From contig NW_026250459.1 in NCBI RefSeq assembly GCF_024521635.1, forward strand, positions 1-60,286: DNA of 60,286 nucleotides. Direction: 5' to 3'. Numbering within the stretch: position 1 is the stretch's first letter; each line of letters opens with the position of its first letter. The notes under the pieces are model-generated. The model had not been told where the DNA came from. It worked only from the letters and a program-made list of their open reading frames with translations, and did not search any database. Made by a program: the position numbers and the translations under genes. The stretch comes from Tricharina praecox (Eukaryota). Shown in pieces: positions 1 to 60,286 of the stretch.

Positions 1-354
1 TGGGTGTAAAAGTGCCAATTATTAGGGGCACCACTGAGCAGCTGGTCTCGTGGGGATTATTGCAGCCTGTTTTTCTGTCCAGTTTTTATAAAAGCCTCGG
101 GACGAGGGAGGAGGGAATGTACGCTGCTAAATACATAATGGTAGAGAGCCTGTTTCTACTAACTTGCATAAGTTGCTCTGCGGAATCCAGTCGAATGCTT
201 TTGGTACCACTCGTTATCAACCTATCTGCACCGGTCACGATTTTGCCAACTTCATGCACTGCAACAAATTTACAAGCGCAGGATAGTAACGGTGACCTTG
301 GCACTTGGAGGTTGGCACTTGGAAGTTGGCTGGCTGATAGTACCAGTAGTACTG

Positions 355-903
355 GGTGGATATGGGAGGAGATGGATTGATATGGTATACATGGGTGGAT
401 ATGGGACGATATGGATTAATATGGGATTTACGGGGTGGATATGGTATTCATGGGTGGATATGGGAGGAGATGGATTGATATGGTATCCATGGGTGGATAT
501 GGGAGTAGATGGATTGATATGGGATTTATGGGGTGGATATGGTATTGATGCGTGGATATGGAAGGAGATGGATTGATATAGGATTTATGGGATTGATATG
601 GTATTCATGCGTGGATATGGGTGGATATAGGATTTATGGGTGGATATCGTATTGATGCGTGGATATGGGAGGAGATGGATTGATATGGGATTTATGGGAT
701 TGACATGGGATTTATGGGGCGGGTATGGTATTGATGGATGGATATGGGAGGATATGGATTAATATAGCATTTATGGGCGGATATGGTATTTATGGGTGGA
801 TATGGATTGATAAGGGATTGATATTGGCGGATATGGGAGGATATGGGAGTAAATGGATTGATATGGGAGGATAAGGATTGATATGGGTGGATATAGATGG
901 ATG
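355..903. repeat. Degenerate GGATATGG-rich minisatellite array
   Basis: Repeated ~19-20 and ~39 nt variants of GGTGGATATGGGAGGAGATGGATTGATATGGTATTCATG; almost no C on the + strand; followed by a (TGT)n microsatellite at ~913-937. Confidence 0.85.
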
Positions 904-2040
904 GTAGGCGGTTGCTGTTGTTGTTGTTGTTGTTGTTGCGGTCGGCGGCTTGTAGGTTGCAGCTTGCGGGCTGCGGGTGCTGCCGATTGCGACCCGATTA
1001 AACTTCGGTTTGATATCCGCGCCGGGAGCGTGCTAGTCGGGCTGGTCATGCAGCGGGATGTGGTTCTTGAAGGACGCTGATCGGCGCGGTTCGCTGCTGC
1101 CGGATGCACTCACTATCACTCGGTGGCCGGCTTCAATACTTGGAGACTTGGAGATTTGGAGTTGTCAGGGGTGAGAATTCAGGCTTGGACTTTAGCTTGG
1201 CTCCAGCAGAGATCCTTGGGTAGAGCTTTGGCCTCCCGGAGGAGGAGGGGGGCGGGGGGGGGGGGAGGGGGGGGCAAAATGGCCGCTTCGCTGGCGGTGC
1301 TGCCAGGCCGTGTTGAGTTTCCTAGCCGCTATTGATGTATCATGTGTGCAGGCGGATCCTGGAGATTGCTGAGGTCGCTGACTCGCTAGGGAAGATACGG
1401 GGTGTGAGGTCTCTGAGTGGGAAGAAATGCTGGCGGAGACGAGGCCGTTCGTGGCATCTCCTGATGGCGAGCAGAGCTCAGAGCGGACTCTTCCTCCTGC
1501 AGCTTCGTCTCCCTGATTCCCTCTACTATGTGTATCTATCTTCGGAAGAGGCCAGGGCGTCGGGCTGGGCAGGGGAAGCCACGCCCACATCGGGCCGGGC
1601 CGCTTGACGAAAAGTTGAGCTGGACAATGGACAGTGGACGTGGAAAAGGTCACCGGTGTGTGTATATCGCCCGCCACGATCTACATATATAGCTAGATCG
1701 CACGCACCTAACAACCAAACAAATAGATATAGCTTTAGACTGGTCGTAGCTTCCACGGACCCCAAACCCACGGCTCCCAGCTCAACAGTCAACATGCCAT
1801 CCCCACCGATCCAACTCGACCGCACCAACCACCGCCTATAGCCGCCACTAGTGACCACCTCCCGTTCGCCCACCTCTCGTTGGTCCACCTCCCATTCGTT
1901 CGTTCTTTCGCTTCGTTGTTCTTTCGTTTATCCATTCATTACTTAATAACGCACGCACGCAAGCCATATACCGGTAGTAGCCTACCTACCTAGACAATCC
2001 ACAAACCGGCCTCCCAGACCTTACGCCTAGGAGTGCAACC

Positions 2041-2541
2041 GTGTACTTCCCGCAAGTCTCCATATCCCGCGTAAAACTCCAACCCGGCTCGCTCACGCCG
2101 GCACAAGCCGAAGCCGAAGCCAATACGTGCGTGCGGACAGCTCCGCTCTCTATACAGACATCCCTGCTCCTATCCACCCCCCGCGCGCCGGTACGAACCA
2201 TCCCGCCCGCCTCACCGCGCTCCACCCTTCCCGCCGCCTCTCCCTTCGCCACCGTCGCCGCAGCCGGCATCTTCTACCTGTGCGCGTGTGTAGTCCTGGT
2301 GAACACCTCGCCCGTCACGATGCTGATGTTCCTGCTGGCGCTGCTGGTGGTTGTTGTTTTGGGCTGGCTGCTCATAGCGCTCGGCATCGTTCTCCTCCTC
2401 GTCGCTGTCGGGTTGGCGGCGGTGCTGTACGTTGTGGATGATGTGCTTGCTAGGTTTGGGGGTACTAGGTGGAGGGTAGAGACGGAGAGGGCGGTGAGTG
2501 GGGATGGGGCATCCCAGCTCCCTGTTGGTGGTTCAGGATAG
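2041..2541 (+). CDS. Hypothetical small membrane protein (2-3 hydrophobic helices); start uncertain (first ATG at 2320)
   Basis: ORF with long hydrophobic stretches (GIFYLCACVVLV; MLMFLLALLVVVVLGWLLIALGIVLLLVAVGLAAVLYVV); no recognisable family. Confidence 0.3.
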   Translation: MYFPQVSISRVKLQPGSLTPAQAEAEANTCVRTAPLSIQTSLLLSTPRAPVRTIPPASPRSTLPAASPFATVAAAGIFYLCACVVLVNTSPVTMLMFLLALLVVVVLGWLLIALGIVLLLVAVGLAAVLYVVDDVLARFGGTRWRVETERAVSGDGASQLPVGGSG

Positions 2542-4761
2542 GATGTCACCAGTATAGGTATGAACCGCCATTCTGTCGGAGACCTTTGCAGATCCAGATG
2601 CCTTGTTGCAACATCATCTGTTTAGCTTGGCCATGGTAGAGTTGGGCCTTGACACCTATTCTCATATCTACTGTTCACACGGGGTCCCAGTATTACATCT
2701 CATTCAATACCCTGGTTCACGACCACATTATTCTATTATTCCAACATGCCTAAGGCGGTGGAGAGCGAGTGATATCACATGCGTCTCTGCTGATATTTTC
2801 CTCGGGTTCACCACCTACTCGAGTACTCGGGTACTCCCTCCGTTCGTACCACAAGTCTGCCTTCGAAGGGTCATACACAGTGAGGCCTGGGGTGAGTTTT
2901 ACGGCCATCCAATCCATCCAATAGATCCACCAGCCCATTGCTGTTTCACACCTGGACCATCATTCATCCCCACCCTCTCCCCGACGATACTGCTATCATA
3001 CTATCATACTACTATACCACTATGCTATCGAAACCGCAGCCCATACCTACTACCTACCTACATATATCTACCTATAGCCATCGTCAGCCCAGACGGACGG
3101 ACGGGCTGACGGACAACCGCCGCGTTTCAGAAATTTCAGAACTTTGTTTTCCAGATTTCCGGAACCGGCCAGATCCAGAGACAAGAGACGAGAGACAAGC
3201 GATTTTGAAGTTCGAACTCGAGACAGAACCAACACGCAACCAAGGCAGAGCCGTAGGATATAGTTGGGTAGGATTATGTATAGGTGGAGTGGTAAGTATA
3301 GATGGAGTGGTAAGCATTAAGTAAGTACATCGTACACACATGCTTGGGCTTGGGCTTGGAAGGAAATCCAACAACCGCACCGCATCCGCCGTCACTCTAG
3401 CCGGTCTGCCGGCCAGCCAGCCAATCCACTCTCACCACTTCCACCGGCACTCCACCCACCCACATATATACCGGCCACTGGCCAGCCAAGTCACCTAGTC
3501 ACCTAGTAGAAGTAGTAGCATCTAGACCTCGCCCTCGCCCTCGCCCTCGCCCTGGACAATAGACAGTGGACTTCGTGTTGTACCTACCTACCACTTTTGC
3601 ACCTTCTCTGGAGTCTGCACACACCGTACACGTACATAAATAACCCCAGACCTGCCAAGTAAGCACTTAACAAGCAAGCAAGCACATCATCTGCCCCCTT
3701 CTGCCAACTCCCTTGCCCGCTTCCTCCACCTCTCACACACTCTCTTCTACTCTTCCTCGCCTGCTCCCACCTACTTCCTCCCTCCCCACCAGCTGGAAAC
3801 GATTTCCAACTGCGTCCCTCACCTGGACTAGACGTTTTAGGGCACTGGATCCCCATCCGTTCCTTCCATGTGGCCCATATCTCCGTTTGTCGCTGTTGTT
3901 GGCAGGTTGAGTATGGTATAGAAGCAGACAATGAAGCACGTGTCCCAAGCTGTATGCATATGCTGTGCTGTGCTGTGAGCTAGGAATGTATGTAGGTAGC
4001 AGGCGGGCACCCTCGGAATTAGGGAGGATGATGAGCGGTGGCACAGTGACAATGAAGCGATTGGGCGTTGGTGATTTCCTCCACGGATTCTCTCCAGCAA
4101 CAAATGCCGTCCGTCTGTCAGGCCATTACTCGGCGGTGGCTCGCTGTCTGCCTATCTGTTCTGTCCAGCTCGAGCTCGAGCGAGGCACAAAAGCGCAGTG
4201 TAGTAGGAAGTACTCAATCGATGCAGTACAGGCTTTCCCCAAGTGTCCACAAGCAAGCAACACCACTCTGCCCTCTGCCATACGCATCGCGGGAACGCAC
4301 AGCTGGTGCCAGGGAGGGGGAGAGGGAGGGGGCACGGCACACGACACACCAACCGCCAACATCCACTACAACCACTACCAAAGTCCACCCACTGTGTACT
4401 TACCTACCAGATGCAAACCAACCTTCAGCTCTTTGGGTTTCATCACCAACGTGGTTCCCGTATCCTTTTGCCCTTTTTCCCTTCCCCCTTTCCGCCAGGA
4501 ATCACGATGCTCCTGGTCAATAACTCGAGCGCCCCCACCACCCCCACAAGTGAGTAAGTGAGTGATATTCCATGCACACCGGATCACCACATACCTCATA
4601 CATACCATACACACCATTCACCCTTCACCCTTCACATAGGTACGTCCGCATTTTGTTTTTCGATCCAGACCTAGCCCCAGGCCTAAACCTAGACCTTTCC
4701 GGATTTATATTTATATTTATATTTATTTCTTTTCTTTTCGAATCCCCCCCTGGCGGTTCGA

Positions 4762-4794
<33 letters not shown>

Positions 4795-7700
4795 AACGAC
4801 CGTTGGGCGATTGTCTGTAGATTGTAAGATAGACAGCCAGATAGATAGATATGCGATGTAGCAGACGATGTCGATGTCGATGTCACGATCCGAGACAGAC
4901 AGACAGACAGACAGCCATACAGCCAGACGGATTGGTGTGGATGGATGGATATGGAAGCTGGGCCGAGTTGTGTGTTTTTTTCTTTCTCTTTTCTGTGTGA
5001 CCACCACCTCGACGACCACCTCGACCACCACTACTAATGGAGGGAGGGAGGGAAGTGCGAGGAATTTCTTTTTGCGGTTTGGCCTGCGGTTTGCGGGAAG
5101 CTACCGCGTGCAGGTCTGCGGGTCTGCAACTCTGCGGTGGTGGTGGTGTTGTGGTGTTGTGGTGTTGTGGTGTTGTGGTGTTGTATGTAGTGGTGGTGTA
5201 TGTACTCGTACATTGTAGCGTAGGTATGGGTGTCACAGAGCGAGATGTGGAGATGTGGAGAAGTGTGTGTGGGTACATGACGTACGACATGTACTAGGTT
5301 TGTAGTTAGTGGATGAGGGGGGTGTGTGGTTTCGAAGCTGTGCGGATGATGATGGTGCTGATGGTGCTGGTGATGATGATGGTGGTGTGCATGTGCGAGG
5401 TGAGAGAGATCGCAAGTGGAAGTGGAGGTGAGTGTTGGTTCGCCGAGTATGAGGACTCAAGGAGCGATGAGGTCTGGGCTTTTCTTTGTTGCTGGGGTTA
5501 TTGTTGTTATTGCTGCTGCTGCTGCTGTTGTTGTTGTGGTGGTGGAGGAGGACCAGAGGGGCATTCACTCGCGAGTCGCGACAGCTACCATCGACCACCG
5601 CCGGGTGTGAGACGGTGAGAGGCTGTCGACTCTCGACTGTCGATTCTCTCTCGGCGCTCGTCGTCACAAGCATCATAAGCCTCACTTCACTCCTCACTCC
5701 TTCTCTGCTCCTACCACTAGTCCGGAGGAATGAATTGCTTCCTTGCAGGGTTGGATTGCCGGACTCCACCCGAGGATTACCTACCAGCGCCAGCCCAGCC
5801 CCAACCCAAGTGGCCCAAGTTACCCAGGTTGCCCACCCAACCCAACCCCGGATGGATAGCTGCAACGTGCGAAAGAAGAGCAGAGCAGAGAGATCGGAAA
5901 CGGTCGAGTCTCGCTCGCTTGAGTCGCCAATCAGCGGGTGGCATTTACGAACGGACGAGACAGCTTGGGAGGCGGATTGGGATTTTTTTCTTTTTTTCTT
6001 TTTTTCTTTTTTCGGTTTCTTGAGGTGGGATGAGAATAGAGAAGAGAAAAGAGAAGAGACGGTGACGGATGGGGAGGGGGGAGGGAGGAGGGTGAATAGA
6101 GGGGGAGGAGGAGGGCGAATAGAGGAGGCAAGAGGAGGGTGAATAGAGGAGGGAGGAGGAGGGATGAGGAGGAGGCAAGAGGAGGAAGGAACGAAAAGCA
6201 AACACGATGAGGGGCAGAGTAGAGGCTCGATACCTCCTCTACTCCACCGTACCCAACCGTCGGCTCACATTTGCCTTCTTGCCTTCTTGCCTTGGAAGTC
6301 TTGGTGCTGTCGTTCGTTCGTTCGTGTCGGACTCGATCTTCATGTACATACTCGCGCTCGTCACGAGATGCCTCGCCGCTGCAAACTGCCTGCTTCCATC
6401 ATTCGATATCAAGTACTCTACCTTACTCCACTCCACTCTACTCCACTCTACTCCATGTACACTCTGCTTCCTACGAAGCTTTCTCGGTGCTGGGTAAATG
6501 CTCTACTGACCTTTTTTTTTGCGTTAGATTGCCCGCTGACTTCTTTACCCTTTCCTGCCGGTCACGGTGCCGTGTGCTGCTGCTGCTGCTGTGGTCATTT
6601 CCCTCGTCCTCTTCCCCGAAGGAGTAAGCAAAATACAGTACCGCTCTCTTTTTCACGTTCAGTTCCTGGCACTGGGACGACTGGAAGCTCGAAGCTTAAC
6701 CAAAGCTCAAAGCTCACAGCTTGAAGGGCGAAGGTCAAAGAAGAAGGGCGAAGAAGAAGACGGCCAGCCACTCAGTCTAGTCCCTGCAGCACGCCAAAAA
6801 AGAAAAAGAAAAAAAAGAAGAAAAAAAAGAAGAAAAAAAAGAAGAAAAAAAGAAAAAAACAAAGGTGAGCGACAAAAAACGAACGAGGCTTTTTTGCTTT
6901 GTTATTCTCCCGCCAAGTCCGCTCCTGGGTCGCAACTTGGGACCATTTCGACGATATTAAGCCGAAGCTGGCTGCTGCCAGGCAAGATTGGGGACAGGGT
7001 GGGTGTCAGGCTCTGCAGGCTTAGGCGCACAACCTAAGCTTCAAGGAGAAAGGCTTTTCTTGAACGACTCTTCAATTGCTGCGCAGAACGAGACAAGTGA
7101 CAGGACACAAGACCGAGAGAGAGAGAGGGAGAGGAAATAGCCAGGCCTCTCTAGTCTTGTTGGCCCTCTTCGCCTCTCCCTCCTCTTACTCTTACTCCTG
7201 CTCTTCCTCCTCCTCCCCCCCCTCCTGCTCCGCTTCTCTTCACACTCTCTTCACCGTCACGGTCTCCGCCGCGCTATCCCCCCCCCGACTCCCGCTCCCC
7301 CGCTCCTCCCTCCATCCTCCCTCCCCCCCACAGCCCCTCCATCATCCCTCCCACCCCCTCCCCCGGACGGACCACTCCCGCCCGACCCCTTCAGATCCCA
7401 AGGCTTCGTACCTTCGGTCCGGGCCCGCTCTCCATTGCCGGACGGTTTGCTAGATAGACGTTCTTTCGCTTTCTTTGGGTCGATCTTCTTGCTCGTGCCA
7501 GTGCGTCACTACCTGCCTGAAGCTCTGCTTGTGGTGCGGTGCTGTCTGTCTGTCTCGTCCGCCGTCTCGTCCATCGTCTCGTCTGTCCGTCGTGTCCAAA
7601 GTACTCTACCTAACGAACGTACCCTCCCCCCCCCCCCCGGCAACAATAATATCCCGCAAGGTCCACACGTCCGAGGTCGTCATCCAGCCCGCATATCCTC

Positions 7701-8038
7701 TGTTTTTGTTTAGCCGAACAGCAAGCAGAGTCCGCGCCAGGAAAAGAATTTCTTTGCTCATCTCTCTCTTCTCTCCGCGCCCCATTTCAGCCCTACGTAA
7801 CGAAACAAACCTCCGGGCACGCGACACTGAGACCTTCCTGCCTCCATCCCATTGCACAACCCACCACCACCGTCCACCAACCATCGTTACTACGTTTGTC
7901 GCCGTCGCCACCGACCAGCACTACCTCTTGCCGAAAGCCCACCGCCCCAATTCCACCCATCCGCCCTCCATCCGCCTTCATCCGTCCACCCGAGACCAGC
8001 TTGACCGCACCGCTCCATCTTGATTCCAAACCACGGCC

Positions 8039-10213
8039 ATGATGGTAAAGTCGGAACCATCACCGACACTAACACCGCCCTCACAGGACTCTAACCTGTC
8101 GGGTGGGCACGGAGGAGGGGCCACCAATGGCAGTGGCGGCGGCGGCGGGAGCAATGGCTCAGGACCGGAACAATCGCAATCGACTTCCTCGACTCCAGCA
8201 CCTTCGTCAATCGCGCGCTCCAATGCGAAGGACCCGTCCAGACCGCGGAGAAAGAAGGCCCGTCGGGCTTGCTTCGCTTGTCAACGGGCGCACTTGACAT
8301 GCGGTAAATCCTCTCTCTTCCGATCCTCCTCCTCCTCTCCATCATCTTCCTCCACCACCACCTCCTCCTCCTACTCCTCCTCCTCTCCATCTTCCTCCCC
8401 ACACATGCCATCACACATCCACACCCCGCCTCCCCCGCAAACGCACTGACCTGCCGCTAGGCGATGAGCGTCCCTGCCAACGTTGCATAAAACGTGGCCT
8501 TCAAGATGCCTGCCACGACGGCGTTCGCAAGAAGGCGAAATACCTCCACGACGCGCCCATCGACGACGGTCCTCCCGAATTCGCGCAGCAGCCATCGTCT
8601 TCCGCCGGATCGTATCCTTACCACCATCCCCAGCTGTCGCAACCGTCGGTCGCCACCGAGATGCTACCCCCCGACGGAACCATCAATCCCAACTCGATCG
8701 AGTCCCCCGGCGCCGCACTCGTAGATCAGGCACAACAGCACGCCTTCTCGCAGGCGCCAATGTTCGACCCGAGCGATCCTGCGCTGTTCAACTTTGACAT
8801 CGCCAGCTTGAATTTCGAGAGTCACTATGGAGCGTTGGAGTTTGGCGTGCTCGGGCAGATGTCTAACGGCGGAGGCGGCGGCGGCAACACCAACAATGGA
8901 GGGAATGGTGTGGGTACACCGGATAATAATAATTCCGGTCCGGGGTCGGCCTATGGCTACTCGCCGGGGGTGGTGGGAGCGGATGCTTATGTTGGTTTCG
9001 CGGCGCCGCAAGATTCGTCGTTGGGGGATGGATGGACATCGCGAAGTACCAGGCAGGCGGCGAGTGCTGGTGACGGAACGACCGGTTTCGCGAATACGTA
9101 CATGATCGAAGCTGGCCCCGGTTCACTGACGTCGCCGTCTCCGCCGGTAGAGAGTCCGCGACAGAACTACACACCCGCGAGTACTAGCGCTGCCGTCCAG
9201 GGCTCCTACGCCGCAAGGGACGAGGCACCTGTACCGCTGGGCTCGCCGTCATTTTTCTCGACACCACCGCAACCTCAGAACCGACCTGTCCAGCCTTCTG
9301 CGTTGCACCACGTGCAGAGTGCTTCGCACCAGGTATCCGCACATATCCACCAACACCAGCCCCTCCAGCGCCGGCGGCGTCCTGACGATCCGAGCCAGAT
9401 CTACTCGTCGATAACGCAGCCATACCCCTACGCCCTGCAGCACCACCGGCTATTCCACATGCTCGAAACGCGCTTCCCGAAAACCAGTCTCCTGCGGATA
9501 GCACGCGCGATGGCGTCGTTCCGTCCGTCGTTCATCGCCTGCACGCAGACACTGAAGGCGGACGATCTACTTTTCATGGAGAAATGTTTCCAGCGCACAC
9601 TATGGGAATACGAGCGCTTCATACAGTCGTGCGGCACGCCCACCATCGTGTGCCGCCGCACGGGCGAGGTGGTCGGCGTCGGAAAAGAATTCTGTATGCT
9701 TACGGGTTGGGAGCGTGCCGTCCTTCTCGGCGAGAAGCCGAATCGCAATACCAACCGTCCCTACGTGAAACCCCCCGGCTCCGGACCGGGCGTACTCCAA
9801 CCTCCCCCCGAAGACGATATCCAGGGCGGTGTCCGAAGACCAGTCTTTCTGGCCGAACTCCTCGACGACGAATCGGTCGTTGAGTTCTATGAGCAGTTTG
9901 CACGACTCGCCTTTGGCGACTCCAGGGGTGCGGTTATGACGACATGTAAAGTACTCACCTATCAGGCGCCCCTGGAGGATGGTGAGAGCAAGGATGGGGT
10001 CATGAGGAAGTCGGGCGGACTGGCAGGGAAGGAGGGCAAGGTGGATTGTGCGTTCTGTTGGACCATCAAGAGGGATGTTTTCGATATCCCAATGTTGATC
10101 GTGGGCAACGTGAGTCTTCATTCCGTGGCATGGGTGTATGGTGTGGAGCGGAGTGCTAATGTTCATTCGCATAGTTTTTGCCGATACTGGGCAAGACGAG
10201 TGAGAGCGGGTAG
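8039..10213 (+). CDS. acuK: Zn(II)2Cys6 transcription activator of gluconeogenesis, AcuK/Ert1 family; exons 8039-8303, 8461-10109, 10175-10213
   Basis: Spliced zinc cluster [53 protein letters not shown]-terminal PAS-like region ([50 protein letters not shown]); GT..AG introns with CTGAC/CTAAT branch sites. Confidence 0.92.
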
Positions 10214-10735
10214 GCCGATCCGTCCGTCCCCCACATGGACGCAGGACGCGAGTCGTCATCCGTTTCACTGTGTATGTACTTGTTAGGCATTTTCTTTCGT
10301 TTTCTTTCTCGCGTGTTGATTATTTTCGTCGGGGCTGTCGGTGACTAGCATTTTTCTTTCTCCCTTTCCCCTTTTACGTACCTACCGTACTTACTTACTT
10401 TGTTACTTTGTGGCATGAGTCTTGTTTACTGGGTGGTGTTTGGCGCTCCTGCTTATTTGCTTGCTCGAGTTGTGTCGTGTCGTTGTGTGCAGTTCTGGGT
10501 TTCTTATATGGTTTGGGTAGAGATGGGAGCGGGAGGAGTGTAGGAGGACAGGTGGGAAGGATGCAGTAGGAAGGATGCTGTGAGGAGGAGGATAGGAACA
10601 GGATGGAGGGAAATGTATTTAACTACTTAGATGAATGTTTTGGAAGAGGTACGATACCAGTGTAGTGCTCTGATGGTTATCAGTGAGTGAGTTTGAGTGA
10701 GAAGATTGGGGGGCGGGTGGGGCGGGTGGGGCGGG

Positions 10736-11384
10736 CGGGGTAGGTAGCTTGAATGATACCGGTATGTACAGAAATCGGTGTGCACGGAGAGGATGCTTGG
10801 AACTACTTGCCTACGAGTAGGTATCGGGGGTTGAATGGTCGCTCGGCTCGAGCTCATGGTGAATGGCCGAGTGAAGGCTAAACCGCTCCTCGAAGTCTAG
10901 GTGGACCGTGCCGGTATGCCGGCTGCCCACGGGTCAGCCAGCCAGTCAGGACTCAAGGGTCAGCCAGTAGCTAGTGAGGACCACACGGCCATCACCAAAG
11001 CATAGTCCATAGTGTTTGTTTTCCACAACTTTGACGCTCCGGTCCTGTCATCAAACTGGTAGTCGGGGTAGGTAGCTTAAGTGATACCGGTATGTACTGG
11101 GAACCGGCGTACACAGAGCGGGCGAGGTACTACCCCCGAGCACTGTAGATATCGGGGGTTGAATGGTCACTCGGCTCGAGCTCATGGAGAATGGCTGAGT
11201 GAAGGTCAACAAATCGCTCCTCCGAAGACTGGGTAGACCGTGTGCCGGGTCAGGCAGCCCACGGGTTAACCTATCGGGACTCAGGACCCACGGGTCAGCC
11301 AGTAGCCAGTGAGGACCACACGGCCATCACCAAAGCATAGTGCGCAGTGTTTGTTCTTCACGGCTTTGACGCTCCGGTCCTGTC
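10736..11384. repeat. Tandem direct duplication, two diverged ~315-320 bp units (10736-11049, 11064-11384)
   Basis: Shared blocks CGGGGTAGGTAGCTT, TATCGGGGGTTGAATGGTC, CTCGGCTCGAGCTCATGG, AGTGAGGACCACACGGCCATCACCAAAGCATAGT, CTTTGACGCTCCGGTCCTGTC; start-to-start spacing 328 bp. Confidence 0.9.
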
Positions 11385-11479
11385 GTATCATAACGGGCGG
11401 TAAACAGCCACAGTCAACTAACTATAGCTATTGACTACGTAGACTGACCTCACCTTACCTCGTCATACTAGGTACTACT

Positions 11480-11960
11480 TACTCTGACCTCTAGACTTGT
11501 ACGCTGAACTCTGACCTCTGACCTTTGGACTCGTACTCTGACCTCTGGACTCGGGACTCGTCACGACTCACGAATTTAGAACCCGTCGGCATTGACTAAT
11601 GCTGTCTCGGAGCTTCCGGATCTTCCGGGCCTTCCGGACCTTCCGCCCGAGAGAGTTCGGGGTGGCCCGAGCAAGTGGCCCGGCTGACTGCGCTTGGTTG
11701 GTAGCTGCATACCCGTACCGGTAGTGGTAAGCCGGGGTATCGGTTTGGTGGTTGGTGCTGGTGGTGGTTGCTGCTGATGAATGGGGGTTGCTGGTGCTAG
11801 TGAATGGGGGTTGCTGGTGCTAGTGAATGGGGGGGTGAATAGGTGATGGTGAATGGAGGGTGGTGGTGGTGCTGGTGAATGGGGGGTTGGTGGTGGTGCC
11901 GGTGGTGCTGGTGAATGGGGTGGTGGTTATGGAGGTGAATGGGGAGTGGTAGTGGTGGTT
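11480..11960. repeat. Short tandem repeat cluster: ACTCTGACCTCT repeats, (CTTCCGGNN)x4, GGTGAATGGGGG-type repeats
   Basis: Directly visible imperfect repeats at ~11480-11550, ~11613-11646 and ~11775-11945. Confidence 0.7.
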
Positions 11961-13202
11961 GGGGCAGGTTGACTCTGGAATAGGTAGTTCAATCCGTTGA
12001 ATTACCGTAGTGGGAGTGATTGGAGTACCTAGCTGGAGTAGCTGGAGTACCTATTTGGAGTAACGGTTTCCCCGAGAGCTTAGGGTGTCGTCCTCCAGCG
12101 GGCTATTCATCACGATCACTCGTCGAGTCGCCGAGTCGCAGCAGGTCAACGAACGGGTCCGGGTCAACGGGTCCAAGTCCGATTCTGCTGGCTGCTGCCG
12201 GATGTCCGAGAGTCGAGGCAAGACACATACCCGAGAAACTGGAAAGTAAAAGCATCATCGTCACCCGATCCCGCGGTCGCCGGCGAGGCGTCCACTGGCC
12301 GCAGTGGCCGGTGTTTCCAGTGTCTACATCGAGCCTGGTCTGTCGCTCCCGAAGAGGTATGTACAATACATACTTTGCCTCTAGATATTTGAGTCGCCTT
12401 GCGCTCACTCCTAGTTATTCCCCACCGTTGCTTCTCTTCACCGTTCCTTCTCTTCTCTTGTCTTCCCCGGCCCGAGCGTATGTACCCCATGTACTCTACG
12501 TAGAGTACCGCACCTTCTTCATAGACGCGACGGGAGCTAACTAGGCCACCCAGCTATTCCCAATGGTTAAATGTGGACCCACCAATCGCTGCGCTTTCCG
12601 GGCTCGGTATAGTTGATTATGCATACAGTTGCATCTGACGGAGTTTACGAAGAGGTGGATTGGAGAACTGTCATCACTTCGAAAGTACATGTGTACGGTT
12701 CTCTGGAGTAGAATACGATTTCCAGGCGTCCCATCTGATTACACACCTACCTGTGAAGTGATCTACGAGCCATCCGGGGAAAGGGCGGGACCTGAGGTGA
12801 ACGAGGGATACGGTAGGCTGAGCATGGACATCTCCGACCATCGGAGCTCGGCATTCGGATATACGGTAATCACACACACTTTGTATGGCCTGCAGGCAGG
12901 AATTGACTTCCAAGAATCCAAGTCCCTCGCCTCTTTCCCCACTAACTCACCAACTAGCAGGGTCATCTTCACCTTGCCCGCTCCGGTCCGCGCTATGTGT
13001 GTCCTTACACACGCCTGCTGGGTAAGCATACTTCCAGCGTGCCGATTCTCCGGTTAAGCAAGTTAATCAATCGCTGTGAGTACGGCAGCTGTAACTCTAT
13101 CCGGCCAGCTTTTTAAAAAGATATATATGTAGAGCGCCCCCCCCCCCCCGCCCCCCCGGACCCTCGATTCGAGGGCTCGGTCAATCAATCCTTACTTCGA
13201 CG

Positions 13203-15057
13203 ATGATGACGCCCCCCGCAGAGCCTGCGCGCGCACACGCGCACGCACATGACGATGACGACAACAAGCGACACAAGCGCGACGGCGGCTCACTCACGCT
13301 GCAGCGAACATTTTCCGGCGGGGATGCGGGCGGCGTATTTGGTGGCGACGGGGGGGTGCTTGGGAACTCGCGGTCGCGGCCGGACGGGTGGTGTGAGCGG
13401 CTCGATATTGCGCGGGAGGAGGGTGCGGACAGCAGTGATGTGGAGAAGGCGCTGCAGGACGAGGCAGAGGAGGAGGAGGCCGCCGATAAGTGGGAGGTCC
13501 GCTGGGAGGACGGCGATACAGATAATCCAAGGAATATGAAGAAGTGGGAGAAGTGGGTGTGCACCTACGTCGTCTCGTCGGCGAGTCTTTGCGTGTAAGT
13601 CTCTCGACTTCCGGAGTGGGGGTAGAGAGTAGAACGGGGCTGATGGGATTGCGGCGGCGGCAGGACCTGTACGAGTTCCATCTACACGAGCACGTACACG
13701 CAGATCAAGGGCGAGTTTGGAATTCCGCAGCTGGAGGCAGTGGCCGGACTGAGTCTTTTCGTGATGGGTCTCGGAATCGGTTTGTTCCCCCGGCCCTCTC
13801 TTCTGCGTCCCGCGGACTGATTTGTGTGGGCAGGACCGATGATTCTCGCGCCGCTATCGGAATTCTACGGGCGGAGACCGACATACCTCGTTTCTTTCAC
13901 CGTTTTCACCCTGCTGTTCCTGCCGTGTGCGTTGGCCCCGCATATCGCCGTGTTGCTGGTTTTCCGCTTCTTTTCGGGAATGGCCGGGAGTGCGTTCCTG
14001 TCTGTGGCCGGAGGGACCGTGGGTGATATGTTCTCCGGGAGAGACTTGGGTGCTCCCATGATGATCTATACCGCCAGTCCTGTACGTCCCGTCGTCCCCA
14101 CGTCCATTGCTGAGATGAATGGCAGCTGATGAGTAATAGTTCGTCGGCCCCGAACTCGGCCCCCTGCTCGGAGGCTTCATAAACCAGAACATCAGCTGGC
14201 GGTGGACATTCTGGATCGTAATGATCTGGTCGTTCCTCGAGCTCTGCCTGCTATACTTCTTCGTCCCCGAAACCTACACTCCTGTCCTCCTGCGTCGGCG
14301 CGCTGTGCACCTCCGCGCCACCACTTCGCAACCCTACTACGCCCCCATCGAGAACCTGACCCGCAGCATCCCGCGCACGATCGCCTGGTCCTGCCTGCGG
14401 CCTTTTCAGCTCCTCTTCTTCGAGCCCATGGTGCTGCTCCTGTGCATCTTCACCGCCATCCTGCTGGGCGTGTTATACCTGTTCTTCCAAGCCTTCCCAC
14501 TGGTCTTCTCGAAAGTCCACGGCTTCGACCTGCAAACAATCGGGCTGACGTTCCTGGGGCTATTCGTGGGTATGGTAATTGGGATCCTCTCGGACCCATT
14601 CTGGGGGTCGCTACGGCAGCGCTTGGTCGCCAAGAACGGCGGCGTGAGCGAACCCGAGTTCCGCTTGCCCTCGGGGATCCTGGGCGGCGTGCTCGTCCCC
14701 ATCGGCCTGTTCTGGTTCTCGTGGACAACGTACGCCTCCGTCCACTGGATCGTCCCTATCATCGCCTCGGCAGTCTTCGGCACCGGCACCCTGCTGGTAT
14801 TCTCCGGAGTGTTCACGTTCCTGGTCGACGCGTACCCGCTGTATGCCGCTAGCGCGCTCGCCGCGAATTCATTTGTGAGATCGTCGTTTGCGGCTGGGTT
14901 TCCGCTGTTTAGTGGCGTGCTCTACGCCCGTCTGGGGTATCAGTGGGCGGGCAGTATTCTTGCGTTCTTGACGGTCGTTATGGCGCCGGTTATGGCGGCT
15001 TTCTTTTTCTGGGGCAAGAGGATCCGGAAGGGAAGTAGGTTTGCGGGCGGGAAGTAG
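13203..15057 (+). CDS. MFS multidrug:H+ antiporter (DHA1-like); 4 exons (13203-13594, 13664-~13779, ~13834-~14082, 14140-15057)
   Basis: WEDGDTDNPRN, GPMILAPLSEFYGRRP, GGTVGDMF, GPELGPLLGGFI, PETYTPVLL, EPEFRLP, YAASALAANSFVRS motifs; canonical introns. Confidence 0.92.
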
Positions 15058-15474
15058 GGGGCTAACTAGTGGGTTCATGGGAAGCAGAGTGCATTGGATA
15101 GACGTGTGGGGGTTTTGTAATGTGTGATTGTTTCTTATGATGCGTTGCATGGCTTTTGGGCCTTTAGACGGGATTTGGGGTGGCTCGTTTTTGATGATAG
15201 ACCTAATGAAGATCGTTTCCTATCTACATATTGCGTGATGGCATGGGAAGACTGACTGACTCTTCAATCTCAATCTCAATCCTGAAACCGATTGATGCTG
15301 TACGGTGAGCTATTGTCGCCAACCTCCCTATCATATATCTATATACATCATGGGCAGCGCGCCCTAATCATATCAAGTCTCGTCTCGTCTCATTGAGACA
15401 CTCCACTCTATGTACAGATTATTCCTTAAATCCAGGTCTCGATTGATTATTTTACTTGACTTGCAAGCTTCTCC

Positions 15475-17706
15475 TCACCACTTCGGCTTCTTCGCTGCCT
15501 TTGCCGCTGCCTTTGCCGCTGCCTTGCTTTCTTTATTTGCTTTGGCTGCAGCAGCCTTGCTTCCTTTGCTTCCTTTGGTTGCAGCTGCCTTGATTGAAGC
15601 CGTTTTGATTGCCGCTGCACGTTTGGGGCTCGTCTTAACGACGGTAGCCCAGGGATTCGATTTTGCGGTTGCGGGTGGTGTTGGCGGAGGTGTTGGTGGT
15701 GGGGAGGCTGGGGCGGCCTCTGGTGTTGGTGTTGGTGTTGGTGTTGACGATGATGCTTCTGATCGTGTCGTAGGCTTTGAGGCCGGTGTCTGTTCCAGAG
15801 TGGCAGCTGATGTAGGAGTTGGTGTTGACGATAAGGCTTTTGACCGTTTCGCAGGTGTCTTTTTCGGAGTGGTAGCTGATGTAGCAGTTTGTGCTGACGA
15901 TGATGCTTTTGACCGTTTCGTAGGAGTCTTTCTCGGAGTGGTACTTGATGCAGCAGTGGGGGTTGGATTTTTGGCGGATGATGATTTTGCAGTCGTCCAG
16001 AGACTATTGTCCATAACCAACAGCTTCTCAACACTCAACATGTCACTCTTCGCCTTCGCGGCCCGTGCCTTCGCCATTCTCGCCCATGAAACAGCCGCCG
16101 CCTTAGTCCAGGTCGCCGACTTGCTCCCGGTCGCCGCTTTGCTCCAGGTCCCGCTTGGCCGGTGCTTGGCCGGCTTTATCCCCCTGGGTCCCTTGCCGAC
16201 CGGTTTCTTGCTCTTGCTCGAATACTTGAGGACACTGTCCATCGCCAGCAGTGCTTCCACCGACAGCGCTGCAAGATCTTTCACGCGGCCGCCGTGTCGG
16301 ATAATCGACGTTTCCGACTCCTGCATTTGCAACTCCGGAAGTTCCCCGCCGAACCGGGTCCACAACACCCTCTCCGCCGAATCACTTTCCACCACATCAT
16401 TCATCTCCTCCCCCCGTAGCGTAGCCTCCAACCACTGCCCCATCGCCCCCTCCTCGAGCCCCTCCTTCACAACCCCCACCGGATTCCCATCTTCCGCCTC
16501 GGTGTTGGCCCGCTGCACAAACAGTGCACGATCCTCCGCCGCAACTCCCTTCCCCAGACTCAGCAGCATACGCGGCACAACCTTCTGAGCCAGCAGGAGG
16601 CCCCAGCCGTGCCCAGGAACGAAGCCATTCGGCGGCCACCTTTTCGCATTCCTCCGGGTCCTATCAAACCTGAGCAGCGGGTCGACACTATACTGATTCC
16701 CCGAGACCACATCCGGGAACTCCACGCCCGGGCTGGCAAAAAACAGCAGCGGCCCCGCAAACGGGTCGGTCCAGTACAGCTGCGGATCGCTCCCGTAGAT
16801 TTGCCTGCGCAACATGGGATCGTAGCCGCTGCCCATGCGCCACGTGCCAGTGGACATGTCCCACCCCGCGTTGCCCTCCGCTATTCCTTCGGTAGAGACG
16901 TCAACCACCGGCTCCGCCGCGGCCACCGCGGCTATGGTACCCGGCCCCTGCGTGATCGCCGCCGCAATCGCAATGCCGCCCATGAATCGGGACGCCAGCA
17001 GCCCGGTCCGGCTCTCGGGAAACAACAGCCGCGTCTCTGAGACCGCGGCGAGGACGTCGTGGAGTACCTCGGGGAAGGTGGGCGGCTTGCCTCTGTAGAT
17101 GGGGGTTATGATGATTGCGGAGGACGGGGCCGGAGGTGCGGGAGTGAAGAGCGGGAGCGAGATTATGGTGGGTGTGCTTGGGGTGGCATCGGCGGGCCGT
17201 TCAATGTGGAGGCGGAGGGTTTTACGACCGGGGACTGGGTGCAGGTCGCTGTCGTCGATGTGGAGGTGGAGGTCGCTGTCTTTAGTGGGGAAGTGGAGGT
17301 CGTCATCTTCGGTGGGGAAGTGGAGGTCGTCATCTTCGGTGGGGAATTGGAGGTTGCCATCTTCAATGGGGAAGTGGAGGTCGTCATCTTCGGTGGGGAA
17401 TTGGAGGTTGCCATCTTCAATGGGGAAGTGGAGGTCGTCATCTTCGATGGGGAAGTGGATATCGCTATCTTCGATAGGGAGGTGGAGGTCGTCATCCACA
17501 GCGGTAGAGGGTACAGGTACGGCAGGTGGTGAAGTAGTAGTGGTAGTAGTACGAGCAGCGGCGAGATGTGTGGAACTGAATTGCCGTAAACGACAGGGCC
17601 GAACAGAACGCCTGAGGGCTGCCGAGAATATTGGAAGTGGCGGCTGATGCAGTGGGCGCAGTGGGCGCAGGACGTGGAGTAATCGTGCTGACATGGTGGT
17701 AGTCAT
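15475..17706 (-). CDS. Hypothetical protein with predicted mitochondrial presequence, acidic 9-aa repeats and a Lys/Ala/Pro-rich histone-H1-like tail
   Basis: Long intronless ORF; N-terminus MTTTMSARLLHVLRPLRP...RLRQFSS is Arg-rich and acid-free; C-terminus ...KAAAKAAAKAAKKPKW. Confidence 0.75.
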   Translation of the reverse strand: MTTTMSARLLHVLRPLRPLHQPPLPIFSAALRRSVRPCRLRQFSSTHLAAARTTTTTTSPPAVPVPSTAVDDDLHLPIEDSDIHFPIEDDDLHFPIEDGNLQFPTEDDDLHFPIEDGNLQFPTEDDDLHFPTEDDDLHFPTKDSDLHLHIDDSDLHPVPGRKTLRLHIERPADATPSTPTIISLPLFTPAPPAPSSAIIITPIYRGKPPTFPEVLHDVLAAVSETRLLFPESRTGLLASRFMGGIAIAAAITQGPGTIAAVAAAEPVVDVSTEGIAEGNAGWDMSTGTWRMGSGYDPMLRRQIYGSDPQLYWTDPFAGPLLFFASPGVEFPDVVSGNQYSVDPLLRFDRTRRNAKRWPPNGFVPGHGWGLLLAQKVVPRMLLSLGKGVAAEDRALFVQRANTEAEDGNPVGVVKEGLEEGAMGQWLEATLRGEEMNDVVESDSAERVLWTRFGGELPELQMQESETSIIRHGGRVKDLAALSVEALLAMDSVLKYSSKSKKPVGKGPRGIKPAKHRPSGTWSKAATGSKSATWTKAAAVSWARMAKARAAKAKSDMLSVEKLLVMDNSLWTTAKSSSAKNPTPTAASSTTPRKTPTKRSKASSSAQTATSATTPKKTPAKRSKALSSTPTPTSAATLEQTPASKPTTRSEASSSTPTPTPTPEAAPASPPPTPPPTPPATAKSNPWATVVKTSPKRAAAIKTASIKAAATKGSKGSKAAAAKANKESKAAAKAAAKAAKKPKW
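17250..17497 (-). repeat. Coding 27-bp tandem repeat (DDDLHFPIE-type, ~9 units)
   Basis: Repeated GGGGAAGTGGAGGTCGTCATCTTC on + strand; translation DDDLHLPIE DSDIHFPIE DDDLHFPIE DGNLQFPTE ... Confidence 0.9.
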
Positions 17707-18754
17707 GGTAATGGCGACGGAGGGGACGTTGGGAATCAACTTGAGATTAAGTTTGGGCCAATTTTTAGGTGACACAAACATGCGGAAGCAAATTAGGCGA
17801 GGGCGGTTTAGCTGCCGCGGGGTGGTGGGGGGCCGGGGCATGGTCTGCGGTATGCATAGATATAGTCTCTATCACTGCACCCAGCAGTCATCACTCTAGA
17901 ACTGCCTCTGCAGGCAGAATTGAATGTCCCGAGCGGAATACCAGGAGGACGCAAACTAGGAAGGCTGTAGATTTCACGGCAGCACTTTTCGAGGAGCGAC
18001 GATTGCGTGAAGAACTTACACAACATATTTGTTCGATAAACGAAAACAACAGAATGCGGTAGAGAACCAAGAGCTCAGATCGCTTACCGGTAGGAATGCG
18101 GCGATGGCCGACCTTACGAGCTGGATCCACTTCCAGTACAGCCGCGCTCTTGTCTCGGCCCGTCCAGGTGACTTCTTGCCGCCGGTTGGGCCTGATGCTC
18201 TTTCGGCTGGAGCGGGAAAGCCGTGAGGGCCATACTCAGCCGTCGCACAGAGACAAGTCTTGCATGTTCAGCCAGTGCAATTGCATGTCCAAATCCCGCA
18301 TGGGTGCGCCGGCCAAACAACCAAGACCTGCGTAGGACGGAGTCTGCGAATACTGAATGCCAATCAACGACGAAACTCAGGCTGTCATGAGTTTGTCCAC
18401 GTGATGGACAGTGCGCTTGTGTCACCCGAAATAGCGTCAAAATGAACATAAAAAGACGCCTGGCCCCTTCTGTATTAGTGTGCATGTATGCCAAGAAGCT
18501 TGTTTTCAAGGGACAGTCTTCGACCTGGGCCCGGGGGCAACGTCTTCCCTCCCCACTCTCTCGTTCTCTGTTTGGCATCCTCTCGTCCTCGCCTACTCTA
18601 CGCGGGCCAGAAGTCTCCTCACTCGTCAATTGCCAGCGGCTGTTCTCCTCTTGCCTTCCAGAACGTGTGACTCTCCTCCAGCTGCTGCGGTGATACAGAC
18701 ACTCCCACCTCCGTGGATACCCCGCTAATCTGGCTGCTAACACGACGGCGTTCA

Positions 18755-20615
18755 GAGGGACGAATCCATTCGAGAGGTTGCGCGACCGAGCATGAACGCG
18801 GACAGCTTCTACGACACTCTCCTTGCCTCAATAGGCCATGGTGGACGCGAGAAAGATCGTATGCGAGCGGATGTTGCACCACCACAAATCGAGGCCCCCG
18901 TGGCCGGCGATGTTGTGATCAAGCCAACTCCTGCAATTGCCCGTCCTTCTCCGCCGGTTGTCAAGACGGAGGGCTCACGGTTGGATGTCGTTAGTCGCCC
19001 CCCACGAACTACGCTGCCCGCCGATACACCTGCGGTCAAGGCCGAGTCTGTCGAAACACCAGCGATCGGAGTCGGGGCTGCCTCTTCGCGAAAGAACGAG
19101 CCTCTCGCTTCTTCGGCCTCACCCCCCAACAAGTCATTGACCCAGCTGGAAGCGGAGCTTCGGGCTAGACTGTTGGCTTCGACCAAGAAGCGGAAAGCCC
19201 AAGGGGCTAGCCGACCTCCCTCGCTACCACCGTCCAAGAGACCGCCGAGAGGATCCCCTGTTTTCACAGCCGTCCCGCTGACCAGTCGGTCATCCGGGGA
19301 AGAGGCTTTGCCCAAGCAACCCAATGTCCCCCAGAGTCCTGTATCCCCATTCGTCCCTGCCCAAGAAACCCCAACGGTGTCTCAGCCGCACGGAAAATTG
19401 GCGTTGCCTCCCAAGCCTCCCCAGCGCGACGGCTTCAAGCTGCGCATCAAACTGCCCTTTGCATTTGCTGGGTCATCTTCCATTACGCTGGAGACTGACA
19501 AACTTCCGCTTACTACCCCCATCTCCGCAATCCTTGATCTGTTTAACCGCCGCTCTCCGCTAGATCATTTGTACTTTGCCCCCCCTTCCCCCCGGGATGA
19601 ACCCCACCCCGAACCTACGCGGAGTGATGCGGACGAAGAGGGTGTTGTCGGTCTAGGTATTGCGATAGACTCGGGTCAGAGGTTCTACCGGGATCCACCT
19701 CGGAATATGGGAGTCGGAGGATGGCGGGATCCTGCACCTAGTAGGGGCGGTCCAAATTGGGATCCGGGTGTCGGAAATCTGAGGGCTACGTTGGAAGATG
19801 TGGCAACTGTATTTGGTGCCGAGATGGTTGAGTGCGAAATTCGATGCGATCCGCGCCCTAAATCTTCTCACCGCCGGGGAAGTGGTGGAGGAAGCGGATC
19901 CGCAGCAGTCGACTCGAAGCAGGCCGACTATTATGAGGAAGATGATGACGAGAAATGGCAGGAAGCCAAGCCTGAAGATGAGTGGGTCTCACCGGCCGTG
20001 GAGCAAGGCCAATGGGATTACAATATGTATGTCGCGCCGGGGTCGTGGGATGCTGCCATGTTTACGGCAATGTCAATACCCATGGACTGGATCCCTGGCA
20101 TCCCTGGCATCGCCGCGTACCAGCAGCACCGCACACCCCAAGAGCCCGACCTCGAACCCGCCCAGCGTTGGATTCCCGGCCACCAGGACTACAATGATGC
20201 CGGTTGGAGATTTGGATTTGGCCGCAACGATCACCAGGAGTCTTCGCTGCCTACCCGTTCACTTCCAACGCACATCAATCCTCCTACCCCAGTTCCCTCA
20301 ACCGCTACTGCTGGTCTCACTCCGCCAATCCCCACAGGTCCGCGCACCTCAACAATTCCCTCTCACGTTCCCCCTCGCCAGCCTGCCACTGAGAATAAGA
20401 AGAATAAAAAGCGTGGAGGTAATGCGGCCCGCGGTGGTGGAGGCGGCAGGAAAAAGAACAAAACACCATCTGGCAAGAGAGGAGTTCGGGGTGGTGGCAA
20501 TGGTGGTGGTGGCAATGGTGGTGGTAGTAATGCTGGTGGTAATGGTAGTGCCAGTGGTGGTGGTGGCAAAAGTGGTGGCAACAGTGGTGGCAGCACCGCC
20601 ATTAGAAGCGCTTAA
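18755..20615 (+). CDS. Hypothetical Pro-rich protein with basic/Gly-rich C-terminus; probably has additional upstream exon(s)
   Basis: 607-aa ORF from 18792; branch site GCTAAC plus TTCAG acceptor ending at 18754 precedes it; small globular segment FKLRIKLPFAF...AILDLFNRRSPLDHLYF; NLS-like KKRK and KKNKKR. Confidence 0.7.
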
Positions 20616-21635
20616 TCCACCAACCAGGTGAGCACTCTTCCATTCCCGACCTCGGTCTGTCATACCACGCCCGCCAGTTGCGTGTGTATCTGATAGGCTA
20701 CAGGTGTTTGACGACGTGCACGCCACGGTTCGAAGTCGCTGCACGGTTTTCCATTTTCCTTTTCGTACAATTGCATTGGATGGCGGTTTCTGCTTCCTTG
20801 GCATATGGTGTTTGCCTGCTTTCACATACCGTACTTCTCTGGCTTCTACTCTTTCATGTAATGTTACCCCCTGTTTCATGCGTTAAGAAAAGTGCAAGAT
20901 TACCTAGAATCTTGTACTTCTTAATACACCTTTTTTGCCTGTAAAATGATGTGGCTTTCGTGACCTGCTTCATCATCTCGGATCACTCGTGCGTTGAATC
21001 GACCACCAAGATGAATCCCTGTTGATGCGTGATGACCGTGGATATAATGCTGCACCAAATAATGTTCGCTTAAGTCAGCTGCAATTGATTCCGACTTGAA
21101 GACTGGATTCAGTGATGAGTTCAATGTCGATGTTCCATCTAGTCCGTGGACCGGACCGATGCGCAAATCGTAAGACTATGCAACCAGCTGGCCGGTATGC
21201 GAACTCGACAAGAAAGGCTCAACCAATAATTATGCCAAAGCATAATGCAGCGGGCTACCAGGTAACATGACTCGACCGCGGGGGAAAATGGTCATTATAC
21301 CTAACTGCTGAGTTGTGATCTTCAGCTCTAGTGTTTCTGGGTATTACCGTTATGGTTCGGAGATCATGGTGGAGATTGGCGACTCGCGAGCCGGGATGAT
21401 AGAAGGGAATTTCTGGGTCCGCGAGAGCTGGCCGGCTTGCGAAATGTTCTCCAGCTTTCCGAACTAGACAGTTCGTGAAATTTGAAGCTTCAGGCTCGTC
21501 GAATGGATAGAATCAATGTGCTGCTGCAATATATATGCAACTCGAACACCTCCATCCAACCTGACTGAGTGCCCACCTCAATACTAGCCCGCTCCCCAGA
21601 AAGCAGAAAGTAGAAAACCCCCAGAAAATAAAAAC

Positions 21636-22106
21636 ATGTCTCTTTACTTCACAAACCGCCCCAACCCCGGCGCACCCTCCCTGTTACTCTTGCTAACGCT
21701 CGCGCTTCTCATCCCTTTCACGCCGCCGAACCCCTCGCACCTCCTGCAGCTCCCGCTGCTTCTCGGCGCCAGCACTCCGCACCGCCTCTGCACTCCGCTG
21801 CTGCACTTCACCTTCCTCGCGGGGATACTATCGATCTATTCCTCCATCACACCGCTAGCCGCCTGGTCGCTCGCCGCGTCGGTGGGGCTATACGCGCGGA
21901 TGTTCCCGGCAGGGACTAGCAGGAGCGTGGTGGCCAAGTTGCTGTTGTATCTTGCGTTGAATGCTAGGCTGAGGGAGGGCTGGGAGATCACGGGTATAAA
22001 CTGTGATTTCACGGAGGGGTGGTGTAATGTGCGCGCTGGCGCGTGGCAGCGCATAACTGTGTGGGCCGCTGTTACGGCGGTGAGGTTTTGGCGGTTTGGG
22101 CCTTGA
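21636..22106 (+). CDS. Small hypothetical multi-pass membrane protein
   Basis: 156-aa ORF with A-rich Kozak context (AAAACATG), upstream TATATA at ~21530, several hydrophobic segments. Confidence 0.55.
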   Translation: MSLYFTNRPNPGAPSLLLLLTLALLIPFTPPNPSHLLQLPLLLGASTPHRLCTPLLHFTFLAGILSIYSSITPLAAWSLAASVGLYARMFPAGTSRSVVAKLLLYLALNARLREGWEITGINCDFTEGWCNVRAGAWQRITVWAAVTAVRFWRFGP

Positions 22107-22694
22107 TTGGATAGCATATGTGGAGAGAATTGACATTCCCCATATAGTGGTTGAGAGGTGGGATAGGTCTCGCAGGTAGAGGCAAGGTAAATGACACACT
22201 GTGGGTATCTGGTATGCAGTGGAGAGGTCATTCGTCCTGTTGGCGTGGCTGATCTTGGAAGCGCCTCGAAGGTAGGTATGGAGTCTGCCCTGAATAGCGT
22301 CTGTTTCCGTCGTTCAAGTAGGTGAAGTACTTGCAGGCTTCATGAACTGGGACTCTCAGTAGAGGAAAGGAGAGTACAGTTGTCTACCCGAGGAATGGGC
22401 CAAAGTTCAAACGCGATTTGCGAGTTTGCGGGATATATACATAGACGCGGTGTATGCTAAATTAGATCAAGTGCTCGGGAGTCGGGAGTCGGAGGTTGGC
22501 CGCAGTCAACTCGGCTGGATTGTGTAATGGCCACGTGACAGTCAGAACCTAATCGCGCCCCGCACTTCACACTATCTACGGTAACTCACTAGCAACGACA
22601 CGCTAGCTGCAACGTTTCAACTGCCTCGAACTTTACGCCCCACCCACGACGATAGTTAATTGCAACGCGCCGAATCCCGATACCACAGCCCATC

Positions 22695-25600
22695 ATGGAC
22701 GCCATGGACATCGACATGCCCTCACCGGTGGCGCCGCCCATTTGCGTGCTCGACAAGCTCCCCGCCGAGATCCTCCTACAGCTCACCGACTACCTATCGC
22801 AACAAGAGCTCCAAGATCTAGTCAAAGCGTCGCCGCGCAGCCAGTCGCTGCGCAAGCTCAACATCCTAACATTTGCATGCAAGACCTTCGCGCCCTGGCG
22901 GCGGCGCTGGACGATGTTCAGCCAAGCATATTCCGCCGCGCTCCTCGAAGCACAGGACGCCGCATGGAACGCGAATCCGACCGGTGCATCATCGCCCGCG
23001 ATCCAGTCGTTTACCGTGTCCGTCGTCAGCTCGGCGCAGGTCCACCGCGAGGGAACGGTGAAAAAGGGCGACAAGGAGAAGCACCTGGAGTCGGTCATGC
23101 AGACTGTCTTCGAATGCTATGGCTTTCTCCCGCCGAACTGGGCGGCGAGCGCGGCAGAGCCGTTATCGCCTTCGAAACATAGTATCCGCCAGCTGAAGCG
23201 GTATACGTTGAGGAGCGAGGCGCTGCGGTTTCCGGTCATCACCGAGAGGATGGTTTTTGATGTGATTAAAGGGCTGTTTGATGAATCACAAGCGGATGAG
23301 AGGGGGTATTTATGCTTGAAAAAGCTAGGCTGCGAGTTGGGGCTACTCAGGAATGAGCTGGAGACAGTGACCGGCGCACCGGTATCTCTCATCCGGAGGA
23401 TCGTTCCGCACCACAACATAGAAGCCGGGGAGGAGCTGATGCAGTGTTATATGCTCATTACGGCATATTTGATGTACACATCTCTCGAGCCGTCACAGCT
23501 GCGAGGGGTAATTGTGCGTGCGACTCCGGTGGAGAACGTCGGGAAGCACTACGATGATCGGCGTAAGGTGCTGACGGAGTATCTCTGCTTTTTGGGGCTG
23601 TGGATGGATCTGTGGGAGGCGCAGATAGGGTTGATGAGGTTTCCCAGGGAGTATAGAGTGCCTCTGAGCGCATTTACACCGCAGAACAGACGAGTGCTGC
23701 ATGGGGCGTTGAAGGTGGCTCTAGGAGAGATGTTTGCGCCTGCAAAACCAATCATGAGAGAAGCAAGTACCTCCAGCCAAAGACTAGCACAACCGCCTTC
23801 TACGGCAGCGCCAGCAGTAAGGAAGGGAACTTTTGCACCGTCGAACCGATCACACTCTCTCACCATGGAGTGCTCCTCTCAACCGACTCATGGAGGCCGC
23901 CGTGGGTTTCAAAGAAGCAACTCTTGGGGGTTGGATGGCTTCGGATCGCAAACATGTGCAGAAGCACCTGAGACGCCTATATCCACATTAACAACCGAGC
24001 AAAGAGGGGTGGTAAACGCCGAACTAAACTCAGGCGAGCTCATGAAGATCCGAGCTTATGCTGGCACCGGGAAAACTAGGTGTCTTGTAGAATACGCAAA
24101 GCTGCGACCACGGAAGACCTTCCTCTACGTAGCATTCAACAAGAGCGCTGAAATGGATGCGAAATTGAAGTTTGGATCCAATGTGACTTGTATGTGCCCT
24201 TCGTTTGGTGCAAGCAGGTCAGGCTTATAGTTTTCAGGCAAAACCGTTCATGCTCTCGCTCTCAGTGTGCTCAGTCATCTCGCCCCACACGTCTATGCGG
24301 CCAAGGAAGATGAAACTATGCCGATCCCGAGCTTTTGGGGAAGTAAACAACTCGTGGAACTGCTGAAGCTCGACGAGGAACAGGTCATCAGAGATTCACT
24401 CCAGAACCCGGAAGCACACTACAAGCCTGGCCGCAGGAAGAAACGAACCACCGCAGAATCCGATCGCGCAGCACAACCAGGATACCAGCCCAGCCAGACT
24501 CAGGATGGGCAAAAGAAGCCATTTCCTACCGCCGCCACCGTCGCAAATGTCGTTAAAAGGACTTTGGAGCGGTTCTGGAACTCTGTTGAAAGCGACGTCC
24601 AGGAGAGTTGCTTGCCGAAGTTCATGATCGAAAAGCTAGGCTTGAAATCCTCGGTGGTGTTGCGGTGGGCTAAGGATATTTGGCGGGATATTGGGCGTGC
24701 AGTTGCACCTTGGCTTCCCCACGATGCGTATCTCAAGCTTATGTATCTCTTGGGCGTGGGAACCGAGGGTGACAAGAGGGCGTTTGGGCATTACGATGTC
24801 ATATTGTTCGACGAAGCCCAGGACGCCAATCCATGCATGGCCACCATCATTCTTCGGCAACAGGCGAGGGGCGTCGCACTGATCGTGGTCGGAGACCCCT
24901 ACCAACGCATCTACGGCTTCCGCGGCGCCGAGAACGAGGTTTTCGATGACGAAAGGTTCCCGCCTCAGACGACGCATTATCTTACGTGGAGTTTCCGATT
25001 CGGCGACGGGATAGCTTCGGTGGCCAACATCCTTCTCAGCGCACTCGGCGAAAAGGTTCCAGTTAACGGTGTCCGAAAAATTGACTCCGTTAGTGCCGTA
25101 GCAAAAACCGCACAGTTAGCATCGCATCCAGAGGAGTCATTCACCGTAATATTCCGCAAAAACGTCTCGTTGATAGAATACGCCATCATGCTCGGTATCC
25201 AATGCCCCAATCACAGGATGTGCCTGAAGATCCAACGCAACTTCCGGAAAGCAACACTGTTCACCAACCTCCGCGAAGCACACGCACTCCTACACGAGGG
25301 CCGCATCGCAACTACCTACCCCCTCAAGAGCTGGAAAACCTGGGAGGACCTCAAAAACCACATCGAAGCGGAGCATGAAGACGGCGGCTCCTCCGATTCA
25401 CCAATTCTCAGCCTTGTCGTTCAGCTCGAAAAAACCTTAATGGACCCAACCTTCCCCGCACTCCTCCAACGTGTGGAAGCAAACGTCCTCGATGATTCGG
25501 AAATGCACCTCGCGGACATCATCCTCATCACCGCCCACCAGGCCAAGGGGCTAGAATGGGACCGCGTCCACGTTTTCGACGACTTCAAACCCGACTATTC

Positions 25601-26243
25601 CGTTCGCAACCGCCTCCAAAAGATCAAATACTGGCGCGAGGAAGCATGCGTCCTTTACGTCGCCCTCACCCGCGCCCGCAAAGAACTACTAATCCAGTCT
25701 CCTCTTCGAGAATGGCTCACTGGCGACCGCGGCTGGCAAAAAACATACCTTCAGCTGAAACCCAGCACTTGCCAGTTCATCGAATCTGCCATGGACTCGT
25801 TTCAGCTAGAGTTTGAGCCACTCCGTCAACTGAGCAATATCCTCATAAATACCCACAACCTCATCCCGCCGAACAGCTTCACGGGAGTTATCGATCTCTC
25901 GCCGAACTTGAACTCCCCTGTACGAGGGGGTGCGGTGTGTCGCCCCGGCCCTACGTTCAACGTCGCGCACAGAGAGATCATGTGCCTACGCTGCGCTTCA
26001 TTGATCATGTCGAATCTCCCCGTCCATCGCCACGGAAGTTGTCCGGAAACGGAGCAGTATGTGCGCGTAATTGTTCAGAGGATCTTGAGGCTCGAGCAGA
26101 GCGAAGATGATGAGGAGGTCGTATGGTGTGAGCGATCCCCATGGGTGGAGGTTTGGCTGGCGTGGGGTGGCGTTGAAATGGAGCGCGTTGATTTTTGGGG
26201 TAGAGGGGTGTGGCAGCAGTTGGTGCGGGATGTGGAGGAATAA
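22695..26243 (+). CDS. fbh1: F-box DNA helicase (UvrD/SF1), Fbh1-like; exons 22695-24189, 24238-26243
   Basis: N-terminal F-box LDKLPAEILLQLTDYL; helicase motifs AYAGTGKT, DEAQD, VVGDPYQRIYGFRGA, SFRFG, TAHQAKGLEW, LYVALTRARKEL; intron GTATGT..TTTCAG restores TCKTVHALA. Confidence 0.9.
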
Positions 26244-26989
26244 TGTTAGGGGGATATAATTGTAAATGGATACGGACGATTCTTGGGTGCCAACTTAGGT
26301 TACGGTAGTGTATTGAGTATGGTACATATTACCTATTTGCATTGGGAAATGGACTTGCTACACTATGTTCTACGAAAGATGCCCCCATTGTCTCGAAGGT
26401 CTTATATGTATATCATACTTCTTTGTCATATGTACGTCCTCTCTAGATCAGAGCTCTGGACGCATAGGGTCCAACTTCATTATGTGTACCAGTGCGAGTG
26501 ACTCAAGGTGAAACGACCTCGCATTGACGAGTGGTTCGTTGTGATTCTCCGGTAAAAGCACCCCTGTCGGATCGAACGGGTTGTTTGGAACTTTGGGTCG
26601 CACATATATTCTCTATATCGACGTGAGAGCTTGATATAGCCTGTGATAAGCGACGAACAGAGAATGTTAACTCTCGTCCTACGTGACTACTACCTACTCT
26701 TTATCGTGCTATCCGGCGGGCTCCTTCCGCCGTAAACGCGCGCGAAGCTGGCGGGAGTGTCCGGTCAATTTTGGGACGGGTTTTGGGTTTCGAGGATAGT
26801 TGCTTCTTGCTTGCACTATAAACAACCGCGAAGGACTTTACGAGTGACTAGTTGCACGATTCCTGTGGCGCGATAAGCATGGCTAGTCTTAGGTGTGGAG
26901 CCTTGGAGGAGCAATCATGCAGTGTAACCAGCTGTGCTGCTCCCTGTATTCCTTGAATTCCCCAGCCTCCCAGCGCGCTGCGGGGACAG

Positions 26990-27007
26990 TATAAGTTGGC
27001 ATAATCC
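26990..27007 (+). promoter_or_regulatory. TATA-box element conserved upstream of all three HEPN-like paralogs
   Basis: TATAAGTTGGCATAATCC here; TATAATTTGGGGTAATCC at 29714 (+); TATAAGTTGTAGCAATCC at 46479 (-); each ~50-60 nt before the ATG. Confidence 0.6.
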
Positions 27008-27037
27008 TCGCAACTTTCTTTCTCGAATCCTCATACG

Positions 27038-28405
27038 ATGGAGGAAGAAGAACTTACGACACTGCAAATAGACAGATACACCCGCTCCCTCGCCGCATGT
27101 CTCGCCCCCGGCCCACTCAACGGCCAGTTCGTGGGCAAAGTTACGCTACCGACGAAGCTCGAGGCGATACTCCCAGAGCGGGTTAAGCCGCCGCATAGAC
27201 TGTGTCCCTCCATCCCCGTGGAGTCAATCGTTCAACATCTAAAGGATTTGCTGAGCGACGGTCTGGGAGCGGAATTGCATTCGGGCTGCAATGGCGACCT
27301 GGCACATATCATCTTGCCAGTTCACCTACCGGTGGCGAAGTATAACGAGCAGCAGTGGAGAGGAGCCCTAGCTGGGGAGGTGACAGAGGAGGAGTGTAAG
27401 GCTGCCGCTTTGTTATTTCCGGCTATTCCACCCTTCGCTCCTATGTTTCTAGGAGGCACTCGTTTCACGGAATTCACGCCGACACCCATATCGGTGAAAT
27501 CGGCCGACCTGTTTACGGCTACGTCTGAGAATAGACTCGAGGGTAGCTTCGCACTCGGGGAAACAGAGACATATACCCGAGAATCACTGCCACCTAAATC
27601 GCCATCTACAGTATCTCAAGCCTCCTTACCGTCCTTTGAGTCGCTCGCTCTAAAAGCCCCAACCTCACCTCACCTCCCAAAGAATAAACCACTCCCATAC
27701 CGAATCCAACACACGTTCCTCCCATCACTCCAAACCCTCCTCGAGGAAGCTTGTCACAGCTACATCAATGTTCACAATCAGCAGCTTCTCACGAAACACG
27801 GCTGGACAGACCCGCAGGCCGCAGAATTGCATGTGTATGTTCGGGAGATCATTGCTATCTGGCCCGGGGGTCCAAGTGCACTCCCGATGCTCAAAGCACT
27901 CCCGCAGCTGCGACATGAGGCTGTTCACCGGGTTCCAGTCTCATTCGCCAGGATGAATGTGTTTTTTAATTTGGCGCTACTGTGTACGGATGCCCTCGGG
28001 ACCGACAAGGTTGGAAAGAGGATTCTCCGACTACGGAAACGTTTCGATCGTTGGCACGATAAGCAGTCGCTTCAGGAGGATCTGGCTGAAATGATGGAGG
28101 AAAGGATGAGACACCTTGAGCTGGTGCAGAGGAAAGTCGCAAAAGAGATATCGCAGTGGGAGGCTTTCGCATTGCAACGCACGGCTTGCCCGCAGCAACC
28201 GGAGCGTGTCGAGTTGGCTCGGCTGATGGCAGCTGTTGAACCCATATTATTCCCCCAGGCGGATGATTATGGGCGGGACGAGGAGGAGAAGGAAGAGGAA
28301 GAAGAAGGGGAGGAGGATTCCGGCTATGCCCAGCTGCATCATGGTTTCCCGCAGTGGAAATTCAGAGATGATACATATGTCGGGGAATGCGAGACCGATC
28401 GGTAG
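27038..28405 (+). CDS. Hypothetical protein with HEPN-like RxxxxH motif (paralog A, intact)
   Basis: 455-aa intronless ORF; LEEAC...GWTDPQAAELHVY...LRHEAVHR followed by a coiled-coil-like region and acidic tail; two further paralogs in the window. Confidence 0.8.
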   Translation: MEEEELTTLQIDRYTRSLAACLAPGPLNGQFVGKVTLPTKLEAILPERVKPPHRLCPSIPVESIVQHLKDLLSDGLGAELHSGCNGDLAHIILPVHLPVAKYNEQQWRGALAGEVTEEECKAAALLFPAIPPFAPMFLGGTRFTEFTPTPISVKSADLFTATSENRLEGSFALGETETYTRESLPPKSPSTVSQASLPSFESLALKAPTSPHLPKNKPLPYRIQHTFLPSLQTLLEEACHSYINVHNQQLLTKHGWTDPQAAELHVYVREIIAIWPGGPSALPMLKALPQLRHEAVHRVPVSFARMNVFFNLALLCTDALGTDKVGKRILRLRKRFDRWHDKQSLQEDLAEMMEERMRHLELVQRKVAKEISQWEAFALQRTACPQQPERVELARLMAAVEPILFPQADDYGRDEEEKEEEEEGEEDSGYAQLHHGFPQWKFRDDTYVGECETDR

Positions 28406-29044
28406 ATTGGCTGTTGTACGATGTTGATAGTGGCGGGGAGAAAAGAGAAACGTGTAGGTACTTGGTGTTGAGGGCACTCTGACATCTCTCTTCTCAATTA
28501 CATCTGTGATATGGCTAGAGATACGTAATCATCTATTGTATTGTACAATACATCGATGGGCCAGGTGGTTGGGATCCCAGTCCATGTTGACCTGAGCTAT
28601 CGCGAAAGCATTTCAGACGCTGAGCTGGCGTCGTGGTGTACGGCAACCCACTTCCGGTGGAGCTTTGCCGGATCTAGTCTAATTTTAGGATGTGTTTCGA
28701 AACTGAGCCAGACTCCAGGGACCAGCACATGAAGTTACCGGCGGTAAAAACTGAAAAGAGACCCAGGGTACAAGGAATTCGGCAAGCCGCATTTAAGTAA
28801 ACGCGAGGTTTCATATAAACTGGCTATTAGCACAAAGTGCGGCTCATTTGCACTGATAATTCAGGCTTCAGCATATAAATCGGCCTTTCTTCCTCACAGC
28901 GTACGGGTTACAATGTTAGGCAGCCCGGCAAGTAGGCGTTTGGTAGCAATTGGACTCTCGCCTCCACAACCGGCAGCGAAAGGGTGTCACGTGATACTAC
29001 CGAGTGATATCTACATATTTAGCACCTACTACCTAGCCTACTAG

Positions 29045-29497
29045 CACGCGAGCACCTGTTAAGTACTGAAGCAATTGGAAAAAACAGCAGAAAGAACTGT
29101 GGGGAGGTGGAAAAGATCAGCCGCAGAGGGCGGGACCACTGGCGAATAGCGAACCTCTTTGCCGATGAGCGGATGGCTGGAGCAATCCTCAAGTTCCTCC
29201 GAGACACGGAGATCTGTAGAAGGATACCAGAAGGAAGGGAGCAGGGCCCACCGCCGAGCGTGACGTCGGGGGTGGACTACGGGGGCGAGGGGTAGGATTT
29301 GAGGAGGAGAAGCGTAGCGGGCGCCGGAGGTGTGAGATTGGTTCGCTTTCTTTTGTGTTTTTCATTGGCTCGTGTACTCCTCTCTCGCGGGTAGGCGAGA
29401 GACGCCGATTAGTTAGTCTCACGGCACTGGCTCTCTTTGGTGTGGACGTCGTGATATACTTAGGTCTATAGATACGTCAATAAAATGATTCCCCCAC
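29045..29497 (+). mobile_element. 5'-truncated non-LTR retrotransposon (LINE) 3' end with target-site duplication
   Basis: Frameshifted ORF2-like C-terminus REHL..WKKQQKELW..EVEK..WRIANLFADERMAGAILKFLRDTEICRR; 3' UTR ending in AATAAA; flanked by CCTAGCCTACTAG (29032-29044) and CCTAGTCTACTGG (29498-29510). Confidence 0.75.
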
Positions 29498-29764
29498 CCT
29501 AGTCTACTGGTTAGTGGACGAGAGTTGCATGTGACAATAAGCTACGTGAATCGTGGAATCGTGGAGCCTTTTTGAGTGGATGCATTTGTCAATCCACGGC
29601 CAGCCTCGAGGCGCGGCATGCGTTGCCCACAGGTGAGACAAAAACCGAGACGGTGTAACTGTGGTGCGCAGCCCCGCATTCCTTCCGGCCAGCCATCGCA
29701 CGTTCGGTGACGATATAATTTGGGGTAATCCTGACGCCTTCCGCATGAATTCCCCATACATACT

Positions 29765-30629
29765 ATGGAGAACGAAGACCCTTCGAGACAACAACAGGTA
29801 GATAACTACATCCGCTCCCTCGCCGCATGCCTTGCCTCCGGTCCTCCCGACGGTCGGTTCGTGGGTAGTGCGCAGCTGCTCGCGAAGTTCGAGGCGATAC
29901 TCCCTGCGGCCGGGTCGATCTGGCTGTGGGGGGGTAATGGATTCATTTACAAGAGGGCTATCCTTAACCAACTCATCGAGTTTTTCGGGGAGTGGCCTCA
30001 AAAAGGGTTTGCACGACACTTGCGGCAATATATTACCAAGCGCGGCGGATATGATCCTACTGCAGCACCTACCTGTGGTCAAGTACAACGAGCGGCAGTG
30101 GCGACGCGCAGATGGTGACGAGGTGACGGAGAAAGAGGCGACGGAGAAGGAATGCAAGGCTGCGGCGGCATTGGAGGAGTTCTTCCTGCTGGCGCAGTCT
30201 TGCGCGTACGAGTTCGAGAACAGCAATGTGCACGAGAGGATAGGTCGGCTACGGCAACGTTCCCACGACTGGTCGAAAGAGTATTGGCTCCGGTAAGATC
30301 TGGCAGAAATGATGGAGGAAAGGTTGAAACACCTTGAACTGGTGGAGAGGGAAATCGCAAAAGAGAGATCGCAATGGAGTGCTTTCTCATTAAAGCACGC
30401 GGCTTGTCCAGAGCAACCGGACAGCAATGAGTTGGCTGGTTTGAGGGTAGTTGTTGAATCTGCATTATACCCTAGTGACAGAGGGAGGGAGGAGGACCCA
30501 CAGGAGGAGGAGGAGGAGAAGGAGGGGAGGGGAGGGGTTGTGATTATATCCGATTACATCTTGGTTTCCCACGCTGGGAAATCTAGGAGGATCCCAGGGT
30601 TAATTAGTATCATAGGTTGGATGTCTTAA
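29765..30629 (+). pseudogene. HEPN-like paralog B, pseudogene with frameshift, internal deletion and stop codon
   Basis: VDNYIRSLAACLASGPPDGRFVG and HLPVVKYNERQWR match paralog A; KAAAA joins directly to LEEFFLLA, so the Pro linker and RxxxxH region are missing; TAA at 30294-30296 precedes DLAEMMEERLKHLELV. Confidence 0.85.
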
Positions 30630-31984
30630 TATGTTGGTAGCCTTCAGGGAAGCAAACGAGAACTACATGTATCATACGAGTACTTTGTTGAGCACTACGG
30701 CACCTATCTTCTGTTGTGTTTTTGATGAGATTAGCTTGGAATATCAAATACATCTTGAGTTTATCTCGGACCAAATCATCCCTCGTGCTTTCGATGGGCT
30801 TGCCTAATCCGCTTCGTTGGCCAAACGATTGAACCCGTCGGAATATACGAAGCTCATGTCACATGACGAGGTCTGAATTTCGATACAGACAGGTTTTGAG
30901 CAGGATAGCTTCGAGCGCACTGAATACAGGCACCCTGGTCCAGGTCGAGGTATGCGATAGATTCTTTCCGCCGCAGTCGCGCGAGCTGAAGTATCGAGTC
31001 GCCCGATTTTGATAATTCGATTTGGACGTTTAGAATCATCTCCATCCCCGGGGATTCGCTGAGAGGTGTTACATGAACCCACCAGTACAGATGTTCATCC
31101 TCCGCCCACCCCAGAACTGGCAAGGTTGTCCGGGGAGATAGCGAAGCAACGAGTTATGCATCATGTCCCCGACGCCGCAGCGCCGAAGCGGCCATCACGG
31201 TTCTCCCCGGCGGTATTGACACATGGTCAACTCCAATAGAGTCCACCCTGTCTATTTATATCAATTCCGCATCACTACGATTTCACGTCTCACCAAGTAG
31301 AGGTGTAGATATTCTAAACGGGATCCAGCACTGCGCCTGTTGGCATAGAATTGTTCAACTCCTCCTCCCACTCCTGGTAACAACGAATGTGATGGGCTGC
31401 TACAAGTCGCCATCAGGATAGAGAAAGGTGCGTGAAACAATTGTGGAGAACTTTCGTGCGAATCGAGCTTCCTGATCCGTGGCCGGTCACTCGGATGCGG
31501 CAAGCATGCACACACGGTTCAATCTCCATCCCCGCGTTCATTCCATGTGAATGAAGCGGCAAAAGTATAACTCGGCGTATTCCTCATGTCCGATATCTTC
31601 AGATTATCGTAGCTTTCTTTTCATCCGGAATGAGAGAGGTCCTAGTTCGTCCCTGAAGTCGCTTTTGAAAGGGCTCTTTTCCAATGCCTCTCCAGGCTTG
31701 ACGAGAAAAGAGCGCACACAGGGGAGAGAGATGAGATGGGAGGTTGACCGTCTATTCGATAGATGATGATTGAGAAAGAAGAATAAGAAGAGGAAGACCC
31801 CGCCATACCCGCCAACGTTAATTCCCACCGCTACTAACTACATTCGTTTCCTCCCGCCGACAGCTCTCCCATCACTTTCTCCTCTCGCTAACAGCTCCTC
31901 CTTCACTTCCGCCTCTCGCCGACAGCTCCTCCATGCCCAACGGCCCCGCCATCCGCGACGGCCCCTCCATCTCCGACAGCTCCT

Positions 31985-32376
31985 CCAACTCTCTGTCGCA
32001 ACGCCGGATCTCATGTTGTTCGTGCATAACATTCTCGATTGGCGAACGAGCTGCGTGAATATCGGGGGCCTCTGCTACTTCGGGAAATAACAGTACATCG
32101 TTTTGGTGAGCGGGCTCTCCCAAGGCCCGGGATTCGGTACTTCTTGTGGAAGATTTTGGAGGGCGTCCGGTATGAGGCTTATTTTTCAGAGCGTCGAGTC
32201 TTGCATCGAAGCTTTCGCCTTAAGCTCGTTACTCTGCTCTGTGCAAGATCTGTCGAGCAGTATTGCGTTTCACACCAGTCTTCTTCGCGATATCGTTCCA
32301 AGAAAAGTCGGCTTCATGGAGCCCAAGTATTGCTGCTCTTTTCGATAGGAATGTTTCGTCCACGTTTTTCTGACAT
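31985..32376 (-). mobile_element. Degenerate Tc1/mariner-like transposase N-terminal (HTH) fragment
   Basis: Conceptual translation with one frameshift: MSEKRGRNIPIE/KRAAILGLHEADFSWNDIAKKTGVKRNTARQILHRAE*RA*...KNKPHTGRPPK, then FPEVAEAPDIHAARSPIENVMHE; GRP linker after HTH. Confidence 0.6.
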
Positions 32377-33156
32377 TGTGGGTTGCTGATGAACGAGTTT
32401 TCTAAGTGTCGTCACATATATATAGGGCTCCCAATGACGTCCTGACATAAGGCTCCGTCCCTCGTGACGCCAAGATTCTCTCTCTCTCTCTTAGCATTCG
32501 CGATGACGAAGCGGGGTGCCGTGACATCCCCATGACATTCCGGCCGTGTAAGTACTCTAGACCGAGCGAGCCTAATGCTTTCTAGCCTGTCCGAACCCAA
32601 GAATTGGATGGGCTGGGTCGTGAAGAGCGCCAGATAATTACTTACATACTCATATTCATGTTGGCAGAGGTAGGTGAAAAACGAAACCGATGTTGAGAAA
32701 GTTCCATCATTCGACCTACAGATAACTAATCCGCTATGAACCCAGAAATATCTTGAAGATCATGAAGCCTCTCACTCGTCTCGACCGCACGATTTCTGGG
32801 TAATTCAAAAATTACGAGTAAATATGTGTATAAACTAAGAAGCCCCGGTGCTCCGCCAACGAAATATCAGGGCCCTAAATCCTTTGTACACTCTCCCACC
32901 TCCAACCTGGGCTTGGCCCTTGGGGTTTCTTTCCCTTCGAGATAGTCGGACACCACCCATCGCCTCCACTAATCTCCCCACTGCCCTGCTGCTGAGTAAT
33001 CTTTCAGCTTGCCAATAGTAACAGAGAGGAAGGGGCCAAGTATCATTCTTTTCCCCGCTGCCGCTGCTGCTCTATCCTGTCTAGAATTTGTTTCCTATCA
33101 TAATTACTACTAGTTTCCCCAAATTTTTGGAATCAAGTCAAATACGAGGGAGGTAC

Positions 33157-34401
33157 TCACGAAAAAGAGGGACCAAAAATCAGATAGCCTCCTTCCAACA
33201 GCACGGGTAGCCACAAGAAAACCGCCACGATCTGCCCAAAAGTCCACACATCCTCGGCATAGGCCTCTCTGCCCGCCATCTGTTTGATCCCAACTTTCAT
33301 TGTTGTTATGATCGCTAACCCGACAGCTCCCCAAACCAGGCTGATCACGATATGAAGCTTCTTGGTTGCATTGTTCCATCTCCACTGAGCGGGCTTTATC
33401 ACCTCAGCGGCTGTTTCCGACGGCCCGTTCTCGACGGGCGGGGTGTCGGGCGGATTGGATTTCTTTACTCTCCCGAACCAGAAGCGTAACCCCACCACCA
33501 AGGAAGCCAATGTGTACGAGTAGGGAAACACCCCCACGACGTAGAAGAAGTGCCTGCTTTTGAACAGGGGCGACTCGCACGTGTGGTCCGGGTATCTCTC
33601 CCCGCTGCTGGCCGCGAGTATTCCCGCCGCAGAAGCCACTGTACACGCGAGAATGGTGCAGATCACCGCCAGTGCGTGCCGGAAGTTCTCACGCGTCTCG
33701 CCACCTATAGCCGCTCCGGGCGGTGCGTGCTTCCACATGCTGCAGGCGATGGGGAGCGTTGGGATCGCAGCGATGATGGGAATTAGCGCTATGAAGGAGA
33801 CCTCGTAGAGGGTTTTGGCCGTCACGAGGAAAACCATCGATGCAACCGACACCGGGAGGGAGAAGGCGATGCACGTGTCAAAGAATATGGTGCGCACCGT
33901 CCGATACTTTGATATGTTTGACGTTTCGATCATATGCAAGATTGCGAAAGTCGTAAATAGAATTGTCTCCAGAAAATACGCAACAATCATCTACGAATAA
34001 ATTCATCACCGTCAGTAAGCAGAAACGCCAGTGTAGTTCCGCGGAAACACGAAACATACCCCGATGCCGCCGGTATCCGATTGTCCGGCGAATTTGGCAT
34101 ACGCAGTATTGCATATGTTTCTCCAGCACGTCCTCTTCGCCCGCTCCATGGTCGCCCCATTCATGGCCGGCGTGAAATCCCCCGCAGGTTGGAAGAGGTA
34201 GTTGTCGATGTAATCCTGGAGCTCCGCGGTGGTAACATTATCGCGGTACTGGTCGGGGAGGGCGAGACGTATGAACTCCGGTTGTGGCTTGCCGACGTCG
34301 GAGTCAGCCGCGGTGTCCGGAGATCCGAATAGAAGACCGACGCCAGTACAATTAGCTGTAAAGTTCAGACTTGATACCGGGACGCCTGCGAGGACTGACA
34401 T
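33157..34401 (-). CDS. Uncharacterised ~7-TM membrane protein with Cys-containing N-terminal domain; exons 34401-34060, 33990-33157 (possible extra exon ending 33043)
   Basis: Phase-0 intron GTATGT..CTGAC..TAG joins SDTGGIG to MIVAYFLE; seven hydrophobic segments; last one carries WTFGQI. Confidence 0.8.
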
Positions 34402-35941
34402 TTTTCCTCTTGTCCTTGGTTAGAGGTTGCAAAGTAGGGAATCCACCTACCTACTTCGCGGGGCGGATTCCTACGGATTGTATAATAACCACAGTAGTAG
34501 CCGGCCCGCTTCCAATCCTCAGCAGCTGATGCTCCATAGGCATACTGGCCAATAAAAAACCAAAAAAAATAGTCAATTCGATCGGTTGGCTGAGATACGG
34601 CCATGTGTTGGTACGACGCAACGCCTGCATGAATGATTGCATGAATTGAACGAAAATCTAGATTCCACGATTAGAGTTGTGCAATGTGCATACTCCATAT
34701 ACTCGATCGATGGCAGTATCACCGCTCTGCGTCTCGCGTGTTGTAGATTACTACATAGTTATTATGGGCTGCATACCCATCTGTAATAGTGGGAACTTGA
34801 AGAGTATGTACCAATGCCGGAATACTCTGAGTCCGAAACCCTTCTTTCCTCTTCACGATGTTTTGTCAAGTTCTAACAATGTCTCAGTTGCTGGTCTCAG
34901 TTGCTGGCGTGGCTGTATGCATGCGCATGTCGGTCAGCCCGACTGTCAGGTTTTGTAGGTGCTCGTGCTGTGGTCAGTTTGTAGGCTGATATGTACCCCA
35001 AGCCGACACCCTTCCCCTCCAGCTGCAGAGTAGAGGGGTGTACCAATCCTCACAAGATCATCATTTCTAGCTCTTGAGAACGCCTGCTTCAACTGCTCCT
35101 CTTCCAATGGCGAAGTTTCATATGCGTCCTGCCAGTGATTGGTAAGGGAGCCCACAGAAGCTTTAGGATAGATAAACGGCGGTACTGTTGGTTGTCCTGC
35201 TTCTCGTTGGACAAGAGAACCCCTCTAGTTATACTCAGTACATGCTCACTCAATGCAGGGCACGATATGTAGTACTCTTAGGCGAGCCTTCGGCTCCCGA
35301 GCGCGCACGTTCAGCCGTCAGGGACTAGGTACATATTGTCGGCAAACGTGTACGTCATTATAGCCTTCCGGACGTCTAGCAATTCTGACAGAATCCGCTG
35401 AGGCAAATCCGCCGCCGTGCTCCGAAGCTTGTTCCAATCCCCATGGCCGGCTGCCGTTGGTTAGGAGAGGATTTTCCAATATTTGTGCCTTGAGGCCTGG
35501 GGTTTCAGAATTCCCGGTTAACACGTGGTAGGTATCGTTTGTAATCGCCGCTGCCTGCCTGGAACGAGTGGGGGTAGAGACTGCAGCCGCAGTGAGATGT
35601 CCATATATATTTCAATTCGTGACGCTTACGACGGTTCAGTGCTTATCGCGCGCTGCAGAGTTCACCAACTGTAGGTGAATATCCATCGACCATAGATAGG
35701 TTTGGGGGTGAAGGCATAAGTCGCTTGAATACTAAGGTTCAATATTCTAGAAAGGTATCATACATATCCGGGAAAGAAAATTGAAATCTATCGGGGTATC
35801 ATTGTCGTCGTGATCCAAAGAAAATAAAAGACAAAGCAAGGCCGCCTACAAACACAGCGCTAAATGCCAAACGCAAGCCTCCAATCCGTCCCCCTCGCGA
35901 ATACGTAAAATAGATACCACATCCACCAACCAATCGTCCCT

Positions 35942-37770
35942 TCACCCGGACAGTTTGATACAGTATCCAAAATCCCTCAGCATACGTCCGACCTCGACGA
36001 AGCCCCCAATCGCAAATGCAAACCCACCTACCACCACAAAGCCCATGACGATAGTCTCTAACCACGCCCACCAGGCTAGCTTCCTCCGGGCCTTAGTCGT
36101 CTGTCCCACCAGATTCAACGCGCCGATGACCTGGCCTACGACCAACCACCCCGCCATGAACAGCTTCTGTCTATTGTTGCTGCGGCCCGGCCGGAACTTC
36201 GATATCCCCCCGACGACAGCATATGGCAAGACCAGCGAAAACACCATTATCACTGCCACAGCCCACTGCCGGAACTTCTTGCTGCGTCTGTGCGATGAGC
36301 GTGAGAACACATAGCTCTGGCCCACCGGTTGCACGAGGATTTTTGCACGCGGGTCTTCCTGTGTATTGTAGGATCCATCGAGCGGCGGAATGAAGACGCT
36401 CCACGCCTTACGTCCGGGCACTGAGCGGCCATCGTCGTCAACCTCAATCGCCTTCCATCCGCCGCGCTTGCCGCGCAAGAATCGTAGGTCGACAAATTCC
36501 ACGCCCGCCGCCGTCAGCTCGATGTCATTCTCCATATCTTTGCTCGCGGGTACTAGTTCTGCGACTTCACCGACGAATTCGCCGCCTTCGCGGTGCTCGG
36601 CTTCGAGCATTACGTCGGAGCGCACAAGGAAGAGACAGTCGTATGAGGCTTCCACGAGGTTTGCAATCGTGTTAAGAATGGACATTACGGTGTAGGGGAC
36701 CACAGTGAAGCCGAAGGCGGCATAGCCATAGCGGGTGACTTGGTCGCCATAGGCAGAGTAGAGCGCATAGAGCGAGGAAATGATCTGGACTATGCCTGTG
36801 AAGGCTTTAGTTGCGTTGTAGGAGTTGGATATTACGATGTCGGTTTTGACAGCGCGGGAGACGGCGAGTGGCATCAGTTCAGTGCCGGGCGGTAACTTTG
36901 CTAGTGTGTATTCTGGGGGGAGTGTAAAATGACCTGTAGACACCACCACCACCATTTCCGTTAGTAACTGTTTCCTAGGCTGTATTTACAGACGACAGGA
37001 AGCACGTCCTTACCCTGGATCTTGTACTTCTCAGGATCGATTTTTGTGACACCCGGAGGTCCAATGATCAGTGTAGCCGATGAAGTTGAAAAACACTCGG
37101 CCGCGAACGCATCCTCGTCTATTTCCTCCTCCTCCTCCTCCCCCGTCAACATCGCACTATGATCCGAATCCGCATCCGCGTTAGGCCGCTGGTACACATG
37201 ACTCCCCGGATCTCCGAGTAACTGCGGCCGCCCATCACTGCCTTCCTCATGTCTGCTCTGACGCTTTTCCCCCCGCCGGTGCTTCTTCTCCTTTCTGCGT
37301 CGCCGCTTAGCGCGCCGCTCCAACCTCCGCCGACCCCGCTCGTCACCCTCCACCACAACACACCCCTGTATAATCTCGCCGTGCGCGGGGCGCCACCCCT
37401 CCTCGCGCACGATTACACACAGCGCGTCGGCAAGTAACGCGCGATCCACATCGTTATGACCCAAAAACCGGCTCCCGCGTGCGATCGTGGCCGCCGCACC
37501 ACTGATCCCGATGAACGGGACGAAGAGCGAGGCGAAAACGTAGAGGTAGTCGCGGGTGCCGCGGTAGCCCGACGTCTTTTTGTACGTGACGATGCGCGCG
37601 ATGTAGTTCGTGAGGAAGAAGCTAAGGATTTGGTTCCATGGCGCTGGCCGCATGCATGCCGTGTTGGTCGCCTCGTCGAACTCGGCAATTACTTTGCGCA
37701 GCTGTAGGAGCGGTGTGGAGAGCGCTGGAGGCAGCAGCGATACTAGGAGGAGTAGGACCGTTCGTAACAT
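35942..37770 (-). CDS. Uncharacterised membrane protein with signal peptide and ~7 TM segments; exons 37770-37014, 36933-35942 (582 aa)
   Basis: MLRTVLLLLVSLLPPALS signal peptide; PAPWNQILSFFLTNY and GDQVTRYGYAAFGFTVVPY motifs; intron GTAAGG..CTAAC..CAG in frame. Confidence 0.85.
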
Positions 37771-38440
37771 CGTGAATAGGTTTGCGCCGCGGGGACATGA
37801 GGTGTGTTGGTAAGGAAACGACCTTGTCATAGAAGGGGAGACCCTGACCCTCGTGGTTGTTTTGACACTTGACCTGCGGGGATCTGGTCGTCGGAGCAAC
37901 ACACAGATGGTCTAGCCACATATGGAAGGCAACGCTTAAGCGCCGGTCATCTGCCGAGCCATTGTCTGTGAACGACAAACTGCTGGTCAGGATCACCTTC
38001 AGAGAAATACTTCCAATCTTAGATTACCACTAGAAACAATTTGTTAAATTATGCCAAGGAATCTTGGGGTAAGATAGTAATAGACTTTACCTTGAGATCG
38101 GGCTCAGAAATCCAGCAATCAGAAAGATTTTTTGATTCTGTTCACTATTACCTAGGTACCGAGTACGCACTTATACCGGTATCGACGATGTGAGTCTCAA
38201 TGCAGGAAGCGGATATGGCTTGTAAGCGATCGAATTGGAAGCCGAGGTTCGTACTGACATGCACAGCCAGGGAGCTATCTAACACCAGCATTATTAGCTA
38301 CCTAGATAGTCAAGTGGAAATATTTCTATGTATATCCGCACATCCATGCCAATGTTGTCTCAATTCGTTTGTTTGTTCGTTTCTTCATTGATCACGTGCG
38401 GCCCATCTAGAATATCGTAGTATACACACTCCCTTTCCAG

Positions 38441-38536
38441 TCCAGTGGTGTTTCTTTATAATCCCATGGTATCTCTTTCTAATCCCGTGGTATTTTTTCA
38501 GTCCCATGGTGTCTCTTTTTAGTCTCGTGACGTCTC
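38441..38536. repeat. ~20-bp tandem repeat, ~5 units (TCCCATGGTRTCTCTTT-like)
   Basis: tccagtggtgtttcttt / tcccatggtatctcttt / tcccgtggtatttttt / tcccatggtgtctcttt / tctcgtgacgtctc. Confidence 0.75.
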
Positions 38537-38539
38537 GAT

Positions 38540-38711
38540 TGTAGCGGATCATAATATCACTCCTGCGGCGAACGAGTGAAATCGTGAGGTTGAAAATTTG
38601 TAAGTTACCATCTTCCTCTTATACGACTGCGAGTTGATTGATCAAACAACGATAAGTATATGGGATAGAATATGAAAGTTCTACGTTAACCTCAATATTC
38701 GTATCGCTACA
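38540..38711. mobile_element. Candidate solo LTR (172 bp)
   Basis: Begins TGTAGCG and ends CGCTACA (7-bp TG...CA terminal inverted repeat); internal TATAAGAG on the - strand; flanks TCGAT/ACGTT only partly match. Confidence 0.45.
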
Positions 38712-39267
38712 ACGTTGACTGGACTCTAGTTTCTGGTCGGTATGTACAGTTTCAGCTAACTAAATATGAACGTTCGCTAGTCCGCCCCTTGTTAATAGCT
38801 CGAGCCCGAGAAAATATATGATAGAGCGTTGGGTAACAGCCCACTTCGGTCCTATCGCCTAAATTGGTGCTGGGGCGGTATCAAAAGATACCCGCTCTTT
38901 GCAGGTAGGCGGAGATTTCGAGCCGGCAGATGCACTGTAGGTGAGGAATTTCATATTTGGTATCACTCGACGCGCCGAACGTCCTACATACGATGAGGAG
39001 AAACCGATGTTTGCGGAAACGAAACGGAAAATATGTTTGCCGGTGGCACGTCCTAAAAAGTGCCAGCAACTTTTGGTAAGACCAATCAAGAACTCCAGCC
39101 AAATCATAAATGAAGTCCTTCCGGTTGATCGAGATTGACCATCAAGACATACACAAAAGAAGTACAAGGTTGCTTATCTACATACAGAAACCTCACTATT
39201 TCCAAGTAGATCGGAGTGACCGACAATAGTGTTATTTGAAAAGTTGCACGAGCTTCCCATCATCAAT

Positions 39268-42200
39268 TTATCTACCAATCATTGCTTCCAACGCGGTCTG
39301 TCCCATGTTGTCCTTCACATCTCTGTCGGCACCACGTTCGATGAGAAGGCTGAAGACAGCCCGGTGGCCATTTACTGCGGCCAAATGCAGTGATGTACAG
39401 CCGCTAACATCCCTTGCGTCCTTTTCGACACCATTTTCGAGTAGAAGGCGGACGATACCCTGGTGGCCATTTGTCGCTGCCCAGTGGAGTGCTGTACGGC
39501 CGTTGTCATCCTTCGCCTCCTTGTCGATACCGATTTCGAGTAGAAGCCGGACGATAGTCTCGTGGCCATTCGCTGCCGCCCAATGTAGTGCTGTACGGCG
39601 GGAACTATCTCTTGCGTCCTTGTCGACACCACTTCCGAGCAAAAGCCGAGCGATACCGTCGTCACCCTTCGCTGCAGCCCAACGCAGCGCCGTTCGTCCT
39701 GTTTTATCCTTTGCATCCTTGTTCGCACCATGTCCAATTAGAACCCGAGCGACAGCCTCATGGCCATTTCTCACCGCAACATGTAACGCTGTCTGATCAC
39801 CACCATCCCTCACGTCCTTATCGACACCATTTTCGAGTAGAAGACGGGCAAAAGCATCGTGGCCATTTACTGCTGCCCAATACAGTGCTGTCCGGCCGGC
39901 GGTATCCGTTGCGTTCTTGTGGACACCTTCTTCGAGTAGAAGACTACCGGTAGTCTCGTGGCCATTTGCTGATGCCCATTGGAGTGCTGTACGGCCACCG
40001 CCATCCTTTGCTTCTTTTTCGACACCATTTTTGAACAGAAACCGAACGACAGTCTCGTGACCATTCGCTGCCGCCCAATGAAGTGCTGTCCGGCCGTTGC
40101 CATCCTTCGCCTCCTTGTCGATACCGATTTTGAGTAGAAGCCGGACAATAGTCTCATGGCCATTCGATGCCGCCCAATGAAGTGCTGTCCGGCGGTTACC
40201 ATCCTTCGCCTCCTTGTCGACACCGATGTCGAGTAGAAACCGAACGACAGCCTCGCGGCCCTCCTCCGCTGCCCGGTGCAGGGCTATCCGACCATCGCCG
40301 TCTTGCGCCTCCTTATTGGCACCATTGTCGATTAGAACCCGAGCGATAACCTCATGGCCATATCCAGCAGCCAGATGTAGCGCTGTTGCTCCCGCACTGT
40401 TCTTCGCTTCACTGTCGACACCACACCCGAGTAGACTTTTCATGGTCGTTGAATCGCCGCCTCGTATGCCAGCTAAGTGCACTGCACAGTTTCCATCCCT
40501 ATCTCCGAGTTTAATGTCGGCGCTTTCCAACAATCTCTCAACAGCTTCATTTCGGCCCGCAATGACTGCCAGATGTAAAGGTGTTCTTCCGTAGTCGTCT
40601 TCTGCGTTGATGGATGCGTCCCGTCGTAGAAGTTGATTCAAAATCTCCACATGTCCATGGTAGGCTACCCAATGCAGCGGTGTCTGTCGCAAGCGGTCCT
40701 GCATCGCTTCTTTTGCTCCGGCATTAAACAACCTTCTGATGATGTCGGCATTACCGGACCGTGCTGCGCAATGTAACGGTCCTGACCCATCTCTACCTCG
40801 TACCTCCATATCCGCCCTCCACCCCAGAAGTTGAGACACTGCGTGTTCATTTTGGTTGTCGGCGGCCCAGTGCAATGGGGTAAAATCGGTGATGTCGATC
40901 GGATCCTTATCGGGGAAATTACTCAGAAATGATTCCGCGTGAGGACCATCGTGGTAAACACTAGTACCCGCAGAATAATAATGAAGGATTGAACAATCGA
41001 AAATGTCTTTCGTGCCCGTTTCCAGTCTTTTGTCGTACGAAAAACCGTCCACCACTCGGTCGACTATGTCTCGGATTTTCCTGGAGGATTCAACAAACCA
41101 TCGTACGGGACGGCGTGGGTCGGTCGGCTGTGGTTCGAACGTACGCCGCATATCCAGTAACACATCTTGGAGGCTTGGGCGCTTCTGAAGCTCGTAAACC
41201 TCGAGCAGATCGGTGACAATGCTTCTATCGAGGGATTTCAATTCTGCAACGATCTTCCTTTCAAGTATCTCCAAAATTTCAACAGCACTACCTTGTCGCA
41301 ATTGCTGTTTTGACAAACATAAGTCCGTCATGACAGAACGAAGGAATTCCATCAGAATCGCAGCCCCCTTATGGAATAGCGGATGCTCGGGCCCGAATGG
41401 TTTGCAGACCTCCCAAAGACTGAAATACAATTCTTCCACCTTGCTCCATTGCCCCGAAGCCTCAGGATTCCTTGTTTCGTGTCGCACCAGATCGATAATC
41501 TGCAGCGGTTCCGGAAGTTTGTCGTTGACACTTAGCGGCGGAATCAGCAGCATGTAGGCCTCTTCGGTGGTTGCCAGTCCTGCGATTTGAACCTCTTGAG
41601 CCATCTTTTGTAGAAGAGAATTCTTCAAACGAAACGATTTCCACGAAATGTCGCCTGCGCCGATGGCGGATACTGCTCTTGCAGTGGTCAGTCCCTGGAT
41701 AGGGCCTTTCAGATGTCGTGCGACTGCCCATATGAACGACGAAAAGAACTCTTGGGCATACACAAGCTCGATCGGACCGTTCGACGTCGAAGCAAGCTGG
41801 TAAGCCTTTCCACGGGGATCTTGTTGAAGATTACTGAGATCGCCTGCAAGCCGATATCGCAAGTTGTAAAAGGAATTCTCAGTTGAGCCAGGGGCAGGGT
41901 CTGATTCTAACTGGGCTCCCAACGCATAATCCTTAGGTATCTTGATTAAAGGGGATTTGAGAACACCAGTCGTACCAGTGTTTCTGTCGCTTGTGGTATC
42001 GTTAACGTCTTCTGTCGCAGCAGTCTCGTTGGTATCAAGAACGATGACACTACTAGCTGCGCTGCCGCCCCACCATATCAAGTCTCGATGGGTGGGGAAG
42101 TCGTCAGGACCCAAAAAGCGTAAACTCTTCCTCGTCCCCGCGCGGCCGTGCCGTAACCAGTCCTTCTCCGTGTCCCGATTCCCACGGCTCCGTATCCAAG

Positions 42201-44193
42201 AGTTTTGGGCCTCTGTGAATAGGCGTAGAGATAGTGCAGCCTCAATTTCGGAGGTGCTGACCGTCCATCGGTTGGTGTCATCGTCCCATTTTAGGCTGAA
42301 GAAGACCTTTTGTGTGATGCTTTCTGACGTTCCGGGTACCACCACTTGGGCATTGATCGGGAATCGGAAGCCTTGGGGCAGTTTCTGTAGGTAAAGTGTG
42401 TTCATTACCGCCTCGATTGCTGTGGCAACTGAAATCGCTGCTTCGGAAGCGCGGCCCGTCCACTTGCTGAGCTGCCCTAATCGCTCTCGGATTGAATGTG
42501 CTCTTGATGCTAGGTCGTGACCCGGCTCCGTAGCCTTGGCCTCCTCCTCCGCACTCTCCTTCTCTACCCCCTCCTCCCCTTCCTTCTTATTATCGTTATT
42601 CTTATCCCAATCGCCACCTGTGACGGTCCAAGTTGGAGCCGAACACAATACGCCCACTCCCGAGTGAAAATTATCCCGCGGGATCGACCAAAGCGATTCC
42701 CCTCTTGCCGCAAGTTCAAGAGCGAGCCAATCCATCTCATAGCCATCGAGAACCCATTGTGCATCGGGGCGGCCAGCTAAATCTCGACGCAACCAGATTC
42801 TCACACACGTCATTATCGCAGTCCCAACGAACTGTGCCATGGTCGCAGACCAGTGCATCAATCGCAAGCCTGAGAAACTTAGTGTAAATCCGACGATGGT
42901 AGTGACCGCTCCGATGATGGCCAGTTTCTGGTGTGGTCCGCTGAGTTCCACCATCGAGTCGCCGGACTGCTGTGGAGTCCTTCCGTGACTGCCCATATTC
43001 TCGTCTCGTCGTGACGTCAGGATACAATCGCGAAGGCCCGGTGCAAAGATTGCGTATGAGTCGAAGGATTGGTCGTTAACAATTTTGCGTTGCTGCAGCC
43101 ACAGAATATGGACCTGTGGTTCCGCCGGAGCCGCCCCTGCCGTCGAAGTACTCTCCTCCGCCTTTGCTTGCCAGGCCTCCTCTTTGGTGCTTTGTTCGAT
43201 GATCCAGGCGCACAGGAACATACCGACTGTTGTTGTGATGATTCCAGCAGCTGCCACTGGATATGCCGAGCCCACAACTGGCGAGCCGTCTTTGCGAAAC
43301 CTAGGGATCCATGGAGGATGGTAGATTGCCATAGCGCAAAAGACGAGCACGCCGAGCTGGAGAGATGCTGCAAACGCCACGAACCATAGCAAGGATTGCT
43401 TTCGCGAATACGGCGGAGGCGCAAGGTTGAGGGATATGTTAGGAGCGGGAGCTCCGTCAGTTCCGTCGAAGCCTTCCAATGGTTGCGAATGCCTCTGGGT
43501 TTCGACATCGCTGGGACGCACGGCATTGCTTGCTGTATGAACAGAAAAATTGAGACGGAAACTTTTGCACTATGCTTAAGGGTTCCCCACCTTTCAACTT
43601 TAACGCTGCATGTTTGGTCTCCCTTTCACTCTCATCGCGCAAGGTGTACAGCCCACATTCCTTCTTGTCCTTCCTCTCCTTGACGTACACCAGTTCCAGA
43701 ATCTGTGGGGATCCCATGACCCGCACGATCGCTTGGCCGTCCCACATCTCGCAGACCTCCAGGCTCGTCGATGACAGGAGTTCCAGTTCGGCCATAGCAC
43801 GGCTTTCCCTTGCTCTACCAACAAGGGCTTTCCAGGAATTCGGTGCTGCCACTCTGATTGCGCTCACTACCGTGGTGATGATGCCAAGCGGAAAGATGGC
43901 GAAGATCACGCAATCGTACCAGGTGATGGTCTGGCTTAGAAACTGCTTGGTAACCTGAGGAATCATAAAATCTACGATTAGTCAAAAGTTGCCCCATTGG
44001 AAAAGATATGAGTCCCAGTAGTTAGTACCTGCTCTCCGAACAATGCTAAAATCGGTGCAAGGTCGGTCAACAGATTGTTCGTAAAGCTGTCCCCGGAATC
44101 ATCGGCCCTCGCCAAGCAGGCATTGATAAAAACGATTACAAGAAAAGCGACTAGGATATTGCCCCGTACTTTCGGTGAATTTATCGATGACAT
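39268..44193 (-). CDS. Signal-peptide, multi-TM protein with C-terminal ankyrin array (~16 repeats); exons 44193-44029, 43954-43591, 43532-39268 (1597 aa)
   Basis: SP followed by DSFTNNLLTDLAPILALFGEQ|VTKQFLS; ~5 TM segments; repeated GRTALHWAAxNGHxxxVRLLLxxG 33-aa units; introns keep the frame. Confidence 0.9.
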
Positions 44194-44877
44194 TCCAGTT
44201 GGTGCTCGGGTTGTCGCTCGGAGGGGCGGGATTCTCGTGTAGTTTTATCCGGGCGGGCGACGCGACACTCGTTTGTGCTGTTGGGAAACACAAACTAACG
44301 GATACTATATGTCTGCTGCAGCAGAAGCAATTGTGCTGTTCTCTCTAGAGTGTGGGACTCTGCATCAGCCAGTGTTTTCGCCGTGCTCTTTGGTGGTGGT
44401 TGGTGTATGCGACATTCCGAAATATGTTATTCGCTCCGCAGGATGGGACAGATTCAGCAGTGAAGTTGCAGGTGTATAGACGGCAACGATATCGCGGGGT
44501 ATTCGCTTGATCCAGGGCTGTGCCAGCAATTCTGCAGAGGTTACAGCCGTACATCGCCGTGCATATGAGACATTCCGACGTTGTGCAAGCCGTATCAAGA
44601 CACGGCCATTGGTTGCGATTGGCACCATAGAAACGACCACACTTGGCACATGAGTGGTTTGGAAATCGGTGGTAATGGGTATTATATAATCAGCCCGGAT
44701 GCTTGAGACCGCCGACAACCAGTAACCAATTGTTCGCGTGCGACTTCACTTTCCCTGCTTTAGTGGCGCGGAGATAGAGCTGATATGGAAAGAGAGTTGA
44801 TGGCCCTTTGTTATTCATCTGATAACCCTACAGATCCACAGCTTTAATGTTCCTTGAATATATGCATTCAAGCCCCG

Positions 44878-46419
44878 CTACCCGTATCCGCGATTTTCCC
44901 AGGGTTGGAACTTGGCAATCGTCTTGTAATACTCCCACCAGTTAAGACCATCCTCCCCCTCCTCCCCTCCTCCCTCCTCCTCCCCCTTCCTCTCCCATGA
45001 ATACAGCACCCTTGTCCTTTGTGGAGTAGTATATTATCGACCCCCGACTGGAGTGAAGCCTGCAGCTTCTCCTGTGCTGGTTGCCCGTCCCAGTGCTCGA
45101 ATATCGGTGCGACAGATTTTCACCACAATTCCTCTTTTTCGATCTCGCCCTTTACGAACTCCAGGTGTTTCAACCTCCTCTCCCTCATATTTATCACCGC
45201 TTCTCGGCCTTGCCTTGGCCAAATATAATTCCGGCTGAAAAGAGAGCTCAGCCGCAATATCTTCGAATTAGCATCATTATCCCCGAGGATAGTGGCACCG
45301 ATCTCCGCCAGGGAAAAGAACCGCCCCATCTCGGTGGAGGATATCCGAACTCGATGGACAGCAGAATTTCGCAGCTGAGGAAGGGCTTTGAGCACGTCGA
45401 GGCCATCCGAAGTTCCGCACCAGGTCGGAATGATCTTTCGAATATACACGTGGAGCTCTGCAGCTTGTGGAATCGTCCAACCCTTTTGCTCGAGGAGGTA
45501 CGTCATGTAGGTACCGATGAAGCCATGGCACGCGTCCTCGAGGAGGGGCCTGGAGCGGTGGGAGGAACATGTGTTGAACGGCGTGGGGAGTAAATCTTCG
45601 TCCGGCGCATGGTGAAGCGGGAAGGTTGCCGATTCTAGTGCGGACGAGGAAGATGGTGAGAAGGCGTAAGATCGTGTGGACCGCGACGCCGGAGGTAGCG
45701 ATTTAGGTAATGCTGATTCTAGGGAATGAGGCTCATAGGGATTTGAGGGGAATAATGGGTGGGTATGAAATGGTATGATCAGCGACGCTGACGGCGCGAA
45801 CACAGGCGGTGCTGATGCGGGGAGAGGCTCATAGAGCCTTTCTTGGTGGTTGTGGGCTCGGTTCAAGGAGGCGGCCGTCCCGCCAGCAGTGACGACGACA
45901 GCCGCGGCAGCTACTGCTCCCTGTGCGTCCCAGGGAGGCCTCTGCGGAAGAGGGTGCACTGTTCGCTCTGGCTTCGGCGCAAGCGCTGGCTTTGGGGCCG
46001 GGATACGAGCGACAACATGAGAGGCCGGTGTGATTTCCGGACACCGCGCAGCAGCCTCATGACACTCCTTCTCCGACACCACTCTGCCAACTGCTTCTCG
46101 CCATTGCTGCTGGTTATATCTCGCGACGAATAGGTGCTCGGGCAAGATCATAACCGTCACATTTGGTTGAAAGTTCAGGCAAGAAAGATGCAAATCCTTT
46201 TTGAGGCCGGTTTCCAGCAACTCTTCGAGCCGATCAAGGACAGTCTGGACGTGCACGACTTCGCCACTGCCGCGCATCCAAATATATCTGTATCTCCTCG
46301 AACTTCGCTGGCAGCCGTGCGCTGCCCACGAACTGGCCGTTTGGTGGACCCGGCGCGAGACATGCGGCGAGGGAGCGGATGTAGTTGTCAAGTTGTGTTG
46401 CAAGGGTTTCTTTCTCCAT
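44878..46419 (-). pseudogene. HEPN-like paralog C, disabled (frameshift near 46290, premature TGA at 45120-45122)
   Basis: MEKETLATQLDNYIRSLAACLAPGPPNGQFVG shifts frame into ...ILPEHLFVARYNQQQWR...LLEDACH...GWTIPQAAELHVY...LRNSAVHR; similarity to paralog A continues past EELW*. Confidence 0.8.
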
Positions 46420-48707
46420 CGCACGAGAACTACCGAGGAAGTAAAGAAAGAAAGAAGGTTCGGATTGCTACAACTTATATTTCCACGACGCGTAGAGGCT
46501 GAGGGGCGGAGCACCACATACAACCGGTTACACTGCATGGTTTTCTTCTCCACTCGCATCCCGGGAAAACGCATGAACGTCACACGCCTCAACGACCGGC
46601 CACGGATCAGGCAACACCAAGATTCACTCGTAGTGAATTTCCGTCGTTGCATAAAACTTCGCCCGCCTCTTGAATAGGTATTGAAAGCGTGTATTAGCTA
46701 TATGGCATTGGGCTTATCTCGACTCACATGTATCAGCCTTGCCTATCGTAGGATCACTTTGGTCGGACACTCCTACCGAACTCCATGCGCGCGTCTATCA
46801 TGAAAGCAATCGGCCGATACTGCCCTAAAATATGTTGCAACAAAAATTCCAATTGTCTCAACCTTTCGTACTATTGAAACCATATTAGATCACTCGGCTG
46901 AGTATTCCCATCGTGATATTTCCACCAGAGTATCTCGGCCGGTCTGCTCTCCCATTATATAGAGCCCAAACACTCTCGAGATTACTCTCGGATAGGGGTC
47001 CGGGACGATTTGCCTTTCGCCCAATATTACACGAGCATCCGCATCGGGGCATGGGTCGTTATGAGTAAACTTTATTGCCCTCAGTGCTCACGGGTTTGGT
47101 ACCTTATATAGTGGTGTAAACCACTGTAAACTTTAAAGTGTTAAATAAGTGGGCTTCCGCTGCAGGGGAGGCAAGCGAGGGTGTGGGTGTTTGGGGATTA
47201 GTGTATCGAAAGGTCTTCCAAGGTCTTCCGACAATTGGTCGAGGTATAGCATAGCAGCAAGGCGAATAACAAATTCATCAATTCTGTGCATAGAGGGATG
47301 ACAGATGAGATATTGCTTCGCCGGGCCCGGAAGATGGTGGAGATCCCGCATAACGGTAACTAACGTGGTCGCAAGCGATGAAACGGCACGTTGACTGTGT
47401 CCTCCAACGCTGCTCCGAGCACTCACCCACGTCCAGTCCCAGCCCGGGCTATCCTCTGTAGAACTTTCAAGCCCGGGTGAGACAGCGTTTACCGTATTGT
47501 CAAGGACTGATGTACTTTCAGTTCCCGCCAGTCTCTAGCAATAAGAAAATCCGGGGTTTTCGTGATGGAAAGAGCATTTTTCTAGTGTTCCCGCCACAGG
47601 CACTGTAAGTTATCTCCGTACAACCATTTATTGATTACCAGTGCCAAAGTTGACACTCGGAGCGGCCACCAACCCTTGTCCAATCTAGGTGTGTCTCGCC
47701 TACGTACCCTGCATTATCAGTCCCCGCGGGCCGCCAGGCCACCTAGCGGGCTGTGGGCCCTAACCCAGGATTGGAGGACGAGCCCGGCCTGCCCTAACGA
47801 ACTAGTGTTGAGAGATCTCCGCGCGAGACTGACCCACACTGCCGGGCCCTAACTACAGGACTGTTGTCTAAACGGACGATCCGAAACCAGAACTCTACTC
47901 TCACCTCCTGTAAACTTCAAGCGGGGAGTCCTCGCCCAAATTCCTTCCGATTTCGCTTCACAGCCATCACTCCGTCTAGGGCCCTGCCACCTCCCTTTTC
48001 TTCCTAATGCTACTGCTGCTGCAGGGCAGCTTTGATTGCCCGCTTTTGGTAGTGATTGTTGTAGATGATCGAGGGGAACGGTGCCGAATGTGTGGAGTGG
48101 TTGTGAGGACCGGTGAAGAATGAGCTTTTTTGAGTGAGGAATCGATGCGGGTATGTACACCTACTAATTGTGAAGCTACACTACGTCGTTTTCATCTAGA
48201 ATCACATGGTTCCCCCGCAATCCTATCTTTGCAGTCTTTGTACTCCGAGATTGGACGGACTATATTACAGTTATTACTGCCGTCGTGGATATTGATAGGA
48301 CGAGAGTAGGGATACACGGTCCGTCCATACGAGACCACCGTCCGGACCGGACTGCCTACCTATGCAGAACACTGGATCTCTCTGTATCAAGTAACTTCTC
48401 GAAAGCTGCCATGCTAAACACTCTTGCCACCGGTACCGTCGCAGCCGCTGTCAACCCCATAACTATGGCCATGGTTCGCAGGTTCCCCGAAGCGAACATG
48501 CATCATCATGCACCCCACAGAGCCGAAATGTTGTGGTCCCGGCGCGGTTTGACATGTCGCGAACGGAAGGTTATTCTCACTTTCCGCCTTTAACCATCGA
48601 TTCCCCAACTCTCTTGCTTTCTTTTTCACGTTCTCTCGACGAGGGGAAATAAGAAGAAGCTGTTTCGCCTTTCGATTTTTCTTTCCCGGCCAGCAGCACA
48701 AGAAACG

Positions 48708-50996
48708 ATGAGTGGTCAACCCAAGAACTTTCGATCCTCGATGGAGAAGGCCAACACAGAACATGCGGAGGTTGTTGATCGGCTCAAGGAGCAGGCGGTA
48801 GGTACTGTTAGGCTATACGATGAAAACAATAATTTGAGACTCATTCCGGTGCCTACTAATGATCCGAATGGTACGTGCTGTCAGTGCTGAGCTGTGCCGT
48901 GTCTTGACAGTGGGCGATGGAGCGTTGCTGATCGTGATTCGTACTGGATAGATCCACTCAATCTCCCCATGTGGAGGAAACATATGATCCTCGCTACCAT
49001 GATTCTTTGTGAGTTCCTCATTCCAGTCATGGACCATGGTTGCCGGTGCGGGCACTGATGGATGCAGATGGTGTCGCTGGATTGGCTGCCGTCGCGAATA
49101 TTGGCAGTATCCTCCCCGTACTGCAGATGCAGTATGGAGATCCAGTCGTAGTCATGGCATTATTGTCTCCTCCGAATCCCGGATCCAACGAGCCCGAAGT
49201 CGTCCGCACTGGAGATCCGGCTACCACCACCGGAGCAGTAGTCAAGCCCGCTCAGCTTCCGTAAATCTCGACATCTCCCTTCTTCCTCGCGCTGGGCCAC
49301 CCGGCGAAACGGCCATGCCCGACCTGCCGCCCGGAATCGATTTTACCAAAGTGCCCGCAGGGGGTTACAGGTCCATTGCCACCATCTCTCTCCTCGGTAG
49401 TCTTCCGTCGCTCTTCATGGGCATATCCAACTTCATTTCTGTCCCGCTCTCCCTGGCCATCGGCCGTCGTGCCCTTCTAGTACTTCTCATGATCATCACC
49501 ACCGTGTCCATGATCTGGGCCGCAGTGTCCAAGGACTTTTGTCATCATCTGGCTGCGCGCTGTGTCATGGGCTTTGGAGCGGGGAGCTTCGAGTCCTTGA
49601 GCTCGCTGGTGTTGTATGATATCTATTTCATCCACCAGAGGGGAAATGTGAGTACCACTTAGGAACCCCAGGCTTAGCGGGACGTCGGTGCTGACGCTCA
49701 TAGGCGATCGGTGCTATGTGGACACTCTCTGCGGCCATCAGTTACCTGTTCGGCGTCATGTCCTCGAAGATCGTCAGCATAGTCGGCTAGAGATGGCTTT
49801 ATGGAATCTTCGGCGTCATATCTGCGTTCGGAATGGTGATGATGGTCGTCTTTGTTCCAGAGACGTGATATGTCCGAGCCATCCAGATAGTCGGTCTGTG
49901 TCCCCCGCTCCTCCTCCTCCCACGACCAAACTGACTCTTGTAGCCGACAATCTCATCGAAACCGACGCTTTCGGCAACGTCCATGTTGTAGGCAAAGTCG
50001 GAGACGCCAACATTAACAATACGACCGGCCCGACAGCGCAGTCGACCTCTCTCGAGTCCGTCGTCGGCGGTTACGAGCCACGCAGCTGGGCAAACGACAT
50101 GAAGTTATTCCGCGGCGCCACGGACTGGAGTCAATGCTGGACCTGCTACCGAAACATGCTCAAAGCGGCGGTTCTGCCCAACATCGCCTGGGTCGTGATC
50201 CTGAATTCGATCTGCATCGCTGTCATGATTAGCTATCTGACGACGTTTTCTCAACCGCTTATGGTGTGGCAGAAGGGTGGCGCATGGGCTGTCGATAACC
50301 TGGGACTATCGACGCTCGCGATGTTACCCGCTTGCTTTTTCTCGTTCATCGCGTCCGGCTGGGATATGGATTGGATCTCGAAGTATATGGCAAAGAGGAA
50401 CGGCGGAATCCACGAAGTATGTACGCACACGCATCCCTCATGAGTCTGCGCTCCTACTAACTCCTCCCGGGACCCGTAGCCCGAGAGTCGTCTCCCCTCC
50501 ATAATCCTCCCCTCAATCTTCACCATCCTCGGCAGTGTCCTGTACGGCGTGTCCAGCGAGCGCACCGACCAATACCACTGGGCGGTCTCGCTTCTCAGCG
50601 CGTTCTTCCTCAACTTCGGGTTCCTCTCATTAAACACCAGCCTTTCTGTCTACGCGGTTGAATGCTACACCCGCTGGGCCGGGTATGCACCTATGCTTCT
50701 TTATCTTTATCCCCCCTCCCCCTTATTCATCCCATATTCCAATATTCCTCCACTAACCAGTGACGTGGGTGAAAACTAGGCCTCTCCTAGTAATAGTCTG
50801 CGCGCTCCGCAACGTCGTGGGCTTCGCGATGAACTTCAAGATCGTCGACTTCATTGCCGCGGGCGGTTACGATGGTGCGTTTGGCATCTTTGCGGGTATC
50901 TTTGCGGGCGTGGCGATGATCGGCGTGCCGGTTTATGTCTGGGGTAAATTACTGAGGAGGTGGTCGGCTGGATGGGTTGGGTTGACCGATCGTTGA
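48708..50996 (+). pseudogene. Multi-intron MFS transporter gene with inactivating lesions
   Basis: RLIPVPTNDPN|DPLNLPMWRK, VPLSLAIGRR, FIHQRG, PESRLP motifs; in-frame TAG at 49788-49790 (G*RW for GWRW), TGA at 49866-49868 (PET*Y), and a frame change near 49200-49264. Confidence 0.8.
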
Positions 50997-52570
50997 CAGG
51001 GAGTGAGTCCGCATGACTATAGTAGTGATAGACTCGTCAGAAGGAATGGGGTTTCTTCTTGGTGTACCTATTGTGGTGCGTCGTCGGGGTTCCGTGGTTA
51101 CGCATTGGCGCTTGTCTCGGGTATTTATCCTTAGGTCCCTTACCGCCCAAGATCCGGCAACACCAACTTGGCTTCGTAACTTCGTGTCCCTTACCGTACG
51201 TCGAACTCGTGACATGTCTTCCGCGCTCGAAAGACCATCATCTCCCTGCTCCACAGCCTATAGTGCCGTTACGCTGTGTGATCTCGCTGTACTCCTGGAG
51301 AGCTACGGGAACGAACGTTCCTTAACTACCTACCTCCGAGTGAATAACGGCCTGTCAACCGCCCTCTGCCCTCTGCCGCCACGCGGTTTGATACATACAT
51401 ACGGGATAGGAGATTAGTATGCACCAGTCCGGGGGGGGGGGGGGGGCTGGGCCCGCTGTTTGCGTGGTTGCTGGTGCGCTGCTTGGTTGGTGTTTCTTTC
51501 GCCGAGGTCGAGGTCGAGGTCGAGGCGAAATTAGAGCATGTTGAGATTCACTTTCAAGATCACAAGTGAGTACGAGTACACAGAAGGAGCGCCCACAATA
51601 AAAGTGGCTTCCCGTGGGCACTGGGAACATTCTCTCGAATTCCCAATCCAAGCCCTATCTACCGGTATGCCCTTCTCTATGAACTCCCCCTCCCCCGCAC
51701 AGCCGTTACTAGCCGCCGTTGTCATCCATCCACCACCGACGCGCCGGCAACCCCGCAAATCCACCTCCCGAGTTCCCATATGGTTATCGTGCCCTCCCCG
51801 TGCAGCGCCCATCTCCGCCGCAACATGCGGGAGTGGTGTAGCGGGCCTAGCGGCGTTCGGGGGATTCCTAGCGGGGGATTGCCAATTGGTTAGATAGTTA
51901 GCGCTGCGGGAGAGCTTCCGCTTCGGGGAATCCTGTTGATCTCGGGGTTGAGTAAGGCAGGCAGAAACCTGGGATCATCGGATAAGGGAGAGCACATGTC
52001 GCACAAGAAGAGGGTTCGGTGGTACCGTAGGTCCGTAGGGTACGAGGGAGATGAAGATGAAGATTTCCGTGTGCTTGTGCTTGTGCTGTGGTGTGCGTGA
52101 TTGGATTGGGGGGTTCTCTGCGCGATCGTTGGGTGTGATGCAGTGGTGCACAAGGTTATCTCAACGGCTGGTTGCGCAAGGACAGATCCCCCTGCACGGT
52201 AAATACCCCGGACATCCACAGGTCCACAGGACCACAGATGAAGCGGAATCTCGCCGCAGCTGCTGTGTTTGGACGGATTGGGGCATATCGCCAGTGCCCG
52301 GTGGCCATGGGACGAGGATGGGGTTGGGGTTGGGGTTGGGGTACATAGAAGGAAACGAGCGGTGGGCGGTGGGTTCCGGACGGAGTGACGCTGGACGGTG
52401 GCAGTGGCAGAGGGAGGCGGCAGTTGGCCCGGGCGTAGGCGAGTATATAGACTTCGGGAGAGGACACATGAGGGAGTTGAAAGCTCCACGGGACTGTCGC
52501 TGTCCAGTTCAGTCTTCTCTAACCTTCGCTGCTCCACCGTAGAAGAAGTGAAGTGCACATCGCCACCGCC

Positions 52571-55094
52571 ATGAGGGTCCGTGCTATCCCTCAATGATGC
52601 CCATCGCTCGGGCCACATGCTGACTGGCTGACTGACTGTCTGACGTCACACCAGACCCTCCGCCTGCTCTCCACGCTGTCGCTTCCGCTGCTCGTCCTCG
52701 CGCAAGCGCAGAAGCTCCTAACTTTCAATGAGTCGCTCGCCGGCGGCTTCAGTCCGCAACGTACAGCCGTACAATGGGTAACCAACGCGGCGAATGCCTC
52801 CTCAGACGGGCTGTACATCACCAGCGACGCCTCAGGCTCGCTGCTATTCGTCAACATCGTCGACAATACGACGGAGACGTTCGTGGACGCCAGCGTTCTC
52901 GGGCTCGACTACTACGACTACTCCATACAGCCGTCGCAGGAGAACGTGTTGTTCTCGGCGAACTATACGAAGGGCTACAGACACTCGTACACCGCGGACT
53001 ACTACGTCTTCAATCGCGCCAGTGGCTCGGTCGAGCCGCTGGTTGACGCACAGGACGGCGATGTCCAGTACGCTGAGTGGAGCCCCAAGGGAGACGTCAT
53101 CGCGTTTGTGAGGGGCAATGATCTGTACATCTGGGAGGAGGGCATAGTGAGAAGGGTCACCCAGGATGGCGGGCCAGATGTGTTCAATGGCGTGCCGGAT
53201 TGGGTCTACGAAGAAGGTTCGTTCTGTCGTTCTGTCGCTCGGCTGCGATTGGGGAGGCGGGGGCTCGGAGGACTGACAGGCGACAGAAATCTTCGGGAAT
53301 AGATTCACCCTCTGGTTCTCGCCCGACGGAGCGTACCTCGCGTTCCTGCGGATGAACGAGACGGGTGTGCCAACTTACACGGTGCCGTACTACATGGCTG
53401 GTCAGGAAGTTGCGCCACCTTACCCACAGGAGCTCGAAATTAGATACCCCAAGGTCTCTGAGAAGAACCCGACGGTGACCTTCCACCTGCTGGAGCTCTC
53501 CACGTTCAAAGTCTCCGAGATCGAACACGACTCGTTTGCGCCGGCCGATCTGATCATCGGCGAGGTGTCGTGGGTGGCCGACGCGCACGAGAACGTCATA
53601 TTCCGCACGTTCAACCGGGTGCAAGACCGCGAGAAGCTTATCCTCGTTGATGTCGCTGCGGGCACGTCCAAGGTCATGCGCGAGAGGGATGGAACCGACG
53701 GCTGGCTGGATAACAACATGAGCATCCAGTACGTCGGCGCGCTCAACGGCAGCAGGAAAAAGTACTACATCGACCTCTCGGACCATACCGGCTGGGCACA
53801 CCTCTACCTCTTCGCCGTCGCCGGCGGCACTCCGGCGAAGGCACTCACGAGGGGGGAGTGGGAAGTCACCTCCATCTTGAAGATCGACACTGCGCGCGGG
53901 CTGGTGTACTACCTCTCGACGGAGCGGCACTCGACCGAGCGGCACGTATACTCCGTCTCGTTGCTTTCCGGCAAGAAGACCTCGCTGGTGGACACGACGC
54001 GCGACGGGTACTGGAGCGCATCCTTCTCATCTGGCGGGGGGTACTACATCCTGACCTACGCCGGCCCACACGTGCCCTACCAGCAGCTCTACAGCGTGTC
54101 CTCGCGCACGCCGCTGGCCACGCTCACCGACAACGCGCAGCTGAAGGCGCAGCTCTCTTCCTACCGCCTGCCCACAACGCGCTACCACGTCCTCCGCCAC
54201 CCCGCAGGCTACACCCTCAACGCGCGCGAAATCCTCCCCGCAAACTTCAACCCGCAGAAGAAGTACCCCGTGCTCTTCGACCCGTACGGCGGGCCCGGCG
54301 CACAGCAGGTCAGCAAGGCGTTCGTGACGCCCGCGTGGCGCCACTACATCGCATCCGATCCCGAGCTGGAGTATATCGTTGTGACGGTAGACGGGCGGGG
54401 CACGGGGTTCCAGGGACGCAAGTTTAGGTCCGCGGTGGTCAAGCGGCTGGGAGAGCTCGAGGCGCAGGATCAGGTCTGGGCGGGAAAGGTGTGGCAGGCG
54501 AAGAGCTATGTTGACGCCCGCCATATGGCCATCTGGGGCTGGAGCTTTGGCGGGTTCTTGGCGGCGAAGGTCGTCGAGCTCGATAGTGGCGTGTTCTCGC
54601 TGGGGATGATTACGGCGCCGGTTTCTGGTATACCACCACGCCCTTTCCCTCCCCACTCCACGCATACATACAAACTTGCTAAACAAAGCAAATAAGACTG
54701 GCGTTTCTACGACTCAATGTACACAGAGCGATACATGAAGACATTGTCATCGAACCCGTCGGGGTACATGTCCTCAGCGGTGACCGACCCAGCGGGATTC
54801 AAGCGGATCCCCGGCAGCGTTCTGATCCAGCACGGCACGGGCGACGACAACGTGCACTTCCAGCACTCGGCGGTGCTGGTCGATACGCTGACGCGCACTG
54901 GCGTCCCCCCGCAAAAGCTCGATGTCCAGTGGTTCACCGACAGCGACCATAGCAATAACTTCCATGGCGCCACGAGGTTCCTGTATAAGCAGCTCACTGG
55001 GAAGTTGTACGACGAGAAGAGGAGGAGCGGGATGGGGGGCGAGCATCAGTGGAGTCGTCGGGCAGGTGCGAAGGGATGTAGTGCATGCAAATAG
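52571..55094 (+). CDS. dpp4: Secreted dipeptidyl peptidase IV (peptidase S9B); exons 52571-52576, 52655-53216, 53287-54627, 54697-55094
   Basis: Signal peptide [32 protein letters not shown]; catalytic GWSFGG, DDNVH, DSDH; canonical introns. Confidence 0.93.
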
Positions 55095-55339
55095 TAATAG
55101 CCAAAGTCACCGAAATAGTTAATGGATTGCGTGGAATTGTATCAGTCATACTTTATTCCACCGTCCATTCCATAATCATGTAAGAGCTCCACGCTCAGAT
55201 AATATCCATAACCAAACCAAAAAACGAGAATGCCCAAAGTTGCCAGCCTAAAAACAAAAATGAAACCCCATGTCCAAAAGAAAGAAACCCATTACTCCGA
55301 ACCCTATTCCCAAGCAGCAGCAGCAGCAGCTGTGTTGCT

Positions 55340-56524
55340 TTAATGCTTCGCACTCGAAGCCTTCAGCTCCTCATAATCCTGCAGCACCAGCTTCGTCTCG
55401 GTACTATCCGGCGCGAAGCCGAGCACATCTTCACACACGTGTGCGAGACCCTTCTCGCGGATGGCGGTCTGCACCTCGACCGACTGCTTATCCTCGGGGT
55501 TATCGTACATGAGACACGCGGCGATACCCTTGATGAGGTTGGCATGGGGGAGGCCGTATTCGACCGCCATCTTTGTTGGGCCGACGAGGCGGTCGGCGGG
55601 GCCAAGCTTTCGGAGGGGCTCGCGGCCGACACGCGCAACGTCGTCCTTGATGTAGGGGTTGCGGAAGCGGTTCATGATCTTCTCGATGTACTTCTTGTGC
55701 TCCTCAAAGTCGAAGCCGTGCTTCTTGCACAGTGCCTGGCCGGACTCGACCATGGCGTCGTGCACGATCTTCTCGATCTCCGAGTCCTTGAGCGACTCGT
55801 CGACGGTGGCGTAGCCCTTGAGGTAGCCGAGGTAGGCGGTTGTTGCGTGGCCGCAGTTGAGAGTGAAGAGCTTGCGCTGGACGTAGGCGACGAGGTTGTC
55901 GGTGAGCTTCATGCCCTCGATGTGGGGACGGGGGCCCTTGAAGGCGGGCTCCTCGACGATCCACTCGTAGAAGGCTTCTACGCCGACGGAGAGGACGTTG
56001 CCGGTCGCGCCAGGGTCGAAGGGAGGGACGATGCGGTCTACGGCGCAGTTGGGGAAGCCGACGTATTCCTCAAAGTAGGCCTTGTCCTCGGAGTCGGCGA
56101 TGTGCTTGGCGATCTCGTCGCCGAGGTGGCGAGAGCCACCGGTCATGTTCTCACACGCGATGATGTTGAGATATGTCTTTCCCGCCTTGCGACGCTCGAC
56201 GATGCCCGCAGCGAGGGATCGGGCGATGATGCGGAGGACGTTGGGTCCTACGGCCGTGGTGATGATCTCGGCGTCGACAATGGCTTTGGTCAGCTCGGTC
56301 GGGTTGTTGGACATCACGCCGGAGACGTTCTTGATATCCTTTGTGGGCTCTTCGGGAGCGACATCGAGGATCGTGATGGTGTAGCCCTTGTGCTCGTTCA
56401 ATGCATTGATCAACTTATCCATCACGTCGGCAAATGTGACATGATAGCCGGAGTCCGAGAGGAGGGCGCCGATGAAGCCACGGCCGATGTTACCGGCACC
56501 GAAGTGGAGTGCTGAAGGAGCCAT
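55340..56524 (-). CDS. mpdA: Mannitol-1-phosphate 5-dehydrogenase (394 aa, intronless CDS)
   Basis: ALHFGAGNIGRGFIG, ITTAVGPN, IACEN, AVDRIVP, RKLFTLNCGHA, RVGREPLRKLGPADRL; strong codon bias. Confidence 0.95.
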   Translation of the reverse strand: MAPSALHFGAGNIGRGFIGALLSDSGYHVTFADVMDKLINALNEHKGYTITILDVAPEEPTKDIKNVSGVMSNNPTELTKAIVDAEIITTAVGPNVLRIIARSLAAGIVERRKAGKTYLNIIACENMTGGSRHLGDEIAKHIADSEDKAYFEEYVGFPNCAVDRIVPPFDPGATGNVLSVGVEAFYEWIVEEPAFKGPRPHIEGMKLTDNLVAYVQRKLFTLNCGHATTAYLGYLKGYATVDESLKDSEIEKIVHDAMVESGQALCKKHGFDFEEHKKYIEKIMNRFRNPYIKDDVARVGREPLRKLGPADRLVGPTKMAVEYGLPHANLIKGIAACLMYDNPEDKQSVEVQTAIREKGLAHVCEDVLGFAPDSTETKLVLQDYEELKASSAKH

Positions 56525-56796
56525 TGTGGTCTTTGTATGGGGATTTGTGTGGTTGGAAGTGGTAGAAGTGGTGATCTGGGAGAAAGGAATGCTCAGTATG
56601 CCGGACAAAACACGTAGACGCTCAAGTGCTTGGGACATTACTCGGGGGAGCAACGGGTATTTTATATGGATGTAGCTCAGGGACCAACTCACGATGCGAG
56701 GGGAAAAAGCCGCAGCTTAAGACAAAAAGGGCGAGCGGGGGATGTCGGGTTCCCAATATAAGCAAATGACGCAGTGCCGATTTCGATATATACCAA

Positions 56797-57104
56797 CTGT
56801 CCAGCACAGCCATGGCAGTCAGCACATGATCCCAGGAACCCTAATGCCGATATGGATTCGCGCTGACCGAAATCAGCCGAGAGGGAGGGCGCCGAGATGG
56901 CACGTACCTGGACTGAAGACAATCACGGGCTTGACTCGACTTGATTGGAGGGCTAGGGGACTTCAGGGGTGTATGTTGCGTCTAATTGCTGCGGCGAAGC
57001 ATTAGCTGATGTATCATAAACACGGGGCACTCGATTTCCGGGGGTAACAACTGTCGCTTGGGTAGGGTTTGATAGGAGAGTTAACAGGATGGCTATGTAC
57101 CTAC
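56797..57104 (-). other. Two predicted 5'-UTR introns of mpdA (57104/57100-56989 and 56907-56797)
   Basis: GTAGGT/GTACAT..GCTAAT..GCAG and GTACGT..GCTGAC..ACAG on the - strand; TATATA at ~57243-57248 and a proximal TATAAA at ~56661-56666. Confidence 0.55.
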
Positions 57105-59682
57105 CGGAGACGTTATCGGACAATTTTAGGCTGATTGTGACTGGCCGGCTGGCGGGTGGCGTGAGGATGGATGTACTGGTGACGATGGAGGATGTAGAGG
57201 AAGAGGATGAGCGGGCGATGAAGGAGGACAGCGGAGGGGAGATATATACGGGTGGGCCAGGACAGCAAGACACGATGGAGGAGAGGAGAAAGCGGAGAGG
57301 TAACACACAGAGAGGGGAACGCGCGGGGTTCGTGCATGCTGATTGTCTGGCTGCACGTCACGCCGCTGATCATTCGTCAATCAGGATCCGGGGGCCAGGG
57401 GTGTCCAAGCCCCATATGAGAGGAGTGTTGCGACGCCGGATTATTGCACCATTGGGCCTTGGGCGCGGGCTGAGAGGACCTCCTCTCTCCCCCCACCCCG
57501 CGTAGAGTAGAGTGCTCTGCAGCCAGAGTGGTGCCGGCGCGGCCGGGTTGACTGCAGCCCCAGCCAGTGAACACGCTCAAGCTGTCTCGGTATGTAGGCC
57601 ACCCACAGTCGTGTCGGAAGGCACGTTGATCGCGTACGATTGCGATTGCGTCGATCTGCTCTGCAAGCAATATATCTGTGAGAGTCACTTTATCTATGTA
57701 TTTTTGCCCCGCCATTCTCGCCTGCAATGGAATGCGAACTCCGTGCTCGACTGTCGACATGCCTCGGACTCCGCAGTGCATGTGCTGACATCGCCTACCT
57801 GCACTCCGCGGCACGCTCTTCGACCTGGAGTGCATCATGGCCATCGCACGGGCCTCAGCTTGGTCAACGTAGCGTCGCCGGCGCCACGGCGTTGTTGTCG
57901 TTGTCGTCACCCCCTCTGACTCCCCCAGTCTCCCACGAACGCCGCCAAAAGGACAGCCCAAACCGTCAACCGCCGCTAGCTGCCGCACCCCACGCCCACA
58001 AAGGAAAGGCCCGTCCATTGCCGTGGTCCCCGCCGGTACCGGTCCCGCCTTGGAACAACCCCGGGAAACAGATTAGCAAACGCCCATTAGTTTCCCCTCC
58101 ACCCAACCAAGTACGTACTACGTGCTCTACCCTCCTAGCACTTCCATCGACATCTGGAAACAAAAAGCATGGTTTTTTCTTTTTCCTGCCAGGACAGCGG
58201 GCGGGGGGATCGGGCAATGGCGAAGAGGGCCATCGGATATCGCGTCGAGAGCGATGTGGGATTTAACTTAACTTATGCGCGTGCATGTGTATGTGTGTGT
58301 GCATGTAGGGATCAGGAGGACCCTGTGAAGAAAACTTTCGTTGCCCCGCGCAACGTGCAGCGTGCAGCATCCGCATGCAGTGTGTATGCGGCTTTTGCGG
58401 CTTTGCCTTCTGCCCGGCCAGCGGCGGTGGTGGCAGTGCTGTTTGGTGGGATGGATGGATGTGATGATGATGGCGTGGGCGATCTTGCCTTGTTTTTCCA
58501 TCGGCCCGATCATCAGGGAGTGTGAGCGACAAACACAGATCTCCCGTCGGGATATTCAGGAACTGGCGAGGTGTGAAGTGGGGCGGACGGTGAACCGTGA
58601 CATCATAAACGTGGAGGATGGAAGCAGATGCCGGAGCCGGTTCTTTTCTGACACCGGGGAGATACCGGTGCACTCATACTAGTACATATCGGGATGACCC
58701 TCGTCGTGGATGCGATTACATAATTGCACCTGCGTGCGGAAATCCTCTGTTCCTCTCCCGTCGGGCAGAACGTGTGCCCGGACTTGGCTTCCTTGGTATC
58801 GAGCAGGAGACGTGGCTTTCGAGGACGATGATGCTTCGCGTCCAGACACGGCCCCTTTGGCATGGCTGCCCACGCCGATGTGGAGCTAGCGGCTGAGCGT
58901 CCGGCTCTTCCAGCCGTGACCTTGGAAAAAAAGGTTCGAGCCGGGCATTATCGGCGTCGCTGTTGGCCTTCCTTTATCTACCGTACTTTGTACTCGGTAC
59001 TCTACTTTCATCCTACCAAGTCCCGACTTCCCAGCCCATCCTCACTTCGGTCCGACTTCCTTTTCGGCTGTACGAATGGCTCAAAGAAAGCCTTGAGACC
59101 GGCCGAACTCGTCTTCCGCGATGATATCGAAAGCCAGTGGCTCGTACCGATACTATCGCACCAGTACTGTCGTCGTCGCAACTCGCGACTTCAGCGGGTC
59201 GTATTCGTCTTCTCGCTTCATTGACGTCATATCGGCTGCGGGGCGAGTCTGCAACGACTGTTCCATTGCGATAAATACATCAGTAACCAAGTGCGATTGA
59301 TGTCGGGGTAAACCCATACTTATGATCCATTGAGTCCTAACTACCGTATGTACTCATTTGATGTACCAGTTCAAGCCATGGAGTAACTCATCATTGCGTT
59401 TGTACTCGCCAGAATCACGTGCTACTAAAGCCGATCAAGCCACCCAGGTCCCAAAGAGCCTCACTACGACAGGACGAAACGGCGAACGCCGTTCCCACCA
59501 TGTTCCAAGGCCTAGAGTAGAGTAGTTAGGGTAGGTAGACCGCCAATCAATCAACGCGTCCACCTGTGACACTTGAGGCACATCCGTCCCACGCAGTGCA
59601 CTTACGCGCCATTCACTCTCACGCCCGCGAAACCCGCACCTCACGAGTCACGCTTCTTCTTTCTGCGCGCCACAGCAGCAGG

Positions 59683-60286
59683 ATGTCAGCAGATGCGTAC
59701 GGCAATCCGAACCCGAACCCGCTCCCGAACCCGCTCCCGAACCCGCTCCCGAACCTTACCGTCGTCACCGGATCTCGGCCGCAGCTGCCGGTCTGGCGTG
59801 CGTGCGAGGAGTGCAAGATCCGCCGCGTGAGTTTTCCCCGGTCTGGTTTTCCCCGGTCTGGTTGTGGTTTTACCACGCGCTTGGAAAGAAACATCTGGGC
59901 TCACATCTTCGCTTTCTGTGCGCAGGTCAGATGCACTCATAAGCAGGCTATGTTGCTGCCGCTCAAGGGACCCGACGAGCCCGCCGGTATTCGCCCCGTC
60001 GAGGATTATCCCTATCAGCCGTCGCCGTTCGGACGGCAGCCGAAGGTGAGGATGCCGAGAGTGAGGAGGCCGCCGAAGAAGCGGGCTGGGAGGAAGCGGG
60101 AGTGGGAGGATAGTGATGAGGAGGAGGAGGATGATGAGGAGGAGGATGAGGAGGAGGATGATAATGAGGAAGACGAAGACGAGGAATTTGGTGATGATAT
60201 TGAGGGGGAGGACAACGATAAAAACGACGAAGGCCTGGCTGGAGAAGAGGAGGATGGAAAAGCTAGGCACGATGCGCAGAACGGCG
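59683..60286 (+). CDS. 5' part of a nuclear protein with a truncated Zn-cluster-like CxxC-x6-CxH motif and long acidic tract; exons 59683-59826, 59926->end
   Basis: Spliced WRACEECKIRR|VRCTHKQ; basic NLS-like RRPPKKRAGRKR; poly-D/E tract; intron GTGAGT..GCAG phase 0. Confidence 0.7.
   Translation, partial: MSADAYGNPNPNPLPNPLPNPLPNLTVVTGSRPQLPVWRACEECKIRRVSFPRSGFPRSGCGFTTRLERNIWAHIFAFCAQVRCTHKQAMLLPLKGPDEPAGIRPVEDYPYQPSPFGRQPKVRMPRVRRPPKKRAGRKREWEDSDEEEEDDEEEDEEEDDNEEDEDEEFGDDIEGEDNDKNDEGLAGEEEDGKARHDAQNG

Follow-up and report, generated by a model that had tools for sequence, protein, structure and literature searches.

The stretch of DNA analysed here (the window) comprises 60,286 nucleotides of contig NW_026250459.1 from the soil fungus Tricharina praecox. 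When the protein encoded by copy A is compared with the whole window by tblastn, three loci only are matched, referred to below as copies A, B and C. Copy A matches itself over 27038-28402 at 100% identity, and residues 1-44 (in C) or 1-46 (in B) together with parts of residues 61-132 are matched in the two others, in agreement with a preliminary description of this DNA that had noted three paralogs with a common N-terminal region. The features are as follows, with residue numbers referring to the copy A protein.

27038..28405, + strand: copy A (P0001), one open frame of 455 aa, intact and intronless
27038..27415, + strand: copy A N-domain, aa 1 to ~126, all-helical
aa ~127-215: copy A Pro/Ser linker
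27683..28012, + strand: copy A HEPN-like core, aa 216-325, with E236, E263, R292, H293, H297 and R298
27911..27928, + strand: copy A R-H-E-A-V-H motif, R292 to H297
aa ~323-382: copy A long helix
through aa 455: copy A acidic tail and FPQWK motif
29765..30604, + strand: copy B, transcribed pseudogene (tblastn, RNA contig depth)
44890..46419, - strand: copy C, transcribed pseudogene (tblastn, unspliced RNA contigs; the 3' end, ~44890, is approximate)

Copy A is covered at 100% identity by unspliced RNA contigs in two runs (culture-type RNA data sets), one of which spans 27046-28558 with 0 differences, and short contigs from soil metatranscriptomes also match it. RNA contigs cross both A and C without joints while neighbouring genes are spliced in the same runs, which bears out the earlier reading of these two copies as intronless. 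An adjacent UvrD-like helicase gene and an ankyrin gene lie near the locus in the window.

Decay of copies B and C

Reading frames and tblastn confirm that one copy of the three is intact. In copy C, residues 1-44 of A are matched at 46419-46291 (frame -2, 68% identity), residues 61-132 at 46250-46026, and residues 182-370 at 45704-45132 (frame -3, 43% identity, E 1e-34). The N-domain is broken by a frame change and a small deletion at ~46291-46250. A compensated double frameshift at 45590-45550 places the family-invariant QH..L..Q stretch (45576-45550) out of the frame of the long ORF, which is present in the database as protein P0004. A TGA at 45122-45120 ends this ORF at a point past which A continues for 81 residues, and remnants of the tail can be followed 3' of it in two further frames to ~44890. 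Despite these lesions, the RNSAVH motif (45371-45354) is readable. The lesions are not assembly errors, since contigs of two other runs match C and A with 0 differing letters. The C-spanning contigs (44805-46479 and 44999-46424, 0 differences) are of unspliced RNA, and introns were rejected as an explanation of the frame changes.

In copy B, matches to A are found for residues 1-46 (29765-29905), 75-126 (29994-30173), 294-413 (30135-30488, E 2e-25) and 430-449 (30545-30604). The equivalent of residues 127-293 is missing, and with it the linker, the RxxxxH motif and the greater part of the HEPN core. The reading frame shifts somewhere within 29905-29994, an in-frame TAA lies at 30294-30296, and a second frame change occurs 5' of the acidic tail. 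Here, too, introns were rejected, because the stop is in frame and the residues flanking it on both sides align to A. Transcription of B is indicated by the depth of RNA contigs over bins 29464-30795 and by a metatranscriptome contig at 30415-30609; contig depth gives no ranking of expression. Decay through RIP was considered and rejected, as the three copies resemble the rest of the window in RIP indices and GC content.

Motif and predicted fold of the core domain

The preliminary description had read a conserved upstream Glu followed by R[N/H/D]xxxH as the signature of HEPN endoribonucleases, and its motif coordinates in A and C are exact. The signature extends to the family at large. The core was aligned from 141 of 152 proteins, A itself and P0004 included, after 11 had been dropped for covering less than residues 229-309 of A. 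In A numbering, E236 and R298 are invariant (141/141 each), R292 is kept in 138 sequences and H297 in 132, and at position 293, 126 sequences have H, 10 have N and 3 have D. Near-invariant positions in the same alignment are Q224, H225, Q232, C239, W256 and E263 (136/141).

HEPN domains are defined as four-helix up-down bundles in which helices 2 and 3 are often separated by an insert. They carry an Rx4H motif at the boundary of helix 3 and a loop, a polar residue (mostly N, D or H) after the Arg, and a second conserved acidic residue upstream of, and near, the motif, typically as Ex3[KR] in helix 2 (Anantharaman et al., 2013; PMC3710099). The family core is likewise predicted to be a four-helix up-down bundle, with four residues between R292 and H297, the motif placed at a helix end and loop start, and H, N or D after the Arg in 139/141 sequences. 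Neither E236 nor E263 has K or R at +4, unlike Ex3[KR]. In the AF2 model of the core (pLDDT 92.6), R..V of the motif are the last five residues (88-92) of a helix at 75-92, the motif H (residue 93) and the following R open the loop to a helix at 99-116, and residues 119-178 form a single 60-residue helix after the core. This helix corresponds to the coiled-coil-like region that had been noted earlier together with the Pro/Ser linker and the acidic tail, all of which were found.

Structural comparison by AlphaFold and Foldseek had been proposed as a check. Foldseek gave no match at E<=0.001 against the PDB, where Csm6 came highest among the HEPN rows (E 1.2), or against viral BFVD models; structural rows titled HEPN, Csm6 or Cas13 were 4rgp (7.3), 3o10 (6.9), 6vrc (6.8), 4nqf (6.3), 2hsb (6.2) and 6tug (5.7). 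When 455 Foldseek candidates were re-examined, ranks 1-5 were all taken by HEPN proteins (4pqz, 6m6u, 7bxo, 1wty and 4nqf), with 7ae6, 6tug, 6kcr and 5yjc at lower ranks, and the best structural match was the HEPN domain of Swt1 (4pqz). In the ESM Atlas, a weaker source than the structural comparison, the nearest named feature clusters were HEPN_Swt1 (0.78) and Las1 (0.76), and the nearest structures Swt1-like HEPN (TM 0.58) and DZIP3-like HEPN (TM 0.64).

Sequence models were less informative. Pfam gave 0 matches at E<=1 for A and C and no HEPN model above threshold for 129 homologs, in which PF18731 (Swt1-like HEPN) was without a match at E<=0.01. At E<=5, among the 25 listed of 165 families matched by 105 family members, a weak HEPN match appeared in 1/105 only and PF18731 was absent. 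One protein, P0073, has a sub-threshold Pfam match to HEPN_RiboL-PSP (PF18735, E 0.0024) that spans its RHTAVHR motif. Searches with NCBIfam and PADLOC returned coiled-coil noise only, and a profile search of PDB sequences had no match to the domain. None of the curated HEPN sequence models reaches its threshold; the placement in HEPN is based on fold and motif.

The N-domain (~125 aa) is also predicted, with confidence, to be all-helical (pLDDT 87) and gave no match to any known fold or family.

Distribution and turnover of the family

An exhaustive search places the family at no fewer than 188 clusters at 50% identity, of which 150 are listed. Word-indexed searches returned two full-length relatives, and four proteins with the family profile; these low numbers reflect that only the best 8000 word-sharing candidates were scored. 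As far as the cluster labels of the ESM Atlas and a single protein name show, the members are probably all Ascomycota. The N-domain is a marker of a small clade within this larger family; in one family member it is triplicated.

The only public family name met with belongs to P0077 of Apiospora marii, a member with RHTAVHR at residue 224, which is labelled 'Ubiquinol-cytochrome-c reductase cyt...' in UniRef and 'hypothetical protein' at NCBI. No scanned member has a Pfam match to the cytochrome c1 family, and we therefore judge the UniRef label to be a propagated misannotation.

In the tree, A and P0002 group against P0153, P0003 and copy C, which we read as two old paralog types. A related fungus has two tandem paralogs, one of each type and both intact. 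Copy B is of mixed likeness, its N-terminal part resembling the P0153/C type and its C-terminal part the A/P0002 type. The birth-and-death process proposed in the preliminary description fits these observations, with two of three copies decayed in one fungus and two intact tandem paralogs kept in another. The family would then be turning over at this locus, where A is the sole survivor and B and C are transcribed wrecks. Scanning the DNA of relatives with A gave no match, and with P0002 a single contig of 5.4 kb, too short for neighbouring genes.

Copy A is evolving under constraint. Compared with P0002, dN/dS is 0.43 in the N-domain, 0.37 in the HEPN domain, 0.20 in the coil and 0.86 in the linker, and the domains of A are under purifying selection.

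Copy A as a candidate latent ribonuclease

We consider it probable (roughly 0.6) that A is a latent intracellular HEPN-type RNase from a large, unannotated and fast-evolving family of filamentous ascomycetes, encoded at a locus that is turning over. The protein would be built from five parts: a helical N-domain that is restricted to the lineage and may serve in sensing or interaction, a disordered Pro/Ser linker, a HEPN-fold domain with a complete R-[H/N/D]-x3-H site, a helix of ~60 residues that is probably a coiled coil, and an acidic tail with an F-P/Q-x-W-E motif at its end. A is most likely a metal-independent endoribonuclease, as judged by analogy with all characterised HEPN domains in which the motif is retained. 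The domain would represent a new HEPN family in fungi, whose RNase activity and any toxin or defence role are putative. A is probably held latent until dimerisation or a partner activates it. A homodimer prediction for residues 205-401, run without the family alignment, scored 0.01 against a mark of 0.32, a score that bears on dimerisation in neither direction.

An intracellular location is suggested by the N-terminus, which is acidic (MEEEE...) and has no signal-like segment; a hydrophobic run of at least 8 residues within the first 40 is found in 2 of 143 Met-starting family proteins. Lacking a signal peptide, A is not a secreted effector, and in that sense the earlier term 'effector' does not hold. 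Transcription in two culture-type data sets and in soil metatranscriptomes implies that any activity is tolerated or latent, and its steadiness counts against an unregulated toxin. The single intact copy had earlier been called expected for a toxic or rapidly turning-over gene; the decay of two copies does not demonstrate toxicity.

Three known systems invite comparison. Swt1-like HEPN domains (PF18731) are catalytically active and have undergone lineage-specific expansions in Daphnia, dictyostelids and Naegleria. The fungal family resembles them structurally, but has no PF18731 match among the families listed, lacks the PIN domain of Swt1 itself and is seen in Ascomycota only. It has its own architecture (orphan N-domain, Pro/Ser linker, HEPN, long helix, acidic tail) and its own signature (QH..L..Q..LE..C / W..PE..EL / RHxAVHR). 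HepT of MntA-HepT (6m6u, 7bxo, 7ae6, 5yep), with structures at ranks 2, 3 and 10 of the 455 candidates, shares the small four-helix core with Rx4H. However, it belongs to a bacterial two-gene system with a nucleotidyltransferase antitoxin; no such neighbour was seen at the fungal locus, and the fungal protein carries three modules that HepT lacks. The KEN domains of RNase L and Ire1 and the DZIP3-like HEPN domains of animals, the latter a near structural neighbour of the fungal core (ESM Atlas, TM 0.64), are eukaryotic intracellular latent RNases activated by dimerisation. The fungal proteins differ in carrying no kinase, ankyrin, RING, NACHT or Death module alongside the HEPN domain, and dimerisation-driven activation is an assumption in their case. 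Lineage-specific expansions of KEN and DZIP3-like HEPN proteins have been linked to immunity (PMC3710099).

A may have a role in conflict or defence. One possibility, which we hold as tentative, is a strict selfish or conflict system in which A serves as killer, as executioner of abortive defence or as meiotic-drive toxin, with B and C as arms-race relics, decoys or regulators of A. The local triplication with decay, the number of clusters (at least 188 at 50% identity), the fairly high dN/dS (0.4), the continued transcription of B and C, and the reading of HEPN expansions in other eukaryotes as defence (PMC3710099) are all consistent with such a system. On the other hand, there is no evidence of toxicity and no partner or antidote gene; Pfam found neither NACHT/NB-ARC plus repeats nor a known death domain of fungi (such as HET or HeLo) in A, C and 129 homologs; and contig depth does not rank expression. 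Transcription of pseudogenes is, moreover, common.

A more far-reaching version, which we find doubtful, would make A the founding example of Ascomycota-wide, unannotated latent HEPN endoribonucleases acting as cell-autonomous, RNA-targeting effectors of immunity or conflict, for instance with mycoviruses as targets or with a part in non-self recognition. The N-domain could then be the sensor, the coiled coil could mediate activating dimerisation, the acidic tail could be an RNA-mimicking autoinhibitor, and the decayed paralogs could be decoys or regulators. HEPN RNases drive toxin-antitoxin systems and CRISPR defence in bacteria as well as antiviral responses in animals (RNase L, for example), and innate immunity in fungi has been framed around NLRs, HET/HeLo and gasdermin-like proteins. 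A literature search gave 0 occurrences of 'HEPN' for a paper on fungal NLR effector domains (PMC9815663), and no comparable lineage-expanded HEPN family in filamentous fungi was met in the literature searched. A family that comprises no fewer than 188 clusters, with a complete HEPN active-site signature, no Pfam model and at least one ill-fitting label would fill a gap in annotation. It would also offer a definite candidate for defence or conflict at the RNA level in fungi, and its small intronless gene would ease testing.

It is unlikely that the domain of A is a HEPN fold that does not cut RNA, i.e. a module for scaffolding or for binding RNA or nucleotides, comparable to the C-terminal domain of Swt1 or the HEPN domain of sacsin, with the conserved Arg and His serving in ligand binding. 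The best structural match, Swt1 HEPN, is considered possibly inactive (Anantharaman et al., PMC3710099), and A is transcribed without apparent harm. Swt1 HEPN is thought inactive because its motif is lost, whereas in the fungal family each of the three motif positions (R, polar neighbour, H) is retained in 132-139 of 141 sequences, the pattern treated as the mark of active RNases (Anantharaman et al., PMC3710099). Similarly improbable is an unrelated fungal helical bundle that owes its likeness to a common helical arrangement and a short chance motif, with RHxAVHR used, for example, to bind metal, haem or phosphate, or in a different hydrolysis, given that motif spacing, N/D/H neighbour and helix-3/loop position fit the published definition and an invariant acid lies upstream, that HEPN proteins lead the structural ranking, and that every named neighbour in the ESM Atlas is a HEPN family.

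A conserved helical domain with HEPN features

A word-indexed search found only two full-length relatives of the copy A protein, P0002 (55% identity) and P0003 (40%). Exhaustive HMMER searching of 1.84 billion cluster representatives returned 188 proteins at E<=0.001; among the 150 matches listed, almost all cover only copy A aa ~218-380, and one match, P0004, turns out to be copy C's own ORF. The RxxxxH motif, from which a preliminary description had proposed a HEPN ribonuclease, is conserved family-wide in both R292 and H297 (copy A numbering throughout), and a regular expression recovers it in 141 of 150 proteins from outside the window. Position 293 is H in 126/141 proteins, N in 10/141 and D in 3/141; the residue following the arginine in HEPN domains is described as mostly N, D or H (PMC3710099).

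Conservation in the 141 proteins aligned, out of 152, including A and P0004 (11 were left out because their coverage fell short of aa 229-309)
E236: 141/141
R298: 141/141
Q232: 139/141
L235: 139/141
R292: 138/141
W256: 137/141
E263: 136/141
Q224: 134/141
H297: 132/141
C239: 131/141
H225: 125/141

The domain falls outside every Pfam family. Pfam gave no match for A or C at E<=1, and scanning 129 homologs produced only coiled-coil and low-complexity noise, save a sub-threshold match of P0073 to HEPN_RiboL-PSP (E 0.0024; 18.3 bits, cut-off 28.4) over its RHTAVHR motif; a scan of all 105 members of the homolog alignment at E<=5 did not alter this. Nor does any NCBIfam, PADLOC or PDB sequence profile identify the domain. 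The taxa seen in ESM Atlas cluster labels are Ascomycota, and the one public name seen is 'hypothetical protein [Apiospora marii]'. UniRef labels that protein 'Ubiquinol-cytochrome-c reductase cyt...', which is regarded as a misannotation because no cytochrome c1 family matched a member in the Pfam scans.

An AlphaFold2 model of A aa 205-401, built with 104 homologs (mean pLDDT 92.6, pTM 0.78), has helices at model residues 17-42, 44-50, 60-69, 75-92, 99-116, 119-178 (60 residues) and 184-196. Foldseek gave this model no significant match in the PDB (Csm6 stood at rank 2, E 1.2). The HEPN fold proposed earlier is favoured by re-ranking of the 455 Foldseek candidates, in which HEPN proteins fill ranks 1-5 (4pqz 7.5, 6m6u 6.8, 7bxo 6.7, 1wty 6.5, 4nqf 6.5), with 1wty taken by us to be one, and also ranks 10, 11, 12 and 22. 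The top candidate, 4pqz, represents the Swt1 HEPN domain (Peng et al. 2014, cited in PMC12637454). As a weaker lead, the only named feature neighbours in ESM Atlas are HEPN_Swt1 (0.78) and Las1 (0.76), and by structure it returned Swt1-like (TM 0.58) and DZIP3-like HEPN (TM 0.64). In the predicted structure of A the motif sits where it should: R88-V92 (R292-V296) form the end of helix 75-92, and the loop to helix 99-116 begins with H93-R94. A conserved upstream acid is described as assisting in HEPN domains (PMC3710099); neither E236 nor E263 lies in an Ex3[KR] context. On the evidence above, we accept the helical domain as HEPN with a probability of roughly 80%, and lean, less firmly, towards its predicted catalytic competence.

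Full-text literature searches of main article text turned up no account of such a HEPN family in filamentous fungi. The available text of the 2013 HEPN census names fungi only for Swt1 and Las1 (PMC3710099), and 'HEPN' is absent from a fungal NLR effector survey as it appears in the search listing. What appears new is a HEPN family whose architecture is distinct; the superfamily itself, like lineage-specific expansion as a principle, was already known. An unannotated, motif-intact HEPN family in fungi is a useful, testable lead.

Architecture and a proposed mechanism

The N-domain (aa 1-~126) is present in only a few proteins (P0002, P0003, P0153, P0006, P0007, P0010-P0013, P0024 and P0009), and P0009 (593 aa) carries three in tandem, with IRSLAA/IKSLAA at residues 13, 131 and 237, before the HEPN core. 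A FastTree phylogeny of 142 HEPN cores groups the N-domain proteins into a single 15-tip clade (support 0.87); the domain was detected in 11 of these, the remaining four being short sequences of 109-273 aa. Between A and P0002, dN/dS is 0.43 in the N-domain, 0.37 in HEPN, 0.20 in the helix and 0.25 in the tail, which shows constraint on all four, and 0.86 in the Pro/Ser-rich linker, which evolves almost neutrally. In A, P0002, P0003, P0153 and the copy C remnant, a conserved F-P/Q-x-W-E/K motif accompanies the acidic run of the tail. The term 'effector', taken as a secreted protein, does not hold: A begins MEEEELTT and has no signal peptide, and a hydrophobic run within the first 40 residues is seen in only 2 of 143 Met-starting family proteins, so the copy A protein is predicted to be intracellular.

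Beyond its observed architecture, motif, fold resemblance, transcription and selective constraint, A is probably a metal-independent endoRNase, judging by how HEPN domains that bear this motif are known to behave, with RNase L/Ire1 KEN, PrrC/RloC, Cas13, Csm6 and HepT as models. By the same analogy, drawn also from PMC3710099, the active site probably requires two adjacent HEPN domains; the long helix after the core could plausibly mediate dimerisation, and A may be kept latent by its N-domain or acidic tail. A role in conflict or defence is speculative, and is suggested by family size, divergence, local turnover and the parallel to HEPN lineage-specific expansions, which have been interpreted as defence (Anantharaman et al., PMC3710099).

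Copies, lesions and paralog turnover

Searching the window by tblastn with the copy A product gave exactly two other loci, at the coordinates first described; the motif positions reported then, 27911-27928 (A) and 45371-45354 (C), were also exact.

27038-28405: copy A, 455-aa product (P0001)
29765-30604, + strand: copy B, matching A aa 1-46, 75-126, 294-413 and 430-449 in alternating frames
46419 to ~44890, - strand: copy C

Only A is open, as had been proposed. Copy B lacks the equivalent of A aa 127-293, and so is missing the linker, the greater part of the helical core and the RxxxxH motif; it also has an in-frame TAA (30294-30296) flanked on either side by residues that align to A. Copy C reads MEKETLATQLDNYIRSLAACLAPGPPNGQFVG... 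before losing frame near 46290. Its long ORF skips the family-invariant QH..L..Q; QHMFLPPLQ is encoded at 45576-45550 in a different frame, which indicates a compensated double frameshift. It ends at TGA 45122-45120, 81 residues short of copy A, and beyond this stop two other frames hold remnants of the helix, acidic tract and FQPWE motif. That the lesions are real is shown by contigs of two other runs over C (44805-46479, 44999-46424), which, like those over A (27046-28558, 27043-28440), have 0 differing letters and no joint.

These two runs are labelled only 'RNA?', and their contig depth cannot rank expression. Their contigs show canonical splice joints at five nearby introns (33093>33160, 33990>34060, 36931>37012, 43532>43591, 43952>44027) and leave three intergenic bins uncovered; both runs were therefore read as RNA. 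On this reading A is an intronless gene that is transcribed, as are the pseudogenes B and C. The earlier claim that all three are intronless is borne out for A and C by joint-free RNA contigs. Short contigs from two soil metatranscriptomes match A and B at 100% identity.

Two intact paralogs lie in tandem on L001, a 5.4-kb metagenome contig from a related fungus.

L001 487-2097: P0153, upstream paralog
L001 3533-4996, same strand: P0002

The P0153 linker has a long basic Ala/Pro/Lys-rich repeat (ARKP-type), not found in A. The tree separates (A, P0002) from (P0153, P0003, C), the whole group having support 1.0; the two types are therefore older than the divergence of these fungi, the L001 fungus retaining both and T. 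praecox having lost the C type, in keeping with the proposed birth-and-death. Copy B looks chimeric: its mid-N variable stretch is closest to P0153 (14/30 identical, a comparison of 30 residues only, vs 6/21 to A), and over the C-terminal 105 residues it is nearest to P0002 (57%) and A (52%), with P0153 at 34%. Deletion across an L001-like tandem pair would fit. RIP was rejected as the cause of decay, since RIP indices and GC content are unremarkable.

Genomic setting

With its short GT..AG introns (49-80 nt), the window resembles the nuclear DNA of filamentous ascomycetes. Other genes include an ankyrin-repeat gene, MFS transporters, a DPP-IV-type peptidase and mannitol dehydrogenase.

8298-10286, + strand: ORF with an ERT1/acuK-type PAS domain (PF24990, E 4e-42)
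22656-26243, + strand: large superfamily-1 helicase gene of UvrD/AAA_30 type, immediately upstream of copy A
24190-24238: its 49-nt intron, GTATGT...CAG
32828-34442, - strand: multi-pass membrane protein gene, transcribed, spliced, no Pfam family
35767-37816, - strand: a second such gene, likewise transcribed, spliced and without Pfam family
39143-44100, - strand: ankyrin protein gene, 1354+ aa, between copies B and C

The apparent in-frame stop at 24228-24230 was rejected as a gene break; it sits within the helicase intron, so the helicase is a single gene. In the second membrane protein gene, ORFs 35942-36955 and 36961-37830 are united across intron 36931-37012. The ankyrin gene is transcribed, with two introns (43532-43591, 43952-44027); its product has ~15 ankyrin repeats, self-similar at 99-nt multiples (39289-40435), and a partly membrane-like N-terminal half without assigned family. 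The ORF at 8298-10286 probably encodes a gluconeogenesis-type transcription factor, unrelated to the HEPN finding. At 31462-32127 contig depth is very high in both RNA runs, with numerous loose ends and one skipped repeat; this is probably low-complexity or repeated transcript sequence common to other loci. Self-comparison of the window also revealed direct tandem-like repeats of 72-82% identity at 353-903, 10736-11384, 15727-15957 and 17240-17496.
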